Of a stretch of 64,000 nt of DNA, positions 1-64,000 are shown piece after piece. The position numbers were made by a program, and so were the translations under genes. The stretch is from Candidatus Iainarchaeum sp. Lineage in GTDB: Archaea; Iainarchaeota; Iainarchaeia; Iainarchaeales; DTGL01. The stretch covers positions 76,933-140,932 of the forward strand of contig JAVYME010000001.1 in NCBI GenBank assembly GCA_038736825.1, in the 5' to 3' direction. Below the pieces are notes generated by a model. The model searched no databases. It saw nothing but the letters and a program-made list of their open reading frames with translations, and was not told the origin of the DNA. How positions within the stretch are numbered: the stretch's first letter is position 1; each line of letters opens with the position of its first letter.

Positions 1-279
1 TGAGCAAAATAAAGAGGTAGAATTAACAAAAACGAAAGCAATAATGCCATTAAAAAAATCTTGCGGTTTGAAGCCATGAAAACCACTCAAAACCCAAAAC
101 AAATACAACATTCCAGTATTTAATATTTCCGTATGAATGCAAAGGGTTTGACTGCTGTTGCAATCTCAAAAAAAAAAAGCCAGCAAATGCAACATTGGAC
201 TGTTTTATGGGTTTGACAAAAAAAAGCAATAAATGGCTTTTTATTTTTTTATGCGTTTTTTTGTTAGAGGGCATAGCGC

Positions 280-723
280 ATGATTTCCGAAATAGAAATG
301 CTGGTAAGGCTTGTTGTTGCCACGCTTTTGGGCATGATGGTTGGCTATGAAAGGGAGATAAGCGAAAAGCCGGCTGGCATAAGGACTTTTGCAATAGTTT
401 CAATTGGAGCCTGCCTTTTTGCAATAATTGGCTTGATTATAGCTGAAGGTAACACTGATGGAAGCATTGACAATACCAGGATTGCCGCAGGCATTGTCAG
501 CGGCATAGGTTTTTTGGGCGCTGGTGTTCTATTTCACTCTGAAAACAAGGTTTTAGGGCTTACAACTGCGGCTGGAATTTGGGCAATGGGGGCTGTAGGG
601 CTTGCTGTTGGCTTGGGTTATTATTTGGCAGCCACTCTTGCAACTGCCCTAATATACATTGTTCTCTTTTCAGGAAGGTTTTATGGCAAAAACCCAATAG
701 CAGTAAAAAAAGAAAAAAAATAA
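280..723 (+). CDS. mgtC: MgtC/SapB family membrane protein
   Basis: Translation contains MgtC-family motifs (YEREISEKPAGIRTF..., GIVSGIGFLGAG, GLTTAAGIWAMGAVGLAVGLG). 147 aa with four hydrophobic helices. Confidence 0.7.
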   Translation: MISEIEMLVRLVVATLLGMMVGYEREISEKPAGIRTFAIVSIGACLFAIIGLIIAEGNTDGSIDNTRIAAGIVSGIGFLGAGVLFHSENKVLGLTTAAGIWAMGAVGLAVGLGYYLAATLATALIYIVLFSGRFYGKNPIAVKKEKK

Positions 724-1011
724 TGCAAGGCAAAATGCAAACCGGCAGTTTAAGGGATTTTAAAAATTGGTTGAATTCAAAAAGTCGTTTGCACAAACCA
801 GTGAAAGCCGCAATACCAACAATAAAAGAAATAATTGCAATTCATTCAAAAACTCCAAGCAAAACCGGTTTTTGCGTTCAGTGAAACATTTATATTTATT
901 TCTGTTTACTATGAATAGAGTTTCCAAAATTGCTTGAATAGATATCTTTGTGGCGATTTTTGCGGCTTTATTGGCTTTCCCTCAGCTTTGGTGAATCCCT
1001 CCTGAAATCGT

Positions 1012-1299
1012 TTGCTAAGGTGCCGGGAACGCAAAACGCCAGTTTTTCCGGTGAAACACGTGGCAGAAAAAACCGAACAAGAAGAAGAAAACTTTTTAGT
1101 GCCAAAACATTTCTTGGTAGATGAAGCCGAAGCAACAGCCCTTCTTGCAAGGCTTGACTGCAAAAAAGAAAACCTGCCAGGCATACTAAAGACAGATCCT
1201 GCAATAAAAAAACTCAAAGCCAAAAAAGGAGACATTATAAGGATTGAACGGAATTCTCCAACTGCAGGAAAAGCGATTTATTATAGGGTTGTAAGGTAA
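1012..1299 (+). CDS. rpoH: DNA-directed RNA polymerase subunit H (Rpb5-like)
   Basis: VPKHFLVDEAEATALLARLDCKKENLPGILKTDPAIKKLKAKKGDIIRIERNSPTAGKAIYYRVV matches archaeal RpoH. Sits directly upstream of rpoB. The true start may be an internal GTG; the N-terminus is uncertain. Confidence 0.85.
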   Translation: MLRCRERKTPVFPVKHVAEKTEQEEENFLVPKHFLVDEAEATALLARLDCKKENLPGILKTDPAIKKLKAKKGDIIRIERNSPTAGKAIYYRVVR

Positions 1300-1301
1300 A
1301 G

Positions 1302-2786
1302 GTGTTTGTGGTGACTGAATTTGACAAATGGCCATTGATTGACAATTATTTCCGCAATAGAACCTTTGCAGACCTTGAAATACAGTCCTTTAACCAGTTC
1401 GTGGAAGAAAAACTTCCAGAAATAGTGGTGGAAAACCAAGACATAAGCCCAAAAATAGAAGAAGTGCGAGTGGAGGTTGCAAACATAGAGGTTTTAAGGC
1501 CGCGCGTTGTTGAAGCCGATGGCTCTCCAAGAAACGATTTTTGGCCAATAGAGGCACGCATAAGGAATCGCACTTATTCTGGACCAATTTATCTGGATAT
1601 GCGTTTGCTGCGAAGGGATGTAGAGCAGGACGTGAAAAGAGCCTATGTGGGCGAACTGCCAATAATGCTTAAATCCAACAAGTGCTGGCTTTACGGAAAA
1701 ACCCCAGAAGAACTAATTGAAATGGGTGAAGATCCTTTAGATTTCGGGGGCTATTTTATAATCAATGGCTCGGAAAAAGCACTCATGACTCAAGAAGTGC
1801 TTAGCTCTGACCGAGTAATGATTTCTGAAAAGGTTCGAGGAGACGTCATAGCAGAAGTAATCAGCACTCGCGGAGCATTCAAGGGCCGCGTGAGAGTCAT
1901 GAGGAAAAAAAACGGCTTGCTTTATGTAAGGTTTCCCAGTTCGCCAAAAAAACTCAAATTGTTTGTGCTCATGAGAGCCCTTGGAATGGAATCCGAAAAC
2001 GACATAAAAGCAGCCTTCACAATCGGTGAAGAACAAGTCCAAAATGATGTGCTCTTGAACCTAGAACAAACCGAAATAACAAAAGAAAAGGACGCTCTTG
2101 ACAAGATAGGGAAAAGCGTTGCCCCAGGCCAAGTAATAGATTACAGGCTGAAAAGAGCCCAAGAAGTGGTTGATGGTTTTTTGCTTCCACACATTGGGCA
2201 AAGCAAAAGCGACAGAATTGCAAAAGCATACTATTTGGGAATGATGGCTTCAAAAGCAATAGAAAGAGCCTATGGTTTGAGGGAAGAGGATGACAAAGAC
2301 CATTATGCAAACAAAAGGCTTGAATTGTCCGGCAAGCTCATGGAGCACCTTTTCAGGTATGCTTTCAAGTATTTCGTTAAAGACTTGAAATTCCAAATAG
2401 ACAGGACTGTAACGAGGAGAAGAAAACTCAACATTAGCACAGTGGTTAGACCTGATGCAATAACTGAAAGAATCAGGTTTGCAATGTCCACTGGCAACTG
2501 GATTGGCAGAGCCACTGGTGTAAGCAAATTCATGGACCGCGTGAACTATTTGAGCCCTTTAACCGATATAAGGAAAGTCAAAAGCCCATTGAACAAAAAC
2601 AGGGAATTATATGAAGCAAGAGATGTCCATGGAACACACTGGGGAAGAGTTGACTCTGTTGAAACCCCGGACGGACCGCAATGCGGTTTAGTGAAAAACC
2701 TTTCCTTGATGGCAAGAGTCACCACTGACAGCCGCACTGAAACAATAGAGGAAATGCTTAAAGCAAAGGGAGTGAAACTAGACTAG
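1302..2786 (+). CDS. rpoB2: DNA-directed RNA polymerase subunit B'' (N-terminal half of split Rpb2)
   Basis: 494 aa with Rpb2 N-terminal lobe/protrusion-like sequence. Followed immediately by the B' half; split B subunit as in euryarchaeal/DPANN-type archaea. Confidence 0.9.
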   Translation: MFVVTEFDKWPLIDNYFRNRTFADLEIQSFNQFVEEKLPEIVVENQDISPKIEEVRVEVANIEVLRPRVVEADGSPRNDFWPIEARIRNRTYSGPIYLDMRLLRRDVEQDVKRAYVGELPIMLKSNKCWLYGKTPEELIEMGEDPLDFGGYFIINGSEKALMTQEVLSSDRVMISEKVRGDVIAEVISTRGAFKGRVRVMRKKNGLLYVRFPSSPKKLKLFVLMRALGMESENDIKAAFTIGEEQVQNDVLLNLEQTEITKEKDALDKIGKSVAPGQVIDYRLKRAQEVVDGFLLPHIGQSKSDRIAKAYYLGMMASKAIERAYGLREEDDKDHYANKRLELSGKLMEHLFRYAFKYFVKDLKFQIDRTVTRRRKLNISTVVRPDAITERIRFAMSTGNWIGRATGVSKFMDRVNYLSPLTDIRKVKSPLNKNRELYEARDVHGTHWGRVDSVETPDGPQCGLVKNLSLMARVTTDSRTETIEEMLKAKGVKLD

Positions 2787-2801
2787 GTTTTTTGAATAAA
2801 G

Positions 2802-4628
2802 GTGTGCTTTATGGCGAAAGGCAATGCAAAGGTTTACATTAATGGAAGGCTTATAGGATTCCATCCAGCACCGGAAAAACTCACTCAAGAACTCATTGAG
2901 GCAAGAAGACAGGCAAAAATAGACTCTCAAATAAACATTGCATTAAACGAAATGACAAACGAAATATACATTAACACTGATTCCGGCAGAGTGCAAAGAC
3001 CAGTGATTGTGGTTAAAGACGGAAAACCACTGTTAACCGAAAAACACGTTGAAAAAGTAAAAAACAATGAACTGTCATGGGATGACCTTGTAGAACAAGG
3101 CATAATAGAATACCTTGACGCAGAAGAAGAAGAAAACGCAATGATTGCCACAAAAGAATCCGAACTCACAAAAGAACACACTCACATGGAAATAGAACCT
3201 GCTGGCATCCTGAGCGTCATAACAAACCTCATTCCATTTGTGAGCCACAACCTTAGCGGAAAAGCATTGCATGGCGCAAAAATGTTCAAACAAGCAGCAG
3301 GCATAGGGCAAATAAACTACAATCTAAGAACGGACACTGAAGGCTATTTATTGCACTACCCGCAAAAAAACCTTGTAAAAACCAAAACAATGGACTTAGT
3401 GCACATGGAATCAAGGCCTCAAAACCAAAACTTTGTAGTAGCAATCTTGCCCTATTACGGTTTCAACACTCTTGACGCAGTAGTAATAAACAAGGGCGCT
3501 GTTGAAAGAAGCCTTGGAAGAATGGCTTACTTTCGCACTTATGAAGCCATGCAAACCAGATACCCCGGCGGGCAAAGAGACAAATTTGAAGTTCCAAGCG
3601 AGGAAACAGTTGGCTACCTTGGAAAAGAATACTATCACGCTTTAGGAGAAGACGGCTTTGCAGAAATAGAATCAAAAGTGAACGGCAAAGATGTAGTAAT
3701 AGGCAGAACCTCTCCACCAAGATTCCTTGAAGAAGTCAGCGAATTCGGGGTAGTAAAAGAAAGAAGACGCGAATCCTCAATTACCGCAAGAAAAGGAAAA
3801 GAAGGATTTGTGGACAAAATATTCATTACAGAAAGCACTGACGGCGACATGCTTGTCAAAGCAAAAATCAGGAGCGACATGAGCCCAGAAGTGGGTGACA
3901 AGTTCTCTTCAAGGCATGGCCAAAAAGGAGTTGTCGGCGCAATAGTGCCGGAAGAAGACATGCCCTTTACAGCAGACGGAATAAAACCAGATTTGCTCTT
4001 GAACCCACACTCTATTCCAAGCAGAATGACAATAGGGCACTTGTTGGAAATGCTTGCCGGAAAAGCCGCTTGCATGAACGGCGAAATAGTTGACGGCACT
4101 CCATTCAAGGACGCAAAAAGAAGCGAGCTAGAGCAAATCCTTTTCGAGCACGGTTTCAGGCCGGACGGCAGAGAAGTCCTTTACGATGGAATTTCCGGTC
4201 AAAGAATAGACGGCAAAGTCTTCATAGGAGTGGTTGGATACAGGCGCCTTTACCACATGGTTGCCCACAAAATGCAGGCAAGAGCGCGCGGTCCAGTGCA
4301 AATACTTACAAGGCAACCAACAGAAGGAAAAGAAAAAGAAGGCGGTTTAAGGTTTGGGGAAATGGAAGGCGAAACCCTAGTAGGACACGGTGCAAGCATG
4401 CTCTTGCAAGAAAAATTCATAGATGACTCTGACAAAGTAGTGGAACTGGTTTGCGAAAAATGCGGAATAATTGCAGTCAACGACAAGATAAGGAACAAAA
4501 AATATTGCCCGGTTTGCGGTAGTTCAAGGGTTTACGGAGTGGAAATGAGTTATGGCTTTAAATTGTTGCTGGATGAACTCAAAGCGTTGGGCGTTTACCC
4601 AAAACTCAACTTGGTGGACAAAGCATAG
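2802..4628 (+). CDS. rpoB1: DNA-directed RNA polymerase subunit B' (C-terminal half of Rpb2)
   Basis: Contains GQKGVVG..., the NPHSIPSRMTIGHLLE motif and a C-terminal Zn-ribbon CEKCG...CPVCG. 608 aa. Confidence 0.95.
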   Translation: MCFMAKGNAKVYINGRLIGFHPAPEKLTQELIEARRQAKIDSQINIALNEMTNEIYINTDSGRVQRPVIVVKDGKPLLTEKHVEKVKNNELSWDDLVEQGIIEYLDAEEEENAMIATKESELTKEHTHMEIEPAGILSVITNLIPFVSHNLSGKALHGAKMFKQAAGIGQINYNLRTDTEGYLLHYPQKNLVKTKTMDLVHMESRPQNQNFVVAILPYYGFNTLDAVVINKGAVERSLGRMAYFRTYEAMQTRYPGGQRDKFEVPSEETVGYLGKEYYHALGEDGFAEIESKVNGKDVVIGRTSPPRFLEEVSEFGVVKERRRESSITARKGKEGFVDKIFITESTDGDMLVKAKIRSDMSPEVGDKFSSRHGQKGVVGAIVPEEDMPFTADGIKPDLLLNPHSIPSRMTIGHLLEMLAGKAACMNGEIVDGTPFKDAKRSELEQILFEHGFRPDGREVLYDGISGQRIDGKVFIGVVGYRRLYHMVAHKMQARARGPVQILTRQPTEGKEKEGGLRFGEMEGETLVGHGASMLLQEKFIDDSDKVVELVCEKCGIIAVNDKIRNKKYCPVCGSSRVYGVEMSYGFKLLLDELKALGVYPKLNLVDKA

Positions 4629-7256
4629 GTGAAAAAAATGCTGCAAAAAAAAATAGGCTCAATAGATTTCAGGGTAATGGACCCAAAAACAATAAGAAAA
4701 ATGAGCGCAATAGAAATAAAAACAGCTGAAACCTATGACAAAGACGGTTATCCAATGGAAGAAGGGCTAATGGACCCACACCTTGGCGTCATAAACCCTG
4801 GCTTGAGATGCAAAACCTGCGGGCAAAAAATGAAGCATTGCCCTGGACACTTTGGCTCCTTTGAACTCGTAAGACCAGTATTGCACGCAAAATTCAGTAA
4901 AAAAATAGAAGAACTCTTGCAATGCACTTGCCGCAATTGCGGGCGCATCCTCTTAGAAGAAAGCGCAATAGAAGAACTCTTGAAAAAAACAGGCGGCAAA
5001 CCAGTTGATTTAACCAAAAAAATAAAAACAAAGGCAAAAAATGCCAAAAAATGCCCTCACTGCAATGCCCCCCGCGACAAAATCTCCCTTGACAAGCCAA
5101 CAAATTTTTACATTGAAAAAAACAGGTTTTATCCAACAGAAATAAGGGACTGGCTGGAAAAAATTCCAGACAAGGATTTACCCTTGTTTGGAGTGGATCC
5201 AAAACTGTTAAGGCCTGAATGGCTTGTGCTAACAGTACTGCCTGTTCCGCCAATAACAATAAGGCCGTCAATAACCCTTGAAACAGGCGTAAAATCCGAA
5301 GACGACCTAACACACAAGCTTGTGGACATCATTCGCATTAATGGCAGGCTAAAAGACAACATTGACGCTGGAGCACCACAACTCATTATAGAAGACTTGT
5401 GGGATTTATTACAATACCATGTAACAACCTATTTTGACAACCAGATAGCTGGAGTGCCGCCAGCAAAACACCGTTCCGGCAGGCCATTGAGAACAATAAC
5501 CCAGCGGCTAAAAGGAAAAAAAGGAAGGTTCAGGCACAACCTCACAGGAAAAAGAGTGAATTATGCAGCGCGTTCAACCATAAGCCCCGATCCCTATATC
5601 TCCATAAACGAGGTTGGCATTCCTGAAGAAATAGCCCAAGAACTGACAGTACCGGAAAGGGTTACAGAATGGAACAAAAAAAGAATAGTGGACGCCATCC
5701 TGAAAACAGACACAATTGTCACTGTAACCAGGCCTGATGGCACAAGAAAACGCATTACAGAGGAAACAAAAGCCGACATAGCAAAAGAAATAGACTTGGG
5801 TTACAAGGTTGAAAGAAAACTAAGAGACGGCGACATAGTGCTATTCAACAGGCAACCCTCATTGCACAGGCTTTCAATGCTAGCCCACAAGGCAAGGATT
5901 TTGCCAGAAAAAACCCTTAAAATGAACCCGATAGTGTGCAAGCCATACAATGCAGACTTTGACGGAGACGAAATGAACCTGCACGTGCCACAAACAGAAG
6001 AAGGACAAGCTGAAGCCAAAGAACTCATGTTTGTCCAAAAACAAATAATAAGCCCGAGATATGGCGCTCCAATTATAACCCTTGACGAAGACGGCATTTC
6101 AGGAGCATACGTGCTCACAATGGATCAAACCGAATTCGACAAAGAAAAAGCCTACCAGTATTTTTACGAAATCGGCTTAAAGGAATTCCCAAAACCGGAC
6201 AGGGGAAACAAGTACTCGGGAAAACTCATATTCAGCCAGTTATTGCCAGAAGACCTCACAATTTCCTACAAGTCAAGAATGTGCGAAACCCTGGCGCAAA
6301 GCGATCCACACTACAAATGCCAGGGCGAAAAATGCAAGTATTGCGTTAAAATAGTGAAAGGAAAACTGTTAAGCGGCGTCATAGATGACAACTCGCTCGG
6401 CGAAGGAAAGGGAAAACTAGTGGACGTGCTCACAAGAAAATACCCGCCAGAAATAATAACCGAATTTTATGACAAAATGAGCAGAATCGTTTCAGACCTA
6501 TTGACAACCCGCGGAATCACAGTAGGATTGGACGAATACGAAGTAAGCGACAACATAAAAAAAATGAAAGAAGAAGCATTAAAAGACCTCCAAAAAAGAG
6601 GCGAAGAACTTGTCAAAAAATACAATGAAAAAAAACTCCAGCTCATTCCCGGAAGAGGGTTAGACGAAAGCTTTGAAATCTACATGCTCCGCCTGACATC
6701 TGAAGTAAAATCCAAAGTGGAAAAAGCACTCTTAAGGGAAAAACTTGAAAACGTGCTAAAGGAAAAACCACAATACAACACAAGCGTAATGATTGTCTCC
6801 GGTTCAAGGGGAAGCAGCACCAACCTAATGAACATTGGCGGCTTTTGGGGCCAGGCATCAGTCAGAGAGGGAAGACCAAAGCGTGGATTCTATCACAGGC
6901 TGATAGTGCAAAACAAAAAAGGCGATGTTGGAATAGACGCAGGCGGCTTCATTAAAAGCAATTTCATGGACGGAATGAATTGCACAGAATACTTTTACCA
7001 CGCAATAGGCGGAAGACAAGGAGAAGTGGACACAGGCGTTAGCACAAAAGTCTCAGGATACCTTTACAGGAGGCTCGCCAATTCATTGAAAGACATAAGC
7101 GTTGCAAAAGACGGCACTGTAAGAACAAGCGGCCACAAATTAATACAATATGTTTACGGTGAAGACGGCGTATTCCCAATGAACAGCAGAAAAGGACGAA
7201 CAATAGACCTTAACAGCATAATAAGCGAAATAACCGGTTCGGAAAAAAAGGTGTGA
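4629..7256 (+). CDS. rpoA1: DNA-directed RNA polymerase subunit A' (Rpb1 N-terminal part)
   Basis: N-terminal Zn-binding [16 protein letters not shown] and the catalytic [10 protein letters not shown] motif. 875 aa. Start abuts the rpoB' stop. Confidence 0.95.
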
Positions 7257-8437
7257 AAATGTCATCAAAGGAAAAAAAAGAAGAAAAAGAACCAAAAGAA
7301 AAAAAAACACTAAAAGAAGAGCTCGAAGAGCTCAGGGGAAACCTTCCCCAAAAAACATGGGATGAAATTTTCAAAAAATCAGAAGAACTCGGCTTGAAAA
7401 GAGAACAAATAGAAAAAATAATAGCCCATGCCAGAGAAGAATACGAAAAAAACCTGGTTCAAAGCGGTGAAGCAGTGGGCATAGTGGCAGCGCAAAGCCT
7501 TGGCGAGCCAGGAACACAGCTCACTCTCAGAACAAAACACTTTGCAGGAGCACTAGAGGTTTCAGTAGGCTCAGGAATCCAGAGAGTGGAGGAAATAGTT
7601 GACGGCAGAAGCAAAACAAAATACCCGACAATGACAATCTACCTCTGTGACGAAATCAAAAAAGACAAAAACAAAGTGGAAAAATTCGCGCAATCACTTA
7701 TTGATGTGCGCGGCGAAGAAATACTCAAAATCACAGAAGATTTCTCCAAAAAAACAGTGGAATTGGAACTAATAGAGGAAAAAATAAAAGAAAAAAACCT
7801 TGACGAAACAGAACTCATAAACAAACTCAAAGAACTAATAAAAAAAGGAAAGGCGGCAAAAAGAGGCACCAAACTGATAGTCACATTTCCCCGCAACTAT
7901 CCATTGATAAAAATAAGAAACGAGCTCATAAAAGTGTTGAGAAAACGCATTCAAGGCGTCAACGGAATAGAAAAAACAATAATTTCAGAAAAAGACGGTG
8001 AATTCGTAATACACACTGTTGGAACAAACCTTAAAACAATCCTGAGAAAAAAAGAAGTGGACGCAAAACGCACCACCACAAACGACATAGCCGAAATAGC
8101 AAAAGTGCTGGGCATAGAAGCAGGCAGAACCGCAATCATTGAAGAACTCCACAAAACATTGGAAGAAAACAACATTGCAGTGGACTTAAGACACATAATA
8201 TTGCTCGCAGACGTCATAACCTTTTCAGGAGAAATCAAGGGAACAGTAAGAACAGGCGTAATGAGAGAAAAAACCTCGCCCTTTGCCAGAGCAGCATTCG
8301 AAGAAACAGTCAAACACCTTCTCAACGCAGCAATGTACGGCGAAAGAGAAGAACTGCAAGGAGTAGTGGAAAACATAATTGTAGGCCAGCCAATAAAAAT
8401 TGGCACAGGCACTGTCGAAATAGTCATGAAAGAATAA
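7253..8437 (+). CDS. rpoA2: DNA-directed RNA polymerase subunit A'' (Rpb1 C-terminal part), with K/E-rich N-terminal extension
   Basis: 4-nt overlap with rpoA'. Conserved A'' core ([28 protein letters not shown]). The first ~60 aa are lysine/glutamate low-complexity. Confidence 0.9.
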
Positions 8438-8450
8438 AAAGGGGATTTAA

Positions 8451-8768
8451 ATGACAGAAATTGATTTAGAAAAAGAATTGAGGCGCGCAATAGACACTGG
8501 AAAAGCAGAATTCGGCTACAGGTCAAGCGAAAAAAACATGCTCTTAGGCAAAGGCAGGCTGCTCATAACAAGCACCAACCTTAACAAAAGGCAAAGGGAA
8601 AGACTAGTGCATCTCGCAGGATTATCAGAAATACCAGTGCTGGATTCAGGAAAAAGCGCTCTAAGGCTTGGCTCAATCTGCGGCAAACCCTTTCCAGTAA
8701 CCGCAATGGTAGTCATTGAAACAGGAAAAAGCAAGATTATGAGCATAGCACAGCCAAAAAAACAGTGA
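8451..8768 (+). CDS. rpl30e: ribosomal protein L30e
   Basis: 105 aa; L30e/L7Ae-fold sequence (LRRAIDTGKAEFGYRSS...). Conserved position between rpoA'' and nusA. Confidence 0.85.
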   Translation: MTEIDLEKELRRAIDTGKAEFGYRSSEKNMLLGKGRLLITSTNLNKRQRERLVHLAGLSEIPVLDSGKSALRLGSICGKPFPVTAMVVIETGKSKIMSIAQPKKQ

Positions 8769-9175
8769 ACCAAATGAAACTAGAAATGGAGGAAATTTTC
8801 TTCATTAATGCATTGGACGCAGAAACAGGAGTGATAGCAAAAGACTGCATAATCAGCCCAAAAATGGTGACATTCCTGGTAAAAAACGAGGACATGGGAA
8901 AAGCAATAGGGCCAAAAGGAATCAAAATAAAAAACCTTTCAAAAAAACTCGGCAGAAAAGTGGAATTGCTGGCATTCTTTGAAAGCCCTGAAGAGTTTTT
9001 CCGAAAAGCATTCCCTGAAACCGAATTCGGGGAAATCAAAAAAGAACAAAACTCGCTTGTCCTGCAGATAAACTCCATGGAAAAAAAGAGAATGATGCAG
9101 GACACAGGCAAATTCAAAAGAATAAAAAAGATAGCGGAGAGGAATTATAATATAACCGGAATAAAAATGAAATGA
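8765..9175 (+). CDS. nusA: archaeal NusA-like transcription termination factor (KH domain)
   Basis: KH-domain GxxG motif ([23 protein letters not shown]). Conserved position before S12. Confidence 0.8.
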
Positions 9176-9615
9176 AAAAAAGGTGTGTTTTAATGGCAAA
9201 CGGGGAATTCTCAGCCAGAAAACTGGAAAAAGACAGAAAAAAATGGAGAAAAAAGAAAACAGGATACAAGAAAAAGCACGAATCGCGCAAGCACAGCCTT
9301 TTAGAGGGCGCACCGCAAGCAAAAGGAATAGTGATTGAAAAGCGCGGAGTTGAAGCCAGACAGCCAAATTCAGGCGTAAGAAAATGCGTGAGAGTGCAAC
9401 TAATAAAAAACGGCAAACAATTGACAGCGCTTGCACCAAAAGACAAAGCAATACAATTCATAGACGAACACGATGAAGTGACAATAGAAGGCATAGGCGG
9501 AAGAAAGCACGGCGCAATAGGCGACCTCTGGGGAGTGCGATTCAAAGTCATAGGCGTCAACAACCAGTGCCTAGAAATGCTTCGCACAGGAAGAAAAGAA
9601 AAGGTAAAGAGGTAA
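9172..9615 (+). CDS. rps12: ribosomal protein S12 (S23e)
   Basis: [25 protein letters not shown]...HDEV matches S12. Confidence 0.95.
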
Positions 9616-10223
9616 TGCTGATGGCAAAAGTTTTTGGCAAGTGGGAAACAGAAAACATAAAAATCAGCGATCCGGGACTGCAAAAATACATTTGCCTTGA
9701 AACAAAAACAATCCCGCACACCTTCGGCAGAGCCTCAAAAAAAAGATTTGAAAAAGCAAAAATAAGCATTGTGGAAAGACTGGTGAACAAAGTAATGCGC
9801 TCAGGGCAAGGCAAAAGAAAACTGAGCGGAAAATACATAAGAGGCCGCGGCTCAACCGGAAAAAAACTGCAAGCAATGCAAATAGTTGAAGTGGCATTCG
9901 ACAAAATAGAAAAAAGAACCAAAAAAAACCCAGTGGAAGTTCTAATAAAAGCAATAGAGTTTTCAGCGCCAAGAGAAGACACCACAAGGCTGAAAAAAGG
10001 CGGCATATCCTATTCGCAAAGCGTGGACGTAGCACCAATGAGAAGGCTTGACGAAGCACTGAAAAACCTTGCCCTGGCAGCCTTTGCAAATTCTTTCAAC
10101 AACAAAACCAGCGTTGAAGACGCACTCGCAGAAGAATTGATTCTGGCAAGCCAGGAAAACCCGAAAAGCCAGGCAGTAAAGAGAAGAAACGAAATTGAAA
10201 GAATTGCAGTAAGCTCGAGGTAA
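9615..10223 (+). CDS. rps7: ribosomal protein S7 (S5e)
   Basis: The ORF track begins at 9567, inside S12. The in-frame ATG at 9615 overlaps the S12 stop by 1 nt and gives [11 protein letters not shown]..., a typical archaeal S7 start. Confidence 0.9.
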   Translation: MLMAKVFGKWETENIKISDPGLQKYICLETKTIPHTFGRASKKRFEKAKISIVERLVNKVMRSGQGKRKLSGKYIRGRGSTGKKLQAMQIVEVAFDKIEKRTKKNPVEVLIKAIEFSAPREDTTRLKKGGISYSQSVDVAPMRRLDEALKNLALAAFANSFNNKTSVEDALAEELILASQENPKSQAVKRRNEIERIAVSSR

Positions 10224-10249
10224 AAAAAAACTGTCTGGAAACAGGTTTA

Positions 10250-12454
10250 ATGGTGGTTTCAATGGGAAGAAGAGAGGAAATGGTGAAACTGGCACAAGAC
10301 ATGATGGAAAACAAAGACAACATAAGAAACATAGGGATTGTGGCACACATAGACCACGGCAAAACCACCATGACAGACTCACTAATTGCAGCAGCCGGCT
10401 TGATGTCAGAAGAACTCGCAGGAAAACAATGCTTGATGGACTTCTATGAACTCGAACAACAGCGCGGCATAACAATCAATGCAGCAAACATTTCCGTAGT
10501 ATACAAACACGAAGACAAGCCCTACCTAATAAACGTGATAGACACTCCAGGACACGTGGACTTCGGCGGAGACGTAATAAGAGCGATGCGCGCAGTCGAC
10601 GGCGTAATAGTTTTAGTTGACGCAGTTGAAGGAGTAATGCCACAAACAGAAACCGTGATAAGGCAAGCCTTAAGGGAAAACTGCAAGCCGGTTTTATTCG
10701 TAAACAAAGTAGACAGGCTAATAAACGAATTAAAAGTAAGCGAAGACGAAATGCAAGACCGCTTGATAAAAGCAATTTCAAAAGTGAACACGCTCATAAA
10801 AAAGAACGCGCCAAAACAGTTTGCAGAAAAATGGATTGCAAAAGTTGAAGACGGTTCAGTAACCTTTGGCTCAGGGCTGTACAAGTGGGCAATCTCAGTG
10901 CCAAAAATGAAAGAAACCGGGGTTTCCTTTAAAGAAATATACAAATACTGCAAAGAAGGCAAAATGAAAGAACTCTCAGCAAAAATACCGCTATACAGGG
11001 CATTAATGGACATGATAATCAGACACCTGCCAAGCCCAGTTGAAGCACAAAAATACAGGATTCCAGAAATATGGAAAGGCGAAATAGAAAGCGAAACCGG
11101 AAAAGCAATGCTAAACTGTTCAAGCGAAGGCCCGCTTGCAATGATGGTAACCGACGTAGTGGTTGACCCGCACGCAGGAGAAATTGCAACAGGCAGAGTA
11201 TACTCTGGAAAAATCACTAGAGGAATGAAAGTATTCCTAATCAACTCCAAAAAAGAAGTCAACGTGCAAGCAGTCGGCGTTTACATGGGACCAGAAAGAG
11301 TCAACATGGAATTCATTCCAGCAGGCAATATTGCCGCAATTTCAGGCACAAAAGAGGTATATGCAGGCGAAACCATTGCCACAGAGCAAATCCAGCCATT
11401 TGAATCCTTTAAAAGCTCTGTCGAACCAGTAATGACTGTCAGCATAGAAGCAAAAAAAACCGCAGACCTGCCAAAACTCATAGAAGTACTAAAACAAGTC
11501 TCAAAAGAAGACCCAAACGTTGTAGCAACAATAAACCAAGAAACAGGCGAACACCTGGTAAGCGGAATGGGCGAACTCCACTTGGAAGTCACAAGGTACA
11601 GAATTGAAGTAGACCACAACGTGCCAATAGAAGTAAGCCAGCCAATTGTCGTATACAAAGAAACAACCCTCAAAAAATCGCCATCCTATTTTGGCAAAAG
11701 CCCAAACAAACACAACCAATTCAAAATAAGCGTTGAACCAATCAAGCCAGAAATCCTTGAAAAACTAATAGAATCAAAACTTGAAGGAAAAATAAGAAAA
11801 AAAGACATTGAAAAAATGGCAAAACTGGAAGAAATAGGCTTTTCAAAAGACGATGCAAAAAACACTTGGTGGGTTCACAACAACAATGTACTAATAGACT
11901 GGACAAAAGGAGTTCAAGCAATCCAAGAAATAAAAGAACTCGTATGCCAGGGATTCGTGGACGCAATGAACGAAGGCCCCCTAGCAAAAGAAAAATGCTA
12001 TGGCTTAATAGTAAGGCTGGAGGACGCAAAACTCCACGAAGACGCAATCCACCGCGGTCCAGCACAAGTATTGCCAGCAATCACTAGAACAATCTATGCA
12101 TGCATGTTAAGCGCAAACGCAGTATTGCTTGAACCAAGACAGAAAATGTTCCTTTCAGTGCCACAAGACTACATGGGGGCTGTCAGCAGGGAACTACAAC
12201 AACGCAGAGCCACAATCAACGAAATTCAAAGCGAAGGCGACCAAACCATAGTGATAGCAATCGCTCCAGTAAAAGAACTCATTGGCTTTAGTTCAGCCAT
12301 AAGGGGCGCAACACAAGGAAGAGCAATCTGGACAGCCGAATTCTATGACTATAAAGCGCTACCGGAATCACTGCAAAAAGAAGTAATAAAACAAGTGAGA
12401 ACAAGAAAAGGAATGGAACCAGAACCAAAACCAGCAGCCTTCTTCCTAGAATAA
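10250..12454 (+). CDS. fusA: translation elongation factor 2 (aEF-2)
   Basis: G-domain NIGIVAHIDHGKTT, DTPGHVDF and NKVD. Diphthamide-region AIHRGPAQ. 734 aa. Confidence 0.95.
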   Translation: MVVSMGRREEMVKLAQDMMENKDNIRNIGIVAHIDHGKTTMTDSLIAAAGLMSEELAGKQCLMDFYELEQQRGITINAANISVVYKHEDKPYLINVIDTPGHVDFGGDVIRAMRAVDGVIVLVDAVEGVMPQTETVIRQALRENCKPVLFVNKVDRLINELKVSEDEMQDRLIKAISKVNTLIKKNAPKQFAEKWIAKVEDGSVTFGSGLYKWAISVPKMKETGVSFKEIYKYCKEGKMKELSAKIPLYRALMDMIIRHLPSPVEAQKYRIPEIWKGEIESETGKAMLNCSSEGPLAMMVTDVVVDPHAGEIATGRVYSGKITRGMKVFLINSKKEVNVQAVGVYMGPERVNMEFIPAGNIAAISGTKEVYAGETIATEQIQPFESFKSSVEPVMTVSIEAKKTADLPKLIEVLKQVSKEDPNVVATINQETGEHLVSGMGELHLEVTRYRIEVDHNVPIEVSQPIVVYKETTLKKSPSYFGKSPNKHNQFKISVEPIKPEILEKLIESKLEGKIRKKDIEKMAKLEEIGFSKDDAKNTWWVHNNNVLIDWTKGVQAIQEIKELVCQGFVDAMNEGPLAKEKCYGLIVRLEDAKLHEDAIHRGPAQVLPAITRTIYACMLSANAVLLEPRQKMFLSVPQDYMGAVSRELQQRRATINEIQSEGDQTIVIAIAPVKELIGFSSAIRGATQGRAIWTAEFYDYKALPESLQKEVIKQVRTRKGMEPEPKPAAFFLE

Positions 12455-12507
12455 AAAAAACACAAAAAAACAGCATTTATGCGGCTTTAAAAGCAAAAAA
12501 GCCAAAG

Positions 12508-12524
12508 AATAATATTTAAATTTA
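12508..12524 (+). promoter_or_regulatory. putative BRE/TATA promoter element for tuf
   Basis: AT-rich aatatttaaattta about 80 nt upstream of the tuf ATG. A hairpin GCCCTGTCAAGGGC and an RBS-like GGAGGG follow. Confidence 0.3.
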
Positions 12525-12599
12525 TTCCTTTAACTATTATTAGAAGCCCTGTCAAGGGCAAAGGAATTCTAGCATTTTAATCGGTTAGGAGGGCATTTT

Positions 12600-13871
12600 A
12601 TGGCTGAAAAGAATCACTTGAACCTGATCTTCATTGGCCATGTTGATCACGGTAAATCAACCACTGTTGGAAGGCTCTTGTATGACTCTGGCACGCTAAG
12701 CGAGCAAGAATACAGGAAGCTGGAAGCAGAAGCAGCAGCACAGGGAAAGGCAAGCTTTGCCTTTGCCTATGCAATGGACAGGCTGAAAGAAGAAAGAAAA
12801 AGAGGCCTGACAATAGACCTGGCATACAAAAAATTCAAGGCAAAAAAGAACGATTTCACAATAATTGACGCTCCAGGCCACAAAGACTTTGTAAAAAACA
12901 TGATTACCGGAACAAGCCAAGCGGATGCCGCAGTCCTAGTGATTTCGGCAAAAGAAGGCATCCAGCCGCAAACCAAAGAGCACGCCTTCCTCGCCCAAGT
13001 AATGGGCATAAAACAACTAGTAATAGCAGTCAACAAAATGGACGAAGTGAATTATGACAAGGGTCGCTTTGAACAAATGCAAAAAGAAATCCTGAAGTTC
13101 TTGACAGGCGTTGGAATAAAAGAAGACCAGCTCAAATTTGTGCCAATTTCCGCCTTTAAAGGAGACAACGTGGTAAAAGGCAAGGGCAAGCTGGACTGGT
13201 GGAATGGCCCAACACTCCTAGACGCACTAGACGAACTAAAAGCACCACCACTGCCAACAGATAAACCGCTCAGGCTGCCAATACAGGACGTATACAACAT
13301 TAAAGGCGTTGGCACAGTTCCAGTGGGAAGAGTTGAAACAGGAATAATGAAACCAGGCGACAAAATAGTGATAATGCCAGCAAACAAGACAGGCGAAGTA
13401 AAAACAATTGAAATGCACCACGAACAATTATCGCAAGCAGTTCCAGGAGACAACATTGGCTTCAACGTGAGAGGCTTGGGAAAAGAAGACGTGCAAAGAG
13501 GCGATGTTGCAGGACACACAAACAACCCGCCAACAGTCGCCGAAGAATTCATTGCACGAATTGTGGTCCTAAACCATCCAACCGCAATCCCAGTAAACTA
13601 CACTCCAGTATTCCACTTGCACACAGCACAGCTTTCCTGCCAGATAACCGAAATCCAGAAAAAACTTGACCCGAAAACAGGAGCAGTAGTTGAAGAAAAC
13701 CCCAAGTTCTTGAAAACAGGCGATGCGGCAATAGTAAAAGTAAAACCAACAAAACCAGTAGTAGTGGAAGAATACAAAAAATTCCCACAACTAGGCAGGT
13801 TTGCAATCAGGGACATGGGGCAAACCGTTGCAGCAGGAATGGTTGAAAGCGTTACACCAAAGAAAATGTAA
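12600..13871 (+). CDS. tuf: translation elongation factor 1-alpha (aEF-1A)
   Basis: [17 protein letters not shown] and NKMD motifs. 423 aa. Confidence 0.97.
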
Positions 13872-13924
13872 CGCTTCCCTTTTTTCTCTTCCAAATGATT
13901 TAAAAGCAATGGCAGTGGTGAAAA

Positions 13925-14233
13925 ATGCAAAAAGCACGCATCAAACTAGCAAGCCCAGACTACAAGCAATTAAACGAAGTAAGCGCAAAAATCGTTGAAG
14001 TCGCAAAACGCACTGGAATAAAGTTTTCAGGACCAGTTCCACTGCCAACAAGAAAACTGGTTGTCCCCACAAGAAAAAGCCCTGCTGGCGGGGGAACAGA
14101 AACCTACGAGCGATGGCAAATGCGCATCCACAAGCGCATAATAGACATAGAATCCGATGAAAGAACACTGCGCAAAGTAATGCACATAGAAATACCGGAA
14201 AAAGTGCACATAGAAATAGAACTAATAGAATAA
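13925..14233 (+). CDS. rps10: ribosomal protein S10 (S20e)
   Basis: ARIKLASPDYKQLNEVSAKIVEVAKRTGIKFSGPVPLPTRKL matches S10. Conserved position after tuf. Confidence 0.95.
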   Translation: MQKARIKLASPDYKQLNEVSAKIVEVAKRTGIKFSGPVPLPTRKLVVPTRKSPAGGGTETYERWQMRIHKRIIDIESDERTLRKVMHIEIPEKVHIEIELIE

Positions 14234-14246
14234 AGCTGTTTTTTAT

Positions 14247-15758
14247 TTGCGCAAAAAAGTTAAAAATTTCGCGCCTGCTTTGTCTGTGCAAGAAAGCATT
14301 TTTTTAGGTTTTGCAAAAGGAATTATTGCACGCATTGAAGAAAACCGCCAAGGCATTGCCTTTTGGATCGCACTTCTCTATTTTGTGTGCATTGTCAAGG
14401 CAATTTTTGGCTGGTTTGCAAGCCTGCTCACAACGTTTTCAAGGCCTGTTTTTTTCCTTGCCGGCTGGCCCTTGTTCTATTTCAACATATTTATTTCACT
14501 GGCACTAATTCTCTCTTTTTTCACTAAAGAAACAGTGGATAAAACCTCAAAAGCAGTTTTTGCCTTTTCTTTCATTGTAATCATTATTCCGATTGTTGAT
14601 TTCATTGCATATGGCCCTGAAGTGTGGCGCATCTTTCCAATGAGCATTGAAGAAATTGCTGCACAGTTTTTCTCTTTAGCTGGTCTTTTGCCTGGTTCTG
14701 TCCTGCACTTGGGGCAGGGCTTGACGTTTTGGTTAGCCCAAGCCCTGATTGCAGTGTATGTTTTCACCAAAAAAGGAAGTTGGCTGAAAGCATTGGGAGC
14801 AATGTTTTGCTTTTATGTAGCCTGTTTGGCATTATCCTCAGTCCCTTTCCTTGCATCCATCCTTTTTAGCCTTGGCAACACCTACAATTACACAGTAATA
14901 ATGCACGGGCTCGCGCTATATGCGCTCTCAGCATTTTTGCTTGCTGTAATCTGGCTCTTTATCTATGACCGCGCACTCCTAAAAAAAGTGGTTTTGGAAT
15001 GCAAGCCTGAACGAGCCGCACATTATCTTGCCCTTGTGCTAATGGGCTGGCTTTATGCACTAACGCTTTTCTCAATAGAAAAGCCCAATTTTTTGGGACT
15101 TTTTTTTGCGTCATTTTCAATTTTTTTGGCATTTGAAAGTGCTCTGGCGTGCAATAATCTATTTGACAAGGAATTGAAGGGTATCAAGGCAAGGCAATAC
15201 CGCGGGATTTGCCTTTCGCTGTTCACCCTTGCCCTTGTTTTGGCATATTTTGTAGGAGAAACAATTTTTGCATTAGTGCTTTCAACAATGCTCCTTGGAA
15301 TTGCCTACTCTGCAAAGCCAATTAGCCTAAAAAATCTCGGCTTTCTCAACAATGTGGTAATAGGCCTAATTTCAGCACTCGCATTCATTGTAGGCATTAT
15401 CACACAAAACCCAAAAATTCCCTTTAATGCAACGCTTGCAGTTTTTGCAACATTCTCACTTGCAGCCAACATAAAGGACCTTAAAGACTTTGAATCCGAT
15501 AAAAGGAAGGGCATTCAAACCCTGCCAGTGCTTTTGGGCAAAGAAAAAGGATTGAAAGTGATTGCTGTGCTTTCATCAGTTTCCTTTATTATTCCAGCAG
15601 CTTTTTTAGACTATCCTAATTTATTGCTTGCGGGCATAATTTTTGGCACTCTAAACTTTCTGGCACTAATGAAAACAAAAAAAGAAACTGCAACATTTGC
15701 ACTATACTTCGCTTATGCCTTGCTATTTGCGCTTTCACTGCTTTATCGAATCCCTTGA
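14247..15758 (+). CDS. polytopic membrane protein with C-terminal UbiA-family prenyltransferase-like domain fused to a ~290-aa N-terminal membrane domain
   Basis: The second UbiA Asp-rich motif is present (KDLKDFESDKRKGIQTLPVLLG = DxxDxxxD...TLPV). The first motif is degenerate (NNLFDKELKG). About 14 predicted TM helices. Confidence 0.55.
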   Translation: MRKKVKNFAPALSVQESIFLGFAKGIIARIEENRQGIAFWIALLYFVCIVKAIFGWFASLLTTFSRPVFFLAGWPLFYFNIFISLALILSFFTKETVDKTSKAVFAFSFIVIIIPIVDFIAYGPEVWRIFPMSIEEIAAQFFSLAGLLPGSVLHLGQGLTFWLAQALIAVYVFTKKGSWLKALGAMFCFYVACLALSSVPFLASILFSLGNTYNYTVIMHGLALYALSAFLLAVIWLFIYDRALLKKVVLECKPERAAHYLALVLMGWLYALTLFSIEKPNFLGLFFASFSIFLAFESALACNNLFDKELKGIKARQYRGICLSLFTLALVLAYFVGETIFALVLSTMLLGIAYSAKPISLKNLGFLNNVVIGLISALAFIVGIITQNPKIPFNATLAVFATFSLAANIKDLKDFESDKRKGIQTLPVLLGKEKGLKVIAVLSSVSFIIPAAFLDYPNLLLAGIIFGTLNFLALMKTKKETATFALYFAYALLFALSLLYRIP

Positions 15759-15762
15759 AAAT

Positions 15763-16335
15763 TCAGGTTGCATTCGCATAAACCTTTAACAAATTGCCAC
15801 CATCAGCGCAACCAGAAATGCATGCAACCTCAAAAACCAAAACGCCCTTTTCTTTTTTTTCTGCTTTTGCGCCACTCTTTTCAACAATATCGCCAAAATA
15901 GGGCAATATAACCAAATCCAAAACCGTTGTCTTAGCCGGTGCAACAACAAACTGCACTGCAGAATAATTGGTTCCATCAATTGCTGGAGAGGTAATCGCA
16001 AATGAAAAGGTTTTGCTCGACTTGTTGGATAAAACCAATCCCGTGGATTCCCCAATTGCAATCTCTGTCAAAGAAAAACCTTGTTCTGAAAGTGGCACCT
16101 CAATCATTGACACTTTGTCAAAAGAGAGAACCAATGGTTGTGATGGTTTGTAGTCAGGGTTTTCCTTCAAAAACTGGGAAACAAAATATGGTTTCAAAAC
16201 AATATGAGGATTAGGATCTGGAGGCGGTTCGGCGGAAGGCCGTCCACCCCAATTAAAAACAAAAACAAATAAAGCCAGCAATATTGCAAAAACAACTATT
16301 CCCAAAACAGCCAGCTTCAAATACTTTTTATCCAT
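15763..16335 (-). CDS. hypothetical N-terminally anchored secreted protein
   Basis: N-terminal TM/signal anchor (LAVLGIVVFAILLALFVFVF). No recognizable domain. Convergent with the upstream gene across a 4-nt gap. Confidence 0.45.
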   Translation of the reverse strand: MDKKYLKLAVLGIVVFAILLALFVFVFNWGGRPSAEPPPDPNPHIVLKPYFVSQFLKENPDYKPSQPLVLSFDKVSMIEVPLSEQGFSLTEIAIGESTGLVLSNKSSKTFSFAITSPAIDGTNYSAVQFVVAPAKTTVLDLVILPYFGDIVEKSGAKAEKKEKGVLVFEVACISGCADGGNLLKVYANAT

Positions 16336-16388
16336 TCTATCACCAATCCAAGCATAGTAAAATTAATATATGAGGTTATATATAATGC

Positions 16389-17639
16389 TTGTGCATTACA
16401 TTGCATTGTTTTGACTCTTGTGAAGGTGAAAAATTGGAAAAATCTGGAAAAAAAGGAACTATCGTGTTTTTACTAATTACACTTTTAGTTGCACAAGTTT
16501 TTGCTGCAGATTGCCTGGATTGGATGGAATCACAATCTGGAAAAGAAGTGGGAGACAATATGAATGATGACGGCGTTTTAGGACCTGGGGAAACACTCGC
16601 AAATAATAAAACAAATAAGCCTGGAGAAATCGGAGTTAATAATGCAAGTACTGTTAAACAAATTGGCGAGAACTACATTAATGGCTCAACTGTGCCTGTA
16701 ACAATATCAAACGATAATGGCACAACAGTACAGACAGACCCAAACCTAAAATATGAACTCACTCCAATTTGGGGTTACAGCAAAGAGTACGGATTTTACG
16801 TTAGCGGTTGGAAAGTCAGTGCTGTGGAAGAGGAAACTGAAAAAGATCTGGATTTTGGTGAGGGTTGGACTCCAGTTAGTCCGACTCCAAAGCCTGTGAC
16901 CCCTACTCCAACTCCAACGATAACTCTAACGCCAACACCTACGCTAACCCCTCTCCCAAACCAAGCACCAACCGCAGACTTTGAAATGTATCCAGAGCCA
17001 GCAAATGGCATGGTTCCTTTGACTGTAAAGTTTAAAGATAAAAGTTTTGACCCAGACGGTTCCATTGTTTCATGGAATTGGGAGTTCGGGGTAGGTACAA
17101 TTGAAGGAACAAATTGTTGCACAAATAAGGAAACAAGCCATGTTTACACTTCAGCTGGCTATTATACTGTCCGGCTAACCGTAACAGACAACTTGGGGGC
17201 AACAGCATCTAATCAAAAATCTATAATTGCAATACAAAAAGCGGCAATAACAATTTTCAAATCAAACAATCCAGAAAACCCAAACCAGCCAGCACAAATT
17301 ATTATTGCATGCGGCAAGCAGGCAGCCCTCCAATTGGAATTCCTTGACAAGGACAGCCAGCCACTTTCCGGAGTTCCAACTCAACTAATGGATGGAGCTC
17401 ACGGCCTGCCATTTTGCAATATCACACCTACAATTCTCAACATAACTGGCTTTCCAAAACCAGGGCTTTATCAAATAAAGGCAAACATTCTTGGAGAGGA
17501 GTGCACTAATTGTCCAAAAACGATCCACATAGTTGTCGGTCAAGAAATGCCAGAACTCCAAACTCCAGAAATCCCAGCAATACTAACCGCAGTAATCGCA
17601 CTTGCAGTGATTGTCATCACAAACAGGAAAAAGAAATAA
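16389..17639 (+). CDS. secreted surface protein with Thr/Pro linker, PKD domain and conserved C-terminal sorting signal (PEIPAIL-TM-NRKKK)
   Basis: Signal peptide (alternative TTG start at 16434). TPTPKPVTPTPTPTITLTPTPTLTP linker. PKD-type domain (PTADFEMYP...GMVPLTVKF...WNWEFG). The C-terminal ~35 aa are almost identical to the 27182..29317 protein. Confidence 0.75.
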   Translation: MCITLHCFDSCEGEKLEKSGKKGTIVFLLITLLVAQVFAADCLDWMESQSGKEVGDNMNDDGVLGPGETLANNKTNKPGEIGVNNASTVKQIGENYINGSTVPVTISNDNGTTVQTDPNLKYELTPIWGYSKEYGFYVSGWKVSAVEEETEKDLDFGEGWTPVSPTPKPVTPTPTPTITLTPTPTLTPLPNQAPTADFEMYPEPANGMVPLTVKFKDKSFDPDGSIVSWNWEFGVGTIEGTNCCTNKETSHVYTSAGYYTVRLTVTDNLGATASNQKSIIAIQKAAITIFKSNNPENPNQPAQIIIACGKQAALQLEFLDKDSQPLSGVPTQLMDGAHGLPFCNITPTILNITGFPKPGLYQIKANILGEECTNCPKTIHIVVGQEMPELQTPEIPAILTAVIALAVIVITNRKKK

Positions 17640-17700
17640 AAAAAGCCAATATATTAGTTCAAAGAGAAAAAAAGCAGGGGGACAATTTTTGGTTTGCTCC

Positions 17701-19275
17701 CTATTTTTTTCCTTTTTTTTCTTGTGTTGATTTTTTTAACAATAGTTCTCTTTCTTGTTGTAGTTTGAGGAGTCTTTCCCTGTAAGCGCTTTCTGAAAGC
17801 CGTCTCTTGAAAAAATCCAGTTTTGCTTTTTTTTCAAGTTCTGAAATTTTTTCAAGGCGCCTTTCAATGGAGCGCTTTTCCAGTTGCTTGAGTTTTTTTC
17901 TCCAAAAAAATGCTGAAATTGAAAGAATTAAGGCTGTTATTCCGCCTCCAAAAACAATTATTTTGCCCCAATCTATGGGTTCAATTATTTCTGTTGAAAT
18001 CTTTGCTTTTCCTGAAAAAGGCGGTTTTAAAACAATTTCAATGGTGTGGGTTCCCTGTAAAGCAAATGGCAGGCTTGCAGAGCAAAAGCCTTTTTCAGTG
18101 CAGGAAAGAGTAATTGAGTGCTGTTTTTCGTCAATGTAAAGCAATGCTTCAACCTCATTGCTTGCAACTTGTTGTCCTTCCACTTGTACTTCTATTTTTG
18201 TAGCTCCGCCACGACTTTCAGTTCTGCCTTCCATTGGGAAAACGAACAAAACCTGGTTTTCAGTCGGGCTTGCCCCTTCTGGAGAAAGCATTTCAAGAGA
18301 AAAACTGTTTTTTTCAGTTTTTGTTCCAGAAGCGTTTTTGCCTGAAACAGTTATCTTCAATTCACTGTCTTTCTCGCTAACGGGGCGCGTGAATTCTGCA
18401 CTCCAGGCTCCTCCTGCAAAAGACAATTTTTTTCTTTCCAGTATTTTTTCTTTTGACAAAAGCCAAGCCTCAAAATCCCCGCTGTTGACAACAGTTTCTT
18501 TTTGGTGAAGAGAAAAGGAAATTTTTCCAACAGGCGAGCCAAAAAAATATTTCTGTTCTTCATTGAAGGGATTGCGGACTTGAATGGTTGCTGGCTTGAA
18601 GAAAAGCGGAATGAAAAAAGTTTTTTCCTTTGAGCCTGCAAGCGCTGCCTTCAATTCCAGTTTTTCAAATTCTTCAAAGGAAGCGTCTGGAACAAAAGAG
18701 CCTTCCAAAAAAAGGTTTTTGGAATCCCATTGCAAGGCAATGCTTTTGCCTTTTATTAAGGCACTAAAATGGGAAAAGGCTTCCTTTTCACTTGAACCCA
18801 AAAACCTTTGAATGTAGGAATTGTCTTTGTCCAAGAAAGCAATACGTATCTTTTTTTCAACTCCTGTTTCGATTGCAATATCCTGTCTTGCCTCTGAAGA
18901 GGGCGGCAAAAATGCTTTGAATTCAGTTCTCGTGATTCGCACTGGCACTGTTTTTTCCCCTAAAAGCATGCCGTTGTCCTTAAGCTTTATTTGTGCTTTT
19001 ACTTGAAAGGTTTTCGGGGAAAAATCTATTGCTTCAAGGTAATATGCATGGCTTGCAAAAGGGCTTTCGGTTGAAATTTCAGTGCCATCCCCAAAACTCC
19101 AAACAAAATCCAAAACGCTTTCAGGAAAATTTTCCAGCTTTAAATTGAAATCCACTGCTTGCGCTTCAAATGCCTCGCTAGTGCTCGCTGAAAGCCCGAA
19201 ATCAAGCGAGCTATGGGCAAATGGCAAAAGCAAGAAAAGAAAGGCTGCCAAAAAAAGGCTTTTTGCCATTTTCAC
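17701..19275 (-). CDS. type-I membrane surface protein (PKD-like repeats) with coiled-coil K/E/R-rich cytoplasmic tail
   Basis: N-terminal signal peptide, WSFGDGTE PKD-like motif and a C-terminal TM (ITALILSISAFFW). The tail LEKKAKLDFFKRRLSESAYRERLLKL is homologous to the tail of the upstream 1059-aa protein. Its stop overlaps the next gene's start by 4 nt. Confidence 0.7.
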   Translation of the reverse strand: MKMAKSLFLAAFLFLLLPFAHSSLDFGLSASTSEAFEAQAVDFNLKLENFPESVLDFVWSFGDGTEISTESPFASHAYYLEAIDFSPKTFQVKAQIKLKDNGMLLGEKTVPVRITRTEFKAFLPPSSEARQDIAIETGVEKKIRIAFLDKDNSYIQRFLGSSEKEAFSHFSALIKGKSIALQWDSKNLFLEGSFVPDASFEEFEKLELKAALAGSKEKTFFIPLFFKPATIQVRNPFNEEQKYFFGSPVGKISFSLHQKETVVNSGDFEAWLLSKEKILERKKLSFAGGAWSAEFTRPVSEKDSELKITVSGKNASGTKTEKNSFSLEMLSPEGASPTENQVLFVFPMEGRTESRGGATKIEVQVEGQQVASNEVEALLYIDEKQHSITLSCTEKGFCSASLPFALQGTHTIEIVLKPPFSGKAKISTEIIEPIDWGKIIVFGGGITALILSISAFFWRKKLKQLEKRSIERRLEKISELEKKAKLDFFKRRLSESAYRERLLKLQQERELLLKKSTQEKKGKK

Positions 19276-22200
19276 CTCTCCTTGTAAAGCCTTGCCAAAA
19301 CCATTTCAATTACTTTTTCACTATAGCCCTCGTTTCTAAGCCCTCTTGCCACCTCTTCTCTTGAAAACTCTCCGATTCTTCCGCAAAGTCTTGTTGTGAG
19401 CACTATGGCTTGAACTTTTTCAGGCGCTTTCTTGAAATCCTTTGAGGGAAAAACTGTTTTCCAAAAGCCTGTTTTAATCCAAAAACCGCTTTTTAATAGA
19501 GAATCAATGCATTTCAGTCCTTTGCTTAAAAGCCTTATTTGTTCGCCGAGCTCGCTTTCAGAAATATGCCTTTTGAAAAACTCAAACTTGTATTTTTTCT
19601 CCAGTCCAGTCAAGCGCTCTTTTTCCCTAAGCAAGAAAGCCCTTTCAGAAAAAACATTTCTTAAAAGCAATGCAAGGAAAACCAGGATTACAATGCAAGC
19701 AAAACCGAAAGCCAGCAAAGCAAGGCTTAAGCCTTGCTCAATGGTTGCAATAACTGTTCCTTCTCCAGAAAAATCTTCTTTTAAAACAAGCTTGAGTGAA
19801 TGCGTTCCAGCCAGCAAGGGCGAACTCAAAACCCCCTTGTGCAATTTTTCTTTTTCGTCAAACTTGAGTGAAACAGGCTGCAGGTTGCCGTCAACCAGCA
19901 AATCGCTGTTCAATGCAATGTTGGCAAACAAGTGGTTGTTGGGCTGGAAAAACCTAACACTTATCTCGCTTATTTTGCCATTCCAGGGCTTGTTCAAGCC
20001 AGCGCTGGGTTGAACAAAAACCATTTGCAGGTTGTTTGAAAGTGAAATTGTTAAAAACTCTAAATCCATCAATTCTTTGCCGTCAAGAGTGGCGTGTGCT
20101 TCAAGCCGGCAGCTCACGCTTTTTTTGCCAGAATCCTGCAATGGCAAAAGGATTTTCGCAGAATATTGCTGGCTTTCTTTATCAAAATCCATTTCCTCCA
20201 AAAAATCCAGTTCAGGGCATTCCACAATGATTTTTTTGTTTTTAACCTTGTAATTGTCTGAAAGAATTTTTGCCTTCAAGTTAACTGTTTGCCCGAAAGC
20301 ATACTCGCGCTCACTGTTCACTGGCTCCAATATTGAAATAACCAGTGCCGAGTTTTTTGCAAGCGGAACCGCTTGCACTTCATCAACCTTGTTGCCTGCA
20401 GCATCCCTGCCCTTCAATTTCAACTTTAAACCATGCAAAAAATCGGTTTCATTCACAGTATGGTCAAAATAAAGCGTGTAATCAAACTCGTTTTTTTCAA
20501 TTCTCACTTCTTCCTCTTTTTTGCCTGAAACAAGCACTGCCCTTAACTCGCTTGGAAAAACCACGATTATGCCGTTCAACAAAAACATTACTTTGGCTTT
20601 TTCAAGGGAATCAAGCAAAAAATATTTTTTGCCCTTGAAGACATTGGTTGCCTTGAAAAAAGAAGGCTCAAAAAACACTGGCGCTTTTGCATGGAACTCG
20701 CGCTTTTCCCCCTTAACCTCACTCAAAGCATGAATTTCCAAGAATTCAGTTTCAGAAAGCGAACTCCAAGGCTTAAAAATTCCCTCAAAAATTGTTCCAG
20801 AACAATGCATTTCAACCAGCGAGCCAGCAAGCAAAACCCTGAGCGAAATTCCTTGACAAGCAATCCTTTCATCGGCTTCATCCAAAAACTCCAAGCGCAC
20901 ATTCAAATCCCTTTGCTTTGAATTTGTCTGCACATGGGTTGGCTCCAAAACTCTTGCCTTAAACTTGGACTTTAAAACCTTAACCTTAACCTCTGCGCCT
21001 GCAGTCTGCCCTTTGGAATCACTAACGCGAACCTTCACCAAAAACTCTCGCTCTTTCTCCAAACCCAAAAAATAAGCGTGAAATGCCTCTCTCTGGCTTG
21101 CATTAGAGTCATCACCGAAATCCCAGAAAAATTCAAGCGACTCTTCATTCAAAGCATTAGTGATTGCAGTGAAATAAAAATATTGTCCTTCAAATTGCTG
21201 CCTGCTTTCAGGGTCAACCAGTACTGTCAAAACCTGCAATGGCTCGTCCTTTAAAGAAGTTTTAAAGGACAAAACAGGGCTTTCCCTTGAAAGGCTTTGC
21301 GTTGAAGAAACTGCCTTGAAAAAATAGTTTGTTTCCGGTTTCAATCCAAGCAAGTGGATTTTGTGGTGAATTGTTTTAGTGCCGTCAAAAACCCTTGAAC
21401 CCAAAGCACTGGTTTCACCGAACTCCACTGCAGAATCGGATTGCACTAAAGTGTTCCAGTAAACCTTTGCATGAGTGGCAAAAGCAAAAACCTGAACATT
21501 TTTTGGATCAATATCCTGCAATCCTGCTTTCAAAATGCAGCGGTTTTCTTGACTGCAATAAAAGCCTTCCTCGCACTTTGCAGTGCAATCAATTTTTTGC
21601 CCGCAATTATTGCTTTTAGAACCACACTCGCTCTCGGAACACGAAAGGGCTTTGCAGCATTTTCCATTAATGCAATTCCAGCCAGCACTGCAAGAGCACT
21701 GAATTGTGCCACCGCAATCATTTGAAAAAGAACCGCATTGTCCTGCAAAATCCCTTGAACACGACTTGCAGGATTGCAAGCATTTCCCGTTCAAGCAACC
21801 CCCCGAACAAAACTCGCTTTCAATCCTCGAGCAATCCGCATTAGAGTAAACCCTTGTAGAACCAGAACAAAACCATCCTTGAACACAAGGTTGAAGCAAA
21901 CCACTAGAAGCAGCACTAGAACCCTGTGGTTTGCACTCAGGACACAAAGAACTGCCATCACCTGATTGTGATAAATTTTGTCCTGGCATTTGATAAACAG
22001 CTGCAGGAGAGCCCTTAGCTTTTGATTGCAAATAATCATCATATGGGTCGCCCCCCTTAGACAAATCCTCATAAGAACCACCGGCAGGTGCCGCTCCATC
22101 ATCTTGTCCTAGCTCATTTACTCCTCCTGTAGCTCCTGTTTGACTCAAGCCATCATCATTTTGGACAAAAGTTGGAGTGGAAGCGCCATCAGCAGCCCCG

Positions 22201-22451
22201 CTAGGCAAACTTGGGCCAGGCGAGTTGTTAGTTGGGGGATTGAGTGCGTCGTCTGAAACAGGGCAATCTGGACAGTAGTATGCGCCTGTGCCTTCGGTTA
22301 CAGCAAAATATGCTGTTTTTTCTTTAGGCAAGGCTAATGAAAAGAAACCGGTTTTTTCGCTTAAAATGGTTTCATAAAACAGCCAGGTTATGGCTAGCAC
22401 TAAAACTATTGCCAACAAAAAGGCAGGCTTTTTTGAAAAAACTGAAGGCAT
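19272..22451 (-). CDS. giant type-I membrane surface protein: acidic G/D/S/P-rich region, Cys-rich EGF/laminin-like module, FN3/PKD-like repeats, TM and ~150-aa cytoplasmic tail
   Basis: 1059 aa with signal anchor and a run of CxxxxC repeats (CSGGCLNGKCLQSCKSC...CGQKIDCTAKCEEGFYC). WDFGDDSNA PKD-like and PETNYFFKAVS FN3-like motifs. C-terminal TM followed by LEKKYKFEFFKRHISESELGEQIRLL. Confidence 0.75.
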   Translation of the reverse strand: MPSVFSKKPAFLLAIVLVLAITWLFYETILSEKTGFFSLALPKEKTAYFAVTEGTGAYYCPDCPVSDDALNPPTNNSPGPSLPSGAADGASTPTFVQNDDGLSQTGATGGVNELGQDDGAAPAGGSYEDLSKGGDPYDDYLQSKAKGSPAAVYQMPGQNLSQSGDGSSLCPECKPQGSSAASSGLLQPCVQGWFCSGSTRVYSNADCSRIESEFCSGGCLNGKCLQSCKSCSRDFAGQCGSFSNDCGGTIQCSCSAGWNCINGKCCKALSCSESECGSKSNNCGQKIDCTAKCEEGFYCSQENRCILKAGLQDIDPKNVQVFAFATHAKVYWNTLVQSDSAVEFGETSALGSRVFDGTKTIHHKIHLLGLKPETNYFFKAVSSTQSLSRESPVLSFKTSLKDEPLQVLTVLVDPESRQQFEGQYFYFTAITNALNEESLEFFWDFGDDSNASQREAFHAYFLGLEKEREFLVKVRVSDSKGQTAGAEVKVKVLKSKFKARVLEPTHVQTNSKQRDLNVRLEFLDEADERIACQGISLRVLLAGSLVEMHCSGTIFEGIFKPWSSLSETEFLEIHALSEVKGEKREFHAKAPVFFEPSFFKATNVFKGKKYFLLDSLEKAKVMFLLNGIIVVFPSELRAVLVSGKKEEEVRIEKNEFDYTLYFDHTVNETDFLHGLKLKLKGRDAAGNKVDEVQAVPLAKNSALVISILEPVNSEREYAFGQTVNLKAKILSDNYKVKNKKIIVECPELDFLEEMDFDKESQQYSAKILLPLQDSGKKSVSCRLEAHATLDGKELMDLEFLTISLSNNLQMVFVQPSAGLNKPWNGKISEISVRFFQPNNHLFANIALNSDLLVDGNLQPVSLKFDEKEKLHKGVLSSPLLAGTHSLKLVLKEDFSGEGTVIATIEQGLSLALLAFGFACIVILVFLALLLRNVFSERAFLLREKERLTGLEKKYKFEFFKRHISESELGEQIRLLSKGLKCIDSLLKSGFWIKTGFWKTVFPSKDFKKAPEKVQAIVLTTRLCGRIGEFSREEVARGLRNEGYSEKVIEMVLARLYKER

Positions 22452-22654
22452 ACTATACTTAAGGTTTCTTTTTTATTAATCTTTTCCTTGCTCTTTCAGA
22501 AAGGTTTGAGAAAGCAAAACCATTAAAACACAAAAAAACAGCAAAACAATAAAAAGTTATGGCCAGGCAGTGCAATTAAAAACATTTTTAAAAACATACA
22601 ACATAACTATTTTTAATTAAATAATGAAATTTTTTGGCGTGGAGGGGTTTGAGA

Positions 22655-23926
22655 ATGCTTTTCGGTTTTCCTTTGAAATTCTTTGACCAAAAATTTAAAC
22701 CAGTTGCTTTTTTATCGGTTTTGGCTTTACTGGTTTTTTTTGCCTCGAATTCTTTTGCTCAACAAAGAGTGGAACTGGCAAATCCAGTGTGCTTTTATGA
22801 TGTCAATCAAATGCACGAATACTTTACTGACTTGCAGGGCAATAAAATTCCAAACCTGGACTTTATAAGGCTTTTTAGCGCTATTGAAGCAAAACCCCAA
22901 AACGACCCTTCAATAAAGGACGAAATAAAGCGCGCGCTCAGGGGACAATTTTATACTGGTTATTTGCAGCTCGCTTACACTATTGAAGGCGGAAAAAAGA
23001 ACCCTTTCAAGGGAGGCAATTATGCTAAATGCGATTTAGGTTGCTTTCCACAATTTACTTATTTTGGGAGAACCTATTACAACAAGTGCATTACAAGGAT
23101 TTGCACTGAGGGCAGAATGGTTGGCACTCCTCGTTTTTGTGATCCAAAAATCGGACCCGATATTTACATTCACTACCTGACTTTTTGGTGCGAAGATGTT
23201 CCACAGGCAACAATGATTTGCGGGCCGTCAGCTCATTGCGAGCAAAGAGCGGATGGCACTTTTTTGTGTGAATACAATAGCGCAACTTCTTCAAACCAAA
23301 GCAATGGCGTGGAATATGTTTTGGTTGCTCCAGCGGATTCAAGCTCTCAAATAATGGTTGCAGCATACCAGAACGGAAAGCTCATTGCAAGCAAGCCGAT
23401 TGGCACAACAGGCCCTGTTCATGCAAGCCAGGCTTATGCTTTTGCGCAAAGCACTGGATTGGCTTCGGTTGTGGCTTCAGCACTCCAGCAAAAAACAACA
23501 ACCACTGCTTCCAGTAAGCCTAGCACAACCTATTCTGCATCATACAATGGCAGCACAAACTATTCTTCAACTCCAATAAGAATGCAGGTTGTTGCTAGTG
23601 CCACAAAAGGCCTTTCAGCCTATAGAGCGCCAACTGCAACCTACAAAACATATTCAACCACAAGCACAGCCAGCACTGCAACATACGCTTACAGCACAAG
23701 CCAAACCAAAAGCACTTCTGCAAGCAGTTATTCTTCAAGCACAACTTATTCGCCAACAAAAACCACTTATAGCAATACGGTTTCACCTTATTCAACTTCA
23801 AATTACAGGATTCAAGCAACAACTTATAATCCGACAAGGACAGCATACTCTACAAACGCTTACACAAGCACTTACAGCACCACAACACAGGCTACGGCGA
23901 GTGTTTCAAAATACAGGCAAACCTGA
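22655..23926 (+). CDS. secreted protein with Cys-containing N-terminal domain and ~170-aa Ser/Thr/Tyr-rich low-complexity C-terminal region
   Basis: Signal peptide MLFGFPLKFFDQKFKPVAFLSVLALLVFFASNSFAQQ (the track begins at a TTG at 22634). The C-terminus is dominated by S, T, Y and A (TYSTTSTASTATYAYSTSQTKSTSASSYSSSTTYSPTKTTYS...). Confidence 0.6.
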   Translation: MLFGFPLKFFDQKFKPVAFLSVLALLVFFASNSFAQQRVELANPVCFYDVNQMHEYFTDLQGNKIPNLDFIRLFSAIEAKPQNDPSIKDEIKRALRGQFYTGYLQLAYTIEGGKKNPFKGGNYAKCDLGCFPQFTYFGRTYYNKCITRICTEGRMVGTPRFCDPKIGPDIYIHYLTFWCEDVPQATMICGPSAHCEQRADGTFLCEYNSATSSNQSNGVEYVLVAPADSSSQIMVAAYQNGKLIASKPIGTTGPVHASQAYAFAQSTGLASVVASALQQKTTTTASSKPSTTYSASYNGSTNYSSTPIRMQVVASATKGLSAYRAPTATYKTYSTTSTASTATYAYSTSQTKSTSASSYSSSTTYSPTKTTYSNTVSPYSTSNYRIQATTYNPTRTAYSTNAYTSTYSTTTQATASVSKYRQT

Positions 23927-23953
23927 AACCGCATGTATTTTTTCTTTTGACAA

Positions 23954-25285
23954 TCAGGTCGTTTCCAGAAGCCATTTCCATAAAGGCATAAACCTTATTT
24001 TTTTACCCTTGTATTCTTCAATTCCTTCAAAATCAGCGTTAACCACCAGCAAATTGTTACACTTGAGCTCTGTGCTTGCTTTGAGCAGTCCTTCAAGTTC
24101 TCGTTTTTTGGTTTCAAAATCACTCAAATCATAGCAAACCTGAATTAACTGGAGCACCTTTGGACCTTCCTTTAAAACAAAATCAACCTCTTTGCCTGAA
24201 GAGTCCTTCCAGTAATAGATTTCTGCAGGGGCTTCCAAATAAGACTTTCTCCTAAGCAATTCAATTGCAACCGCATTTTCAACAAGCTTGCCATAATTTT
24301 GGCTTAATTTGAAAGAAACCGCGTTTACAAGGCCAGTGTCAATACAATAGATCTTTTTAGGGGCTTTGATTTGCTCTTTCAACTTGGGTGAAAATCTTTC
24401 AAGTTTGAAAAACAAATAGGAGTTTTCCAAATAAGCAATCCAATTGGACACCGTGTGAGTGCTCTTTAAGCCCAAAATGTTTTTCAGCCGGTTGTAAGTT
24501 AATTCAGAAGAGGTATTGGAAATCAAATACCTTGAAAGCTCTTTAAGTTTCGAAACATATTTTATTTTATACCTTTGAATTACGTCCTTTTCAATGATGT
24601 CACTATAAGTTTCTATAAGAAACAGTCTGCCCAGCTTAAAAGCCAGGGGAAACCCGCCTTCACGCAAATATCTTTCCAAAAAATTCTTTAATTTTGCAAC
24701 AGACTTTGTGGAATACTGGTCTTTTTTATCAAACTCAACCCCAGCATAATCCAAAAACTCTCTGAAGCTGAACGGAAAAAGAACAAAATCAATATGCCTG
24801 CCGGTTAAAAAAGTGGAAAGCTCTTTACTCATCAATCGCGCATTGCTGCCAGTGACAATTACCTTCTTCCCAGTGCTGACTCTAGAAACAAAACGCTCCC
24901 ACCCACTAACATTCTGGATTTCGTCAAAAACAAGAAGGCTAACATCGCCTTTTAAAGAATAAACTGCCTCTATAACTGAATTCAAGTCACGAACAGCCAC
25001 GCCGAGTCGCTCATCTTCAAAATTCACATATCCTCTCCGGTCTGATTCAAAACATTGAAAAGCAAAAACAGACTTGCCACATCGCCTGACACCGGTTATT
25101 ATCACTATAACATCCGTGGAAATAAACTTTTTAACTTGGCTAAGGCATTCCCTCTCAATAATTCGCTCACTCTTGAACTTATCAAGCAAAGCCTCTTCTC
25201 TGTCCACAATTGCAGATTTAATATCCCCCAACAAAACCATAAAAAAAAAGTAACGCAAAGATTTTAAAAAACTTTGCGTTGGCAA
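23954..25285 (-). CDS. AAA+ ATPase of the COG1373/DUF4143 family
   Basis: Walker A ITGVRRCGKS and Walker B LLVFDEIQ. Overall archaeal 'ATPase + DUF4143' architecture, 443 aa. Confidence 0.8.
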   Translation of the reverse strand: MPTQSFLKSLRYFFFMVLLGDIKSAIVDREEALLDKFKSERIIERECLSQVKKFISTDVIVIITGVRRCGKSVFAFQCFESDRRGYVNFEDERLGVAVRDLNSVIEAVYSLKGDVSLLVFDEIQNVSGWERFVSRVSTGKKVIVTGSNARLMSKELSTFLTGRHIDFVLFPFSFREFLDYAGVEFDKKDQYSTKSVAKLKNFLERYLREGGFPLAFKLGRLFLIETYSDIIEKDVIQRYKIKYVSKLKELSRYLISNTSSELTYNRLKNILGLKSTHTVSNWIAYLENSYLFFKLERFSPKLKEQIKAPKKIYCIDTGLVNAVSFKLSQNYGKLVENAVAIELLRRKSYLEAPAEIYYWKDSSGKEVDFVLKEGPKVLQLIQVCYDLSDFETKKRELEGLLKASTELKCNNLLVVNADFEGIEEYKGKKIRFMPLWKWLLETT

Positions 25286-25457
25286 CGCTAACCTGTTTTA
25301 GCCTAGCAAATCCAGCATCCAATACCTTATCGTATACCAAAAACGGTTTTCGATTTAGAGAATTGATAAAAAAAGCCTGCAGGTTAAAGCCAAAGCAAAC
25401 CTGAAGCCAGCTATTGCTTTTTTCTCTTTTTCTTTTCTTTTCACTATAGTGAATTGA

Positions 25458-25895
25458 ATGGATTTTTTTTTGGGTTCAGACCATGGCGGGTATCCCTTAA
25501 AGGAAAAAGTCAAAAAATGGCTGGAAAGCGAAGGCCATTCAATAAAAGATTTTGGCTGTTTTTCAGTGGAAAGCTGTGATTATCCCGAGTTTGCTGAAAA
25601 GGTTGCAAGAGCAGTTACAAAAAATAAAGATTCAATTGGATTGCTTTTTTGCGGCACTGGAATTGGCATGAGCATTGCAGCAAACAAAATCAAGGGAATA
25701 CGGGCAGCACTCTTGCATAACGCTTTTGAGGGAAAAATGGCAAAAGAGCACAACAATGCAAACGTGCTCTGCTTTGGAGGCAGAACTGTTTCTTTCAGGA
25801 ATGCAAAAAAGGCAATCACTGCTTTTTTAAAGGCAGAATTTGTGGGCGGCAGGCATTTGCGGAGAATAGAAAAAATTGCAGCACTCGAGAGATGA
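25458..25895 (+). CDS. rpiB: ribose-5-phosphate isomerase B (RpiB/LacA family)
   Basis: LGSDHGGYPLKE...FCGTGIGMSIAANKIKGIRAAL is characteristic of RpiB. 145 aa. Confidence 0.9.
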   Translation: MDFFLGSDHGGYPLKEKVKKWLESEGHSIKDFGCFSVESCDYPEFAEKVARAVTKNKDSIGLLFCGTGIGMSIAANKIKGIRAALLHNAFEGKMAKEHNNANVLCFGGRTVSFRNAKKAITAFLKAEFVGGRHLRRIEKIAALER

Positions 25896-26317
25896 AAATG
25901 TTTGAATTGTTTGAGCACAAGGCAGACATTGGAGTGCGCGGTTATGGAAAAACGCTTGAAGAAGCCTTTCAAGAGTGCGCGAAGGCAATGTTCAGCGTAA
26001 TGTCAAACCTGAAAAAAGTCAAAGCCAGAGAAAGCATTGAATTGCGAGTTAGAGCGAGAAATGAAGAAGAATTGCTTGTTGCCTGGTTAAACGAATTATT
26101 GTTTGAAAAAGGCACAAAAGAAATGCTGTTCTCTGAATTCAAAGTGAAAATTTCAAAGGAAAAAGAAGGACTGGTTTTGAAAGGCACAGTGAAAGGCGAA
26201 AAAATGAACCACAAAAAACATGAAATGAAAACAGAAGTCAAAGGAGCAACCTATTCTGGCTTGAAAGTGATTAAAGAAAAAGAAAAGTATTTAGCGCAAT
26301 GCATTGTCGATGTATAA
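25892..26317 (+). CDS. archease (RtcB ligase activator)
   Basis: MFELFEHKADIGVRGYGKTLEEAFQECAKAMFSVM matches the archease N-terminal signature. 141 aa. Overlaps the rpiB stop. Confidence 0.85.
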   Translation: MKMFELFEHKADIGVRGYGKTLEEAFQECAKAMFSVMSNLKKVKARESIELRVRARNEEELLVAWLNELLFEKGTKEMLFSEFKVKISKEKEGLVLKGTVKGEKMNHKKHEMKTEVKGATYSGLKVIKEKEKYLAQCIVDV

Positions 26318-26379
26318 AGCAATTGCAGCAAAGCCGCGTGGTTTGACAATAATGTTTAAATAGTGGAAATGCGTAATAT

Positions 26380-27185
26380 TTGAGAATGAAAAGATTTGGT
26401 TTTTTGCCTTCAGTTTTTTACTGTCTCGCCATGTTCGGCTTGATTTTCACGCTAGTGGCAGCCCAAGAAGAAGTAAGGCAGCTTTCCATTAAAATTGAAG
26501 GCTTGCGCTATGTAAGGCATGAAACAGTAACCATTACGGCGCTTTTTGATGGGCAACCCGTTGCTGGCGTTGATGTAAATGTTTTTTTCAAAGATTTGAA
26601 CCTGAAAAAACAGACCAAAACAAAATAATATTGCAAAGAATAGAAGATTATAAGACAGACAGTCAAGGCAAGTTTTCCTTTAAATTGCATGAAGCCGGCA
26701 CTTACTTTTTATTTTTTGCCAAAAAAGAAGGAACCATTTTTTACGCAGCAAGCGAAAAAATAGATTTTTTGATAAATCCAAGACCATATTTCAGTGCAAG
26801 CAATGGCGTTTACAATCTTTGCTTTAGGGAACCAATTGGCTCAATAACAATCATTGAAGGCGAGAAAAGAACAACCCAAAGCCTTGATGAAAACAATTGC
26901 ACTCAATACTCTCCAAAAACAGAGTCCTTCACAGTTGAAACCCCTTACAGCAAAGAATTCAAAAAGATTTCAATACCAGTAAAAGTTGAAACAGAAAAAC
27001 CAACCCCTGTCCCAACACAACCCACTCCAATACAAACACAATTTGAAGAAAAAACAAAGCCGATTTCACAACCAAAAACACAAACCCAGCCAGACTTACT
27101 GTTACCTATCAGCATATTGTTAGTTGCAAGCATATGCTTGGTTGCTGCAGGAGTTTACCTCAGAAAACGGAGGATGAATTCATGA
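26380..27185 (+). pseudogene. frameshift-interrupted gene for a small surface protein (signal peptide + carboxypeptidase-regulatory/transthyretin-like beta-sandwich + Thr/Pro linker + C-terminal TM anchor)
   Basis: Two consecutive ORFs (26380..26628 in frame 1, 26631..27185 in frame 0) together encode one domain (VTITALFDGQPVAGVDVNVFF | YKTDSQGKFSFKLHEAGTYF). Frame 0 is open from 26574. A T7 run (26582-26588) and an A6 run (26605-26610) lie in the overlap. Confidence 0.5.
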
Positions 27186-29317
27186 AAAAAATACTCTTTG
27201 TTTTGGCTCTTTTTTTAATGCTTTCCTGTGCCAATGCAGCAAAAAAAATCCAGCTCACTGTAGAAGACGACGGCATTGACCCAGTAACCCCAGAAGAAGA
27301 TGCTGACACAAAAGACAAAGCATACCTTGTAGTAGGACCAGGGCCTTACACTTTGACAGTCAAAATCCAAAACTTGCAGGAAATAGAAGAGTTTGGCGGT
27401 CCAGTTGATGTAATGGCTTTATTTGATGCCAGTTATAGCTTTAATGATGAAATCGAGGTTGTCAAAAATGACATAGAAAAACTTGGAGCAGAACTGGATC
27501 AAAACTGCCAAAAAATAGGCATTCCGGGGTGCTTCAATTTAGGGCTTTACGTTTTTGAAGGAGGCACTTGCGCTAGAAATTGTTCCAACCAATATGTTTG
27601 CACTCAAATAAATTGCAGAATAGTCACAGTTAAAGATTGGTGCACTGAGTGTACTGTAATAACAATTCCAGGCAAGTGCCAAGTTTGCGATTATGAAACT
27701 GAATGCCGTGAGGTTTGTGAATTGCGTGATAACGTGAAAGTATGCTGGCCAGAGTGCCACGAAGTGCCAAAAAACTGTCGAATGGAGCCATGTGACACAT
27801 ACAAGTGGGATTGCAAACTAGTGCCTTGCTTTGTAGAAGAAGAGGTATGCGATGAACATTGTGAATGGCAAGAAGTTTGTGGTTGGACTGTGTGCAAAAG
27901 GCCTGATGCTGCTTTTTGGAATTCCACTGATTTCCAGCAACCAGTGACTCCGCCATTGCCTTTGGATTATGCAAACGATGTTGGCTTGCTTCCCATAACA
28001 AACAATATGACGCTTGTCAAAAACAACTTGGAAAAAATTAGTGCTCCAAACTTTTCAACACAACAGCTAGAGCCATGGGGTAGCATTATAACCTATGTTT
28101 TGAATGCACCTGAAGTAAAATGGCAGGAAAACCACCGGAGGGCAATAATATTAATCACGGATGAAAAAGATGATTCTGGCACTTACAAGACTGCAGCACA
28201 ACTTGCAAAAGACCAAAACGTGGTTGTGTTCGGCATTATTGGAAAAGGAGTGGGTTCAGATGAAGCGAAAGCCAATGCTGAATATGTTGCAAACCTGACA
28301 GGCGGAAAGGTTTTCACTTATACAAATTCTGAAGAAATAAAAGCCCTATTGCGTGAAATAATGGGCTCACTCATAAAAGAAGACACTTTTGTTTTTTCAA
28401 AAGAATTAGGGCCTAACTGGGATGGAATAACTGCAAATTTTGATCTGCCGCCGGTTCCAAGAAAGGGACCCGGACTTGTTTACCCAATCAAGGGCCTTGC
28501 TCCAGCGGTTTGGCCTACAACTGAGGAATATTTCCATTACAGGGTTTCCTTGAAAAGCAATCCGGCTGTTTTTGATGATGCTTGGGTTAGAGTGACCATT
28601 AATACGCCGCCAACTGCCGATTTTGAAATGATTCCAACTCCGCCAACTGGAATGGTGCCTTTAAGCGTAAAATTCGTCAACAAATCAACAGACAACGAAG
28701 GAAACATTACAAACTACCATTGGGTTTTTGGCGATCCATCTTCAGGAGCAGACAATGAAAGTAATGAAGAAAACCCAACACACGTTTTCCAATATGCTGG
28801 AGAATATTCAGTCACTCTTACAGTAACCGACAGCGGGCAAGCAAGTCACAGTGTTACAAAAAAAGTCATGGCAAAAGAAAGGCCCCTAATTTCTGCGTTC
28901 AAGGCGAATAATCCCAAGACACCAGATGAAGGACTGGACATCACGGTTTACTGCACAAAATTCCAAGCCTTAATCAAAATAGAAATACTGGACAAGGATG
29001 GATTGTTGGTGACAAAGGACAAAGACGGCAACCCCATAACAAACCCAATAAAAATTCCTGGAACAAATGATTGGCCGAGATGCGGAAGCACCATTAGCCC
29101 TGACATCAGGCTTTCAAGCGGAGTCTACCAAATAAGGGCAACAATAATGAAAGATGATGGCAGCGGTCCAGACCCGGATTGCACTAATTGTCCGAAAAGC
29201 ACACACATAACCGTGGGAATGAGCGCACCAGAAATGCAAACCCCAGAAATTCCAGCAATACTAACAACAATAATAGCGCTTGCAGTGATTGTCATTACAA
29301 ACAGGAAAAAGAAATAG
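27182..29317 (+). CDS. secreted multidomain surface protein: vWA-like domain (MIDAS DxSxS) with Cys-rich insertion, PKD domain, conserved C-terminal sorting signal (PEIPAIL-TM-NRKKK)
   Basis: Start chosen at MKKILFVLALFLMLSCANA, preceded by GGAGG. LFDASYSFNDE (DxSxS), AIILITDEKDD, VVVFGIIG. 26 Cys within ~120 aa. PTADFEMIPTPPTGMVPLSVKF PKD. C-terminus is near-identical to the 16389..17639 protein. Confidence 0.75.
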   Translation: MKKILFVLALFLMLSCANAAKKIQLTVEDDGIDPVTPEEDADTKDKAYLVVGPGPYTLTVKIQNLQEIEEFGGPVDVMALFDASYSFNDEIEVVKNDIEKLGAELDQNCQKIGIPGCFNLGLYVFEGGTCARNCSNQYVCTQINCRIVTVKDWCTECTVITIPGKCQVCDYETECREVCELRDNVKVCWPECHEVPKNCRMEPCDTYKWDCKLVPCFVEEEVCDEHCEWQEVCGWTVCKRPDAAFWNSTDFQQPVTPPLPLDYANDVGLLPITNNMTLVKNNLEKISAPNFSTQQLEPWGSIITYVLNAPEVKWQENHRRAIILITDEKDDSGTYKTAAQLAKDQNVVVFGIIGKGVGSDEAKANAEYVANLTGGKVFTYTNSEEIKALLREIMGSLIKEDTFVFSKELGPNWDGITANFDLPPVPRKGPGLVYPIKGLAPAVWPTTEEYFHYRVSLKSNPAVFDDAWVRVTINTPPTADFEMIPTPPTGMVPLSVKFVNKSTDNEGNITNYHWVFGDPSSGADNESNEENPTHVFQYAGEYSVTLTVTDSGQASHSVTKKVMAKERPLISAFKANNPKTPDEGLDITVYCTKFQALIKIEILDKDGLLVTKDKDGNPITNPIKIPGTNDWPRCGSTISPDIRLSSGVYQIRATIMKDDGSGPDPDCTNCPKSTHITVGMSAPEMQTPEIPAILTTIIALAVIVITNRKKK

Positions 29318-29383
29318 GCTTTGCTGGCAGAGCACTAGTTTCTTTTTTTAATCCTTAATTTCCAAATATTTTAGGTTTTTTCT

Positions 29384-30826
29384 ATGGCATTGTTAAAAAT
29401 AAGGGATTTTGTTTGGGAAATCCCGAAAGAGGGAAAAATGCGCGTTCCAGCAAGGCTTTACGTGGACCAAAAAATGATTCAAGAACTGGAACGCGAAGAG
29501 CAAACCAATTGGAGCACTTTAAGGCAGTTGAAAAACATTGCTTCCCTGCCTGGCATTCAAAGCCCTGCACTGGCTTTGGCTGACTGCCATCCAGGTTATG
29601 GCGCGCCAATTGGCAGTGTTGCCGCCATGGATTTAAAGGAAGGCGTTATTTCTTTTGGATGCATTGGGTTTGATGTGAATTGTGGAGTGCGCACTCTTGC
29701 AACCCTGTTAAAAAAAAGCGAAGTGGAGAAAAGGAAAAAAGAGCTTGCAGAAGAGCTTTTCAAAAACGTGCCAGCAGGGCTTGGCGTTACAGGAAAACTC
29801 AAATTAAGCCAAAGCGAAATTGACGAGGTTTTAGTGAAAGGCGCTGAATTTTCCCTTGCAAAAGGTTATGGTTTCAAAGAGGACTTGGAGTTCATTGAAA
29901 TGAATGGAAAAGCAAGGGACGCAAACCCGGAAAATGTTTCGCTCAAGGCAAAACAAAGACAGTTCAAGGAAGTCGGCACTCTTGGTTCAGGCAATCATTA
30001 CCTGGAAGTGCAATTCGTGGAAAAAATATTCGATGAAGAAATCGCACAAGCCTTTGGATTGTTTGAAGGGCAAATCGTTGCAAGCATTCACTGTGGAAGC
30101 AGGGCATTGGGCCACCAGATTGGCGCAGACTATCTGGTGGAACTGAAAAAAGCCTCAGAAAAATACAAATTGCATTTGGCAGACCCTGAACTGGTGTCAG
30201 CGCCAATTGAAAGCGAAGAGGGAAAAAAATATTTTTCCGCTGTGAGCGCTGGAATGAATTGCGCTTTTGCAAACAGGCAGGTTTTAGCACACCTTGCAAG
30301 GGAATCCTTTGCAAGGGTTTTTGGAGTGAATGAAAGGGAAATACGGACTTTTTACGAGGTTGGCCATAATACTGCAAAAATAGAAGAGCATGAAGTGGAA
30401 GGAAAGCAAAAGGAATTGCTTGTGCAAAGAAAAGGCTCTACAAGGGGTTTTGGCCCTGAAAGGAAAGAAGTGCCAGCACAGTATAGAAAGTTTGGACAGC
30501 CAGTACTGGTTGGCGGGACAATGGGCACTGCCAGCTATGTTTTGGCTGGAACAATAAAAGGAATGAAGGAAACCTTTGGTTCGGCAGTGCATGGTGCTGG
30601 AAGAAAACTTAGCCGGAATGCAGCAATCAAGTCTTTCAAGGGAGAACAAATTGCAACAGAATTGAACAAAAAGGGAATAATAATCAAAACGCATTCATGG
30701 AAAGGCATTTCAGAGGAAGCTCCTCAAGCTTACAAGGACATAGATGAAGTAATAGAAATAATGGCTGTCACAGGAATCAGCAGAAAAGTTGCAAGGCTCA
30801 AGCCAATGATAACAATAAAGGGATGA
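29384..30826 (+). CDS. rtcB: RNA-splicing ligase RtcB
   Basis: GSGNHYLEVQ..., HCGSRALGHQ and HNTAKIEEHE motifs. 480 aa. Confidence 0.93.
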   Translation: MALLKIRDFVWEIPKEGKMRVPARLYVDQKMIQELEREEQTNWSTLRQLKNIASLPGIQSPALALADCHPGYGAPIGSVAAMDLKEGVISFGCIGFDVNCGVRTLATLLKKSEVEKRKKELAEELFKNVPAGLGVTGKLKLSQSEIDEVLVKGAEFSLAKGYGFKEDLEFIEMNGKARDANPENVSLKAKQRQFKEVGTLGSGNHYLEVQFVEKIFDEEIAQAFGLFEGQIVASIHCGSRALGHQIGADYLVELKKASEKYKLHLADPELVSAPIESEEGKKYFSAVSAGMNCAFANRQVLAHLARESFARVFGVNEREIRTFYEVGHNTAKIEEHEVEGKQKELLVQRKGSTRGFGPERKEVPAQYRKFGQPVLVGGTMGTASYVLAGTIKGMKETFGSAVHGAGRKLSRNAAIKSFKGEQIATELNKKGIIIKTHSWKGISEEAPQAYKDIDEVIEIMAVTGISRKVARLKPMITIKG

Positions 30827-32292
30827 AAATGCAGTTAGAGGAAAAAAAAATCCTTTTTTTAACATTGTTCTTTTTCTTTATTTCTTTTGGTGTAAGGCTT
30901 TCATTAATGGAATTAAGGCCATTGCATCACGATGAGGGCGTGAATGGCTATTTTATAAGCAATATAGTGGAAGGACGCGGCTGGAAATATGATCCAGAAA
31001 ACTATCATGGACCGACATTTTTCTACATAACAGCGGTTTCTTTCCTTGCTTTCGGCGGAAATATTTTTGCGCTCAGGATTGTGCCAGTAATTTTTGGCTG
31101 CCTGCTGGTGCTAGTGCCATTCCTTCTCAGAAAAAGGCTCGGGTTTTGGGGTGTGCTAACAAGCACGTTTTTCCTCGCTTTCTCACCTGCACTCCTCTAT
31201 TATTCCATGGATGCAATTCACGAAATCCTCTTCACGTTTTTCATGACTGCATCGCTCGTGCTTTTCCTTGAATTTGCTTCAGAAAAAAAGCCATGGATGC
31301 TTTTCGGGGGAAGCGCTTGCCTTGCAATGTTTTTGGCTACAAAGGAAGCTGCCTTCATAATAGGCCCTTTTATAGTGATTCTTGCAATTTTCTTCAGTTT
31401 TGCAAAGGAAAAAAAAACAGAGAATAAATTGGAAGGCAAAAAAATTGCATTTTTAATTGAATTTTTAGTTGCAATTGCAATATTTTTTTCAATTTACATT
31501 CCTCTTTTCACTTCTTTTTTTCAGAACTGGAATGGGTTGGAGGATTCTGTTAAAACCCTTGGATTGTGGGGTCCAAGAGTGATTGTGGAAAAAGGTCATG
31601 ACAAGCCTTTCCCTTATTATTCTGGATTGCTGTTGTTCAGCGAGTTGCCGCTTCTAGTGGCAGGCATTGCGGGAATGCTTTTGGCGTTCTGGAAAAGGAA
31701 CGTTTATTTTTGCGTTATCGGCGTTTTTTTCATTGCAATGTTTTTAGGGGTTTCCGCTGTTCCCTACAAAACCCCTTGGATTGCAATAAACTTTTTGCCG
31801 CCTCTTGCGCTTCTCTCGGGATTTACAGCAAGAGAGTTTTTTGGCGTTAAAACTGGACTTTCAAGGCAAGCCGGCTTGCTGGTGCTAGGAGTGGTTTTTG
31901 CTCTTGTGTTATGGCAATCATATTATGTGAATGTTGTTGCTCCTGCAGCAGAGCGCTCTGAGGAAAATCCCTGGGTTTATGTGCAGACAACAATGAGTGC
32001 AAAGAAGGCATTTGAAAGGGCACTGGCAGCAGATGGAAAAATCCTCATTGCATTGGAGAATGAGAGCACTTGGCCCATGCCTTGGCTTTTAAGGGAAAAA
32101 AAAGTGGAATACCATGGAAGGGACTCTTTGGAGTCTGCTGAATTCTTGCATGGTTTTGAAGTGCTCATAGTGCACAGGAATCTGGGGGAAATTGTTGTAG
32201 GAAAGATTCCAGAATATGAGCGCTTTGGGTTTGATTTGCGTCCAGGAGTGCCTTTGGATGCATTTTTCGCGCAAAAAAAGCAAAATCCCTGA
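30823..32292 (+). CDS. GT-C fold glycosyltransferase-like polytopic membrane protein (PMT_2/ArnT/TIGR03663-like)
   Basis: N-terminal loop LRPLHHDEGVNGYFISNIVEGRGWKYDPENYHGPTFFY resembles the DE-containing first loop of GT39/GT83 enzymes. About 11 TM helices. 4-nt overlap with rtcB. Confidence 0.55.
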   Translation: MKMQLEEKKILFLTLFFFFISFGVRLSLMELRPLHHDEGVNGYFISNIVEGRGWKYDPENYHGPTFFYITAVSFLAFGGNIFALRIVPVIFGCLLVLVPFLLRKRLGFWGVLTSTFFLAFSPALLYYSMDAIHEILFTFFMTASLVLFLEFASEKKPWMLFGGSACLAMFLATKEAAFIIGPFIVILAIFFSFAKEKKTENKLEGKKIAFLIEFLVAIAIFFSIYIPLFTSFFQNWNGLEDSVKTLGLWGPRVIVEKGHDKPFPYYSGLLLFSELPLLVAGIAGMLLAFWKRNVYFCVIGVFFIAMFLGVSAVPYKTPWIAINFLPPLALLSGFTAREFFGVKTGLSRQAGLLVLGVVFALVLWQSYYVNVVAPAAERSEENPWVYVQTTMSAKKAFERALAADGKILIALENESTWPMPWLLREKKVEYHGRDSLESAEFLHGFEVLIVHRNLGEIVVGKIPEYERFGFDLRPGVPLDAFFAQKKQNP

Positions 32293-32368
32293 TTTTAACT
32301 TGTTAACTCAATAAAAGGAAATATTTAAATACTTGAAGGGCGCTATTTATTATATCTACTAAATCCGG

Positions 32369-33583
32369 GTGGTTGGTTTGAGGAATGAATTTTTTGCTCT
32401 AGCCGTTTTTTCGCTCTTGCTTTTGGGCAGCAATGCTTTTGCCTTGCCCAACTGCAACATGGTTTTCTTTGAATTGTACAATGTGGAATTATGGGAAGGC
32501 TCCAAGGAAACATTCACTTTTGCAATTAACAACACAGGCAATGAAAGATTCTACATTGACAAAGTAAACGCTTTTGATTTCTCTGAGGGAATTGCAGTGC
32601 AAGAAGAATACTGGGGCGACGTAGTTCTCCCAGGAGAAAAAGCCTTTGCCACAATATCCGTTAAAGCAGACAAAGGAACAGAGGAAAGGGAAAGAAAGGC
32701 ATACATAGAGCTCAGCGGCCGCTTTTTGGGAGGAAAAAGGTGTTCTTTTTCGGATGTGCACGGCGAATTCAATGTAAGCGTGCTCAAAGAACCAGTGCAC
32801 AAGATTGAACCCAGGTGTGATGGCTTTTCACTCACTGCCCCAAAAGAAAAATACATTGAGGGCGAAGGCACAATAGAGTTTTTTGCCTCAAACAAAACCA
32901 ATTATGATGCAATCATAACACTGGAAAGCGAAAGCATTAGCGTAAGCGAAAGCGTTTTCCAGTTAAGGAAAGGCGAAGAAAAAAAGTTTTCTGCCTTCAT
33001 TAAAAGCGATGCTGACCGGGCAACACTCAAATACAATGTAAGGGTAAGCGATTGCGGCATACCCTCTCAGGAAACAAGAATTTATTCAGCAATGGAAACA
33101 CCAATTCCAACACCAACCCCTCAACCCTTTAAAGCCATTGAAATAGGAGCATCAGCCTCTAAAGACGCAAACGGCTTCCTTGTAACAGTGGAAATCCACA
33201 ATCCAAACAGTGAAGGCATTATCGGAAACCTTGAAGCAATTGTGCCACAAGGGTGGACTGTAATAGGGGAAAAGGCGGTTTTGGCTGAACCTCTTTCAAA
33301 AACAATTTCCCTTATAAGGATTGCACCACCAAAGGGAGCAAGCGGAACACACCCCGTACAAATAGTATTTTCATATGATGGAATTGAGGAAAGCACAAAA
33401 TTAGAGCTTGCAACCGGAAGCGAAGGCTTTGACTTTGGCGGAGCAGCCTTTGCAGTGCTTGGCTCAGGAGCATTCCTTATAGGACTAATAATCGTGGCAA
33501 TAATACTGATAATAATGCTTTTCTCAAGCCCGCCAAGGCAATACTTTGAACCATGGCTGGAAGCAAAGGAAACCAAAAAATGA
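32369..33583 (+). CDS. secreted surface protein with C-terminal TM anchor
   Basis: Signal peptide, short Thr/Pro linker (ETPIPTPTPQPF), C-terminal hydrophobic helix and a short basic tail. No recognizable catalytic domain. Confidence 0.5.
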   Translation: MVGLRNEFFALAVFSLLLLGSNAFALPNCNMVFFELYNVELWEGSKETFTFAINNTGNERFYIDKVNAFDFSEGIAVQEEYWGDVVLPGEKAFATISVKADKGTEERERKAYIELSGRFLGGKRCSFSDVHGEFNVSVLKEPVHKIEPRCDGFSLTAPKEKYIEGEGTIEFFASNKTNYDAIITLESESISVSESVFQLRKGEEKKFSAFIKSDADRATLKYNVRVSDCGIPSQETRIYSAMETPIPTPTPQPFKAIEIGASASKDANGFLVTVEIHNPNSEGIIGNLEAIVPQGWTVIGEKAVLAEPLSKTISLIRIAPPKGASGTHPVQIVFSYDGIEESTKLELATGSEGFDFGGAAFAVLGSGAFLIGLIIVAIILIIMLFSSPPRQYFEPWLEAKETKK

Positions 33584-33748
33584 AAACAGCACAAGTTTGA
33601 AAATCCCGCCCAAAAAGCTTTTAAACCAATCTTTGGGATATTAATAGTGGTGCATAGTACACTGTGCCCTTAACAGTTGTTTCAGAATAAAGTTCAGGAA
33701 TCAAGCAAAAAAAAAGGGCATAAATGCTGGCATTGAATTTCTCTTTTT

Positions 33749-33770
33749 ATTGCATTCCATTGAATGCAAT
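33749..33770 (+). promoter_or_regulatory. perfect 9-bp inverted repeat (ATTGCATTC-CATT-GAATGCAAT) in the leader of the L3 r-protein operon
   Basis: Seen directly in sequence. The palindromic core TTGCAA recurs at 33776-33784. Lies about 50 nt upstream of the rpl3 GTG start. Confidence 0.4.
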
Positions 33771-33820
33771 TTTGAAATTGCAATGCCATTTTTCTGGTGA
33801 GCCATAAGGGTGTTTGAAAG

Positions 33821-34849
33821 GTGACAAGAAAACACAAGCCAAGAAGCGGTTCGCTTGCATTTTATCCCAGAAAAAGGGCAAAATCCGAAAAACCCTTGAT
33901 GAGAGCCTTCAAGCGCGACGGCGAAACAGTGAAAGTACTCAATTTTTATGGATATAAGGCTGGCATGACACACGTGACAGGCATAAACCAGCACCAGAAA
34001 AGCCACATGTTCGGGCAAAAAACCGTTGTGCCAGTAACCTTGATAGAATGCCCTCCAATAAGAATCACTGGATTCAGGGCATACGGTTCAAACCCTTACG
34101 GGGAATTCGCAATAAGCGAAGAATGGGCAAAAGAACTGCCAAAAGAGATTTCGAGAACCATTGCTGGAAAAAAAGAAGCGAAAAAAAAGGAAAAAGAAAG
34201 CACTGAAAACAATAAAGAAAAAGCAAAAAAAGGCATTGAAAAAATAATGGAATCCCTTGCAGCGGGCGAAGTCAAAGAAATAAGGCTTATTGGGTGCTTG
34301 AGACCGGATTTGACTGGAATTGGCAAAAAAAAGCCAGAAATAGTGGAATTGTTCCTTGACGGCACGCCGGAAAAACAATTTGAATTTGCAAAACAGTTTT
34401 TGGGAAAAGATGTTTCCGCAAGCGATGTATTCAATGCAGGCGATTTCTTGGATGTTTGCGCCATAACAACCGGCAAAGGCTTTAGCGGAGTAGTGAAAAG
34501 AGCCGGAGTGAAAAGCGACAACCGAAAAGCAAAAAAAGAAAGAATTGTCGGCAGCATTGGCCCATGGCATCCACCAACAGTAATGTTCACTGTTGCAAGA
34601 GCCGGACAGCTTGGCTACCACAAGAGAACAGAATTCAACAAAAAACTCCTAAAAATAGACTCCGATCAAAGCATTAACCCGAAAAGCGGCTTCAAACACT
34701 ATGGCTTGATAAAAAACCCATACTTGATTGTAGAAGGCTCAATTGCTGGACCAGTCAAGAGATGCGTTGAAATGAGAAAAGGCATTAGGCCAAAACCCCT
34801 TGAAAAAGTGCTAATAACGGAGGTTGACTTTATTGCCTCAAAAGCATAG
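33821..34849 (+). CDS. rpl3: ribosomal protein L3
   Basis: GTG start. HKPRSGSLAFYPRKRA...GYKAGMTHV matches archaeal L3. Confidence 0.95.
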   Translation: MTRKHKPRSGSLAFYPRKRAKSEKPLMRAFKRDGETVKVLNFYGYKAGMTHVTGINQHQKSHMFGQKTVVPVTLIECPPIRITGFRAYGSNPYGEFAISEEWAKELPKEISRTIAGKKEAKKKEKESTENNKEKAKKGIEKIMESLAAGEVKEIRLIGCLRPDLTGIGKKKPEIVELFLDGTPEKQFEFAKQFLGKDVSASDVFNAGDFLDVCAITTGKGFSGVVKRAGVKSDNRKAKKERIVGSIGPWHPPTVMFTVARAGQLGYHKRTEFNKKLLKIDSDQSINPKSGFKHYGLIKNPYLIVEGSIAGPVKRCVEMRKGIRPKPLEKVLITEVDFIASKA

Positions 34850-35651
34850 GCTTGCAGTGCCGGTTTTCTCCCTTGACGGAAAAAAAATCAAGGAAGAAAT
34901 CCTTCCAGAGGTTTTTTCAGAAGCAATAGAGCCAGAACTAATAGAAAGAGCAGTGCTCTCAATAAATTCTGCGAGAAAACAACCCCAAGGGGTAATGCCG
35001 CACGCTGGAATGAACACTACCGCAGAATACCGTGGAAGCAGAAAACTGCCGGCTGACGTGAGAGGCATAAACATTGAAAGGTCAAGATTGCCTAGAACAA
35101 AAAACCGCAGGGCAAAAAATGCTGGAAGGGTTGCAGGCGTGCCAAGAGCAGTAGGTGGCCCAAAAGCCCACCCTCCAAAAGTGGAAAAGAAAATATTGGA
35201 AAAAATAAACAAAAAGGAAAAAAGAAAAGCATTGAAAAGCGCTGTTGCAGCCGCAAAAGAGTTCTCGCTTGTATCCAAAAGGCACTCGCTTGAAAAAGAA
35301 ATTCCCCTCCCAATTGTGATAGAAGACAAATTTGAAGAACTCAAAAAAACAAAAGACGTTATTAAAGCGCTTTCAGCAATAGGCCTTTCAAGAGACCTGG
35401 AAAACGCGAAAAAAAAGACAGTAATGCGCTCTGGAAAGGCAAGAAGGCGCGGCAGAACAAAAAAGGAAAAAAAGAGCGTTTTGATTGTAACAGGAAAGGA
35501 CGCGCCTGTTTACAGGGCAGCAAGAAACATTGAAGGCGTGGACATTTCCCCAGTAAACAGGCTTAACGCTGCATTATTGGCGCCAGGCGGAATGCCCGGA
35601 AGGCTTGCAGTATTCACTGAAAGCGCTCTGGCTGAAATGAAAAAGTGGTAA
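34824..35651 (+). CDS. rpl4: ribosomal protein L4 (L1e)
   Basis: Likely real start is the GTG at 34857, just after the L3 stop (VPVFSLDGKKIKEEILPEVF). L4 family by sequence and position. Confidence 0.85.
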   Translation: MTLLPQKHRLAVPVFSLDGKKIKEEILPEVFSEAIEPELIERAVLSINSARKQPQGVMPHAGMNTTAEYRGSRKLPADVRGINIERSRLPRTKNRRAKNAGRVAGVPRAVGGPKAHPPKVEKKILEKINKKEKRKALKSAVAAAKEFSLVSKRHSLEKEIPLPIVIEDKFEELKKTKDVIKALSAIGLSRDLENAKKKTVMRSGKARRRGRTKKEKKSVLIVTGKDAPVYRAARNIEGVDISPVNRLNAALLAPGGMPGRLAVFTESALAEMKKW

Positions 35652-35654
35652 AAA

Positions 35655-35951
35655 ATGAAAAAAAAGGAAGAACAGAAAAAAACAATTTCCGGAAAACACA
35701 AAGAGATAATTTTGTTCCCGCTAATAACAGAAAAAGCAGTTGACGCAATCGAAAAAGACAACAAAATAGCCTTTGTTGTCGGAAAAAAAGCCACCAAAAC
35801 AGAAATAAAAAACCAGATTGAAAAAGAATTCAATGTCAAGGTTGACAGCGTGAATGTTTTAAACGACATGAAGGGAAGAAAAAGAGCAATAGTGAAAATC
35901 GCAAAAGAATTCAAAGCAAACGACATTGCAATGAAATTAGGCGTAATATGA
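35655..35951 (+). CDS. rpl23: ribosomal protein L23
   Basis: 98 aa; ILFPLITEKAVDAIEKDNKIAFVV... Confidence 0.9.
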   Translation: MKKKEEQKKTISGKHKEIILFPLITEKAVDAIEKDNKIAFVVGKKATKTEIKNQIEKEFNVKVDSVNVLNDMKGRKRAIVKIAKEFKANDIAMKLGVI

Positions 35952-35962
35952 TGGTGAACTGA

Positions 35963-36676
35963 ATGGGAAAACGAATTGAAATCCAGCGCAGGGGAAAAGG
36001 AGGACCAGTCTGGACAGCAAGAAAAAAAGGAAGAAAATCCAGTTACCCTCCACTTGAAAAAGGAAAAGATGTTGAAAAAGGCCAAATAGTGGAATTCTCC
36101 AAAGAGATTGGAAGAAACGCGCTTTTGGCAAGAGTTTTAATGGATTCGGAAAAGGAATTCTATGTGGTTGCAGCAGAAGGGGTTTTCCTAGGGCAAGAAA
36201 TAGAAATGGGCAGAAAGGCTGAAATCAAAATAGGCAATATTCTGCCATTGTCAGAAATCCCTGAAGGATGCCCAGTATTCAACATAGAAATGAGGCCTGG
36301 CGATGGAGGCAAACTGGTAAGGGCAACCGGCAGCTATTCATTACTCGTATCAAAAAACAACAAAACAGCGGTTTTAAGGCTGCCTTCAGGCAAAAACAAA
36401 GAAGTTTTGGCTGAATGCAGGGCAAGCATAGGAAACGTTGCATGCGGTGAAAGAACTGAAAAACCATTCATTAAAGCAGGCGCAAAATTCCATTACATGA
36501 AGGCAAAAAGCAGGCCTTGGCCGGTTGTCAGGGGAGTTGCCAAAAATGCATTGGATCACCCCTTTGGCGGAGCACAACACCATGCTGGAAAAAGCAAGAG
36601 CGTTTCAAGGAATGCGCCTCCTGGAAGGAAAGTTGGAGCAATCGCTTCAAGGCGCACTGGGAGAAGAAAGAAATGA
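35963..36676 (+). CDS. rpl2: ribosomal protein L2
   Basis: GRNA...GSYSLLVSK... and C-terminal HPFGGAQHHAGKS. Confidence 0.95.
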   Translation: MGKRIEIQRRGKGGPVWTARKKGRKSSYPPLEKGKDVEKGQIVEFSKEIGRNALLARVLMDSEKEFYVVAAEGVFLGQEIEMGRKAEIKIGNILPLSEIPEGCPVFNIEMRPGDGGKLVRATGSYSLLVSKNNKTAVLRLPSGKNKEVLAECRASIGNVACGERTEKPFIKAGAKFHYMKAKSRPWPVVRGVAKNALDHPFGGAQHHAGKSKSVSRNAPPGRKVGAIASRRTGRRKK

Positions 36677-36701
36677 ATTTGGAGTGAAAGAAGGGATGTA
36701 A

Positions 36702-37097
36702 ATGGTTAAAGCCAGTTTCACTTACAAGGGCAAAACGCTTGAAGAACTCAAAAAAATGTCCATTGAAGAGTTCGCAAGCCTTGTCCCATCAAGAGCGAGA
36801 AGATCATTGTTGCGTGGCACCAACAAACTCATACACAAAAAAATAGATGAAGCAATCAAACTCAAACAAACACAAAAAGTGATAAGAACACATGACAGGG
36901 AAGCAGTTGTCACTCCAAAAATGCTTGGCTTCAAAATAGGCATTCATTCAGGCAAAGAATTCCAGCAAGTGGAAATAGTGCCTGAAATGCTTGGCCACAA
37001 GCTGGGCGAACTAGCCCTCACAAGAAAAAGATTAAAGCACGGCAAAGCCGGCGTGGGCGCAACCAAATCCAGCACTGCAATTACAGCGAGAGGATGA
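36702..37097 (+). CDS. rps19: ribosomal protein S19
   Basis: FTYKGKTLEEL..., EMLGHKLGELALTRK and GKAGVGATKSS. Confidence 0.9.
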   Translation: MVKASFTYKGKTLEELKKMSIEEFASLVPSRARRSLLRGTNKLIHKKIDEAIKLKQTQKVIRTHDREAVVTPKMLGFKIGIHSGKEFQQVEIVPEMLGHKLGELALTRKRLKHGKAGVGATKSSTAITARG

Positions 37098-37098
37098 A

Positions 37099-37575
37099 AT
37101 GGTTAAGGAAAAATACCAAGCAATAGAGGCAAGGGATGAAATTACAGCCAAGGCAATGCTCAAAAACAAGCCTGTCAGCCTCAAATACTCCACTGAAATA
37201 TGCAATCTGATAAGGGGACAGCCTGTGGCAAAAGCCGAAAGGCTTTTAAATGAAATAATTGCCCACAAAAAATTCCTTCCCTTGCTAAAATACAAAAAAA
37301 AGGTGCCGCACAGGAAAGGACAGAGTTTTGCAGGCACAAAGGCAGGGCGCTATCCTGAAAACACTTGCAAGGCATTCCTTGAACTTTTGGGCTATGCAAA
37401 GGCAAACGCTGAAAACAAGGGATTGGACAGCGAAAAACTCTTGATAAGGCATTGCTTTGCAAGCAAGGGCTTTAGGAGATTCAAAATGCAACCCAAGGGA
37501 AGGATTGCTGGAAAAAGAAGAAGGGCAAAATCCGCACACCTTGAAGTCATCCTGCAAGAGGTTGAATCAATATGA
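37099..37575 (+). CDS. rpl22: ribosomal protein L22
   Basis: 158 aa. Position and sequence are consistent with archaeal L22. Confidence 0.85.
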   Translation: MVKEKYQAIEARDEITAKAMLKNKPVSLKYSTEICNLIRGQPVAKAERLLNEIIAHKKFLPLLKYKKKVPHRKGQSFAGTKAGRYPENTCKAFLELLGYAKANAENKGLDSEKLLIRHCFASKGFRRFKMQPKGRIAGKRRRAKSAHLEVILQEVESI

Positions 37576-38423
37576 TAGAACGTTACTTCATAGAACAGGG
37601 AATGAAAAAAATCAAGCTTGAAGAGTATTTCAAAAACGAGCTTGACAGGGCTGGCTTCACTGGAATGAAAATACAAAAAACCCCTCTCGCCACAAAAATA
37701 ACATTGAGAGTTGCAAAACCAGGGCTTGCAATCGGAAAAAAAGGAAAAACCATTAGAACAATCACTGAAGAAATAGCTGAAAAATTCGGCATAGAAAACC
37801 CAGAACTGGAAATACAGCAAATAGAAAAACCAGAACTTGACGCACAAGCAATGGTGGACAGAATAATCACACTATTAGCGCGCGGCTATTCTTGGAGAAG
37901 CGTTGCATACAAAAGCATTGAAGACATAATGCAGGCTGGAGCGCAAGGAGTTGAATTGATTTTCAAGGGAAAGCTTGCAGGCAAAAGCGGAAGAAAAAAG
38001 AAAGAAAGACTGGCAAAAGGCTACATGAAAAAAGCAGGCGAACAATCCAGTCTTGTGGATTACGCTCACGGCACAGCATACCCCAAAGTTGGAGCAATAG
38101 GAGTAAAACTGCGCATTATCAAACCAGACGTGGTTTTCCCAGACAAAAAGAAAATAGAAGACATAATAGAAGAAAAAAAGAGAGGCAAAACAGAGGAAAA
38201 AAAAGAAGAAAAAACAGAAACAACAGAAAAAGAAGAACCCGAAAAGGAAACCACTGAACCCGAAAAAACACAAGAAAAAGAAAAAACCCAGGAACCAGAA
38301 AGCAAAGAAAAAACAGAAAAAAAAGAAAACAAAAAGAAAGAAAAAAGCGAAAAAGAAGCAAAAAAAACAGAAAAAGAAAAAAAAGCCAGCGCAAAAAAAG
38401 AAACAGAAAAAAAGGAACAGTGA
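37572..38423 (+). CDS. rps3: ribosomal protein S3 with ~85-aa K/E/T-rich C-terminal extension
   Basis: KH-domain core (KIQKTPLATKITLRVAKPGLAIGKKGKTIR). The low-complexity tail is EEKKRGKTEEKKEEKTETTEKEE... Confidence 0.9.
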   Translation: MIERYFIEQGMKKIKLEEYFKNELDRAGFTGMKIQKTPLATKITLRVAKPGLAIGKKGKTIRTITEEIAEKFGIENPELEIQQIEKPELDAQAMVDRIITLLARGYSWRSVAYKSIEDIMQAGAQGVELIFKGKLAGKSGRKKKERLAKGYMKKAGEQSSLVDYAHGTAYPKVGAIGVKLRIIKPDVVFPDKKKIEDIIEEKKRGKTEEKKEEKTETTEKEEPEKETTEPEKTQEKEKTQEPESKEKTEKKENKKKEKSEKEAKKTEKEKKASAKKETEKKEQ

Positions 38424-38656
38424 AAAACATGAAAAAAACAGCAGAAATAAGGGAAATGCCATTGGCTGAAATAAAGGAAAAAACAGCCGCTTTGAGAAAA
38501 ACCCTGGCAAAAGAAAAAGCAGTTCTGGCATCAGGCACAAGACCTGAAAACCCCGGAAAAATCCGCTCTATAAAAAGAGACATTGCAAGAATGCTCACAA
38601 TAATAAAAGAAAAAGAAACAGAAACTGAAAAGAAAGAAAAAGAGGTGAAGAAATAG
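38420..38656 (+). CDS. rpl29: ribosomal protein L29
   Basis: 78 aa; EIREMPLAEIKEKTAALRKTL... Confidence 0.85.
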   Translation: MKNMKKTAEIREMPLAEIKEKTAALRKTLAKEKAVLASGTRPENPGKIRSIKRDIARMLTIIKEKETETEKKEKEVKK

Positions 38657-38658
38657 AA

Positions 38659-38961
38659 ATGGCTGAATTCTGCCCTGTCTGCGGCCAGCTCAAAGAACTG
38701 TGTGTTTGCGGAGAAATGGCAAAAGAATCTCAAAAAATCAGGGTGCGAACACTGCAAAGAAGGTTTGGAAAATTTGTCACAACAGTAAGCGGCCTTGACA
38801 AAGACATCAATATTGACGAACTCAACAAAGAACTAAAAAAAAGGCTTGCATGCGGTGGAACCGTGAAAAACGGCATAATAGAATTGCAGGGCGCCCACAA
38901 AGAAAAAGTCAAAGAAATCCTGTTAAAACAAGGATTCAAAGAAGAACAAATAGACGCTTAA
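38659..38961 (+). CDS. sui1: translation initiation factor SUI1 (aIF1)
   Basis: N-terminal Zn-ribbon CPVCGQLKELCVC followed by the SUI1 fold (KIRVRTLQRRFGKFVTTVSGL...LACGGTVKNGIIELQG). Confidence 0.85.
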   Translation: MAEFCPVCGQLKELCVCGEMAKESQKIRVRTLQRRFGKFVTTVSGLDKDINIDELNKELKKRLACGGTVKNGIIELQGAHKEKVKEILLKQGFKEEQIDA

Positions 38962-38973
38962 AACGGTGAAAAA

Positions 38974-39270
38974 ATGCAAGAAAACTACGGAATAAATGAA
39001 AAAAACCTCTTAGCCCACGAACTAATAGGGCTCAAAGCAAGAGTGAGTGAATCAAATTGCAAAGAAAGAATTGGAATTGAAGGAACAATAGTTGACGAAA
39101 CAAAAAACACCTTCAAACTGGAAACAAAAAAAGGAGAAACAATACTGCCAAAAAAAGAATGCATTTTTGAATTCTCACTGCCAAAAAACAAAAAAGCCAC
39201 AGTTAAAGGAAAGACTTTGTGCTTTAGGCCAGAAGACAGAATCAAAGAATACTGGAGGAAAGCCATATGA
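38974..39270 (+). CDS. rnp1: RNase P protein component 1 (Rpp29/Pop4)
   Basis: [39 protein letters not shown] is Rpp29-like. Conserved position between SUI1 and S17. Confidence 0.75.
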
Positions 39271-39563
39271 ACGAATGCAATGACAGCAAGTGCCCAATCC
39301 ATGGAACCACAAGAGTAAGAGGACAATCCTTTAAAGGCAAAGTGATAAGCGCAAAGCCAACCCGCACAGTCACAGTGGAAAGAACCATTATACGGTTTGT
39401 GCCAAAATTTGAAAGATACAAAAAAACAAGGTCAAGAGTGCACGCCCACAATCCCCCGTGCATTAACGCAAAAGAAGGCGACACAGTAATAATAGGTGAA
39501 ACCAGAAGGCTAAGCAAAACAAAAAATTTTGCGGTTTTAAAAATAGTGAGTGGTGAAAAATGA
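39267..39563 (+). CDS. rps17: ribosomal protein S17
   Basis: [35 protein letters not shown]. Confidence 0.9.
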
Positions 39564-39958
39564 AAGCAATAAGTGCCTCTCAAACAAAATGCCTTACGCT
39601 CAGAAGCTCGCTCTTTTGCACAGACAATTCTGGCGCAAAAGAACTCTACATTATAGGAGTTTTCGGGCACAAAACAAGAAAAAAAATGAGCCCAAAAGCA
39701 GGAATAGCTGACATGCTGAACGTAGTTGTAAAAAAAGGAAAACCGGAAATAAGGAAAAAAGTTGAAAGAGCGGTTGTAGTAAGAGTCAAAAAAGAATACC
39801 GCAGACCTGATGGAACCCGCGTAAAGTTTGAAGACAATGCAGCAGTGCTTGTGGACGACAAAGGAGTTCCAAAAGCAAGCGAGATAAAGGGGGCTGTTGC
39901 AAAAGAAGCAGCAGAACGCTGGCCGAAAATCGCAGGCCTTGCAGAACAAATAGTTTGA
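39560..39958 (+). CDS. rpl14: ribosomal protein L14
   Basis: 132 aa; ...[16 protein letters not shown]... Confidence 0.9.
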
Positions 39959-39959
39959 A

Positions 39960-40358
39960 GTGATGGTCATGAAATCAAGCAAGCCGAAAAAGAACAGAAA
40001 GGCTTTCTATGAAAAGCCACTCCACAAAAAACAAAAAAGCCTGGCAGCACACCTCTCCAAAAAACTAGCGGAAGAACTCGGCAGGCGCTCGGTTCCGCTC
40101 CGCAAAGGAGATGAAGTGAAAATCATCAGAGGAGACTTCAAGGGCAAAAAAGGAAAAATATCCAGGGTTGACCTTTCAAGAGGACGCGTTTACATTGAAA
40201 AAATTTCCAGAAAAAAAGCCGATGGAACTGAAACACAGGTTCCATTTCAAGCATCAAAGCTCATCGTGGAATCACTTGACAGGGGAGACAGCAAAAGGCT
40301 TAAATTCTTGAAAAAAGAAAGGGAAAGCAAAGGCAAAAAAACAGCTGAAAATGAATAA
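39960..40358 (+). CDS. rpl24: ribosomal protein L24 (KOW)
   Basis: KGDEVKIIRGDFKGKKGKISRVDLSRGRVYIE. Confidence 0.9.
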   Translation: MMVMKSSKPKKNRKAFYEKPLHKKQKSLAAHLSKKLAEELGRRSVPLRKGDEVKIIRGDFKGKKGKISRVDLSRGRVYIEKISRKKADGTETQVPFQASKLIVESLDRGDSKRLKFLKKERESKGKKTAENE

Positions 40359-40370
40359 AGGTGAAAAACA

Positions 40371-41087
40371 ATGGCTAAAAAAGGCGGAAATAAAAGGCAA
40401 AAACGCTTTACTGCAAGCAAAGCCAGGCAAATGAACACAAAAAGCGAAAAATGGACAGTAAAATCCATTCCAGGGCCATTTTCAAAAGAAAAAAGCATTC
40501 CTCTGGGAGTTCTTTTAAGAGACTTGCTTGGAATTGGCAGAAATTTGCGCGAAACAAAAATAGTTTTGCACCAGGGAAAGGTTTCAGTCAATGGAAAAAA
40601 AAGACGCGATTACAGGTTTCCGGTTGGATTGTTTGACATTATTTCAATTGAAGGCTTTGAAAAAGATTTCATGATGGTTTTTGACAGGAAGGGAAAACTC
40701 TTGCCAAAAGAAAAAAGCAAAGAAGAAAAAAAATCCAAGGTTTGCAGAATTGAAGGAAAAAAAACAGCAAAAAAAGGCAAAACCCAGCTATTAACCAATG
40801 ACGGCAGAAACATTCTGGTTGAAAAAGGCAGTGAGATCAATACAAACGATTCAATAGAAATAGAAGTACCATCCCAAAAAGTGCTGAAAATATTTCGCTT
40901 TGAAAAAGGCGCAAAAGTTTTCATACGAGGTGGAAAGCACGCAGGACAAGAAGGCATAATAAAGGAAATAATTGAAGGAAGCACAGAACAGGCTCTCAAG
41001 CCAGAAAAGCTTGTGCTGGTAAAATCCGGCTCAAAAGAATTTCAAACCAATTCAAAAAACATTTTCGTAATAGGTGAAGCAAAGTGA
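40371..41087 (+). CDS. rps4e: ribosomal protein S4e
   Basis: 238 aa. S4e family by sequence and position between L24 and L5. Confidence 0.85.
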   Translation: MAKKGGNKRQKRFTASKARQMNTKSEKWTVKSIPGPFSKEKSIPLGVLLRDLLGIGRNLRETKIVLHQGKVSVNGKKRRDYRFPVGLFDIISIEGFEKDFMMVFDRKGKLLPKEKSKEEKKSKVCRIEGKKTAKKGKTQLLTNDGRNILVEKGSEINTNDSIEIEVPSQKVLKIFRFEKGAKVFIRGGKHAGQEGIIKEIIEGSTEQALKPEKLVLVKSGSKEFQTNSKNIFVIGEAK

Positions 41088-41602
41088 GCGCTCAAGAAAA
41101 CCCAATGAGAGAAATACGCATTTCAAAGGTAGTCGTAAACATGGGTGTCGGCGAAAGCGGAGAAGAGCTTGAAAAAGCAATCAAAATAATGCAACAAATT
41201 ACTGGCGCAAAAATAGTGAAAACCAAAGCCAAAGTAAAACTCCCAACATGGGACATAAGGCCAGGGCTTGAAATTGGCGCCAAAACAACGCTTAGGGGCG
41301 CAAGAGCGCTTGAATTCCTGAAAAACGCTCTTGCAGCAAAAGAAAACACTCTCTCTGAAAGAAACTTTGACAATTGCGGCAATTTTGGCTTTGGCATAAG
41401 GGAACACATTGAATTGCCAAAAACAAAATATGACCCAAAACTTGGAATCAGGGGATTTGATGTTTTAGTGTGCCTTGAAAGACCGGGCTACAGGGTAAAA
41501 AAAAGAAAGCATTGCAGGTCCATGGTTGGAAAAAAACACTGCATTTCAAGGAAAGAGGCAATTGCATTTGTTAAAGAAAAACTTGGAGTGAGCGTGAACT
41601 GA
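41084..41602 (+). CDS. rpl5: ribosomal protein L5
   Basis: MREIRISKVVVNMGVGESGEELEKA... Confidence 0.9.
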   Translation: MSAQENPMREIRISKVVVNMGVGESGEELEKAIKIMQQITGAKIVKTKAKVKLPTWDIRPGLEIGAKTTLRGARALEFLKNALAAKENTLSERNFDNCGNFGFGIREHIELPKTKYDPKLGIRGFDVLVCLERPGYRVKKRKHCRSMVGKKHCISRKEAIAFVKEKLGVSVN

Positions 41603-41734
41603 ATGGTCAAAAAGAGGCCGAGATGCAAGTTTTGCGGTGCAGCAGACGCGGTAATAAGAAAGTACAGGTTGAACATTTGCAGGAGATGCTTTAAAGAAAA
41701 GGCTGAAAAGCTAGGATTTAGGAAATTTGACTAG
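41603..41734 (+). CDS. rps14: ribosomal protein S14 (type Z, zinc-binding; S29e)
   Basis: A 43-aa ORF absent from the track because it is under 60 aa: MVKKRPRCKFCGAADAVIRKYRLNICRRCFKEKAEKLGFRKFD, with CxxC...CxxC. Begins directly after the L5 stop. Confidence 0.85.
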   Translation: MVKKRPRCKFCGAADAVIRKYRLNICRRCFKEKAEKLGFRKFD

Positions 41735-41743
41735 GTGAAGTGA

Positions 41744-42136
41744 ATGACTCTGACTGACCCCATATCTGATGCCCTTGTTTCAATAAAAAACTGTGAGCTT
41801 GTGGCAAAAAAAGAAATGCTTTTCAGGCCCGGTTCAAAACTGTTGGGCAGCATCTTGGAAGTAATGAAAGCCCACAACTACATAGTCGACTATGAATTCA
41901 TAGATGACGGAAAAAGCGGCATTTACAGGATAAAACTGGCAGGCAAAATAAACGAGTGCAGGGCAGTAAAGCCCCGTTACACAGTAAAAAAGAACGGGTT
42001 TGAAAAATTCGAGAAAAGGTTTTTGCCGTCAAGGGACATAGGGTTGCTCATTGTGAGCACTCCAATGGGCGTGATGTCCCACAAAGAGGCAATAGCCAAA
42101 AAAACAGGGGGAAGGCTGCTAGCATACGTTTACTAG
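41744..42136 (+). CDS. rps8: ribosomal protein S8
   Basis: DPISDALVSIKNCELVAKKE... Confidence 0.9.
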   Translation: MTLTDPISDALVSIKNCELVAKKEMLFRPGSKLLGSILEVMKAHNYIVDYEFIDDGKSGIYRIKLAGKINECRAVKPRYTVKKNGFEKFEKRFLPSRDIGLLIVSTPMGVMSHKEAIAKKTGGRLLAYVY

Positions 42137-42152
42137 AAAAAAGAGTGGTTTT

Positions 42153-42701
42153 ATGGAACTAAAAATTGATTTCAAGGAACCGTATAAGGTGTCTCTCTCT
42201 GGACAAACAGTTACAATTTCAAAAGGGGAAAAAAGCGAATCCAAAACCTTTAGGTGCAAAAACGTTGATTTTGCAATTGAAGGAAATTCCCTTGTTTTGA
42301 GAGGCCTCAACGAAAAAAAGAGAACAAGTTCAATCATTAAAACCGTAAAAAAACAGCTTGAAAACCTGGTTGTAGGCCTTGAAAAAGGCTATGAATACAG
42401 GCTAAGAGTGGTTTTCTCACACTTTCCAATAAACCTGCAAGTGTCAGGAAAAAATGTGGTGATAAACAATTTTGGCGGAGAAAAAAAACCAAGAAAGGCA
42501 AAAATTGTTGGAGAAAACACCAAAGTGGAAATAAAAGGCAAAGAAATAACAATAACCGGAAGCAACAGCGAACACGTCGGCCAAACCGCGGCAAACCTTG
42601 AAAGGGCTACAGCTATAAAAAACAAAGACTTGAGGGTTTTCCAGGACGGAATTTACTTGATAAGCAAAGGCTTGGCGCAAAAAGAAAAGGAAGGTGCTTG
42701 A
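42153..42701 (+). CDS. rpl6: ribosomal protein L6
   Basis: 182 aa. L6 two-domain repeat pattern and operon position. Confidence 0.85.
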   Translation: MELKIDFKEPYKVSLSGQTVTISKGEKSESKTFRCKNVDFAIEGNSLVLRGLNEKKRTSSIIKTVKKQLENLVVGLEKGYEYRLRVVFSHFPINLQVSGKNVVINNFGGEKKPRKAKIVGENTKVEIKGKEITITGSNSEHVGQTAANLERATAIKNKDLRVFQDGIYLISKGLAQKEKEGA

Positions 42702-43212
42702 AATGGCTGGAGAGAAAGAAACCGAAAAAAAAGCCATTGCAAAAAAAGACAAAGACAAAAAGCCGGAAACCAAAAAAAGCGAAGAAAAAAAGAAAACCTC
42801 AAAGGCTTACGCAAGAAAAGCAAAAATTGCAAAAAGCGCCATCCTGAAAAAGATTGCAATAAAAATTGCAAAAAAGAAAAGAAAAAAATTCCGCGGTAGG
42901 TTTGGCAAAAACTCCATTCGGAGAAAAAGCATAAAAAAATGGCAAAAATGGCGTTATCCGAGGGGTGCAGACCTGGAAAAAACCAAACAGTACACTTGCA
43001 TGCCCTCAAGCGGCTGGCGTTCAAGAAAAGAAACCAGAGGATTGCACCCGAGCGGCTATAAAGAAAAAATTGTGAGAAACTTAAAAGAACTTGAAATGAT
43101 TGCAGGGGAAAAAGAAACAGTTGCTGCAAGAATTGCAGCCACAACAGGTGGAAGAAAAAGAACTGAAATCATAAAAAAGGCAAACGAGTTGGGCATAAAA
43201 GTGTTGAATTAG
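42694..43212 (+). CDS. rpl32e: ribosomal protein L32e with K-rich N-terminal extension
   Basis: ...WQKWRYPRGADLEKTKQY...GYKEKIVRNLKELE is L32e-like. Confidence 0.8.
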   Translation: MLEMAGEKETEKKAIAKKDKDKKPETKKSEEKKKTSKAYARKAKIAKSAILKKIAIKIAKKKRKKFRGRFGKNSIRRKSIKKWQKWRYPRGADLEKTKQYTCMPSSGWRSRKETRGLHPSGYKEKIVRNLKELEMIAGEKETVAARIAATTGGRKRTEIIKKANELGIKVLN

Positions 43213-43220
43213 GTGAAAAA

Positions 43221-43670
43221 ATGAAAGGGGAGAAAGCGAAAAAAATCGCAGCGGAAATCCTTAACACTTCAAGCAAAAAAATCTGGGTTAACCCAGAAGA
43301 AAGCGAAGCACTAAAGGATGCAATAACAAAGGATGACATTCGCGCCCTAATAAAGGATGGAATAATAAAAAAGAAAAAAACCCCGTTTCAGAGCAGGGTT
43401 AGAGCAAGAGAGAAAAAAGCAAAAAAAGAAAAAGGCAGAAGGCGTGGTCCAGGCAGAAAAAGGGGAACCAAAAAAAACCGCATTGGAAAAAAGAAAAGCT
43501 GGATGAAAAGAGTGCGATCCCAAAGACAGGCATTGCGAGAATTAAGGAAAAGCGACAAAAAAGCTGTTGAAAAAATCGGCTATAGAAAGGTTTACAGCAT
43601 GATAAAAGGCAATTATTTCAAGGGAAAGCGCTATCTCGTGCAATTCGTTAAAGAAGGTGCTGGAAAATGA
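43221..43670 (+). CDS. rpl19e: ribosomal protein L19e
   Basis: MKGEKAKKIAAEILNTSSKKIWVNPEESEALKDAITKDDIRALIKDGII. Confidence 0.85.
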   Translation: MKGEKAKKIAAEILNTSSKKIWVNPEESEALKDAITKDDIRALIKDGIIKKKKTPFQSRVRAREKKAKKEKGRRRGPGRKRGTKKNRIGKKKSWMKRVRSQRQALRELRKSDKKAVEKIGYRKVYSMIKGNYFKGKRYLVQFVKEGAGK

Positions 43671-44257
43671 CCAAGGGAAAGGGAAAGCTAAAGTTCAGAA
43701 GGCGCAGGGAAGGCAAAACCGATTTCAAGAAAAGACTGGCATTGCTGAAAAGCGCAAAAAACCGCGCGGTTTTCAGGAAATCCAACAAGCGCATAATCAT
43801 GGAACTCGTTGAATTCAAACCAGACGGCGACAAAACCCTTTTCAGTGTCAATTCCAGTGAACTCAAAAAAGCAGGCTTTCCGGGAAAATGCAACATTCCC
43901 TCAGCATACCTTGCAGGCTATTGGCTTGGAAAAAAAGCCATTGCAGCAGGAATCAGCGAAGCAATATTTGACATTGGAAGAAACACGCCCGTGCGCGGAG
44001 GAAGAGCCTTTGCTGCACTAAAAGGATTAATAGACGCCGGAATGAATGTGCCAGCTGGAGAGCAAGCATTCCCTTCAAAAGAAAGAATTGAAGGACAACA
44101 CATAAAAAAATACGCGGAAAGCCTGGGTGAAAAAAAGGAAAAAAGGTTTAGCGGTTATGCAAAAGAAAAAATCAGCATTGAAAGCATTACAAGCCTTTTC
44201 AATGAAGCAAAGAAAAAAATAGACTCTTTTGAGGCAAAAGACAAGGTGGTCCAATGA
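43667..44257 (+). CDS. rpl18: ribosomal protein L18 (L5e)
   Basis: 196 aa. Position and sequence (RLALLKSAKNRAVFRKSNKRIIMELVEF) match. Confidence 0.85.
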   Translation: MTKGKGKLKFRRRREGKTDFKKRLALLKSAKNRAVFRKSNKRIIMELVEFKPDGDKTLFSVNSSELKKAGFPGKCNIPSAYLAGYWLGKKAIAAGISEAIFDIGRNTPVRGGRAFAALKGLIDAGMNVPAGEQAFPSKERIEGQHIKKYAESLGEKKEKRFSGYAKEKISIESITSLFNEAKKKIDSFEAKDKVVQ

Positions 44258-44922
44258 AGCACGAGGAAAGAGAAGAAATGGAAAAAGAAAAAGAGCTAAG
44301 GGAATGGATTCCGAAAACTTCACTGGGCAGAAAAGTCATCAATGGCGAAATAAAATCACTGGAAGAAATACTGTCCAGCAATGTTCCAATACTTGAACCG
44401 GAAATCGTGGACTATCTTGAACCAATGGAAGAAAAAACCATAGATGTTCAAAAAACAGCCCGTGTCGTGAGAGCAGGCAGAAAGTTCTCCTTCCGGGTAA
44501 GCGTTCTCGTGGGAAACAGGAACGGAATTGTCGGCATAGGCACAGCCAAAGACAAAGAAAGATGGCCTGCCACAAGAAAGGCTGCAAGAAACGCAAAACT
44601 CAACCTAGTGCTTGTGAAAAGAGGCTGTGGAAGCTGGGAATGCCCGTGCAACACGCCACACTCTGTGCCATTCAAAGTGGAAGGCAAAAATGCTTCAGTA
44701 AGGGTAACCCTCATTCCAGCACCAAAAGGCCTTGGACTGGTGGCCGGCGACCACATAAAAGACGTGCTGGAACTCGCAGGAATAAAAGATGTTTGGACAA
44801 AAACAAGGGGGGCAACAGCAACAACCCTTAACTTTGCAAGAGCCACAATAGATGCACTCGCAGCAACCTCGCGGGTCAGGGTATCCAATGAAATGGAGAA
44901 AAAGCTTGAACTAGAAAGGTGA
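44254..44922 (+). CDS. rps5: ribosomal protein S5
   Basis: ...VVRAGRKFSFRVSVLVGNRNGIVGIGTAK... Confidence 0.9.
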   Translation: MKHEEREEMEKEKELREWIPKTSLGRKVINGEIKSLEEILSSNVPILEPEIVDYLEPMEEKTIDVQKTARVVRAGRKFSFRVSVLVGNRNGIVGIGTAKDKERWPATRKAARNAKLNLVLVKRGCGSWECPCNTPHSVPFKVEGKNASVRVTLIPAPKGLGLVAGDHIKDVLELAGIKDVWTKTRGATATTLNFARATIDALAATSRVRVSNEMEKKLELER

Positions 44923-44926
44923 TTTT

Positions 44927-45385
44927 ATGTTTGCAGTTATAAGAGTCAGGGGAAGCATTAAAGTAAACGCAAAAATGGAGAAAACCCTTGCAATGATGAA
45001 CCTTAACCGAGTAAACAGGCTCACCCTCTTGCCAGAGGAAGAGAAAACCAAAAAACTGCTCAAAAAAGCAGAAAACTATGTTACTTGGGGCGAAATAAGC
45101 AAAGAAACCCTTGCAAGAGTGCTGGAAAAAAGAGGAAAGACAAGCATTGAAAAAAAAATCTCTCTGGACACATTAAAGGAAAAAAACATTAACTCTTTTG
45201 AAGAACTCGCGGAAAAAATCCTTGAAGGCAAAAAACCAAGAGATTTTGGCTTAAAACCATTTTTTGCACTAAAACCGCCAAGCAAAGGCTATGAAAGAGC
45301 AGGAATAAAAAAACCATACGCAATAGGGGGAGCACTGGGTTACAGGGGCAAAGAAATAAACCAGTTAATTGAAAGAATGGTTTAG
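44927..45385 (+). CDS. rpl30: ribosomal protein L30 (L7e)
   Basis: MFAVIRVRGSIKVNAKMEKTLAMMNLNRVNRLTLL. Confidence 0.85.
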   Translation: MFAVIRVRGSIKVNAKMEKTLAMMNLNRVNRLTLLPEEEKTKKLLKKAENYVTWGEISKETLARVLEKRGKTSIEKKISLDTLKEKNINSFEELAEKILEGKKPRDFGLKPFFALKPPSKGYERAGIKKPYAIGGALGYRGKEINQLIERMV

Positions 45386-45841
45386 GTGAAAAAAATGTCT
45401 GTTAGAAAGAGAAGGAAAAAAGACAAATTGCGAGGCCAGAGAACCCATGGAAAGGGGGACACAAAAAACAGGCGCGGTTCTGGCTCCAAGGGCGGAAAGG
45501 GAAGAGGCGGTTCCCACAAAAACAAGTGGAGCAAATACTATCTTGAATTTGGCGGAACAAAAAAAATGACGCCAAAGAAAAAACCACTGGCATTAAATGT
45601 TGGCGATTTAGAAAAAAAAGCAGAACAGTTGGCATTGGAAAAAAAAGCAGAGATTAAAGGAAACGAAATATTCATTGATGGAAAAAATGCTGGCATTGGC
45701 AAAATCCTTTCCCGGGGAAATGTTTCAAAAAAGTTTTTCCTCAAAAATGTGAGAGTGAGCGCAAAGGCAAGGGAAAAAATAATTGCAGCTGGCGGAAAAA
45801 TAGAGGAAACCGAAATTCAATCCAAAGAGAGCAAAAAATGA
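45386..45841 (+). CDS. rpl15: ribosomal protein L15
   Basis: KLRGQRTHGKGDTKNRRGSGSKGGKGRGG. Confidence 0.85.
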   Translation: MKKMSVRKRRKKDKLRGQRTHGKGDTKNRRGSGSKGGKGRGGSHKNKWSKYYLEFGGTKKMTPKKKPLALNVGDLEKKAEQLALEKKAEIKGNEIFIDGKNAGIGKILSRGNVSKKFFLKNVRVSAKAREKIIAAGGKIEETEIQSKESKK

Positions 45842-45859
45842 AAAAAAAGGCGATGCAAA

Positions 45860-47272
45860 ATGGGCATAGTTGACGCACTGGAACCCATTTATTCCATTCT
45901 TCCTGAAGTGAAAACCCCAGAAGTGGCTCCCCCGCTCAAAAAAAAGATAATGTGGAGTGCAGCAGCCCTGCTGATATTCTTTATTTTGGGCAGAATTTGG
46001 CTTGTGGGAATACCAAAAGAAGACCTAAACCAGTACAACCAACTGTTAGCGTTCCAAGAACTGCTGGCAAGCGAAACTGGAACACTTTTGACTGCAGGAA
46101 TCGGCCCAATAGTTTTCGCTTCAATCATACTGCAATTGCTGGTTGGAGCAAAAATAATAGAAATAGACTTAACTGACCCAAAAGGCAAAGCCAAATTCCA
46201 GGGAATGCAAAAGCTTTTCACTATAGCAATGTGCTTTTTTGAAGGCATTATTTATCCGCTCAGTGGAATGCTGGGCCCCAATATTGGTTTTTCCAGTGCA
46301 GTCTTTTTGGGATTGCAAATAGCACTGGGCTCAATGATATTGTTGTATCTTGATGAAGTTGTAGGCAAATACGGAATTGGCTCCGGAATAGGATTGTTCA
46401 TTGCCGGAGGTGTAACGCAAAGCTTTTTCTGGCAGGTTTTCAGACCGCCATTATTTGAAAGCGAAGGCTTGGCTCCCGGAATAATCTGGCGTTTCATGTC
46501 AACACCAAACTTAATACTATTGCTTCCAATAATAGTTGCAATAATCATTTTCGCAATAATTGTTTACGCTGACGCAATCCATGTAAACATTCCAATAACA
46601 ATGGGCAGAAGAGGCTTTGGCGGCAGATATCCTGTAAGCCTCTTGTATGTCAGTGTAATGCCAGTAATACTGGCAGTAGCGCTTTTTGCAAACATTCGGC
46701 TGTGGGGCTCACTTGTATCTAATGTGCCGTTTGTTGGTGATGCAATGCGTTATCTTATATGGGCTACGGGCAATCCAGTAAGCGCTCCTGGCTGGCAATA
46801 CTTTGATTCATACATTTACAATTTATTTCCAGAACTAATAACTCAAATTGGAGCTTCAGGTTTTGAAATACTTGGAACAGTGGCCTGGCAAATGAGAATA
46901 TTGCAAGGCATTGTCTACCTTTTATTTTTGTGCATAACCTGCGTTGTTTTCGGCAAATTTTGGGTTAAAATGGGCGGCCAGAGCTCAGAAGACATTGCAG
47001 AACAGCTTGAAAGCTCTGGCATGTATGTTCCAGGCTTTAGGAGAGACAGCAGGATAATAGAGAAAATCCTTGACAGATACATTCCCCCAATAGTTGTAAT
47101 AGGCTCAATATTTGTAGCATTGCTTGCCGGAATAGGCAATATGACTCTCACTTCTGTAACCTCTGGAACAGGCATTCTTTTGACAGTTGGAATAGTCTAC
47201 AAATTGTACGAGCAAATTGCAAGAGAGCAAGCCAAAGAGTCAAGCGTGCTCTTGAAAAAACTTTTCATTTAG
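45860..47272 (+). CDS. secY: preprotein translocase subunit SecY (Sec61alpha)
   Basis: 470 aa, 10 TM. Conserved position after L15. Confidence 0.92.
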   Translation: MGIVDALEPIYSILPEVKTPEVAPPLKKKIMWSAAALLIFFILGRIWLVGIPKEDLNQYNQLLAFQELLASETGTLLTAGIGPIVFASIILQLLVGAKIIEIDLTDPKGKAKFQGMQKLFTIAMCFFEGIIYPLSGMLGPNIGFSSAVFLGLQIALGSMILLYLDEVVGKYGIGSGIGLFIAGGVTQSFFWQVFRPPLFESEGLAPGIIWRFMSTPNLILLLPIIVAIIIFAIIVYADAIHVNIPITMGRRGFGGRYPVSLLYVSVMPVILAVALFANIRLWGSLVSNVPFVGDAMRYLIWATGNPVSAPGWQYFDSYIYNLFPELITQIGASGFEILGTVAWQMRILQGIVYLLFLCITCVVFGKFWVKMGGQSSEDIAEQLESSGMYVPGFRRDSRIIEKILDRYIPPIVVIGSIFVALLAGIGNMTLTSVTSGTGILLTVGIVYKLYEQIAREQAKESSVLLKKLFI

Positions 47273-47354
47273 GAGGGAAAAGGTTTTATAATCATGGCTT
47301 TAAAAATATTATAATGGCGCCCAAAAGGGCTTTTCTGCATTTTTTGGTGGTTTT

Positions 47355-47801
47355 ATGGTGTTTATTGACCCACTTATAGAAGTTGCAATAATTGCAATTG
47401 CACTGGTAGCATTCAGCACTTTTATAAGAAACCGCTTTATGGACAAAGAAGCGGAAAAAGGCATGAAGGAAAAACAAAAAGAATTCAAAGAACTCTTAAA
47501 AAGCAAGGACAAAGCCTCAATGAAAAGACTGGAAGAAGTGCAAAAGGAACTGCTTGAACTGCAATACAAGGTCATGAGAAGCTCTATTCCCTCCATGCTC
47601 GTAATGCTTGGAGTGTTTTTCCTCCTATTACCCATAATGAATTCAAGTTATGGAGGCATACAATTCCCGCCAGCACCCTACATAGTGCTTCCAGGGCAAA
47701 GCTGGATATGGTATTACATTCTCATAGGACTAATGGTTTCAATAGCGGTTGCAATCGGAAAAAAAATAATGAAAAAAAACAAGGAAACAAAAACAGAGTG
47801 A
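47355..47801 (+). CDS. DUF106 family membrane protein (archaeal YidC/Oxa1/EMC3-like insertase homologue)
   Basis: 148 aa with three TM helices and a coiled-coil loop. Occupies the conserved archaeal position downstream of secY. Confidence 0.7.
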   Translation: MVFIDPLIEVAIIAIALVAFSTFIRNRFMDKEAEKGMKEKQKEFKELLKSKDKASMKRLEEVQKELLELQYKVMRSSIPSMLVMLGVFFLLLPIMNSSYGGIQFPPAPYIVLPGQSWIWYYILIGLMVSIAVAIGKKIMKKNKETKTE

Positions 47802-47805
47802 TTTT

Positions 47806-48147
47806 ATGCCAAAACAAAGGGAAACCAGGAAAAAAAAGGTTTTCAGGAAAACCCCTGGCGGTAAAACCAAAACAGCCTTCCTGAAAAGGCGCACTTCAAG
47901 AAAAAAATGCTCTGTATGCGGCAAAAAAATCAGCGGAACACTTCCTGCAAAAAAAGAAGCAAAAGCCAGCAAAACAGAAAAAAGACCTTCAGCACCACTT
48001 GCCGGCATACTTTGCAATTCATGCAGGGCAATTGCAGTGGAGGAAGCATTAAAGGTAAAGGAAGGCATTAAAAAGGAAAGCGAAGTGGAACTGCGCTTTA
48101 GGAAATACGCGCTTTCAGTCCTAAGCGGAATCAAAGGAGGGCTATAA
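47806..48147 (+). CDS. rpl34e: ribosomal protein L34e
   Basis: ...FRKTPGGKTKTAFLKRRTSRKKCSVCGKKISG. Confidence 0.85.
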   Translation: MPKQRETRKKKVFRKTPGGKTKTAFLKRRTSRKKCSVCGKKISGTLPAKKEAKASKTEKRPSAPLAGILCNSCRAIAVEEALKVKEGIKKESEVELRFRKYALSVLSGIKGGL

Positions 48148-48151
48148 AAAA

Positions 48152-48673
48152 ATGATTTTGGCAATTACAGGTTTGCCCGGGACTGACACCAGGAACCTGT
48201 GCAAAAGCCTGGCATTGCAGCTCGGCATAAAGTATTTGCCAAAAGAAAAAATCCTTGAAAAAACACTGGAGGAAAAAAAGGGCGGAGGAAAAAAAGAAGA
48301 AACAGAATTGAGCGAAGAATTCGTTCAAAAGCTAAGGCAGGCAATACTCGCAGAAGCAAAACAGGACCACATAATAATAGACTGGGGCCTTGCAACATGG
48401 GTTTTGAACGAAGCAGACCTAAAAGTGTTCATTCTGTCCAAGCAAAAAAACCGCGCAATGGAAATTACAAAGGCAAAAAAAATTCCCTTTGTTGAAGCAA
48501 AACAGGAATTGGAAGAAATGGAGGAGGAAGAAAGAAAAAAACTCTTGCATTTTCTCGGCGTTAACATTCATGACTTGAAATACTTTGACTTGGTAATAAA
48601 CGCAGACAAGCTTGAAATGGAAGGAATAACAGCAATAATAATGAAATTCATGAAAAACTTTAAGGTGAAATGA
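48152..48673 (+). CDS. cmk: archaeal cytidylate kinase-like protein with degenerate P-loop
   Basis: Cmk-family C-terminal half is present. The N-terminal Walker A reads ITGLPGTDTRN instead of the canonical G-PGSGKTT, so the catalytic Lys is absent. Confidence 0.65.
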   Translation: MILAITGLPGTDTRNLCKSLALQLGIKYLPKEKILEKTLEEKKGGGKKEETELSEEFVQKLRQAILAEAKQDHIIIDWGLATWVLNEADLKVFILSKQKNRAMEITKAKKIPFVEAKQELEEMEEEERKKLLHFLGVNIHDLKYFDLVINADKLEMEGITAIIMKFMKNFKVK

Positions 48674-48975
48674 TGCCCGCAATAGAAATAGGCAGAGTGT
48701 GTTATCTTGAAAGGGGCAGGAATGCAGGCACAAAAGCCATAATTGCCGAAAAACCAGAAGGCACAATCGTTACAGTGCTTGTTGGTGGAAAAAGAAAAAA
48801 ATGCAATATCAGGCACTTGTTTCCAACAAAGGAAATTGTTGACATTAGAGAAATAAAAGAAGCAAAAGTTGAAGAAAAAAAAGCAGAAAAACCAGAAAAA
48901 CCAAAACAAGAAAAGAAAAGGAAAGAAAAAAATAAAGAAAAGGCAAAAGAAGCCAAAAAAAAGAAAAAAAAGTGA
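48670..48975 (+). CDS. rpl14e: ribosomal protein L14e (KOW) with K/E-rich C-terminal tail
   Basis: EIGRVCYLERGRNAGTKAIIAEKPEGTIVTVLVGGKRKKCNIRHL. Confidence 0.85.
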   Translation: MMPAIEIGRVCYLERGRNAGTKAIIAEKPEGTIVTVLVGGKRKKCNIRHLFPTKEIVDIREIKEAKVEEKKAEKPEKPKQEKKRKEKNKEKAKEAKKKKKK

Positions 48976-48992
48976 AAAAATAGCGTTAAAAA

Positions 48993-49526
48993 ATGTGGAA
49001 AGGGAAAAAAATGAAACAAGAAACCGCAAAAGAAGAAATGCGCTACATTGTAAGGATTGCAGGAAAAGACCTTGACGGCACCAAACCAATATTTTCAGCC
49101 TTAAGGGGAATAAAAGGAATAAGCCACAGGTTTGCAAGAGTTGCAGCAATACAATTCGAAAAAGAAACAGGCATCAAATTCGATTCAAGGCTTGGAACAA
49201 TTCCAGAAAACCACGACAAAACCCTTGAAGCAATAATAACCGAACCAGAAAAGCACGGTTTTCCAGAATGGATGCTTAACAGGAGAAAAGACTTTTACAC
49301 TGGAAAAAGCAGCCACCTAATCATGGGCGACCTAGACTTTGCAAAAAGAGAAGACATCAAAAGACTCAACATAATAAAAAGCTATAGGGGCTTAAGGCAC
49401 AGCTGGGGCTTGCCAGTAAGAGGGCAAAGAACAAAAAGCACTCACAGAGGCAAAGGCCCAGTAGTCGGAGTCATGAAAAAAGAAGCCAAAAAGGGTGGCG
49501 GCGGCCAAAAAAAAGAAGGAAAGTGA
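48993..49526 (+). CDS. rps13: ribosomal protein S13
   Basis: YIVRIAGKDLDGTKPIFSALRGIKGISHRFA... Confidence 0.9.
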   Translation: MWKGKKMKQETAKEEMRYIVRIAGKDLDGTKPIFSALRGIKGISHRFARVAAIQFEKETGIKFDSRLGTIPENHDKTLEAIITEPEKHGFPEWMLNRRKDFYTGKSSHLIMGDLDFAKREDIKRLNIIKSYRGLRHSWGLPVRGQRTKSTHRGKGPVVGVMKKEAKKGGGGQKKEGK

Positions 49527-49532
49527 CAATAA

Positions 49533-50282
49533 ATGGGCGACCCCAAACGGCAGAAAAAACACTATGAGCGACCCAAAAAAATCTGGGATAAAGCAAAAGT
49601 GGAAGAAAGAAGGCATTTCACAGAAGCCTATGGCTTGAAAAACAAGAGGGAAATCTGGAAAAGCGAAACATTCCTGAGAAAAAAAAGAGCCAGTGCAAGA
49701 AAGCTTTTAGCACAACCAGTGGAAACAAGAAAACAAAGAGAAAAAGAACTATTGGAAAGCCTATTGAAAGTAGGCATCTTGAAAAAAAATGCAACACTGG
49801 ACGACGTGCTCGGCCTAAAAGTAGAAGCAGTGCTGGAAAGAAGACTGCAAACAATAGTTTGGAAGCAAGGACTGGCAGCCACGCTTAAACAGGCAAGACA
49901 ACTAATAACACATGGACACATTGGAATAAACGGAAAAAAAATAACCGCTCCAGGCTACATTGTAAGAAAAGACGAAGAAACAAAAATAGGGTTTTTGGAC
50001 AAAGCACTGGAAATAAAAATAAAAAAAGCAGCGCAAAAGAAAAAAGAAACCTTGAAACCAGAAGGAAAAGGCGCAGAAAACAAGCCAGTGGAAACAAAAA
50101 CAGTCGCTCAAGAAACAATGCCGAAAGAGGAAAAAACTGAAAAAAAAGAAGACATTGAAAAAGAAAAACCAGAAAAAAAGGAAAGCAAAGCAAAACCAGA
50201 GCAAGCAAAAACAGAAAAACCGCACAAAAAAGAAACAATCCAGAGAAAAAAAACAGGCAAGGAAGGGCAAAAAGGAGAGTGA
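49533..50282 (+). CDS. rps4: ribosomal protein S4 with ~90-aa K/E-rich C-terminal extension
   Basis: GDPKRQKKHYERPKK... and the S4 domain (RLQTIVWKQGLAATLKQARQLITHGHIGINGKKITAPGYIV). The tail is lysine/glutamate low-complexity. Confidence 0.9.
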   Translation: MGDPKRQKKHYERPKKIWDKAKVEERRHFTEAYGLKNKREIWKSETFLRKKRASARKLLAQPVETRKQREKELLESLLKVGILKKNATLDDVLGLKVEAVLERRLQTIVWKQGLAATLKQARQLITHGHIGINGKKITAPGYIVRKDEETKIGFLDKALEIKIKKAAQKKKETLKPEGKGAENKPVETKTVAQETMPKEEKTEKKEDIEKEKPEKKESKAKPEQAKTEKPHKKETIQRKKTGKEGQKGE

Positions 50283-50288
50283 AAGGAA

Positions 50289-50678
50289 ATGGTTTCACAA
50301 CGAGAAGGAATAATCCACATTTTTGCCTCACACAACAACACACTAATGCTCTTAACAGACATTACAGGCAGTGAAACACTTGCAAAATGCACTGGCGGCA
50401 TAGTGGAAAAATCCGACCACAAGCACGGCTCGCCATACACTGCAATGAAAATAGCTGAAATAATAGCAGAAAAAGCCAAAGAAAAAGGCATAACCAACGT
50501 AATAGTCAAAGTAAGAGCGCAAGGCGGCAACAAAAGCGCTTCCCCTGGAAAAGGAAGCGAAGCAGCAATAAGAAGCCTTACAAGAAACGGCATACGCATA
50601 AAATCAATAGAAAACGTAACACCAATACCGCACGATGGCTGCAGGAGAAAGAAAAAATTTAGATCAAAAAAGGGCTGA
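50289..50678 (+). CDS. rps11: ribosomal protein S11
   Basis: GIIHIFASHNNTLMLLTDITGSETLAKCTGG. Confidence 0.9.
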   Translation: MVSQREGIIHIFASHNNTLMLLTDITGSETLAKCTGGIVEKSDHKHGSPYTAMKIAEIIAEKAKEKGITNVIVKVRAQGGNKSASPGKGSEAAIRSLTRNGIRIKSIENVTPIPHDGCRRKKKFRSKKG

Positions 50679-50683
50679 AAAAA

Positions 50684-51436
50684 ATGAATGTAAAAAAAAT
50701 AAGCGAAGAAGGCAACACACTAGTGCTCTTAGTCAGCGGCACACACCCGCAATTCATGAACGCAATAAGAAGAATCGTAATGAAATCTGTTCCCACGCTT
50801 GCAATAGAAAACGTAACAATATACAAAAACGATTCAGTATTGTTTGATGAATTCCTGGCAAGCAGGCTAGGCGCACTCCCAATAAAAATAAAAAAAAGCA
50901 TGAAAAAAGGCGAAAAAGCCAAGTTTGTGCTAAAAGCAAAAGGCCCAAAAATGGTTTACGCCAGCGACATAGAATCAAAAGATGACGATGTTGAAATAGT
51001 CAACAAAGAAACCCCATTGGTAAAACTAAAAGAAGGCCAAGAAATAAAAATAGAAATGGAAGCAGTAATGGAATCAGGAAGAGAGCACGTAAAATGGCAG
51101 CCTGCAATAATATACTACAAAGAACTCCCCGAAATAAGCAACAAAAACGCCAAAATAAAAAACGCTCAAAAAATAGTTGAATCCTGTCCAAAAAAAGTGC
51201 TTGAAATAAAAGCCGGAAAAATAGTGATGAAAAACCCTTACGAATGCACTTTATGCGGTTATTGCGAAGACATTAGCGAAGAACAAATAGAAGTAAAAGC
51301 AAACTCAAACTCTTTCGTGCTCACAATAGAAACATTTGGACAGCGTGAAAGCACAAAATTGCTGGAAGAAGCTGCAGAAATACTCAAACAAAAAACTGAA
51401 TCACTGGAAGAGGAGGCTGGCAAAAAAATAAAATGA
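50684..51436 (+). CDS. rpoD: DNA-directed RNA polymerase subunit D (Rpb3-like)
   Basis: 250 aa with an Rpb3 dimerisation-like N-terminus and the Cys cluster ESCP...YECTLCGYCE. Conserved position after S11. Confidence 0.85.
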   Translation: MNVKKISEEGNTLVLLVSGTHPQFMNAIRRIVMKSVPTLAIENVTIYKNDSVLFDEFLASRLGALPIKIKKSMKKGEKAKFVLKAKGPKMVYASDIESKDDDVEIVNKETPLVKLKEGQEIKIEMEAVMESGREHVKWQPAIIYYKELPEISNKNAKIKNAQKIVESCPKKVLEIKAGKIVMKNPYECTLCGYCEDISEEQIEVKANSNSFVLTIETFGQRESTKLLEEAAEILKQKTESLEEEAGKKIK

Positions 51437-51457
51437 AAAAAAACAGCATTTCTTAAT

Positions 51458-51581
51458 GCAGGAGTACCCAAGCGGCCAAAGGGGCAGGACTTAAGAAAAT
51501 GCTCAAAAAAAAACCCGGCATTTAAAGGTTGAGATATCCTGTGGCTTAGTGCCTTCGGGGGTTCGAATCCTCCCTCCTGCA
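51458..51581 (+). tRNA. tRNA-Leu (anticodon UAA) with ~39-nt intron at the canonical 37/38 position
   Basis: Acceptor stem GCAGGAG/CTCCTGC with discriminator A. D-arm with GG. Anticodon stem CAGGA/TCCTG, loop CTTAAGA. Insertion aaatgctcaaaaaaaaacccggcatttaaaggttgagat contains a CTCAA/TTGAG helix. Long variable arm TGGCTTAGTGCCTTC. T-arm GGGGG-TTCGAAT-CCTCC. No encoded CCA. Confidence 0.8.
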
Positions 51582-51617
51582 ATACAAGAAAAAAAAACTA
51601 GAAAAAAAAGTGGTTTT

Positions 51618-51980
51618 ATGAAAGAATTAAAGAAAAAAAAGGCAACAAAAGCCTTGCTGGCAGAACTGAAAAAAGCCTCAAATGAAAGAAAGGAACAGTT
51701 ATGGGCAGACCTTGCAAAAAGGCTTTCAAAACCGTCAAGGCAGTTGCACTCAGTGAACATTGAAAAAATTTCAGCAATTGCTGGAAAAAACAAGGGCAAA
51801 ACCATAGTGGTTGCAGGCAAAGCCTTGGGCAAGGGCGAAATGCTGGAAAAAGCAGAAGTAAGCGCCTTTGCATTCAGCAAAGAGGCAAAGGAAAAAATCA
51901 ATTCCAACGGAAAAGCAATGGATTTATGGGAACTCATGGAATCCAAAAAAAAGGCAAGCGAAATCGTGGTTATATGGTGA
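51618..51980 (+). CDS. rpl18e: ribosomal protein L18e
   Basis: The track start at 51549 runs through the tRNA. The internal ATG at 51618 gives MKELKKKKATKALLAELKKAS...IVVAGKALGKGEMLEKAEVSAFAFSKEAKEKI, which is L18e-like. Confidence 0.8.
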   Translation: MKELKKKKATKALLAELKKASNERKEQLWADLAKRLSKPSRQLHSVNIEKISAIAGKNKGKTIVVAGKALGKGEMLEKAEVSAFAFSKEAKEKINSNGKAMDLWELMESKKKASEIVVIW

Positions 51981-51986
51981 AATGAA

Positions 51987-52406
51987 ATGGCAGTCATAGA
52001 TGCTTCAAACCTTGTGTTTGGAAGAATTGCAAGCATTGCAGCAGAAAGAGCACTCAAAGGCGAACAAATAGACATAGTGAACGCTGAAAAAGCCATTATA
52101 ATCGGCCACAAAGACTGCATTGTGGAAAAATTCAAAAAAAGGATAAGAATGGGAGCAAAAGGAAATCCCGAAAAAGGCCCCAAATACCCGAAAACACCGC
52201 ATGGCTTGCTAAGGCATGCAGTGAAAGGAATGCTGCCAGACAGAAAAGAGAGAGGCGTGAAAGCATTAAAGAGAGTGCGCGTATATGTTGGAATTCCAAA
52301 AAAACTGGAAAAAGAGCCAAGGGAAACAATAAAAATCGCACTATACAATGGAAAAGAGGAAGCTTCAGAGCTTGGAGAGATAAGCAAAGCACTTGGATGG
52401 AAGTGA
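51987..52406 (+). CDS. rpl13: ribosomal protein L13
   Basis: MAVIDASNLVFGRIASIAAERALKGEQIDIVNAEKAIIIG. Confidence 0.9.
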   Translation: MAVIDASNLVFGRIASIAAERALKGEQIDIVNAEKAIIIGHKDCIVEKFKKRIRMGAKGNPEKGPKYPKTPHGLLRHAVKGMLPDRKERGVKALKRVRVYVGIPKKLEKEPRETIKIALYNGKEEASELGEISKALGWK

Positions 52407-52818
52407 TTGTTTGACCAAAAAGAAAGGAATTACTGCAAAAGCGAAAAAAAAGGAAGCCAGGGCAAGAGCAGTGATAAGAAAGGGCACTGGCAAGATAAAA
52501 ATCAACAAGTTAAACCTTGAATGCGTGGAACCAAAATATGTAAGGCTTTACATTTCTGAACCGCTTGAACTGGCTGGCCCGCTTGCAAAAGAAGTGGACA
52601 TAGATGTTTCCGTTAAAGGCGGCGGCTTCATGGGTCAAGCGGTAAGCGCAAGAGCAGCAATAGCGAAAGCGCTTTTGCGGATTCACAAGTCAAGCGAACT
52701 CAAGCAAAAATTCCTCAAATATGACAGAATGCTTTTGGTTGACGACCCGAGAAGGACAGAACCGAAAAAGCCGCTGGGCACTGGCGCCAGAGCCAAAAAA
52801 CAGAAAAGCAAAAGGTGA
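52393..52818 (+). CDS. rps9: ribosomal protein S9
   Basis: GKRKEARARAVIRKGTGKIKIN... and C-terminal ...GTGARAKKQKSKR. The start may be slightly downstream. Confidence 0.88.
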   Translation: MDGSDCLTKKKGITAKAKKKEARARAVIRKGTGKIKINKLNLECVEPKYVRLYISEPLELAGPLAKEVDIDVSVKGGGFMGQAVSARAAIAKALLRIHKSSELKQKFLKYDRMLLVDDPRRTEPKKPLGTGARAKKQKSKR

Positions 52819-52823
52819 ATTGA

Positions 52824-53018
52824 ATGATTGTTCCAGTAAGATGCTTTAGTTGTGGAAAAATTGTCGGAGACAAGTATGAAGTTCTAGTGAAAGAAGTGCA
52901 AAACGGAAAAAAGGCAGAAACAGTTCTTGACGAGCTTGGAATCAAGAGATATTGTTGCAGGAGAATGCTTTTGTCCCATGTGGACTTGATTGATGAAATA
53001 ATAAAGTATGGAAAGTGA
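52824..53018 (+). CDS. rpoN: DNA-directed RNA polymerase subunit N (Rpb10)
   Basis: [19 protein letters not shown]...[19 protein letters not shown]. Confidence 0.92.
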
Positions 53019-53022
53019 TTGC

Positions 53023-53703
53023 ATGGTTGAAAAAACTCTAGTGCCAGCAAAAGAATACCTTCAAACAGGAGCTCACATTGGCGCCAAATTCAAAAGCGAT
53101 GGAATGCGCAAATACATTTTCAAGCACAGAAAGGACAGCCTGAAAGTCCTTGACGTCAGCACAATAGATGAAAGGCTGAGGATTGCAGCAAAATTCCTTT
53201 CCTCTTTTGAACCATCAAAAATCGCAGTAGTATCACAAAAAGAATACGGTCAAATAGCAGTCAAAAAATTTTCAGAACTGGTGGGTGCAAAAGCCATAAC
53301 CGGACGGTTTGTGCCTGGAACCTTCACAAACCCTATCTCCAACAATTTCATGGAACCGCAAGTGCTAATAGTGACAGACCCAAACAGTGACAGACAGGCA
53401 ATAAGGGAAGCAAAAAAAATGCGTTTTCCGGTAATAGCCTTTTGCAGTACAGACAATCAGACAAAAAACATAGATTTGATTGTGCCAATAAACAACAAGG
53501 GAAGAAAAAGCCTAGCACTCGCCTACTGGTTGCTTGCAAGAGAGATTTTGCGAGAAAAGGGCATTGTCAAAAAAGAAGCGGATTTCAGTGTAAAAATAGA
53601 CGAATTCGAGTTTTCAATGGATGAAAAAGCACAACAAAAATACCGCCAGCCAGAAGAAGGCAAAGACCGCTTTGAAAGGCATGGAAAGCATTACAAGGAA
53701 TAA
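53023..53703 (+). CDS. rps2: ribosomal protein S2
   Basis: In-frame ATG at 53023 just after the rpoN stop; the track start at 53008 overlaps rpoN. S2 family sequence. Confidence 0.88.
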   Translation: MVEKTLVPAKEYLQTGAHIGAKFKSDGMRKYIFKHRKDSLKVLDVSTIDERLRIAAKFLSSFEPSKIAVVSQKEYGQIAVKKFSELVGAKAITGRFVPGTFTNPISNNFMEPQVLIVTDPNSDRQAIREAKKMRFPVIAFCSTDNQTKNIDLIVPINNKGRKSLALAYWLLAREILREKGIVKKEADFSVKIDEFEFSMDEKAQQKYRQPEEGKDRFERHGKHYKE

Positions 53704-53776
53704 TTGAAAAGGCTGTCAGGCAGCGTTTGCTGAAAAAAACCCCTGATTAAAAATTTTTTCACTGCATAAATTTTTT

Positions 53777-54568
53777 ATGAACGCGCGCATGCCGGCGGTT
53801 GCAGGACAGTTTTATCCGAAAAGCGAAAGCCAGCTTAAGAAAACCCTGGAAAACCTTTTCTTGAATGCAAAAACCACGCCCAGTTCGAGGGCAATAATTG
53901 CCCCGCATGCAGGCTACATTTACAGCGGGCGAACTGCAGCACTGGCGCATGCACGGCTTGAAAAGGCTGAAACCTTTGTATTGCTTGGCCCCAATCACAC
54001 CGGGCTTGGTCCAAGCATTTCGGTTTCTGAAAGCAGTGAATGGATTACGCCGCTTGGCAGAATAAAAACAGATGCTGTTATTGCAAAAAAAATAATTGAA
54101 AAATCTGCAGCAGAATTTGACTTGCTTGCACACATTGGAGAGCACTCTCTGGAAGTGCAATTGCCTTTTTTGCAGTATCGTTTTGGCGAATTCAAAATTG
54201 TTCCACTGACAATTGCATCTTGCAGTTTGAAAGAATTGCTTGAACTGGGAAATGCGATTGCTGAACTCAAAGGGGACATTGCGGTTATTGCCTCAAGCGA
54301 TTTCTCCCACTTCATTCCACTCAAAAAAGCGAAGGAAAAAGACCTTGAAGCAATAGAATTAGCCTTAAAAGTAAATCCCGAGGGATTCCATTCCCTTGTC
54401 AGCCAAAAAAACTTGAGCATTTGCGGTCATAATGCAATAACTGTCTTGCTTCAATACTGTAAAAAGAAAGGATTGAAAAAAGGCGAATTGCTGGAATACT
54501 GCACTTCTGCTGACAGGACAGGCGACCAAAGCAGTGTTGTTGGCTATGCAGGCATTGCATTTCATTAA
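53777..54568 (+). CDS. MEMO1/AmmeMemoRadiSam system protein B family protein
   Basis: MPAVAGQFYPKSESQL...AIIAPHAGYIYSGRTAALAHA...LGPNH is the Memo-like signature. Conserved archaeal neighbour of S2. Confidence 0.85.
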   Translation: MNARMPAVAGQFYPKSESQLKKTLENLFLNAKTTPSSRAIIAPHAGYIYSGRTAALAHARLEKAETFVLLGPNHTGLGPSISVSESSEWITPLGRIKTDAVIAKKIIEKSAAEFDLLAHIGEHSLEVQLPFLQYRFGEFKIVPLTIASCSLKELLELGNAIAELKGDIAVIASSDFSHFIPLKKAKEKDLEAIELALKVNPEGFHSLVSQKNLSICGHNAITVLLQYCKKKGLKKGELLEYCTSADRTGDQSSVVGYAGIAFH

Positions 54569-54755
54569 AAACAAAAGCAAAGCACTAATGCAAAAAAATT
54601 GTTTGAAAAAGCAAAAAAAGGCATATAAAGCCATAAAAACAGCTTAAAAGGCTAAAAAAAGAAAAAAAGCCAAAAAAAGGGCTGAAAACAGCAAAAAACA
54701 AAAAAAAAGGCAAAAAACCCAAAAAACAGTATGTTTAAATAAAATTAACTCGCTA
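54569..54755 (+). repeat. phased A-tract low-complexity intergenic region
   Basis: About 185 nt of A5-9 runs punctuated by short G/C elements (aaaaaaaggc, aaaaaaagcc, aaaaaaagggc, aaaaaaaaaggc, aaaaaaccc). Immediately upstream of the trmB-like gene. Confidence 0.6.
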
Positions 54756-54830
54756 ATGTTATATGTAAAGTATATAAATGAGAATGTTGTTATAATATTG
54801 TTTGTTTTGGCTGGACAGGGATTGGTTTAT

Positions 54831-55571
54831 ATGGATTTTCGCGAAATTCAAGGGCTTCTTGCAAGACTGGGTTTGACTGAATACGAGTCAAAAACCCTTA
54901 CAAGCCTTTTAAGATTGAACGAGGCAAAAGCGCCGGACATAAGCAGGGAAGCACAAGTGCCAAAAACCAGGGTTTACGATGTATTGGACAGCCTGGTGGC
55001 AAAAGACCTAATAATAGAAATCCAAGGGCGCCCTAAAAGATACCGTGCAAGAGAACCAGACAAGGTTTTCTCAGAATTGCTTAACAGCAAAAAGCAGGAA
55101 ATAAGAGAGCTTGAAAACGAAACAGCCAGCCTTCAAGCAAAAATAGGTTCGGTTTTTTCCGAAGATGAAGTCGGAGAAAAAGTATTGAAAGTAAAAGAAC
55201 CACAAGACTTTGTGAGAATCCTGGCACAAGAAATCAGCAAAGCCAAGAGCTCTGTAATAGCATTCACAGAAATCACTCCAAAACAGGCAGTGCTAAGGAA
55301 CGCAATCGCCCAAGCAAAAGCAAACAAAGTAAACGTGAAAATGTTGCACGCCTTGGACGAAACAGACATTAGCAAAATAAAAGAACTCGGCGTTGAACTA
55401 AAAAAATCAAAACACGGCCTTGAAGCATTCATTATAGACGGAAAAAAGCTTGTCATGGCATTAAGCGATTTCAGCAAGGCACAGCCAGAATACCATTTTG
55501 CAATCTGGACAGACGCTCCAATCATAGGACCGCTAAACGACCATTTCTCAAAGCTCTGGAATGCAAAATAA
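54831..55571 (+). CDS. TrmB-family transcriptional regulator (wHTH)
   Basis: LGLTEYESKTLTSLLRLNEAKAPDISREAQVPKTRVYDVLDSLVAKDLI is a TrmB N-terminal wHTH. The start was moved to the internal ATG; the track start at 54756 adds an implausible hydrophobic leader. Confidence 0.75.
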   Translation: MDFREIQGLLARLGLTEYESKTLTSLLRLNEAKAPDISREAQVPKTRVYDVLDSLVAKDLIIEIQGRPKRYRAREPDKVFSELLNSKKQEIRELENETASLQAKIGSVFSEDEVGEKVLKVKEPQDFVRILAQEISKAKSSVIAFTEITPKQAVLRNAIAQAKANKVNVKMLHALDETDISKIKELGVELKKSKHGLEAFIIDGKKLVMALSDFSKAQPEYHFAIWTDAPIIGPLNDHFSKLWNAK

Positions 55572-55623
55572 CCAGAAAAAACCCCTTTTTAAACTATTTC
55601 TGCAATCTTTAGTTTGAAGTAAG

Positions 55624-57288
55624 GTGTTTTTTGTGGGCTTGGAAGAACAAGCATACAAGTATGCAGTGAAAAACGCGTTTTTGCACGGCGGAAAAGCAGA
55701 CGCAGGCGCAGTAGCAGGCAAGCTCAAGGCATTGAATCCCGAAAAAGAAATGAAAGAGCTAGCGCTTGCTGCACAAAAAGCAGTGGCTACAGTCAATGCA
55801 CTGCCAAAGGCAGAACTTGAATCAGATTACAAAAAATTTGAAGCAGAAGGCTATGAATTGAAACCAAAAGAAAAAACCGAAGGGCTGGCAGAACTTGCAT
55901 GGGCTGAAAAAGGCAAGGTTATAACAAGGTTCGCCCCAAACCCGAACGGCCCAATCCATTTGGGCTCTTCAAGAGCAGCAATACTAAGCCATGAATACGC
56001 AAGAAAATACGAAGGCAAATTCATACTGAGATTTGATGACACTGACCCGAAAGTGAAAAAACCAATGGAGGACGCAGAAACAGTTTTCAGAGAAGACCTG
56101 GAATGGCTGGGCTGCAAAATAGACAAGCTTTTTTTCGCCTCAGACAGACTGCAAATCTATGAAGCATACATGGAAAAACTCTTGAAAAAAGGCCATGCTT
56201 ATGTTTGCACTTGCCGCCCAGAAGAATGGCGGGAAAAAATAAAAAACGAAAAAGCCTGCCCTTGCAGGGATTTGCCGCCAACCGAACAAATGGAAAGATT
56301 TGAAAAAATGCGCTCTCACAAGTTCAAGGAAGGACAAGCAGTCTTGCGCATTAAAACCTCGTTATCACACAAGGATCCAAGCGTGAGAGACTGGTGGGCT
56401 GCAAAAATAGTTGACAGGCCAATTCATCCGAGAGCAAGCGAAACACAACATGTTTGGCCGAGCTACAATTTTGCATCCGCAATTGACGACCACGAAATGG
56501 GAACAACGCTAATCATAAGGGGGCAAGAGCACGCTCAAAACGAAACAAAACAAATGTTTTTGTACAATTATTTTGGCTGGGAGTACCCGCACACTTTTTA
56601 CACTGGCAGGGTAATGCTTGAAGGCGCAGTATTATCCACTTCAAAAATAAAGGAAGGAATAGAAAAAGGCGAATTTATTGGGTGGAGCGATCCAAGGCTT
56701 GGAACAATAGCCTCACTGCGCAGGCGCGGCTTTCACCCAGAAGCAATTCGCAAAATAATAATAAGCATTGGCACAAAACCAAATGACACCACAATAACCT
56801 GGGACCAGCTTGCTGCAGAAAACCGTGAAATCATAAAAGACGAAGCCGAAAAAATAAAGGTATTGGAAAAGCCCTTCAAACTTGTAGTGGAATACGCTCC
56901 AGAAAAGAAAATAAAGTCAGAATTCGGTGACGTGGTATTGCACGAAGGACTCCAAGACTTTTTTGTTGAAAAAAGCGCAGTGGAAAAAAGCGCGGGCACA
57001 ACCATAAGGCTTAGAGAAGCATATAATGTTAAAATCAAGAAAGTCAGCGAACTCCAAGCAATAGGCGAATACGCTGGCGAACAAAAAATTGAACCAATCG
57101 TGCCATGGATTTCTGAAGGAATAGAAATCCATGTTATTCTGCCAACAGGCAAAAAAATCACCAAGATAGCGGACACCCGCATAATGTCAAAAAACATTGG
57201 CGACAGGGTTTACTTGGACAAAATCGGTTATTGCCGCATAGACCGCAAAGAAGAAAAAAAAGTAGTGGCTTGGTTCACTCACAAGTGA
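55624..57288 (+). CDS. gltX: glutamyl-tRNA synthetase (archaeal/eukaryal type Glu/GlnRS family)
   Basis: Class-I HIGH region FAPNPNGPIHLGSSRAA. 554 aa. GTG start. N-terminal ~100-aa appended domain. Confidence 0.88.
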   Translation: MFFVGLEEQAYKYAVKNAFLHGGKADAGAVAGKLKALNPEKEMKELALAAQKAVATVNALPKAELESDYKKFEAEGYELKPKEKTEGLAELAWAEKGKVITRFAPNPNGPIHLGSSRAAILSHEYARKYEGKFILRFDDTDPKVKKPMEDAETVFREDLEWLGCKIDKLFFASDRLQIYEAYMEKLLKKGHAYVCTCRPEEWREKIKNEKACPCRDLPPTEQMERFEKMRSHKFKEGQAVLRIKTSLSHKDPSVRDWWAAKIVDRPIHPRASETQHVWPSYNFASAIDDHEMGTTLIIRGQEHAQNETKQMFLYNYFGWEYPHTFYTGRVMLEGAVLSTSKIKEGIEKGEFIGWSDPRLGTIASLRRRGFHPEAIRKIIISIGTKPNDTTITWDQLAAENREIIKDEAEKIKVLEKPFKLVVEYAPEKKIKSEFGDVVLHEGLQDFFVEKSAVEKSAGTTIRLREAYNVKIKKVSELQAIGEYAGEQKIEPIVPWISEGIEIHVILPTGKKITKIADTRIMSKNIGDRVYLDKIGYCRIDRKEEKKVVAWFTHK

Positions 57289-57374
57289 AACCAGCACTTG
57301 CATAAAACAGAAGGAGTGGAAAAAGAAAAAAACAACAGGAATCTTTGCCAGCCCATCTTTCCAAACAAAAACCA

Positions 57375-57489
57375 AAAAACCGGTTTTTAACCCAAACAAT
57401 CACCCTTTTAAAGGGTTTCTTGGCATTTTATATCAGTAAAATCATCGCTTTTTTTCAAGCCGATGACCAAAACAAAACCCAAAGGGTTT
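57375..57489 (+). promoter_or_regulatory. cluster of three palindromes/hairpins in the L7Ae 5' leader
   Basis: AAAAACCGGTTTTT (57375-57388), CCCTTTTAAAGGG (57403-57415) and AAAACCC-AAA-GGGTTTT (57473-57489), followed by GGAGGTG and the ATG. Confidence 0.35.
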
Positions 57490-57504
57490 TATTTGGAGGT
57501 GTAA

Positions 57505-57870
57505 TTGATGGACTTCAATGTTCCAGACGGAGTAATGGCTGAGGCCCTCGCAGTCCTTGCAAAAAGCAGGGAAAAAGGAAAAATAAAAATTGGCGTAAAC
57601 GAGGTCACCAAAGCAGTTGAAAGAGAAGTTGCAAAACTTGTCCTGATAGCGGAAGACGTGGAACCAAAGGAAATAGTAATGCACATTCCACTAATCTGTG
57701 ACGAAAAAAAAATACCCTATTGCCCGGTGAAAACCAAAAAAGAACTGGGAGAAAAAGCAGGCATTGAAGTGGGAACAAGCAGTGTGGCAATAATTGACCC
57801 TGGAATGGCAAAAAAAGAACTTGCAGATTTGACAAAAAAAATCTTGGAACTCAAGGGCGCAAAGGAGTGA
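57505..57870 (+). CDS. rpl7ae: ribosomal protein L7Ae
   Basis: [29 protein letters not shown]...[27 protein letters not shown]. Confidence 0.92.
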
Positions 57871-57874
57871 TTGC

Positions 57875-58081
57875 ATGGAACAAGGAACCCCGGCAAAAGT
57901 AGTTGAAATAGTCAAGAGAACAGGCGTGCAAGGAGAAATCGTTCAAGTAATGCTGGAAATAATGGACGGCCCGGAAAAAGGCCGCGTCAAAAGGCGCAAT
58001 GTAAAGGGCAACGTGCAAAAGGGAGACATAGTGATACTCTTAAGCACTGAAAGAGAAGCAACTGAAATAAAAGCCCAATAA
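57875..58081 (+). CDS. rps28e: ribosomal protein S28e
   Basis: [56 protein letters not shown]. Confidence 0.92.
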
Positions 58082-58134
58082 AAAAAATTCCAAGCAACAT
58101 CAAAGCAAGCGGAATTTTTTAAAGAGGTGATAAG

Positions 58135-58350
58135 GTGAAGTGCTCTTTTTGCGGAAAAGAAATATTGGATGGCACCGGCACAATGTTTGTTTTCAGGACT
58201 GGAAAAAGATACCATTTTTGCTCCAAAAAATGCGAAAAAAACATGCTAAAACTCGGTCGCAAGCCATCCAGACAGAAATGGACAGAATTGGGCAGATCAG
58301 AGCGAAAACCTGAAAAGGCAAGTGCAGACAAAAAGAAAAAAGGTGACTGA
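58135..58350 (+). CDS. rpl24e: ribosomal protein L24e
   Basis: VKCSFCGKEILDGTGTMFVFRTGKRYHFCSKKCEKN. GTG start. Confidence 0.9.
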   Translation: MKCSFCGKEILDGTGTMFVFRTGKRYHFCSKKCEKNMLKLGRKPSRQKWTELGRSERKPEKASADKKKKGD

Positions 58351-58355
58351 AAAAA

Positions 58356-58793
58356 ATGCAGTTCAAAGTCAAAGTTCAAAAAACCTGTGCTTGGGCAAAA
58401 CTCCCAGAAATGGCACACAAGGGCGATTCCGGCTTTGACCTTTTTGCAAGCGAAACCGTTTTATTGAAACCAGGGGAAAGAAAACTGGTTGGAACAGGAT
58501 TGAAAATGGAAATGCCTGAAGGCATAGAGGCACAAGTAAGGCCTAAAAGCGGGCTTGCAATAAACTATGGCATTTCAGTGCTCAATTCGCCTGGAACTGT
58601 TGATTCAGGATACCGTGGCGAAGTGAAAGTAATTCTTGCAAATTTTGGGGAAAAAGATTTTTTGGTTGAAAAAGGCTCAAAAATAGCACAAATGGTTTTT
58701 GCAAGAGTGGAATGCCCTGAATTTGAAGAAACCCTGAAATTGAATGAAACCAAGAGAAGCAATGGTGGTTTTGGCTCAACCGGCTTAAAGTGA
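58356..58793 (+). CDS. dut: dUTP diphosphatase
   Basis: AHKGDSGFDLFA...RPKSGLAINYGISVLNSPGTVDSGYRGEV matches trimeric dUTPase motifs. Confidence 0.88.
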   Translation: MQFKVKVQKTCAWAKLPEMAHKGDSGFDLFASETVLLKPGERKLVGTGLKMEMPEGIEAQVRPKSGLAINYGISVLNSPGTVDSGYRGEVKVILANFGEKDFLVEKGSKIAQMVFARVECPEFEETLKLNETKRSNGGFGSTGLK

Positions 58794-58799
58794 TTAATT

Positions 58800-60557
58800 A
58801 TGATGATAAGGGAACCGATTATTTCGGTGTTAGGCCATGTTGACCATGGCAAAACAACTTTTTTGGACAAAATCAGGGGCACCACTCTGGCTGAAAGAGA
58901 GGCTGGCAGGATAACCCAACACATAGGCGCAACAGAAGTGCCAATTGAAACCGTAAAAGAGCTCAGCGGTGAACTCATAAAAAGGTTTGGCTTTCAATTA
59001 AACATTCCAGGGCTTTTGTTCATTGACACTCCAGGGCATGCTGCCTTCACCAACCTGAGAAAAAGAGGCGGTTCAATTGCAGACCTTGCAGTGCTAGTAG
59101 TGGACATAACCCAGGGATTCCAAGAACAAACAGTTGAAGCAATAGAAATACTGCGCTCTTACAAGACACCCTTCATTGTTGCAACAACAAAAATAGACAA
59201 GCTCAGGGAATGGAATTCAAGGGAAGGCTCTTTCATTGCAAACCTTAAAAGGCAGGGAGCGCAAGCAGAACAAGAATTGAATGAAAAAATTTACGCTATT
59301 GTGGCATCACTCTTCAAGCACGGCTTTGAATCCGAAAGAGTTGACTTGTGCGCGGATTTCACCAAACAAGTGCCAATAGTTCCGGTTTCAAGCGTTTCAG
59401 GGGAAGGCATTCCAGAAATCCTTGTCCTATTGGCAGGCTTAAGCCAAAAATTCTTGAAAAAAGAGCTTGAAGTTCTGGAAAGCGAAGAAATGAAAGGCAC
59501 AGTCCTAGAAGTAAAAGAGGAAAAAGGCTTTGGCACAACAGTGGACTTGATACTTTACAGTGGAACCCTTCACACTGGCAGCGAAATAGTGTTAGGCGGA
59601 AAAAACGGCATCATTAAAACAAAAGTCAGGGCTCTCTTGAAACCAATGCCGTTAGAGGAAATGCGTGACACGAAAAAAAAATTTTTGAAAGTGAAAGAGG
59701 CTGTTGCCGCTTGCGGAGTCAAGGTTGCAGCACCAGGGCTTGACGAAGCGCTTGCTGGCTCGCCAGTAAGAGTGCCATCTGAAAAAAAAGACGTGGAAAG
59801 CGAAATACTAAAGGAAATAGACTCAATAAAAGTCAAGGGCACAAGCGGAATAGTGATAAAGGCAGACACATTGGGATCTCTTGAAGCACTCACTAGGGTT
59901 TTCTCTGAAAAAAACATTCCAATAAAAAAAGGCGATCTTGGAAGCATAACAAAACACGACATCCTTGAAGCACACTCTGTAAAAACAAAAAACCCATTGC
60001 ACGGTGTTGTCATTGGTTTCAACGTTGAAACCGAGCACCACGCAACAGAGGAAGCAAAAAGGCTCGGCGTAAAAATATTTTCAGAAAAAGTCATTTATTC
60101 GCTCATAGAAGCATACTTGAAATTTGTTGAAGAGGAAACACAAAAAGCAAGAGCGGAAAAAGAAAAAAAACTGGCATTCCCTGCAAAATTTGTCTTCCTT
60201 AAAGGATTTGTCTTCAGGAGAAGCGATCCCGCAATTTTTGGCGTCAAAATCCTTGCCGGAAAACTCAAACCCAATGCAAGAATAATGGATTCATGCGGAA
60301 GGGAAATTGGAAAAGTCGAATGCCTGCAATGCAATGGCAAAAACCTGCAAGAAGCACGAGAAGGTCAAGAAATAGCGCTTTCCCTTTCAGGAGGCATAAT
60401 CGGCAGAAACTTGAAGGAAGGCGATATTCTGTTCACAATAATACCTGAAAACTCTTTCGGGGAACTGCTCTCGCTCGACCTAAGCGAAAGCGAGTGCACT
60501 CTATTGGAAGAAATAAAAAAGATATGGCAAAAAGAAGCAAAGGAGGCGGTTGAATGA
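58800..60557 (+). CDS. infB: translation initiation factor aIF5B (IF-2)
   Basis: PIISVLGHVDHGKTTFLDKIRGT, DTPGHAAF and TKIDK. 585 aa. No intein. Confidence 0.95.
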   Translation: MMIREPIISVLGHVDHGKTTFLDKIRGTTLAEREAGRITQHIGATEVPIETVKELSGELIKRFGFQLNIPGLLFIDTPGHAAFTNLRKRGGSIADLAVLVVDITQGFQEQTVEAIEILRSYKTPFIVATTKIDKLREWNSREGSFIANLKRQGAQAEQELNEKIYAIVASLFKHGFESERVDLCADFTKQVPIVPVSSVSGEGIPEILVLLAGLSQKFLKKELEVLESEEMKGTVLEVKEEKGFGTTVDLILYSGTLHTGSEIVLGGKNGIIKTKVRALLKPMPLEEMRDTKKKFLKVKEAVAACGVKVAAPGLDEALAGSPVRVPSEKKDVESEILKEIDSIKVKGTSGIVIKADTLGSLEALTRVFSEKNIPIKKGDLGSITKHDILEAHSVKTKNPLHGVVIGFNVETEHHATEEAKRLGVKIFSEKVIYSLIEAYLKFVEEETQKARAEKEKKLAFPAKFVFLKGFVFRRSDPAIFGVKILAGKLKPNARIMDSCGREIGKVECLQCNGKNLQEAREGQEIALSLSGGIIGRNLKEGDILFTIIPENSFGELLSLDLSESECTLLEEIKKIWQKEAKEAVE

Positions 60558-60982
60558 ACATAGTCTTAAGCGATCCAAAAAGCGGAAAAGCATATTCAAA
60601 AAAAATAGAGTCTGTTGCATTCATGGGAAAAAAACTGGGTGAAACAGTTTCACTGGAAACAATTGGATTGAAAGGCTACAAGGCAATAATAACAGGCGGA
60701 AGCGACAAAGATGGCTTTCCAATGAAACCCTCAGTGGAAGGACAATCCAGAAAAAAAATCTTAATGTCAAAAGGCATAGGCATAAAAGGGCTTAAAAAAG
60801 GCGAAAAGCGCAGGAAAAGAGTGAGAGGAAACACTGTTGCAAAAGACATTCACCAGCTCAACCTCAAAATAACAGAATACGGTCCAGAAAGCCTTGCCGA
60901 AATATTCAAAAAAACCGGCGAAGAAAAAAAAGAAGAAGCAAAAGATGAAAAAAAAGCAAAAAAAGAACCAGCAAAAGAATAA
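60554..60982 (+). CDS. rps6e: ribosomal protein S6e
   Basis: NIVLSDPKSGKAYSKKIE...GYKAIITGGSDKDGFPMKPSVEG. Confidence 0.88.
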   Translation: MNIVLSDPKSGKAYSKKIESVAFMGKKLGETVSLETIGLKGYKAIITGGSDKDGFPMKPSVEGQSRKKILMSKGIGIKGLKKGEKRRKRVRGNTVAKDIHQLNLKITEYGPESLAEIFKKTGEEKKEEAKDEKKAKKEPAKE

Positions 60983-61002
60983 AAAAAATCAACAGAGAAG
61001 GG

Positions 61003-62355
61003 TTGCCTTTGAAGGAAAAAAAGGAAACTGCAAAAACCAAAAAGCCAAAACTGCAAAAAAAAACAGCGGAAGCAGAGCCATTGCACGCAAAAAAAAAGCA
61101 CACAAAAGAGGAAAGCAAAAAAACACCACCCCATGAAAAGCCAGCAAAAACAAGCACTGCCTTGGAAAAAGAACCATTGCAGGCAGAAATAAACATTGGC
61201 ATGATAGGCCACGTTGATGCTGGCAAAACAAGCCTGGTTGAAGCACTAACAGGGCAATGGGTTGACACTCACAGCGAGGAATTAAAGCGAGGCATTTCCA
61301 TAAGAATAGGGTATGCTGACACTTCCTTTTACCATTGCCAGAAATGCTCCTTAAACTTTTCAATAAAAAACGAATGCCCGGCATGTGGCGCAAAAGGCTC
61401 CTTTCTTAGAAAGGTTTCATTTGTGGATGCACCAGGGCATGAAACCCTGATGACAACAATGTTGAGCGGAGCTGCAATGATGAACGGCGCCATACTAGTG
61501 GTTGCTGCAAACGAGTTTTGCCCGCAAGCCCAAACCATAGAGCACTTGAACGCAATGAAGATTGCGGGAATAAAAAACATAGTTGTGGCACAAAACAAAA
61601 TAGACTTGGTGGACAAAAACAGGGCACTGGAATCCTACAAAGAAATACAAAAATTCTTGAAAGAAAACAATTATGAAGGCTCACCAGTAGTGCCTGTTGC
61701 AGCCCACTCAAAAGCCAACATCAGTGCACTCATAGAGGCAATACAGCAAACAATGCCATCCCCAGTGCTGGATCCATTAAAACCAGCAAAAATGTATTGC
61801 GGGCGATCCTTTGACGTGAACAGGCCTGGCACCAAGCCAGCTGACTTGAAGGGAGGCGTTCTCGGAGGAACCTTGCTCCAAGGAACAATCAAAAAGAACG
61901 AAATCATTGAAATTGCTCCAGGGTTTAACGGCAAAAAAATTGCAACCAAAGTGTTCAAAATAAATTGCGCTAGCGGAGAGCTTGAAACAGCCAAACCAGG
62001 GGGATTGATAGCAATAGAAACCGGCATAGACCCAAGCCTTGCCCAAAACGACCAGTTGAAAGGGCAAGTGATAGGAGCCCTTGGCTCTCTTCCAGAACCT
62101 ATAAGCACTCTCAAACTCGAAATTGAATTTCTCAAAAGACAGGCTGTTGAAGCAGTTCCAGAAATAAAAACAAACGAATCAATTGTGCTCACAATTGGCA
62201 CAATGACAGTAATGGGCACAGTCATAGAAGCCAAGCCTGGTTCAATAACAGTATTGTTGCCTCGCCCTGTTATTGCTGAAAAAGGACAACAAGTGGCAAT
62301 AAGCAAAAAGGAAAAAATGAAGTGGAGGCTGATTGCCTTTGGAAGAATGGAATAA
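61003..62355 (+). CDS. eif2g: translation initiation factor 2 subunit gamma (aIF2gamma) with ~60-aa K-rich N-terminal extension
   Basis: INIGMIGHVDAGKTSLVEALTG, DAPGHETL and NKIDL. Zn-ribbon CQKCS...CPACG. Confidence 0.9.
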   Translation: MPLKEKKETAKTKKPKLQKKTAEAEPLHAKKKHTKEESKKTPPHEKPAKTSTALEKEPLQAEINIGMIGHVDAGKTSLVEALTGQWVDTHSEELKRGISIRIGYADTSFYHCQKCSLNFSIKNECPACGAKGSFLRKVSFVDAPGHETLMTTMLSGAAMMNGAILVVAANEFCPQAQTIEHLNAMKIAGIKNIVVAQNKIDLVDKNRALESYKEIQKFLKENNYEGSPVVPVAAHSKANISALIEAIQQTMPSPVLDPLKPAKMYCGRSFDVNRPGTKPADLKGGVLGGTLLQGTIKKNEIIEIAPGFNGKKIATKVFKINCASGELETAKPGGLIAIETGIDPSLAQNDQLKGQVIGALGSLPEPISTLKLEIEFLKRQAVEAVPEIKTNESIVLTIGTMTVMGTVIEAKPGSITVLLPRPVIAEKGQQVAISKKEKMKWRLIAFGRME

Positions 62356-62719
62356 GGTTGCCCTTGACACCAGCATTCTACTGTCAATTCCAGAAAACGG
62401 AGCGCAAGTCTTTGAGGGAATAACAGAAAAACTGGGCAAAACAGAATTTTTTGTCACTGAAAGCGTTTTGCGGGAACTTGAAATATTGAAGCAAAAAAAG
62501 GGAAAAAAGCAGGAAATCGCAATAGTGGAAAAAGCACTTAAAGCCAACAAAGTAAAAAAAATAGGCAACAATTATGCAAATGCAGATGACTGCCTTGAAG
62601 AAAAAGCCAGGAACGGCTTTATTGTGGCAACAAGCGACAGAGAGCTTAAGAAAAGAATTAAAGGCTTTGGTGGAAGGATTATTTATTTAAAAAAAGGAAA
62701 GCTAATTGAAACTGAATGA
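62333..62719 (+). CDS. PIN-domain protein (conserved aIF2gamma-neighbour PIN nuclease)
   Basis: VALDTSILLSI... and ...IVATSDRELKKRIKGFGGRIIYLKKGKL show PIN-domain acidic residues. Conserved position before rpoE. Confidence 0.7.
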   Translation: MPLEEWNKVALDTSILLSIPENGAQVFEGITEKLGKTEFFVTESVLRELEILKQKKGKKQEIAIVEKALKANKVKKIGNNYANADDCLEEKARNGFIVATSDRELKKRIKGFGGRIIYLKKGKLIETE

Positions 62720-62736
62720 CAACAGGTGGAAGCCAA

Positions 62737-63384
62737 ATGTTTGAAGTTGTAAAAATAAAGGACACTGTGAGAGTGCCCCCTGAAAAATTCGGAAAAGACA
62801 TGCCTGAATCCCTAGTGAAACTCACCCAAGAAGAATACGAAGGACTATTAGACGAAGACCTTGGAATAGTGGTTGCAGTAATAAGTGCAGTCAAAAGCGG
62901 TGAAGGAAAGGTTGTTTTAGGGGATGGAGCAGCATACTATAAAACCGATATAGAATTGCTGGTCTTTAAACCTGAAATGCACGAACTAGTGGAAGGAAAG
63001 GTAAGCGAAATAACCGAATTCGGTGCATTTGTCGGAGTCGGTCCAATGGAAGGCTTAATCCATGTAAGCCAGATAATGGACGAATACTTGAATTATGATT
63101 CAAAGGCAGCGTGCTTTACTGGAAAAGAAAGCAAAAAAAAGCTAAAAGTGGATGACCGCGTTCTTGCAAGGATTGTGAGCATAAGCTTGAAGGGAACATT
63201 GCAGGATTCAAAGCTGGGGCTTACAATGAGACAACCCTTTTTGGGAAAAGATGCATGGATAGAGCAAGAAATAAAAGACACAAGAAAAGGCAAGCCCAGG
63301 AAAAGCGAAAAACCAGCCAAGGCAAAAAAACCAGAAATTGAAAAACAGGCAAAAAGCGAAAGAAGAGAGGGTGGAAGAAGATGA
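62737..63384 (+). CDS. rpoE: DNA-directed RNA polymerase subunit E' (Rpb7-like, S1 domain) with K-rich C-terminal tail
   Basis: MFEVVKIKDTVRVPPEKFG... and the S1-domain VEGKVSEITEFGAFVGVGPMEGLIHVSQI. Confidence 0.88.
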   Translation: MFEVVKIKDTVRVPPEKFGKDMPESLVKLTQEEYEGLLDEDLGIVVAVISAVKSGEGKVVLGDGAAYYKTDIELLVFKPEMHELVEGKVSEITEFGAFVGVGPMEGLIHVSQIMDEYLNYDSKAACFTGKESKKKLKVDDRVLARIVSISLKGTLQDSKLGLTMRQPFLGKDAWIEQEIKDTRKGKPRKSEKPAKAKKPEIEKQAKSERREGGRR

Positions 63385-63578
63385 CATTCAAGGGAAAAGC
63401 CTGCAGGAATTGCAGAAAAATAATAGAAAAAGGAAAGGACTGCCCTGTCTGTGGAAGCACTTCCTTTACAACATTTTGGCGTGGTTATGTGGTAATACTG
63501 GATCCGCAAAATTCAGAAATCGCGCAAAAAATGGGGGTTTCAACAATTGGAAAGCATGCTTTACGGCTTAGCAGGTGA
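63381..63578 (+). CDS. spt4: transcription elongation factor Spt4 / RNAP subunit E''
   Basis: KACRNCRKIIEKGKDCPVCGSTSFTTFWRGYVVILDPQNSEIAQKMGV. Confidence 0.9.
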   Translation: MTFKGKACRNCRKIIEKGKDCPVCGSTSFTTFWRGYVVILDPQNSEIAQKMGVSTIGKHALRLSR

Positions 63579-63585
63579 GAACAAA

Positions 63586-63933
63586 ATGGATTTAAGAATA
63601 ATCAAAGAAAAAGAAGACAGTTTGCTTAAAAGAACAGAAATAGATTTTGAAATTGAGAACGCCCAGAAAACCCCTGCAAGAGCCGAATTAAGGAAAAGGA
63701 TTGCTGCACTCAAAAACGCAAGGGAAGAGCTTGTGTCAATTTACTGGGAAAGACAGTGCTTTGGCGAGCACAAAGCAAAAGGAAAAGCATTCGTTTATTC
63801 AGACGAAGGAACATTCAAGCTGGTTGAACCAAAATTCCTTGCTGAAAGGGAAAACAAAGGCGGAAAGAAAAAAAAGGAAAAAAGTGAAACCCAGACAGAA
63901 AAAAGCGAAGCAGCGGAAAAAGGTGAACAATAA
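63586..63933 (+). CDS. rps24e: ribosomal protein S24e
   Basis: Internal ATG start gives MDLRIIKEKEDSLLKRTEIDFEIENAQKTPARAELRKRIAALKNAREELVSIYWERQCFGEHKAKGKAFVY. Confidence 0.85.
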   Translation: MDLRIIKEKEDSLLKRTEIDFEIENAQKTPARAELRKRIAALKNAREELVSIYWERQCFGEHKAKGKAFVYSDEGTFKLVEPKFLAERENKGGKKKKEKSETQTEKSEAAEKGEQ

Positions 63934-64000
63934 TGGCTGAAAAAGGAGAGAAAACTGGAAAAAAGCAAAAAAAGAAAAAGGCAAAAATGAAAAAATCCGC
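63934..64000 (+). CDS. 5' end of a following ORF (possibly ribosomal protein S27ae); truncated by the window end
   Basis: MAEKGEKTGKKQKKKKAKMKKS... Lysine-rich N-terminus directly after S24e, where S27ae usually sits. Confidence 0.3.

Follow-up and report, generated by a model that had tools for sequence, protein, structure and literature searches.

Background

In the Sulfolobales two adjacent, co-transcribed genes encode the Ig-rich envelope proteins SlaA and SlaB. SlaB has a helical segment beside its C-terminal transmembrane (TM) anchor. The usual anchor of an archaeal surface protein is a lipid, or a TM helix that only a few residues follow. Among the Ig/PKD-rich, C-terminally TM-anchored surface proteins of DPANN and other archaea, MJ1_0299, MJ1_0309 and MJ1_0707 of Nanobdella aerobiophila have been put forward as S-layer-like candidates (bioRxiv 10.1101/2023.10.27.564410).

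The locus we describe here consists of two genes, B and A, in a 64,000-nucleotide stretch of Candidatus Iainarchaeum sp. DNA; we call that whole stretch the window. Like the genes for SlaA and SlaB they are adjacent and encode Ig-rich envelope proteins, and B-A is a predicted operon. Unlike SlaA and SlaB, the two proteins are both anchored and are paralogs of each other, their helical segment is cytoplasmic while that of SlaB is extracellular, and there is no sequence similarity between the two pairs. B and A resemble the MJ1_0299/MJ1_0309/MJ1_0707 type of archaeal protein in having a signal peptide, a tandem Ig-like/PKD ectodomain and a single C-terminal TM helix, as well as in having multiple paralogs per small genome. 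The difference is that the family of B and A has a conserved tail of 66-230 aa, and none is reported for the MJ1_ candidates, which we compare by description only. This family is previously undescribed and so far known only from Diapherotrites.

The gene pair

B (19272..22451, minus strand; QXK06_00375, MEM0359775.1) is a full-length member of the family, a type-I membrane protein of 1059 aa. A (17701..19275, minus strand; QXK06_00370, MEM0359774.1) is a shorter paralog that lacks the second of the two blocks of B's tail. The original prediction had two co-directional genes for proteins of 524 and 1059 aa, and both open reading frames are indeed present on the minus strand at the coordinates it gave, though its label "giant" is overstated for proteins of this size. 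It also had the genes overlapping by 4 nt. This is true if A starts at GTG 19275, which gives 524 aa. We believe it is more likely that A starts at ATG 19269, two codons 3' of that GTG, because a Shine-Dalgarno-like GGAGAGGTGA (19272..19281, minus strand) lies 3-12 nt upstream of it, within the end of B, and because the resulting 522-aa protein agrees with the NCBI call. The overlap is then replaced by a 2-nt spacer. The B-A spacer is 2-8 nt, and GGAGAGGTGA is evidence of putative translational coupling between the two genes. A TATA-like ATTAATAAAA (22471..22480, minus strand), 20-29 nt upstream of B's ATG, is a possible archaeal promoter for a leaderless B-A transcript, and an oligo-T run (17661..17673, minus strand) some 30 nt past the stop codon of A is a possible archaeal terminator. 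The B-A order is kept in four genomes (the window's and those of L001, L003 and L004), and the pair adjoins EF-1alpha/S10 genes in four genomes.

The tail motif that first drew attention to these genes is present in both. A tail HMM detects the two window ORFs among ~930 ORFs with E-values of 4e-15 and 3.5e-24, and the motifs as they were quoted occur nowhere outside A and B in a six-frame translation of the window. The motif had been read as a module shared by otherwise different proteins. This does not hold, and neither does the idea that the tail was added onto unrelated proteins, since A and B align collinearly in full-length BLASTP (E 2e-13) and ectodomain homology extends across the family (for example B 413-893 against P0026, E 6e-41). 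The two are paralogs over A's whole length, so the common motif reflects common descent of the entire proteins. A is a derived paralog with block 1 of the tail only, kept directly downstream of B in one clade.

The ectodomains

By hydropathy A and B both begin with a hydrophobic signal segment and have a single TM helix towards the C-terminus. All features below are on the minus strand. The signal sequence of B covers residues 1-31 (22359..22451), and B's ortholog has a classical signal peptide after its start is shifted upstream. An acidic G/D/S/P-rich spacer at residues 65-185 (21897..22259) is poorly conserved, with 21% identity to the ortholog and a mean pairwise identity of 0.16 among B-type proteins. 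The signal peptides, the single TM helix and the acidic stretch are all as originally described. Residues 186-308 (21528..21896) form a Cys-rich module, delimited by Cys positions that repeat as C..CG....CG....C.C...[FWY].C....C, with ~24 Cys between residues 170 and 305; it is conserved among B-type proteins (0.43). The earlier description of this module as Cys-rich is correct, but its likeness to EGF or laminin modules does not hold up: there is no Pfam match at E up to 1, and the best PDB sequence match, factor X EGF2, is not significant (E 0.12).

The other named domains of the original prediction fare better, though with qualifications. The FN3-like segment of B, residues 325-398 (21258..21479), matches Pfam Pur_ac_phosph_N (PF16656) at E 1.6e-5, yet its 25.8 bits fall short of the 30 set as gathering cut-off; the corresponding segment of the paralog P0014 exceeds this with 31.7 bits. 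What were called PKD-like WxFGDG repeats are PKD-like but are not repeats, since each protein has one copy. In B the domain lies at residues 419-491 (20979..21197) with the motif WDFGDD (PKD_4, E 2.6e-5), and in A a PKD domain with the motif WSFGDG (E 1e-3) precedes three Ig-like beta-sandwich domains, the whole covering residues 26-430 (17986..19200; AlphaFold model pLDDT 64, with Foldseek support). Both copies are under the Pfam cut-off, scoring 19.4 and 18.4 bits in A and 24.6 and 15.7 bits in B where the gathering cut-offs are 23.5 bits for PF00801 and 27 bits for PF18911. Their membership is supported by homology, because the corresponding domains of P0010, P0013, P0022, P0025 and P0026 do reach the cut-off. 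Residues 496-897 of B (19761..20966) are taken up by four Ig-like beta-sandwich domains, where A has three, as judged by alignment to A, homology to the A model and conservation across the family. The TM helices follow at residues 903-932 of B (19656..19745; hydropathy and a helix in the model) and 437-458 of A (17902..17967; hydropathy and model).

Structure prediction of the ectodomain, which had been suggested as a check, was carried out for A. Foldseek matches it only to generic tandem beta-sandwich arrays, and these include the S-layer proteins Sap and SbsB. Those two matches would suit an S-layer or envelope lattice with B and A as the chief constituents of the wall, comparable to SlaA/SlaB, and with the tail as an unusually elaborate membrane anchor. 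So would the fact that the two genes form a predicted operon, code for Ig-rich proteins anchored by C-terminal TM helices and lie beside EF-1alpha/S10 in four genomes. S-layer candidates of DPANN archaea have been described as having Ig folds and, in some cases, a TM helix at the C-terminus (bioRxiv 10.1101/2023.10.27.564410). However, A has 1 and B has 4 N-glycosylation sequons, fewer than the means of 1.9 and 5.8 in shuffled sequences, so there is no enrichment, and sequon density does not identify either as an archaeal S-layer glycoprotein; the MJ1_ candidates have 13-17 each. Both proteins are anchored in the membrane, which SlaA is not. Several paralogs per genome, up to five in tandem, would also be less expected of a single lattice protein than of a surface repertoire that varies. 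We consider a lattice of this kind rather unlikely. So few sequons are atypical of a major archaeal envelope glycoprotein in general, and this speaks against the reading that we prefer below as well.

The cytoplasmic tail

The tails of A (66 aa, pI 10.5) and B (127 aa, pI 9.8) are basic and rich in K, E and R. Block 1 of B, residues 933-988 (19488..19655; HMM 79 bits), includes LEKKYKFEFFKRHISESEL and is modelled as two helices, one juxtamembrane and one returning, joined by a KRHIS turn. It is followed in the model by an aromatic-rich short helix (GFWIKTGFWKTVF) and a basic linker, residues 989-1010 (19422..19487). The Iainarchaeum-type subfamily keeps this region, and the distant subfamily has a K/E-rich linker in its place. 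Block 2, residues 1011-1059 (19275..19421; HMM 91 bits), is a predicted C-terminal three-helix domain. The tail of A has block 1 (LEKKAKLDFFKRRLSESAYRERLLKL; residues 461-511, 17743..17895; HMM 50 bits) and no block 2. The consensus of block 1 is GLxKK[YF]K[YF]E[FY][FY]KRHI[ST]ExE[FY].

The AlphaFold model of B's TM helix and tail is ordered (pLDDT 87.7, pTM 0.74), on alignments which for all our models held 2-3 sequences. In it the TM helix is predicted to run ~27 residues into the cytoplasm and turn at KR-x-[IL]-[ST]-E, and a second, amphipathic helix returns, with 6/7 hydrophobic residues at heptad a/d positions. The model of A has the same helix-turn-helix. The original prediction of a long basic coiled-coil tail is therefore right about its being basic and, by prediction, helical; the label coiled-coil is unsupported. 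We also considered an interfacial amphipathic helix at GFWIKTGFWKTVF and rejected it, since its hydrophobic moment is outside the top windows.

The tail had been called conserved, and it proves to be the best-conserved part of these proteins. Block 1 has 74-81% identity between orthologs, against 43-71% in the folded segments of the ectodomain. Among ten B-type proteins both blocks score 0.51-0.56 and the ectodomain 0.34-0.49, and the 25-aa window with the highest conservation is residues 943-967 of B. Block 1 is the most conserved stretch of the protein, and its aromatic and turn residues do not vary between subfamilies. It could be argued that the tail has no specific function and is simply a stop-transfer segment of the positive-inside kind, filled out with charged helix. 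Its basic, K/E/R-rich composition would agree with this, as would the failure of block 1 to match any known family. Filler should not, however, be the most conserved segment of a protein, keep invariant aromatic and turn residues across subfamilies and have a confidently predicted fold, and two other PKD surface proteins in the window suffice with a tail of 5 residues. This explanation is already disfavoured and we find it very improbable. Nor is the tail an archaeosortase-type sorting signal (PGF-CTERM, Loki-CTERM), as 66 and 127 residues follow the TM helix and there is no NCBIfam CTERM match. The neighbouring PKD proteins do resemble Loki-CTERM, at 17-18 bits against a cut-off of 19.9.

Block 1 has no match in Pfam or the PDB, and profile searches of PDB sequences with blocks 1 and 2 gave nothing significant. 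The KRHI[ST]ExE[FY]…L of block 1 is like the consensus of SHOCT (PF09851), …G-x-I-[ST]-x-x-E-[FY]…K..LL. This identification is rejected at the HMMER level: 0/18 block 1 sequences match at E up to 10 in hmmscan.

Block 2 weakly resembles RecX_HTH1 (PF21982), which is the top Pfam match in 10/16 members. E-values are below 0.01 in seven of the 11 members scored individually, and the aligned model positions are only 11/13-40. B itself, at 17.5-23.2 bits according to which fragment is scanned, stays under the gathering cut-off of 26; P0012, at 30.1 bits, is the one member above it, and most members are below. The matching part is the last two helices of block 2. Block 2 is a predicted three-helix unit, as the RecX_HTH1 repeat is a three-helix one. 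RecX, however, is soluble and has three tandem repeats, whereas block 2 is a single repeat that ends a membrane protein, and no link between block 2 and RecA or RadA is evident. Block 2 does not make these proteins RecX recombination regulators either, as the NCBIfam RecX equivalogs give 12-16 bits where 186-217 are required. That the match is limited to positions 13-40 and is sub-cut-off in most members is a further point against our preferred reading.

The family and its neighbourhoods

A search for the tail motif in other proteins finds it in the window's genome and in related genomes. The original prediction had allowed for a tail that is absent elsewhere, disordered and of low complexity beside a generic ectodomain; instead the tail recurs and is predicted to fold. 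The census rests on an exhaustive HMMER hmmsearch with the tail HMM, which gave 17 true cluster representatives, with further members at loci L005-L010. P0020 and P0021 are spurious repetitive matches and were removed. Earlier word-indexed searches had suggested a family of only three genomes, and the exhaustive search overturned this; in the word-indexed searches FN3 proteins swamped the candidates and the short tail profile missed its own source proteins. P0017 and the proteins of L005, L008, L009 and L010 were absent from HMM training and were still detected. Both blocks always come at the very end of the chain, in proteins 800-1500 aa long. The family plan is a signal peptide, a variable N-terminus, one PKD domain, 4-5 Ig-like beta-sandwich domains, one TM helix and the cytoplasmic tail. 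All members with a named source are from Candidatus Diapherotrites MAGs. At least three B-type paralogs occur in the window's genome, and a different lineage carries a tandem run of five. No relatives were found on viral contigs, which leaves nothing to suggest a viral origin.

Neighbourhoods vary among the family loci, and no conserved cytoplasmic partner gene was found in them, which also counts against our preferred reading. A UbiA-family gene occurs near B and another at L008; these two genes are not orthologous (E 0.028), and we put their position down to coincidence. The divergent neighbour of the pair, which encodes a 430-aa secreted protein, is not conserved at L004.

These observations bear on the signalling role first proposed, in which the ectodomains bind a host cell or ligand and the tail relays this to a cytoplasmic effector or filament, as integrin or cadherin tails do, or RodZ. 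RodZ has a cytoplasmic HTH that binds MreB, and RecX binds a protein filament, so the likeness of block 2 to a RecX repeat is in favour of such outside-in coupling. The cytoplasmic domain is also strongly conserved and predicted to fold, and the Foldseek matches include adhesin and cadherin-like arrays. Those matches are generic, however, with TM-scores of 0.13-0.2, and Pfam and NCBIfam scans of the tails found RecX_HTH1 alone, with no kinase, cyclase, HAMP or other signalling or catalytic domain, and there is no conserved partner gene to receive a signal. The host-attachment part of the argument presupposed an episymbiont. Diapherotrites are not established as host-associated, and Ca. Iainarchaeum may live independently according to a review (PMC6349945); nothing in our analysis supports attachment to a host. 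We consider outside-in coupling unlikely.

A proposed structural role

The most likely role of B and A is in our opinion a structural one, the pairing or clustering of surface proteins and their docking to a partner. The specific form of this that we find reasonably probable is that B-A is a two-gene operon of paralogous family members in which the ectodomains make up an array or adhesin, block 1 serves for pairing and block 2 for docking. The ectodomains would form the array or adhesin on the cell surface. On the inner side of the membrane the block 1 hairpins would bring the proteins together in pairs or clusters, A with B and paralogs with each other; for A and B this is suggested by the operon structure and by A's having block 1 only. 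Block 2 would then dock the complex to a cytoplasmic partner.

A bolder version makes the proteins transmembrane linkers. The RecX-like domain would grip a filament or nucleoprotein (RadA, FtsZ/CetZ or an actin-like protein), and block 1 would oligomerise the receptors, which couples the adhesin array to the cell interior. We think this quite unlikely. If it were true, the family would be a prokaryotic counterpart of integrin and cadherin tails that evolved within Diapherotrites.

It is important to realize that conservation of the tail by itself shows neither signalling nor host attachment. What matters is that the best-conserved part of a phylum-wide family of surface proteins is a cytoplasmic domain of 60-130 residues with a predicted fold, which points to a specific interaction at the inner membrane face. 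In this uncultured lineage the interaction could be the pairing of surface proteins or the docking of a partner. Blocks 1 and 2 provide two new sequence signatures for annotating such proteins, and the tail is a handle for finding what connects to the DPANN envelope.

Two adjacent paralogous genes

Two minus-strand reading frames lie exactly where the original prediction placed them, in a window whose archaeal genes include split RNA polymerase A', aEF-2, aEF-1alpha, RtcB and SecY. B (19272-22451, 1059 aa; QXK06_00375, MEM0359775.1) and A (17701-19275, 524 aa; QXK06_00370) belong to a MAG of Candidatus Diapherotrites (DPANN). At these lengths the proteins are not giant, as they had been called, and each has one PKD domain instead of PKD repeats. 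Both begin with a hydrophobic signal segment and carry a single C-terminal transmembrane (TM) helix (residues 903-932 in B, 437-458 in A) followed by a basic tail (127 aa, pI 9.8 in B; 66 aa, pI 10.5 in A). The tail motifs quoted for them are real and are found in A and B; translating the window in all six frames revealed no further copy.

A and B match by BLASTP (E 2e-13, 26-28% identity), and their alignment is collinear over the PKD domain, the beta-sandwich array and the TM helix and on into the tail. They are paralogs over the full length of A. The shared tail motif is therefore inherited and is no module shared by otherwise different proteins. B alone has an N-terminal extension (an acidic G/D/S/P-rich spacer, a Cys-rich module and an FN3-like domain), an additional Ig-like domain (~95 aa) and, at the C-terminus, ~70 residues past the point where the tail of A stops.

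The junction of the two genes reads AGGAGAGGTGAAAATG. A Shine-Dalgarno-like GGAGAGGTGA precedes the ATG at 19269, which is the more likely start of A and gives 522 aa, matching the NCBI call. With this start the 4-nt overlap claimed earlier becomes a 2-nt spacer; the tight coupling of B and A stands. B is followed by A, after a spacer of 2-8 nt, at a syntenic site in the window and in the related loci L001 and L004; S10/EF-1alpha genes lie on one side of this site and RpiB/archease/RtcB genes on the other. In L003, a 2.7-kb contig fragment, only the order is readable, and an A-type partner is absent from the remaining loci examined. B and A make up an operon with translational coupling. A TATA-like ATTAATAAAA 20-29 nt 5' of the ATG of B and an oligo-T run downstream of A would be compatible with a bicistronic transcript that is leaderless. 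In L001 the ortholog of B (P0002, NT067_01575; locus positions 9767-10000) apparently has a truncated start in its deposited form; when read from an in-frame ATG further upstream it begins MKKFVPSIGLLFLIIILPACFSFVTA…, a classical signal peptide.

A conserved cytoplasmic tail with a predicted fold

Alignments delimit two blocks in the tail. Block 1 immediately follows the TM helix (consensus E+xxLxGLxKK[YFL]K[YF]E[FY][FY]KRHI[ST]ExE[FY]) and leads into a helix that is hydrophobic at heptad positions. The C-terminal end of the protein is block 2 (consensus …RLAGRxGEFSRxEIxxxxxxEGYSxxVIExVLxxLY). The A-type proteins of the window, L001, L003 and L004 have retained block 1 only.

AlphaFold predicts a folded tail in B (TM helix plus tail, pLDDT 87.7, pTM 0.74). 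In this model an uninterrupted helix runs from the TM segment through …EFF, the chain turns at KRHIS, and a return helix of 24 residues, hydrophobic at 6 of 7 a/d positions, leads to a short aromatic-rich helix and then a three-helix bundle. A is modelled (pLDDT 64) with four beta-sandwich domains and then the same helix-turn-helix.

The claim that the tail is conserved holds up well. Block 1 is 81% identical between B orthologs and window B, against 47-71% for folded ectodomain segments; for A the values are 74% and 43-52%. Among ten B-type proteins mean pairwise identity is 0.56 in the first helix of block 1 and 0.51 in block 2, compared to 0.34-0.49 in the ectodomain domains and 0.23 in the TM helix, and no other 25-residue stretch of the entire alignment is as conserved as residues 943-967 (EKERLTGLEKKYKFEFFKRHISESE).

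Block 1 is unannotated: none of 18 sequences matches any Pfam family and PDB sequences gave no match. The top Pfam match of block 2 is RecX_HTH1 in 10 of 16 members, restricted to the last two helices of the model, with one member passing the gathering cut-off (30.1 vs 26 bits). Unlike RecX, block 2 is a solitary RecX-like repeat carried on a membrane protein. Fold searches with the tail returned non-specific matches.

A family of the Diapherotrites

An exhaustive hmmsearch with the B tail profile against 1.84 billion cluster representatives gave 19 matches, 17 of them genuine, and in all 17 a large PKD/Ig protein has the tail as its very C-terminal end. Loci L001-L010 were added from scans of genomes and metagenomes and from contig look-ups. 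Local HMMs built separately for the two blocks also recover proteins outside the training set: P0017, four of the five L005 paralogs and the proteins of L008, L009 and L010. Every member with a source name comes from a Candidatus Diapherotrites MAG (locus-tag prefixes QXK06, NT067, V1493 and ABID38), two being assigned to Ca. Iainarchaeum in GTDB; a search of viral contigs found no relatives.

The tail motif recurs in these MAGs and in the window's own genome, which has at least two more B-type paralogs on other contigs. P0017 (QXK06_05435) is a B-type paralog of this genome, and the accession of another, P0015 (MEM0360093), falls inside the same assembly block. A more distant lineage, L005, has five tandem paralogs, all full-tailed. 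On this contig (JGI metagenome, 36.6% G+C) they span 1-17681, are ~1000-1100 aa PKD/Ig proteins with both blocks in 5/5, and have a ProRS gene inserted among them; the related contig L009 has one copy, adjoining ProRS.

The ectodomain of B (residues 413-893) matches those of P0026 (E 6e-41) and P0025 (E 1.5e-27). Because ectodomain homology is family-wide, the conserved unit is PKD domain, Ig array, TM helix and tail, behind a variable N-terminus. This is a whole-protein family, seen to date only in the Diapherotrites.

Other surface proteins and neighbours

Surface proteins rich in Ig folds with C-terminal TM helices are common in DPANN genomes (bioRxiv 10.1101/2023.10.27.564410). Two such proteins in the window have a tail of 5 residues; the novelty of B and A is the conserved cytoplasmic domain. 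These two plus-strand PKD proteins (16389-17639, 416 aa; 27134-29317, 727 aa with a VWA domain) share a near-identical C-terminal signal, …CTNCPK..HI.VG…QTPEIPAILT..IALAVIVITNRKKK and stop, their short tails following the Loki-CTERM-like part. It matches Loki-CTERM NF033507 (NCBIfam) weakly (17-18 bits, where the cut-off is 19.9) and may be a distinct Diapherotrites sorting signal.

Divergent from B, at 22634-23926 (plus), lies a gene for a secreted protein of 430 aa whose N-terminal domain contains Cys and whose long C-terminal half is S/T/Y-rich and of low complexity; it is not conserved at syntenic L004. An AAA_14/DUF4143 ATPase gene (23954-25285, minus) between the surface-protein cluster and RpiB is missing from syntenic L001 and L004. 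A UbiA-family prenyltransferase with a ~300-aa N-terminal membrane extension is encoded at 14247-15758 (plus). In L008 another UbiA gene (3240-4223) overlaps the end of the B-type gene; we rejected orthology of the two (E 0.028). AT skew is very high (0.3-0.5) across the plus-strand gene blocks at 1-14000 and 34000-64000, reflecting purine-rich coding strands, and falls at 14-26 kb, a region with genes on both strands.

The role of the tail

The ectodomain model matches generic tandem beta-sandwich proteins only (bacterial adhesins, alpha-2-macroglobulin MG domains, cadherins and S-layer proteins), all of them with low TM-scores. That B and A are themselves S-layer proteins seems unlikely to us, since they differ from a classical S-layer glycoprotein in having many paralogs and no sequon enrichment. 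The original prediction read the tail as outside-in signalling in host-cell attachment. We find this improbable: the proteins contain no signalling domain, their neighbourhoods hold no conserved partner gene, and Ca. Iainarchaeum may live independently according to a review (PMC6349945).

We infer a structural role instead, from the restriction of the family, to date, to Diapherotrites, the predicted fold and strong conservation of the tail, the retention of block 1 alone in A and the coupled operon. On this view an array or adhesin at the cell surface would be built from the ectodomains, pairing or clustering of the proteins under the membrane would fall to the hairpins of block 1, and block 2 would dock them onto a partner.

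What the first reader, a model, noticed from the sequence alone, without database searches (positions are those of the whole stretch)
26574..26640. Frameshift in a small surface-protein gene, located between two homopolymer runs
ORFs 26380..26628 (frame 1) and 26631..27185 (frame 0) together encode one signal-peptide protein whose beta-sandwich domain (carboxypeptidase-regulatory/transthyretin-like: ...VTITALFDGQPVAGVDVNVFF | ...YKTDSQGKFSFKLHEAGTYFLFF) is split by the frame change. Frame 0 is already open from 26574. The overlap contains a T7 run (26582-26588) and an A6 run in gaaaaaac (26605-26610). A single-base insertion at either run would restore one 260-aa ORF. Possible explanations are a homopolymer sequencing or assembly error, a true pseudogene, phase-variable expression through homopolymer slippage, or a -1 ribosomal frameshift.
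Basis: seen in the sequence. Interest (0 to 1): 0.5.

Follow-up and report, generated by a model that had tools for sequence, protein, structure and literature searches.

The report
One-base frameshift splitting a surface-protein gene
A small cell-surface protein gene of a DPANN archaeon (Candidatus Diapherotrites/Iainarchaeum) is missing one base in a run of T's, which splits it into two pieces; this is almost certainly an ordinary mutation or sequence error and not a special decoding mechanism.

Summary
ORF 26386-26628 (frame 1) and ORF 26631-27185 (frame 0, open from 26574) are two halves of one gene. Five intact relatives (250-264 aa) cover both halves collinearly. Pfam DUF4198 passes its threshold only on the fused protein. 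A structure model puts the break inside the first of two beta-sandwich domains.

Homology places the lesion at the T7 run (26582-26588), not the A6 run. The closest relatives read RF-QR[FM]E. The window reads VFF (frame 1) followed by QRFE (frame 0), one base short.

No relative is split or has a homopolymer at this site. There is no downstream RNA structure. The T_TTT_TTC heptamer is one of 339 in-register slippery heptamers in the window's intact genes, and it arises automatically when one T is lost from T8. About 217 other A/T runs of 7 or more bases lie in uninterrupted ORFs, so homopolymer error is not pervasive.

Best reading: an unprogrammed single-base loss. It is either a recent real mutation (about 0.5) or an assembly error (about 0.3); only the reads can decide. 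Programmed -1 frameshifting and evolved phase variation are each below 0.1. The finding is ordinary and of low interest. The two deposited proteins (MEM0359780.1 and MEM0359781.1) should be annotated as one disrupted gene.

The parts
26355..26362 (+). TTTAAATA, a likely archaeal TATA box 23 nt upstream of ATG 26386 (leaderless mRNA inferred)
   Evidence: The same octamer lies 21-23 nt upstream of the ATG in the intact relatives L001, L003 and L004. Promoter function is inferred from this geometry, not tested.
26386..26628 (+). Upstream half as annotated (80 aa, MEM0359780.1). It holds the signal peptide and the first four strands of beta-sandwich 1. Only 26386-26588 is homologous to relatives; 26590-26628 (KDLNLKKQTKTK*) is out-of-frame read-on.
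26574..26628 (+). 55-nt overlap in which both frame 1 and frame 0 are open
26582..26588 (+). T7 run, the site of the missing base. The ancestral state was GTT TTT TTY CAA. In frame 1 it reads as the heptamer T_TTT_TTC (26583-26589).
   Evidence: Junction codons in relatives are CGC TTC CAG CGG TTT GAA (L001) and CGC TTT CAG AGG ATG GAA (L003), against GTT TTT TT- CAA AGA TTT GAA in the window.
26605..26610 (+). A6 run, which is not the lesion site
   Evidence: The conserved QRFEPE motif, read in frame 0, lies upstream of this run.
26589..27185 (+). Downstream part in frame 0, annotated from TTG 26631 as the 184-aa MEM0359781.1. It holds the rest of beta-sandwich 1, beta-sandwich 2 with a conserved Cys pair, a Pro/Thr-rich stalk, a PD(Y/L)(T/L)LP motif, a TM helix and an RKRR tail.
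   Evidence: There is no SD-like motif upstream of TTG 26631.
27169..27173 (+). GGAGG Shine-Dalgarno-like motif for the downstream VWA/PKD gene
   Evidence: AGGAGG or GAGG sits at the same position in L001, L003 and L004.
27182..29317 (+). Conserved partner gene, a VWA + PKD surface protein (711 aa, MEM0359782.1). It overlaps the 3' end of the split gene by 4 nt (ATGA).

Best explanation
This is one gene encoding a ~266-aa anchored surface protein: signal peptide, two tandem beta-sandwich domains, a Pro/Thr-rich stalk and a C-terminal TM anchor. It has lost one base from an ancestral T8 tract (GTT TTT TTY CAA became GTTTTTTTCAA) in this lineage. Ribosomes that start at ATG 26386 therefore run out of frame after Phe-Phe and stop at TAA 26626, producing an 80-aa fragment that cannot fold. 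The rest of the gene is not independently translated. The lesion is most likely a genuine and very recent slipped-strand deletion: either a strain-level null allele or the majority allele in the sampled population. It sits in a dispensable surface-protein gene. It is not a programmed recoding site. Shown: single-gene identity, position of the lesion, intact state of all relatives, absence of frameshift stimulators. Inferred: that the base is truly missing in the DNA and not in the assembly, and that no functional product is made.
For: Five full-length relatives (P0002-P0006, 250-264 aa) align collinearly across both halves. Gene order is conserved: RpiB, archease, this gene, VWA/PKD gene, RtcB, PMT. 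The DUF4198 match is split 147-172 / 183-203 between the halves and passes the threshold only when they are fused. In the AlphaFold model of P0002 (pLDDT 82.9) the junction F68|Q69 lies at the end of strand 63-69, with strands 86-130 of the same sandwich encoded downstream. The window is exactly one base short at the Phe codon before the conserved Gln-Arg. There is no other lesion in the 800-nt gene, and the TATA box, start codon and downstream SD are all retained, so the event is recent. About 217 other A/T runs of 7+ bases sit in uninterrupted ORFs, and all 20 neighbouring genes tested are full length, so the assembly is accurate at homopolymers. The one break falls in the surface/unknown gene class, which holds only 11% (24 of 218) of coding runs of 7+ bases. 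That is what purifying selection on real mutations predicts; random error would land there only about 1 time in 9.
Against: Reads could not be inspected, so a consensus or assembly error at the T tract cannot be excluded. The location argument rests on a single event. No closer strain (>55% identity) exists in any searched collection to show the T8 state directly. The heptamer T_TTT_TTC would allow some low-level -1 slippage, so 'no functional product' is not strictly shown.
Confidence: 0.5

Rival explanations
1. Sequencing or assembly consensus error. The organism's gene is intact (T8), and one T was dropped during assembly or polishing of the MAG contig.
For: The lesion is a single-base length change in a homopolymer, the classic error type. 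The gene is otherwise perfect, with intact promoter, start and downstream coupling signals. For singleton frameshifted genes validated by homology, GeneTack's authors expect sequencing errors rather than genuine indels (PMC3711429). The source is a metagenome-assembled genome.
Against: It is 1 of about 218 coding runs of 7+ bases, and 83 runs of 8+ bases are all in frame. No other gene in 64 kb is broken. A random error had only about an 11% chance of landing in a surface/unknown gene.
Confidence: 0.3
2. Programmed -1 ribosomal frameshifting on T_TTT_TTC (26583-26589), or transcriptional slippage on the U7 tract, yields the full-length protein VFF-QRFE at a regulated level, as in Saccharolobus solfataricus fucA1.
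For: A canonical X_XXY_YYZ heptamer lies in the correct register, and tandem slippage there gives exactly the family-conserved sequence and length. The layout resembles fucA1: 80 aa + 184 aa with a 55-nt overlap here, against 81 + 426 aa with a 40-nt overlap there (PMC8211752). The rest of the gene is undamaged.
Against: The heptamer is the automatic result of deleting one T from GTT TTT TTT C, so it is not independent evidence. The window's 72 intact ORFs hold 339 in-register slippery heptamers, including 8 T_TTT_TTC and 50 A_AAA_AAG, so this organism's ribosomes must read them faithfully. There is no downstream structure: MFE -1.5 kcal/mol for the next 61 nt, z-scores -0.6 to -1.1, about 25% GC. 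No Rfam element is present and there is no convincing upstream SD-like element. The frameshift is not conserved: 5 of 5 relatives are intact and have no homopolymer at the site. In E. coli, heptamers without stimulators reach only 2-10 times a 0.055% background (PMC4066793). Seven U's is below the 8 or more typical of programmed transcriptional realignment (PMC3711429).
Confidence: 0.07
3. Evolved phase variation. The T tract is a contingency locus that switches this surface protein on (T8) and off (T7) by slipped-strand mispairing within the population.
For: The gene encodes a surface-exposed protein in a cluster of surface proteins, which is the usual kind of target. The lesion is a tract-length change. 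DPANN archaea depend on cell-cell contact, so variable surfaces are plausible (inference).
Against: A 7-8-nt A/T tract is not unusual here: the window has 252 runs of 7+ bases, about one every 250 bp, mostly in essential genes. The tract is absent from all relatives. No tract-length polymorphism could be observed. Known contingency A/T tracts are generally longer (general knowledge).
Confidence: 0.08
4. These are two genuinely separate small genes.
For: They were deposited as two hypothetical proteins.
Against: The halves match consecutive parts of one Pfam domain and of one beta-sandwich. All relatives are single ORFs. ORF2 has no SD or promoter and no signal peptide. The ORF1 tail after the T run is unconserved.
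Confidence: 0.02

Closest known systems
Singleton frameshifted genes in prokaryotic genomes (indel pseudogene or sequencing error; GeneTack 'singleton fs-genes', PMC3711429)
   Same: Two adjacent same-strand ORFs that together match one protein family. The frameshift is confirmed by both homology and Pfam. The break is not shared by homologues and lies at a homopolymer.
   Different: Nothing material. This case fits the class.
Saccharolobus solfataricus fucA1, the only experimentally shown archaeal -1 programmed ribosomal frameshift (PMC1616953, PMC8211752)
   Same: A short N-terminal ORF (81 aa there, 80 aa here) and a longer C-terminal ORF in the -1 frame, overlapping by tens of nt. Both have a homopolymeric X_XXY_YYZ heptamer. 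Full-length homologues differ by one base in the run.
   Different: In fucA1 the slippery site, rare codons and stem-loop are conserved at 100% DNA identity across Sulfolobales, the split recurs in a second strain, and the product was detected in vivo and in vitro. Here there is no flanking stimulator, no conservation and no second split example, and the heptamer is common background in this genome.
Pfam DUF4198 (PF10670) and other transthyretin/prealbumin-like beta-sandwich domains (CarboxypepD_reg, bMG3, SdrD_B)
   Same: The first beta-sandwich of the repaired protein matches the C-terminal 147-203 of the 209-position DUF4198 model above threshold. It also gives weak hits to other transthyretin-like families.
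   Different: Only about a quarter of the DUF4198 model is matched, and relatives P0002-P0006 fall below the threshold (22-31.5 bits). The overall architecture (two tandem sandwiches, P/T stalk, C-terminal TM anchor) and the fold-search hits are generic Ig/FN3-like tandems.

Membership tests
Frameshift-disrupted single gene (pseudogene or sequence error) | Intact homologues span both ORFs collinearly | tested here: met
   P0002-P0006 (250-264 aa) align across the junction.
Frameshift-disrupted single gene (pseudogene or sequence error) | One structural or sequence domain is cut by the frame change | tested here: met
   DUF4198 scores 17.6 bits (profile 147-172) and 14.7 bits (183-203) on the halves, against 41 bits on the fusion. 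The junction lies at the end of strand 63-69 of sandwich 1 in the P0002 model.
Frameshift-disrupted single gene (pseudogene or sequence error) | The lesion is present in the underlying reads or DNA, which separates mutation from error | not testable with these tools
   There is no read access. No second assembly or closer strain was found in any collection.
Programmed -1 ribosomal frameshift site | Slippery heptamer X_XXY_YYZ in the 0 frame at the transition | tested here: met
   T_TTT_TTC at 26583-26589. It is not discriminating: 339 such heptamers occur in intact ORFs, and it arises automatically from a T8 to T7 change.
Programmed -1 ribosomal frameshift site | Stimulatory RNA structure 5-9 nt downstream, or an upstream SD-like element | tested here: not met
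   MFE -1.5 kcal/mol over 61 nt, z-scores -0.6 to -1.1. No Rfam element. Pseudoknots were not modelled explicitly, but the region is about 25% GC.
Programmed -1 ribosomal frameshift site | The frameshift and its signal are conserved in orthologues | tested here: not met
   5 of 5 full-length relatives are single ORFs. The three whose DNA was read at the site (L001, L003) have no homopolymer there.
Programmed -1 ribosomal frameshift site | The trans-frame protein product is detected | not testable with these tools
   This needs proteomics or reporter assays.
Programmed transcriptional slippage | Homopolymer of about 8-9 nt or longer, conserved | tested here: not met
   The run is 7 nt, is absent in relatives, and the criterion comes from PMC3711429.
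Phase-variable contingency locus | A tract unusually long for the genome and maintained in relatives | tested here: not met
   The window has 252 runs of 7+ bases. The tract is absent in relatives.
Phase-variable contingency locus | Tract-length polymorphism within the population | not testable with these tools
   This needs read pile-ups.
Pfam DUF4198 (PF10670) | Score above the gathering threshold over the domain | tested here: inconclusive
   The repaired window protein scores 41 bits against a threshold of 34, but covers only profile positions 147-203 of 209. Relatives score 22-31.5 bits, below threshold.

The most novel reading that the evidence does not exclude
The T7 state is real and uniform in the population, and full-length protein is still made by -1 slippage on U_UUU_UUC, either as a regulated event or as adventitious rescue of an indel. 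That would be the second cellular -1 frameshift known in Archaea and the first in a DPANN lineage, and it would work without any recognisable stimulator.
Probability: 0.06. Interest if true: 0.6.

Novelty: already known. Interest (0 to 1): 0.12.

Why it matters
The main value is for annotation. MEM0359780.1 (80 aa) and MEM0359781.1 (184 aa) are fragments of one gene and should be merged or flagged as disrupted, so they do not seed spurious protein families. These are small anchored two-beta-sandwich proteins that always sit upstream of, and overlap, a VWA/PKD surface-protein gene in Iainarchaeia (Diapherotrites). If reads proved the lesion real, it would be a small example of surface-protein gene decay or variation by homopolymer slippage in a genome unusually rich in A/T runs.

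Tried and rejected
1. A6 run (26605-26610) as the lesion site: rejected, because the conserved QRFEPE motif is read in frame 0 upstream of it. Pfam cannot tell the two repairs apart (41 bits for each).
2. A search for closer strains or alternative assemblies that would show the tract length directly: nothing closer than 55% identity was found. This covered search for homologous proteins, the genome-contig scan, two metagenome-contig scans and an exact look-up of the repaired protein. The look-up of encoding contigs found no record for ORF2/P0001.
3. A downstream stimulatory RNA structure: none. Rfam gave only a chance minus-strand hit, PK-BYV at 17.7 bits against a gathering score of 50.
4. 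Pervasive homopolymer error, as in a long-read artefact: rejected by the run census and by full-length Pfam matches for 20 neighbouring genes.
5. Independent expression of ORF2: there is no SD-like motif upstream, and the sigma-70 scan hits are at chance level and irrelevant for an archaeon.
6. A specific functional assignment from fold search: only generic tandem Ig/FN3-like matches came back, with TM-scores of 0.2-0.39.
7. dN/dS on the two halves was considered and not run. At about 55% protein identity the synonymous sites are saturated, so it would say nothing about the terminal branch.

Full report
**Observation**

The window (41% GC) comes from a DPANN archaeon MAG labelled Candidatus Diapherotrites. 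The finding's coordinates are correct.
- The frame-1 ORF runs 26380..26628. Its likely start is ATG 26386, which gives the 80-aa product deposited as MEM0359780.1.
- The frame-0 ORF runs 26631..27185 (184 aa, MEM0359781.1). Frame 0 is open from 26574.
- The 55-nt overlap contains a T7 run at 26582-26588 and an A6 run at 26605-26610.
- Adding one base at either run gives a single ORF of 266 aa from the ATG.

**Is it one gene?**

Yes. A word-indexed search of 5.8 billion proteins found only the downstream half itself and one intact 264-aa relative, P0002, at 55% identity. An exhaustive HMMER search of 1.84 billion cluster representatives with P0002 added four more intact full-length relatives, P0003-P0006 (250-263 aa). 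It also returned the two window fragments as orphan entries.

All five relatives align collinearly across the junction. Gene order is also conserved.
- In L003 the order is RpiB, archease, this gene (261 aa), VWA/PKD protein, RtcB, PMT. This matches the window.
- In L001 and in L004/L005 the gene again sits directly upstream of the VWA/PKD gene and overlaps it by a few bases.

Pfam DUF4198 gives a direct test of the split.
- ORF1 alone scores 17.6 bits on profile positions 147-172.
- ORF2 alone scores 14.7 bits on positions 183-203.
- Only the fused protein passes the gathering threshold: 41 bits against 34, covering positions 147-203.

An AlphaFold model of P0002 (mean pLDDT 82.9) shows a signal/TM helix, two tandem beta-sandwiches, a disordered Pro/Thr stalk and a C-terminal TM helix. 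The junction (F68|Q69) falls at the end of strand 63-69, and strands 86-130 of the same sandwich are encoded downstream. Neither fragment could fold alone. Fold search returned only generic tandem Ig/FN3-like hits.

**Where exactly is the lesion?**

The closest relatives read ..VEMRFQRFE.. (P0002) and ..VEIRFQRME.. (P0003). The window reads ..VNVFF in frame 1, followed directly by QRFEPE.. in frame 0.

At the DNA level the junction codons are as follows.

| Locus | Junction codons |
|---|---|
| L001 | CGC TTC CAG CGG TTT GAA |
| L003 | CGC TTT CAG AGG ATG GAA |
| window | GTT TTT TT- CAA AGA TTT GAA |

One base is therefore missing within 26584-26589. The ancestral tract was T8 followed by C, or T7 followed by CC. 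The A6 run lies downstream of residues that are already conserved in frame 0, so it is excluded. No relative whose DNA was read has a homopolymer at this site.

**Is it programmed?**

In frame 1 the T run forms the canonical heptamer T_TTT_TTC (26583-26589). Tandem -1 slippage there would give exactly VFFQRFE. This is weak evidence, for four reasons.
- **The heptamer is automatic.** Deleting one T from GTT TTT TTT C produces this heptamer in this register.
- **The heptamer is common here.** The window's 72 uninterrupted ORFs contain 339 in-register X_XXY_YYZ heptamers, including 8 identical T_TTT_TTC and 50 A_AAA_AAG. The motif is genomic background, and this organism's ribosomes must read it faithfully.
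- **No stimulator was found.** The next 61 nt are about 25% GC and fold at -1.5 kcal/mol (z = -0.64). Longer windows give z of about -1. Rfam finds nothing. There is no convincing SD-like element upstream, although the organism does use GGAGG/GGTGA Shine-Dalgarno sequences.
- **The shift is not conserved.** All five relatives are intact.

In E. coli, heptamers without stimulators reach only 2-10 times a 0.055% background (PMC4066793). The only demonstrated archaeal -1 PRF is S. solfataricus fucA1. It has a superficially similar layout (81 + 426 aa, 40-nt overlap, A_AAA_AAT), but it also has conserved flanking signals, a second split strain and a detected product (PMC8211752). Seven U's is also short for programmed transcriptional realignment, which typically needs 8 or more (PMC3711429).

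Evolved phase variation is likewise unsupported. A/T runs of 7 or more bases occur 252 times in 64 kb, mostly in essential genes, and the tract is absent from relatives.

**Mutation or error?**

The assembly is accurate at homopolymers.
- About 217 other A/T runs of 7+ bases, including 83 of 8+ bases, lie inside uninterrupted ORFs.
- All 20 other genes tested by Pfam give full-length matches: rpoB''/B', rpoA'/A'', L30e, NusA, S12, S7, EF-2, EF-1alpha, S10, L3, L4 and others.

The break is therefore an isolated event. It falls in the surface/unknown gene class, which holds only 11% of coding runs of 7+ bases. That fits a real mutation surviving where selection is weak, and would happen under random error only about 1 time in 9. 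This argument rests on a single event.

The gene carries no second lesion. It keeps its TTTAAATA box 23 nt upstream of the ATG, a geometry shared with L001, L003 and L004 that suggests a leaderless mRNA. It also keeps the GGAGG that serves the overlapping downstream gene. Any real inactivation is therefore very recent. GeneTack's authors expect sequencing errors rather than genuine indels for singleton frameshifted genes that are validated by homology (PMC3711429).

My estimates are below.

| Explanation | Probability |
|---|---|
| Real recent deletion | about 0.5 |
| Assembly or sequencing error | about 0.3 |
| Evolved phase variation | about 0.08 |
| Programmed recoding | about 0.07 |
| Two separate genes | about 0.02 |

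**Consequence as encoded**

Translation from ATG 26386 ends at TAA 26626 and gives an 80-aa signal-peptide fragment. ORF2 has no Shine-Dalgarno sequence or promoter and no signal peptide, so it is probably silent. The downstream VWA/PKD gene has its own GGAGG and can still be translated.

**Verdict**

The phenomenon is an ordinary singleton frameshift. It has no novelty and low interest, and its practical outcome is an annotation correction. Only the reads, which are unavailable here, can settle mutation against error.

Noticed in passing
whole window (e.g. 38.6-51 kb ribosomal-protein operon): Sense-strand poly-A runs of 7+ bases are very dense and enriched beyond codon usage: 199 in genes, against 113.5 +/- 10 after shuffling codons within genes. 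Lys makes up 11.5% of codons, with AAA:AAG at 1800:470. As a result the intact genes carry 220 in-register A_AAA_AAN heptamers. This organism must tolerate or suppress slippage on such runs.
   Followed up: partly
window 19272-29317; L003 1-7948; L004 1749-6756: A surface-protein gene cluster is conserved in Iainarchaeia/Diapherotrites. It comprises a ~400-430-aa protein with no Pfam hit, the ~250-266-aa two-beta-sandwich anchored protein, a ~680-727-aa VWA+PKD protein (overlapping the previous gene by 4-7 nt) and a ~1059-aa PKD protein. Its function is unknown. It may be a cell-surface or adhesion module.
   Followed up: partly
window 27089-27185 (C-terminus of the split gene); alignment A3 columns ~270-308: The family shares a C-terminal motif, PD(Y/L)(T/L)LP, followed by a TM helix and an RKRR-type basic tail. 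This resembles archaeosortase/exosortase-type sorting signals. The neighbouring 711-aa protein gives a weak Loki-CTERM hit (E 0.12).
   Followed up: no
window 23954-25285 (- strand): An AAA_14/DUF4143 ATPase gene sits between the 430-aa gene and rpiB. It is absent from the otherwise syntenic locus L003, so it looks like a lineage-specific insertion.
   Followed up: no
window 26355-26362; L001 514-521; L003 4972-4979; L004 ~2969-2976: An identical TTTAAATA box lies 21-23 nt upstream of the ATG in all four loci, with no SD. This is consistent with conserved leaderless transcription of this gene.
   Followed up: partly
window 25463-25471: The rpiB gene starts with a T9 run (ATG GAT TTT TTT TTA) and is intact. 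This shows that long sense-strand T tracts are tolerated and correctly assembled here.
   Followed up: no

Follow-up and report, generated by a model that had tools for sequence, protein, structure and literature searches.

The window (the whole stretch of 64,000 nucleotides that was analysed) contains an open reading frame at 27182..29317 of the forward strand, the position given for it in the preliminary description of this DNA, and its 711-amino-acid product matches an NCBI MAG protein of Candidatus Diapherotrites at 100% identity. The ATG start at 27182 has a GGAGG upstream and overlaps the stop of the preceding gene as ATGA. Scans of the window for tRNA genes and against Rfam found nothing. 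The product reads in order as a signal peptide, the N-terminal segment of a beta-sandwich, a vWA domain carrying a hairpin insert, the C-terminal segment of the sandwich, a PKD domain, a Cys-containing beta domain and a transmembrane (TM) anchor, with the following features:

26380..27185, + strand: partner gene, for a signal-peptide and TM-anchored beta-sandwich protein of ~266 amino acids
27182..29317, + strand: whole gene, for a type-I surface protein of 711 amino acids
27182..27238, + strand: signal peptide MKKILFVLALFLMLSCANA, by direct reading
27239..27397, + strand: N-terminal strands (residues 20-72), which with residues 401-476 make up the beta-sandwich flanking the vWA, in a layout resembling the integrin hybrid domain
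27398..27562, + strand: N-terminal part of the vWA (residues 73-127; Pfam, alignment and hhalign), with beta1, DASYS (27425-27439), the acidic pair D89/E90, helix 1, the pair C109/C117 and beta2, which ends in the invariant E126
27563..27901, + strand: inserted cystine-ladder hairpin, predicted (residues 128-240, 20 Cys; AF2, mirrored cysteines and absence from ten relatives)
27563-27727, + strand: hairpin arm 1 (residues 128-182; AF2)
27728-27733, + strand: hairpin turn, D183-N184 (AF2)
27734-27898, + strand: hairpin arm 2 (residues 185-239; AF2)
27902..27973, + strand: Pro-rich return linker to beta3 (residues 241-264), PDAAFWNSTDFQQPVTPPLPLDYA (alignment and AF2)
27974..28381, + strand: C-terminal part of the vWA (residues 265-400; Pfam VWA, alignment and hhalign to integrin beta3), with beta3 (NDVGLLPIT), the invariant E297-P-W (28070-28078), W314 of a GWR-like motif, beta4 with D327 (28145-28171) and beta5 (VVVFGIIG)
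28382..28609, + strand: C-terminal segment of the beta-sandwich (residues 401-476; alignment and AF2)
28619..28876, + strand: PKD domain, approximately residues 480-565 (Pfam and matches to PDB collagenase PKD domains)
28877..29221, + strand: membrane-proximal beta-rich domain with four conserved cysteines (C591, C634, C667 and C670; CTNCPK)
29240..29314, + strand: C-terminal anchor TPEIPAILTTIIALAVIVITNRKKK, with a P-E-x-P motif, a TM helix and a basic tail

The PKD domain (PF18911/PF00801) scored well above threshold in Pfam (PKD_4, 55.6 bits with the cut-off at 27, E 5.7e-15; PKD, 36.5 bits with it at 23.5) and matched the PKD domains of collagenase structures (E 8e-9 to those of ColH, 4e-10 to an isolated ColH PKD domain). 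Together with the signal peptide and the C-terminal TM helix with its basic tail, it indicates a location at the cell surface. A lipobox at C16 was considered and rejected, as this cysteine is not conserved (P0003 has no Cys there). The membrane-proximal Cys-containing domain also occurs in the open reading frame at 16389-17639 of the same window.

The adjoining upstream gene is split here by a 1-nt frameshift, at an A-run near 26620-26630. At all loci examined (the window and L001, L002, L003, L004 and L005) a partner gene of ~260 codons overlaps the start of the gene for the vWA protein, and the partner protein gives weak matches to DUF4198, SdrD_B or CarboxypepD_reg. No FG-GAP protein of the beta-propeller, alpha-subunit type adjoins the vWA gene at the locus; one could be encoded elsewhere.

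The assignment of the head to the vWA family had been based on short motifs, all of which are present in the translation: DASYS at residues 82-86, IILITDEKD at 322-330, and VVVFGIIG. In the native protein, Pfam VWA (PF00092) matched residues 283-389 at 27.7 bits (cut-off 23.8), with the match confined to the profile's C-terminal half. When residues 128-264 were exchanged for a short linker, the score rose to 34.5 bits and the match extended over profile positions 1-171 of 174. AF2, supplied with a 16-sequence alignment, predicted the Rossmann-like alpha/beta fold of a vWA domain with a mean pLDDT of 87.2 (an earlier run on three sequences, with a pLDDT of 57.9, was superseded), flanked by N- and C-terminal strands of a single beta-sandwich. 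The top 21 Foldseek matches to this model were all integrin beta chains (E 3e-12 to 1.5e-10), with a small margin over generic vWA chains. Alignment by hhalign to residues 109-359 of integrin beta3 (probability 92.7%, E 4e-7) paired D82/S84/S86 with D119/S121/S123, D89/E90 with D126/D127, and D327 with D251.

The metal site was described beforehand as an intact MIDAS, which is correct in part. D82, S84, S86 and D327 are invariant in 16 of 16 family members; the same 16 proteins share no invariant MIDAS Thr, and in its place stands the invariant E297 of the EPW motif, which hhalign sets one residue off E220 of integrin beta. The invariant E126 likewise lies one position off integrin beta D158, and equivalents of N215/D217 are not conserved. 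We infer a MIDAS-type vWA head nested in a beta-sandwich, the closest solved structure to which appears to be the integrin beta headpiece, and which would bind a metal ion. The resemblance covers the vWA placed between the two halves of one sandwich, as predicted by AF2, the DxSYS motif with an acidic pair three residues on, the Glu in place of Thr before helix 3, the GWR-like Trp, the beta4 Asp, the position of the insert, and the overall plan of a type-I membrane protein with a short tail. Beyond the head the two proteins differ. The place of the PSI, I-EGF and beta-tail domains, none of which was detected, is taken here by the PKD and Cys-containing beta domains (PKD is the sole Pfam match on the C-terminal side of the head), no Cys occurs between residues 17 and 108, and the cytoplasmic tail, NRKKK, has no NPxY motif. 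The partner is a small CarboxypepD_reg/DUF4198-like protein instead of a beta-propeller alpha subunit. Pfam Integrin_beta (PF00362) stayed below its cut-off of 24.8 bits with the native protein (15.8 bits) and after removal of the insert (20.1 bits), matching profile positions 5-42 only (38 residues). Several other proteins combining a vWA with a beta-sandwich align over 245-267 residues, namely ITIH1 (6fpy), the archaeal ArnB/ArnAB (5a8j/8s05), Sec23/24 and a Catenulispora protein (4fx5); ITIH1 has itself been described as integrin-like (PMC7170535).

Between the MIDAS motif and the central strand lies the dense cysteine cluster that first drew attention to this gene. It is real and far above chance: 20 of the 113 residues of the insert (128-240) are Cys (17.7%), versus 1.15% in the other 47 open reading frames of the window. 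The figure of 26 cysteines previously given for the module is wrong, as that many are reached only over the full mature protein (C16, in the signal peptide, makes 27); the string quoted at the time, C140 to C238 (99 amino acids), has 18, and residues 109-238 have 22. The isolated module gave no Pfam match even at E<=10.

An exhaustive search with residues 1-470 revealed the family to which this protein belongs. By comparison, a word-indexed search with the whole protein was swamped by PKD domains and gave two true homologues, a profile search of the word-indexed database with alignment A2 gave four proteins only, and a search for related loci with alignment A1 gave one locus per collection. 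The family comprises 30 matches in a set of 1.84 billion cluster representatives; those of its members that have a name are all Diapherotrites. Six sequences form an insert-bearing subfamily, with an insert of 113-170 residues in the beta2-beta3 loop (125-170 residues more than in relatives); the same loop has 8-20 amino acids in eight relatives, two further relatives carry unrelated inserts of 46-49 amino acids at the same site, and another clade has a different insert of ~125 amino acids. Measured from VFEG to EPW, the distance is 172-218 amino acids in the six insert-bearing proteins and 38-50 in most of the shorter relatives. The exhaustive search gave no hairpin-centred matches outside the subfamily. 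Judged from these alignments, the Cys-rich segment is a lineage-specific insertion and the loop a hot spot for varied inserts. That the cluster interrupts the vWA, as proposed from the sequence, is borne out by the full-length profile match recovered upon its removal and by ten relatives that have no Cys-rich insert. Its suggested proximity to the ligand-binding face holds as well, for hhalign places the insert in the specificity-determining loop (SDL) of integrin beta3, between beta2 and beta3; in established integrin structures this loop lies on the metal-site face. The sequence of the insert has diverged much further than its surroundings, with a non-Cys identity to P0002 of 24% versus 60-70% in the flanking domains.

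AF2 predicted two continuous strands for the insert, residues 128-182 and 185-239, with pLDDT values of 83-93. AF2 tends toward long hairpins on unfamiliar sequence; the sequences of the homologues lend the hairpin independent support. In all six insert-bearing proteins a conserved D-[DN]-V turn has the same number of cysteines on either side (10/10, 9/9, 9/9, 9/9, 6/6 and 10/10; product of binomial probabilities 4.5e-5). The odd number per arm in three of them rules out purely intra-arm pairing. Mirroring was assessed outward from the aligned turn by a rank-matched distance test, in which the k-th Cys of one arm was compared with the k-th of the other for how far each lies from that turn. The mean mismatch was 1.0-3.0 residues versus 5.2-7.9 under the null (p 5e-5 to 0.04), although these permutation p-values overstate independence because the six sequences share descent. 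This test replaced a palindromic dynamic-programming score of Cys symmetry, which reached significance in P0001 and P0002 alone (z ~4.6) and was too strict for divergent homologues. Moreover, P0002 has lost both the d1=30 and the d2=33 positions, which are those of the predicted partners C154 and C216, and has kept their sequence neighbours C157 and C211. Local pairing would leave P0002 with two unpaired cysteines. Cross-strand disulfides require non-hydrogen-bonded pair positions in a hairpin, and a two-residue turn at D183-N184 would put the first rungs (d=5 and d=9) at such positions. Two other architectures were rejected: a helical alpha-hairpinin (CX3C...CX3C), given that a helix would not keep the cysteines on a single face, that V, T and P are abundant and that AF2 gives strands; and a pore-forming stem, given a net charge of -7 and no alternating hydrophobic pattern.

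We therefore put forward, with somewhat better than even confidence, the view that this protein is a surface adhesin of a Diapherotrites (DPANN) archaeon, with a MIDAS-type vWA head and a rigid ribbon arm stapled by ten disulfides. The insert would form one antiparallel two-stranded ribbon of approximately 55 residues per arm, with cross-strand disulfides C179-C188, C175-C192, C169-C199, C166-C204, C157-C211, C154-C216, C145-C223, C140-C227, C134-C233 and C130-C238. If straight, the ribbon would reach ~15-19 nm off the ligand-binding face; it may kink, as the predicted strands contain five prolines. With hypervariable arms, and with the ladder, base and D-N-V tip conserved, it may act as a rigid and chemically robust arm that provides reach or specificity for metal-dependent adhesion to a cell or surface. 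The adhesin probably works with the co-translated, membrane-anchored partner from the adjoining upstream gene. A role in attachment to a host is not a given, as an independent lifestyle has been proposed as possible for Candidatus Iainarchaeum (PMC6349945).

Alternatively, the hairpin could be real but architectural, serving as a strut or spacer in the envelope or oligomerising edge to edge into a sheet or lattice. Two-stranded ribbons do have free edges, hypervariable arms are what a solvent-exposed element under little sequence constraint would show, and the stalk cassette is common to several surface proteins of the same genomes, which suggests a common envelope layer. We nevertheless consider an architectural role unlikely: the insert occupies exactly the loop that corresponds to ligand specificity, next to a metal-site motif conserved throughout, its charge and lack of hydrophobic alternation do not favour such a role, and relatives without the insert retain the same head and stalk, so that the envelope can be assembled without the arm.

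The preliminary description envisaged a knob. A compact knob rich in disulfides on the vWA, or small Cys-rich domains of EGF, TNFR or granulin type in a row, would account for the high density and even number of cysteines. Many extracellular Cys-rich modules are compact, and the prolines could break the strands. The predictions depart from this model. The cysteine module is a separate insertion, as had been supposed, but AF2 gives it as one long two-stranded ribbon, the mirrored and co-varying cysteines agree, and neither the mirror symmetry across six homologues nor the paired loss of a rung is expected of tandem, locally bonded domains. With no Pfam match for the isolated module in addition, we hold a knob to be improbable.

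More doubtful still is a disulfide-braced beta-solenoid resembling the Tenebrio antifreeze protein, which is built of 12-residue coils with one intra-coil disulfide each. Taken by itself, the window protein would fit a repeat or solenoid, as its cysteines stand in close pairs that recur every ~11-12 residues (gaps 3,5,4,8,2,8,2,5,3 and 3,6,4,6,4,6,3,5,4). However, in P0018 and P0019 the spacing is aperiodic yet mirrored across the turn, the loss in P0002 removed C154 and C216 and spared C157 and C211, and AF2 predicts a hairpin. Stabilisation by disulfides or metal had been left as a choice. The organism is probably anaerobic, judging from what is generally known of the group, and the insert has some CxxC and CxxxC motifs; binding of Zn or Fe-S by disulfide-free cysteines is nonetheless very hard to credit, because all six homologues have an even number of cysteines, with totals of 18 that are not multiples of 4, CxxC motifs are few and not conserved (0-3 per homologue), His residues are few (0-7), the segment is extracytoplasmic, between a signal peptide and a C-terminal TM anchor, and the mirrored pairing fits a ladder.

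Known systems offer partial parallels to the stapled ribbon proposed here. The integrin SDL has ~30 residues and one disulfide, versus 113 residues and ten predicted disulfides in this insert. The vWA tip adhesins of Gram-positive and type V pili (RrgA, GBS104 3txa, SpaC 6m48, PitA 7w6b and Mfa5 6tnj) have much shorter arms and no disulfide ladder, and are bacterial, sortase-anchored through LPXTG and equipped with isopeptide domains. Pfam found no CnaB/Ig isopeptide domains here, and the C-terminus, without an LPXTG signal, consists of P-E-x-P, a TM helix and RKKK. Theta-defensins, protegrin, tachyplesin and gomesin share the predicted plan of two antiparallel strands with parallel cross-strand disulfides, but these are free peptides of ~18 residues with 1-3 rungs. 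In bovine antibodies with an ultralong CDR H3, a long two-stranded ribbon projects off the binding face and adds reach (PMC10523490, PMC11229553), as predicted for this protein; there the disulfides lie in a terminal knob on a short, unstapled stalk, whereas here the stalk would be stapled and the tip a simple conserved turn.

A bolder extension, which we offer as a long shot, is that the ribbon is a rigid lance of ~15-25 nm, the conserved acidic tip of which (R-D-N-V, L-D-D-V or G-D-D-V, recalling the acidic LDV- and RGD-type ligands of integrins) docks at the metal site of another copy of the protein or of a receptor on a host, and that with its partner the protein constitutes an integrin-like two-chain receptor of DPANN archaea. 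If true, prokaryotes would have an analogue, or a remote relative, of the integrin beta headpiece that bears its ligand on an arm of its own.

Looking beyond this locus, literature searches found no account of the family or of long cystine ladders, and the predicted ten-rung ribbon beside a vWA metal site appears to be a shape with no earlier description in that literature. If the prediction holds, it would be by far the longest known cystine ladder, with ten rungs versus three in theta-defensins, and a natural, free-standing, covalently stapled beta-ribbon rod extending from a vWA ligand-binding face. Such a rod would be of interest for protein design, as a rigid nanoscale spacer, and for understanding the reach of adhesins. 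The analysis also defines an uncharacterised and very rare family of surface proteins. To our knowledge, no part of DPANN biology is understood less well than the proteins of cell-surface contact, and the conserved two-gene cassette with its hypervariable arm would provide a concrete candidate in this area.

A single gene fits the vWA-like feature of the preliminary description (27182-29317, + strand). The longest ORF starts at 27134; the ATG at 27182 opens a typical signal peptide (MKKILFVLALFLMLSCANA), lies 3' of a GGAGG and shares ATGA with the upstream ORF's stop codon. The encoded 711-aa protein exactly matches the NCBI entry 'MAG: PKD domain-containing protein [Candidatus Diapherotrites archaeon]' and contains every motif that had been quoted. 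The cysteine cluster is also real, with 20 Cys in residues 128-240 (17.7%) versus 1.15% across the remaining 47 window ORFs. The earlier figure of 26 Cys in about 120 aa was wrong: the quoted string holds 18, residues 109-238 hold 22, and 26 is the count for the whole mature protein.

The product is a surface-exposed, membrane-anchored protein. All family members end in [ST]-P-[ED]-x-x-P, a TM helix and an R/K cluster (29240-29314 in the window protein, with the cytoplasmic tail NRKKK). Sorting signals of the PEP-CTERM or archaeosortase type look similar; the only NCBIfam match was a weak one to Loki-CTERM (E 0.12).

Searches with Pfam indicated that the Cys-rich segment interrupts the vWA domain, as had been proposed. 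In the native sequence only the C-terminal half of the VWA profile was matched (residues 283-389 to profile 65-171; 27.7 bits, cut-off 23.8), and Integrin_beta gave a weak match at residues 74-111. When residues 128-264 were swapped for a short linker, the VWA match became full-length (profile 1-171 of 174; 34.5 bits). Queried by itself, the Cys module had no Pfam match at E<=10.

An exhaustive phmmer search with residues 1-470 found only 30 proteins among 1.84 billion cluster representatives, 16 of which were aligned; family members with a named source are all from MAGs of Candidatus Diapherotrites or Iainarchaeum. The distance from VFEG to EPW is 172-218 residues, with 12-20 Cys, in six proteins (the window protein and its homologues P0002, P0003, P0017, P0018 and P0019), and 38-50 residues in most shorter relatives, where the overall architecture is unchanged. 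The beta2-beta3 loop itself measures 8-20 residues in eight of the shorter relatives. This site also holds unrelated insertions in P0028 (49 residues) and P0033 (46 residues), and the clade P0030, P0034 and P0035 has a different insert of ~125 residues in this loop. These sequence comparisons therefore show the Cys module to be an insertion specific to one lineage, in a loop that is an insertion hot spot. The members of that clade are longer (1149-1394 aa, 42-51 Cys), with Cys-rich C-termini that lack a TM anchor; P0030 and P0035 each contain a tandem pair of vWA heads of this type, and in all three proteins the ~125-residue insert sits at the beta2-beta3 site of the first head.

AlphaFold2 performed poorly with three sequences (pLDDT 57.9); the 16-sequence alignment gave a mean pLDDT of 87.2 and a pTM of 0.62 for residues 1-476. 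This model has a vWA alpha/beta core (residues 75-125 and 268-398), and strands on either side of it form a beta-sandwich (residues 23-64 and 403-472). The Cys module had been pictured as a possible disulfide- or metal-stabilised knob; it was instead predicted to be one hairpin spanning residues 128-239, with strands 128-182 and 185-239 and a turn at D183-N184 (pLDDT 83-93).

Integrin beta3 residues 109-359 (100% identical to PDB) were compared with the family profile using hhalign (probability 92.7%, E 4e-7). D82/S84/S86 pair with integrin D119/S121/S123, D89/E90 with ADMIDAS D126/D127, D327 with D251, and W314 with the Trp of GWR, while the invariant E126 and E297 fall one position off D158 and one residue off E220, respectively. 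The head has a conserved integrin-beta-type metal-site motif. The Cys insert maps inside the specificity-determining loop (SDL), between beta2 and beta3, and begins two residues past E126. Because the SDL lies on the metal-site face in integrin structures, the suggestion that the insert sits close to this face is supported by homology. The protein does not belong to the integrin beta subunits: the Integrin_beta match falls below threshold, the PSI, I-EGF and beta-tail domains are absent, the tail is NRKKK and the adjoining partner is not a beta-propeller.

Sequence evidence by itself points to the hairpin being a cystine ladder, with cysteines placed as mirror images on its two arms. Apart from Cys, the insert conserves only a D-[DN]-V turn, aligned in 6/6 proteins, and the Cys counts before and after it are 10/10, 9/9, 9/9, 9/9, 6/6 and 10/10 (product of binomial probabilities 4.5e-5, yet the sequences are related by descent). 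In all six, the k-th Cys lies at a similar distance from the turn on both arms; in the window protein these distances are 5,9,15,18,27,30,39,44,50,54 versus 5,9,16,21,28,33,40,44,50,55. Averaged over the rungs of each of the six proteins, the absolute mismatch between arms is 1.0-3.0 residues, compared with 5.2-7.9 for random placement (p 5e-5 to 0.04). The mirroring holds even in P0018, where spacing is aperiodic and unlike that of the window protein (7,13,30,37,45,55 versus 10,11,29,37,44,58), indicating that the rungs shift in concert. The rung that P0002 lacks lies 30 and 33 residues from the turn, exactly at the predicted partner positions C154 and C216. Cross-strand disulfides require non-hydrogen-bonded pair positions, and by established hairpin geometry a two-residue turn would put the first rungs (distances 5 and 9) on such positions. 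Three of the proteins have nine Cys on each arm, an odd number that excludes purely intra-arm pairing. Rival readings are that the module forms a compact knob or a solenoid, or that its cysteines bind metal clusters.

Non-Cys identity within the insert is 24% between the window protein and its closest homologue, versus 60-70% in the flanking domains, and 12-20% versus 35-60% for more distant homologues. At the sequence level, ladder, base and tip are conserved and the arms are hypervariable. A straight ribbon would measure ~18 nm at ~3.3 Å per residue; five prolines within the predicted strands make kinks possible.

The gene lies among archaeal housekeeping genes (RpiB, archease, RtcB, a PMT-type glycosyltransferase and a ribosomal-protein cluster):

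25892-26317: archease
26380-26628 and 26631-27185, + strand: upstream ORFs of 82 and 184 aa
29384-30826: RtcB

The two upstream ORFs are one gene with a single-base frameshift in an A-run near 26620-26630; possible explanations are misassembly, a pseudogene and programmed frameshifting. The fused 268-aa partner aligns unbroken to intact orthologues in four other loci (33-50% identity). It combines a signal peptide and a beta-sandwich domain (weak matches to DUF4198, SdrD_B or CarboxypepD_reg) with a Pro-rich linker, a TM helix and a tail of basic residues. The partner gene overlaps the vWA-gene start at every locus examined, namely the window and related loci L001 (Ca. Iainarchaeum), L002, L003, L004 and L005; L004 has a longer version beside the short relative P0028. 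The order vWA, RtcB, PMT_2 and ~400-aa surface protein recurs in L003. The upstream partner gene and the vWA gene, both encoding surface proteins, lie between archease and its functional partner RtcB.

Elsewhere in the window, 16389-17639 (+) encodes a 416-aa protein with a different N-terminal head; its C-terminal 243 residues, 45% identical to the vWA protein, cover PKD, a beta domain with four Cys and an almost identical anchor (TPEIPAILTAVIALAVIVITNRKKK). The two proteins therefore bear interchangeable heads on a common stalk cassette, and the same holds in L002 (ORF 2-3145 versus P0019). Another member of this surface-protein set may be encoded at 19272-22451 (-; 1059 aa, 33 Cys or 3.1%, with PKD and a weak match to a purple-acid-phosphatase N-domain); the gene next downstream of P0017 in L005 and L006 also encodes a 1059-aa PKD protein. 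Ladder-bearing P0017 (L005, Ga0118719_1000021, 287,762 bp) and P0047, from the cluster of short relative P0026, are both reported on contigs of 287,762 bp and may therefore occur in one genome. The ribosomal-protein region shows a strong positive AT skew (0.3-0.5), and no tRNA genes or Rfam families at the gathering threshold were detected in the 64-kb window.

Inserts near the metal site of vWA adhesins have precedents in the integrin SDL and the arms of RrgA and GBS104, and short cystine ladders are known in peptides. We found no description in the literature of this family or of a ladder this size, and phmmer with residues 1-470 gave no match mainly through the hairpin outside the six-member subfamily. 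The preliminary observation is partly confirmed and its interpretation partly supported. Overall confidence is moderate, because the disulfides, the ribbon length and the function rest on prediction and six sequences.

Host attachment is not assumed, since Ca. Iainarchaeum may be able to live independently (PMC6349945). In a rival reading, the ribbon could have an architectural or lattice role. In our preferred reading, it would be a covalently stapled rigid arm projecting from the ligand-binding face, and would carry or shape the binding specificity of a putative cation-dependent adhesin, perhaps working with its co-translated partner.

Follow-up and report, generated by a model that had tools for sequence, protein, structure and literature searches.

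The gene of interest lies in a 64,000-nucleotide stretch of the genome of Candidatus Iainarchaeum sp. (the window), where an open reading frame at 30823..32292 on the forward strand encodes an Agl23/TIGR03663-family membrane protein of 489 residues with a GT-C fold. The AlphaFold model contains 11 hydrophobic helices, in agreement with the polytopic protein proposed by an earlier reading of the sequence alone (the sequence-only reading), and both motifs quoted there occur in it (LHHDEGVNGYF, 30922..30954; WKYDPENYHGPTFFY, 30982..31026). GenBank holds the identical protein, already annotated as a TIGR03663 family protein, in a version of 487 residues that starts at the second ATG (30829), 2 nt past the stop of the upstream neighbor. 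That neighbor, given here as context only, is rtcB (tRNA-splicing ligase; 29384..30826, forward strand; Pfam RtcB, 516 bits). A 4-nt overlap between the two genes had been described, and the ATGA is indeed seen (ATG at 30823, stop TGA at 30824..30826). The overlap itself is not secure, given the GenBank start at 30829 and the gaps of 12–16 nt found at the same junction in relatives. A scan for bacterial-type promoters and terminators around the gene, which is ill-suited to archaea, returned chance-level counts.

Directly downstream is the gene for a surface protein of 404 residues (32369..33583, forward strand), whose sequence contains a signal peptide, a Thr/Pro (TP) linker and a C-terminal membrane anchor and which is a candidate glycosylation substrate. 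It matches no Pfam family. Its linker reads ETPIPTPTPQPF (33095..33130), and an orthologue in a relative (locus L002) is 43% identical and has a TP-rich linker as well. A divergent neighbor of 403 residues in another relative (L004) was considered as its counterpart and rejected, as the two have no similarity. Two further TP-linker genes on the forward strand serve as context only. The first encodes an anchored surface-protein fragment of 184 residues (26631..27185), with the linker PTPVPTQPTPIQTQ at 27000..27041, 3.6 kb upstream of the Agl23 gene. The second encodes a PKD-domain surface protein with a long TP linker (16389..17639); its TP stretch, the longest, actually reads SPTPKPVTPTPTPTITLTPTPTLTP (about 16869..16952). 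The proposal that Thr/Pro-linker proteins are encoded by the flanking genes therefore stands for the ORF directly downstream and for another linker 3.6 kb upstream, but not for the longest linker, which lies 14 kb upstream and is not flanking. The protein with an S/T/Y-rich tail also exists (22634..23926, 24% Ser+Thr, 7 kb upstream). More broadly, the stretch from 15.7 to 33.6 kb around the Agl23 gene is rich in surface-protein genes, and N-X-S/T sequons are enriched about twofold in the window's surface proteins.

The gene product is an ordinary and already known member of the annotated Agl23/TIGR03663 family. Comparison with GT-C profiles placed it above the curated cut-offs of three models: TIGR03663 itself (NCBIfam, "flippase activity-associated protein Agl23"; 199.6 bits, cut-off 126.25), with residues 17–428 matched to positions 7–432 of the 435 in the profile; Pfam PMT (38.7 bits, cut-off 22.7), with a match restricted to residues 64–230; and Pfam PMT_2 (33.4 bits, cut-off 26.1). 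A Halogeometricum protein annotated as Agl23, which scores 318.9 bits on TIGR03663, aligns with it over the full length by hhalign (probability 99.7%, E = 5e-26, 477 aligned columns), and DE, HGP, R85, KE and PW are also kept in this alignment. We take the hallmarks of the family to be an invariant N-terminal DE dipeptide, an HGP tripeptide and two arginines. Among 50 homologs, no variation is seen in D37-E38, H62-G63-P64 or R85, and at least 90% have R25. The family has thousands of members, of which one has been studied, Agl23 of Haloarcula hispanica. Most bacterial family loci include an overlapping upstream partner gene (~660 aa), and the anammox partner weakly matches DUF2298; no homolog of such a companion polytopic protein (TIGR03662/DUF2298-like) was found within the 64 kb window. 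The possibility that this bacterial partner is a family paralog was rejected (hhalign probability 0.2%), and the BLAST cluster that joins the partner to the family is due only to a C-terminal PA14 domain that the two share in anammox bacteria.

The fold was equally clear. The AlphaFold model (pLDDT 94.5, pTM 0.93) has GT-C enzymes as all of its top 34 Foldseek matches, and the best matches in both fold searches were only GT-C enzymes (ALG12, ArnT, Pmt4, AglB). Together with the profile matches and a DE loop predicted to face outward, this bears out the earlier description of a GT-C-type glycosyltransferase-like membrane protein; neither of the two outcomes named there as refuting it, a lack of GT-C profile matches or a cytoplasmic motif loop, was obtained. 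The predicted topology is of 11 helices with the N terminus inside and the C terminus outside; Lys and Arg account for 11 of 27 residues in the inside loops vs 9 of 107 in the outside loops, and it is this bias, together with agreement with the topology of GT-C enzymes, that places the DE loop outward. Across the 50 homologs (29–68% identity), 29 residues are invariant, and 28 of these are on the outer face of the predicted topology. The first outer loop (residues 33–64; 30919..31014, forward strand, as are the following features) is predicted to face outward and contains invariant P33, H35-H36-D37-E38-G39, N41, F44, Y56 and Y61-H62-G63-P64. Invariance extends to I132-H133-E134 (31216..31224), where helix 4 begins on the outer side; to K174-E175 (31342..31347), within the short outer loop that follows helix 5; and to Y315, K316, P318 and W319 of Y315-K316-T-P318-W319 (31765..31779), a motif located where helix 10 begins on the outer side. 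The motifs are more than chance, as their columns are invariant across the 50 homologs. The protein ends in a small alpha/beta domain (residues 373–489; 31939..32289), according to the secondary structure of the AlphaFold model and placed outside the cell by the topology, in which W417, P418, P420, W421 and an L472-R473-P474-G475 motif are conserved in the same set.

A PDB sequence search with the single protein gave chance matches only, while a profile of the family reached ArnT (E = 9e-8), the sole PDB protein detected by sequence. All of the following residue equivalences come from that one HMMER alignment. D37-E38 is aligned to D55-E56 of ArnT, E134 to D158, and W319 to Y345, and H62-G63-P64 flanks the E84-K85 site, with H62 adjoining the position of K85. 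K174 is in the same loop as ArnT K203 but 7 residues out of register, and the two are plausibly equivalent. The aligned residues of ArnT have roles in catalysis, sugar contact and phosphate contact, with D158 contacting the sugar or acceptor and Y345 near the carrier phosphate (PMC7801869).

Family membership, fold, topology, and the conservation and alignment of active-site equivalents are best explained, with a probability of roughly one in two, by a GT-C transferase that uses dolichyl-phosphate-hexose on the outer face of the membrane. What we infer is its donor, its acceptor and a physiological role in transfer rather than flipping. The dolichyl-phosphate-hexose would be bound in an outer-face pocket formed by the invariant HHDEG and YHGP of the first loop along with IHE, KE and YKTPW, and its sugar would be passed to an acceptor outside the cell, which might be a protein- or lipid-bound glycan or Ser/Thr of a surface protein. 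The enzyme would then act last in a three-step scheme, transferring the sugar after carrier loading by a cytoplasmic GT2 and flipping of the loaded carrier. On this reading, the reported flippase activity of the haloarchaeal homolog would be a second activity, or a by-product of the groove that holds the lipid carrier.

That activity is the basis of a tentative alternative, in which the protein serves only as a flippase, an ATP-independent scramblase that brings dolichyl-phosphate-hexose or lipid-linked oligosaccharides to the outer leaflet from the inner one, with transfer left to other enzymes. The Iainarchaeum protein clearly shares its NCBIfam family with H. hispanica Agl23, which is described as a putative hexose-P-dolichol flippase serving extracellular N- and O-glycan assembly (PMC11182771). 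After purification, Agl23 of H. hispanica translocated Man5GlcNAc2-PP-lipid across the membranes of liposomes, raising the exposure of Man5GlcNAc2-PP-phytanyl in proteoliposomes from 50% to 75–90% (the Agl22 control was inactive), and it rescued yeast rft1-delta (PMC11182771). A flippase for the carrier would also account more readily for an effect on two different glycans than a transferase specific for one linkage. However, the molecule moved in vitro was a pyrophosphate-linked heptasaccharide, unlike the substrate proposed for the cell. Scrambling assays in liposomes readily pick up promiscuous activity. The invariant residues are at what appear to be the outer-face catalytic, sugar-binding and phosphate-binding positions of ArnT and PMT, which a protein that only flips would hardly need to conserve, and all top fold matches of known activity are transferases. 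In Halogeometricum, moreover, a GtrA-family gene (PF04138, 75 bits; on a plasmid) overlaps the end of the Agl23 gene, and GtrA is itself a putative flippase, so that the GT-C protein is left to act as the transferase. As judged from the alignment, the conserved equivalents of catalytic-site residues favor transfer over flipping. Several points count against transfer. The sole experiments on a family member led to its assignment as a flippase (PMC11182771), and the literature that we searched reports no transferase activity for any other. The residue equivalences come from a single HMMER alignment in which K174 and K203 are out of register. Within the 64 kb window, we found no gene for a donor synthase (a GT2 loading a sugar carrier), for GtrA or for AglB.

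The sequence-only reading had gone further and proposed a surface O-glycosylation module, in which a PMT-like protein O-glycosyltransferase would act on the Thr/Pro linkers and S/T-rich tails of its neighbors. We consider this module doubtful, as synteny is limited to close relatives and no partner genes were found in the window. In its favor, the surface protein encoded by the adjoining downstream gene is anchored and has a TP linker that its orthologue retains, the Agl23 gene lies inside the 15.7–33.6 kb stretch rich in surface-protein genes, and O-glycans are among those affected by H. hispanica Agl23 (PMC11182771). However, the order rtcB–Agl23–surface protein is kept only in relatives of 56–68% identity, and the adjacency is gone below about 56%, with the gene moving within the same conserved genome backbone. 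Iainarchaeia that are more remote have the gene elsewhere. In a relative of 37% identity, the Agl23 gene is upstream of rpiB and a surface-protein-like gene is still found between rtcB and L3; in another relative, it comes after S10; and in those of 41–42%, it is among unrelated neighbors. For a wider view, a taxon scan kept 80 of 592 confirmed family loci (the Haloarcula locus is not among the 80), and linker-bearing neighbors were counted at 75 family loci, mostly bacterial. ORFs with TP/SP linkers made up 8 of 301 within 2.5 kb of family genes vs 0 of 514 farther away. The 8 ORFs represent five separate orthologue groups (p = 0.004 counted by group), and the excess is sensitive to the distance chosen (p = 0.15 at 1.5 kb). 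The linker adjacent to the gene in our own window falls outside the definition used in this count. This weak excess of linker proteins beside family members elsewhere sustains the module idea and does not prove it. In addition, no MIR or other PMT-type peptide-binding domain was found with Pfam, and the loop after helix 7 has only 35 residues. The roughly twofold enrichment of sequons makes work on N-glycans equally possible.

It is very improbable that the protein is an ArnT-like lipid glycosyltransferase decorating the head group of a membrane lipid or glycolipid instead of a protein: ArnT is the only PDB protein detected by the family profile and among the best fold matches, but the NCBI ArnT equivalog model has no match to the Iainarchaeum protein at E ≤ 0.1, a relative scores 23 bits on it against a cut-off of 567, and protein glycosylation is the process in which the one studied family member takes part.

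The annotation of this gene is correct but routine (a GenBank family name, a curated model and a studied member), and the wider interest lies in the contrast between a "flippase" label and intact, invariant equivalents of a GT-C active site. A family of transferases would redraw the use of dolichol-phosphate-hexose in archaeal N- and O-glycosylation pathways, and would also matter for the debate over Rft1 as a flippase, where Agl23 has been enlisted as support. The boldest version is that Agl23/TIGR03663 proteins are widespread archaeal and bacterial outer-face GT-C transferases acting on polyprenyl-phosphate-hexose, and not primarily flippases, with the Iainarchaeum member O-glycosylating the Thr/Pro linkers of the surrounding surface proteins. 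We regard this combination as unlikely; if true, an archaeal protein O-glycosyltransferase would have been identified, and to our knowledge there is none yet.

Among known systems, ArnT (GT83, undecaprenyl-phosphate-L-Ara4N:lipid A transferase; PDB 5ezm/5f15) is like the Iainarchaeum protein in its detectable sequence homology, its place among the best fold matches, and the alignment of three sites (the DE motif, a second acidic residue and a tyrosine/tryptophan position). It is unlike it in that identity is 13–15%, ArnT has 13 helices where 11 are predicted here, and its acceptor, lipid A, does not exist in archaea. Pmt1, Pmt2 and Pmt4 (GT39) share the Pfam PMT/PMT_2 matches, a DE motif in the first outer loop and the N-in, C-out topology, but the Iainarchaeum protein is about half as long, with the PMT match covering residues 64–230 only. 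ALG12/ALG9 and STT3/AglB/PglB differ from it in sequence (9–17% identity, no significant match), and the Iainarchaeum protein has no WWDYG-type oligosaccharyltransferase domain.

H. hispanica Agl23 belongs to the same curated family, TIGR03663. The haloarchaeal Agl23 that we compared is the Halogeometricum representative; it is about 19–26% identical and has 645 residues vs 489, and the Iainarchaeum gene differs from the haloarchaeal one in having no GtrA or GT2 neighbor. GtrA/GtrB/GtrC are three-component glycosylation systems in which GtrA is a putative flippase. They resemble the present case in that some family members adjoin a GtrA gene (Halogeometricum) and some in anammox bacteria adjoin a GT2 resembling polyprenyl-phosphate sugar synthases, with a GT2 gene abutting the family gene at 7 of the 75 loci; the 64 kb window differs in containing neither a GtrA nor a GT2 partner. 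In Haloferax, as described in PMC3871713, AglD loads Dol-P-mannose, AglR is involved in flipping and AglS transfers the sugar outside the cell. AglR, the Haloferax flippase candidate, is a different kind of protein. What the AglD–AglR–AglS route of Haloferax volcanii, an established archaeal case, shares with the proposed scheme is its logic: load the sugar on dolichol phosphate inside, move it across, transfer it to a surface glycan outside (PMC3871713).

The ORF at 30823..32292 (+) codes for 489 aa, as claimed, and both motifs quoted from its product in the sequence-only reading were found, at 30922..30954 and 30982..31026. The protein passes the cut-offs of two Pfam families, with 38.7 bits for PMT (cut-off 22.7) and 33.4 bits for PMT_2 (cut-off 26.1), and covers nearly the full profile of NCBIfam TIGR03663, "flippase activity-associated protein Agl23" (199.6 bits, cut-off 126.25). 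A protein annotated as Agl23 on Halogeometricum plasmid pHBOR02 reaches 318.9 bits on TIGR03663 and aligns over its full length with the target's family profile (hhalign probability 99.7%). The target is a member of a known family, annotated before now, and an identical protein is already in GenBank, on a 157 kb contig. The host is a DPANN archaeon, with Candidatus Iainarchaeum as its closest species-level genomes. The family comprises 4,332 representatives at 50% identity with E <= 1e-3 (2,525 at E <= 1e-10) and at least 592 loci in species-representative genomes, chiefly of Acidobacteriota, anammox Planctomycetota, Chloroflexota and Iainarchaeia.

The AlphaFold model, built with an input alignment of 50 homologues, has a pLDDT of 94.5 and a pTM of 0.93, and its best 34 Foldseek matches in the PDB are GT-C enzymes without exception, with ArnT first. 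ArnT was also reached by sequence with the family profile (E = 9e-8). In that alignment, D37-E38 of the target pairs with D55-E56 of ArnT, a DE motif that is catalytic and the counterpart of Pmt1 D77-E78 (PMC7801869). Further along, H62-G63-P64 flanks ArnT E84-K85, E134 (invariant IHE motif) is aligned with D158, and W319 (YKTPW) with Y345; these other ArnT positions provide a sugar/acceptor contact, a carrier-phosphate contact and a phosphate-proximal tyrosine (PMC7801869). K174 and ArnT K203 share a loop with the register off by 7 residues, and we do not claim this pair. Counting the model's hydrophobic helices gave 11 membrane spans with a predicted N-in, C-out topology, and the C-terminal 117 residues are modeled as an extracellular alpha/beta domain. 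Lys/Arg make up 11/27 residues of the inside loops vs 9/107 of the short outside loops, and 28 of the 29 invariant residues are in outer loops or outer helix ends. The proposal of a GT-C-type membrane protein is therefore borne out by the above-cut-off profile matches and the uniformly GT-C fold matches. Lack of a profile match, or a cytoplasmic motif loop, had been named as refuting it; both checks were run, and given the profile matches and outer-face topology, neither does so.

The gene lies between rtcB (29384..30826) and the gene for a 404-aa anchored surface protein, just 5' of a large ribosomal-protein operon that begins with L3. The suggested overlap with the rtcB stop holds for ATG 30823 (as ATGA), but the GenBank copy, at 487 aa, starts at ATG 30829; both starts are compatible with homologue N-termini, and relatives have gaps of 12-16 nt at this junction. 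A 56%-identity relative (loci L002, 244..2418, and L003, 3..2252, in local coordinates) carries a ~730 nt insert in rtcB after about residue 100. The insert resembles an intein and brings the product to 749 aa. RtcB of the window (480 aa) is without the insert, and its top NCBIfam match is nonetheless an intein-containing RtcB model.

Many PKD/VWA surface-protein genes occupy 15.7-33.6 kb, with RpiB, archease and an AAA ATPase among them. At 25458..26317, the gene for archease, the RtcB activator, overlaps rpiB; surface-protein genes fill the 3 kb that separate it from rtcB downstream, and relatives have the same gene set in a different order. At 26380..27185, an 82-aa ORF (signal peptide) precedes a 184-aa ORF (Thr/Pro linker, C-terminal anchor), the two matching successive segments of DUF4198. 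Because the frame of the second ORF is already open at 26574, a 1-nt shift in a T7 run (26582-26588) or an A5 run (26605-26609) would join them; either the assembly is wrong here or one surface-protein gene has been frameshifted. The PKD surface proteins at 16389..17639 and 27182..29317 are paralogues (45% identity across the last 243 aa) with near-identical last 27 residues, PE[LM]QTPEIPAILT..IALAVIVITNRKKK, a possible anchor or sorting signal common to the two C-termini. Directly after S10 (13925..14233), a 503-aa polytopic ORF (14247..15758) matches UbiA prenyltransferases at residues 313-487 only; its N-terminal 300 residues, outside the match, are hydrophobic too.

The sequence-only reading joined the target and surface proteins in a surface O-glycosylation module. 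Relatives at 68% and 56% identity keep the order rtcB, Agl23, surface protein, L3, and their downstream surface protein is orthologous (43% identity) and retains its Thr/Pro-rich linker. This order is lost farther out: the family gene is upstream of rpiB in a 37% relative (a surface-protein-like gene still separates rtcB and L3), directly after S10 in another (RpiB, archease, UbiA and PKD genes downstream), and beside beta-CASP and NMD3 genes in 41-42% relatives. These varied positions indicate a family gene that changes place within one conserved backbone with variable surface-protein genes, and the adjacency looks like lineage synteny, not a dedicated module. No GT2, GtrA, AglB or companion membrane protein gene was found in the 64 kb window. 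The module is unproven.

Two of the Thr/Pro linkers cited in that reading do lie near the target, at 33095..33130 in the adjacent downstream gene and at 27000..27041, 3.6 kb upstream; the longest, correctly read as SPTPKPVTPTPTPTITLTPTPTLTP, is not flanking and belongs to a PKD-domain protein 14 kb upstream. Using crude ORF calls at 75 other family loci, Thr/Pro- or Ser/Pro-linker ORFs numbered 8/301 within 2.5 kb vs 0/514 farther off. The eight belong to five orthologue groups, which include large secreted proteins and a pilin-like protein. Counted by group, the excess has a p value of 0.15 with the limit set at 1.5 kb, 0.004 with 2.5 kb and 0.03 with 4 kb, a suggestive but fragile point in favor of the module. 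An N-glycan role is just as plausible as an O-glycan role, since N-X-S/T sequons are about twice as common in nine surface-protein ORFs (15763..33583; 0.72 per 100 aa) as in fifteen cytosolic window proteins (0.33).

Most bacterial TIGR03663 genes follow a gene for a ~660-aa polytopic membrane protein (L029, 5903..7903, and ~40 other loci), often with a 30-40 nt overlap. This partner gave no Pfam or NCBIfam match, its anammox version weakly matching DUF2298; we considered it as a homologue of the family and rejected this. At loci from anammox and other Planctomycetota (L010-L015, L027, L038, L061), family member and partner both end in a carbohydrate-binding PA14 domain. On pHBOR02 of Halogeometricum borinquense (L086, 8920..11291), two GH18 chitinase-like and two PKD-protein genes lie upstream of the Agl23-annotated gene on the opposite strand.

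Whether family members are transferases or flippases is a question of wider interest for the entire family, which the target sequence illustrates and cannot decide. A pure flippase would accord with reported work on Haloarcula hispanica Agl23, in which the purified protein translocated Man5GlcNAc2-PP-lipid in liposomes and yeast rft1-delta was rescued (PMC11182771), and we found no transferase assay for any family member in the literature searched. Against it, the target's invariant residues are those required by a GT-C transferase, on the outer face, and its closest structural relatives are all enzymes with lipid-phosphate-sugar donors. The gene neighbors of some members also count against it: a GtrA-family gene (PF04138, 75 bits) overlaps the 3' end of the Halogeometricum Agl23 gene, and in anammox bacteria the family gene directly adjoins a GT2 gene similar to polyprenyl-phosphate sugar synthases (GT2 neighbors at 7/75 loci overall). 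So does the operation of a load-flip-transfer scheme in archaea, as in the AglD/AglR/AglS route of Haloferax (PMC3871713).
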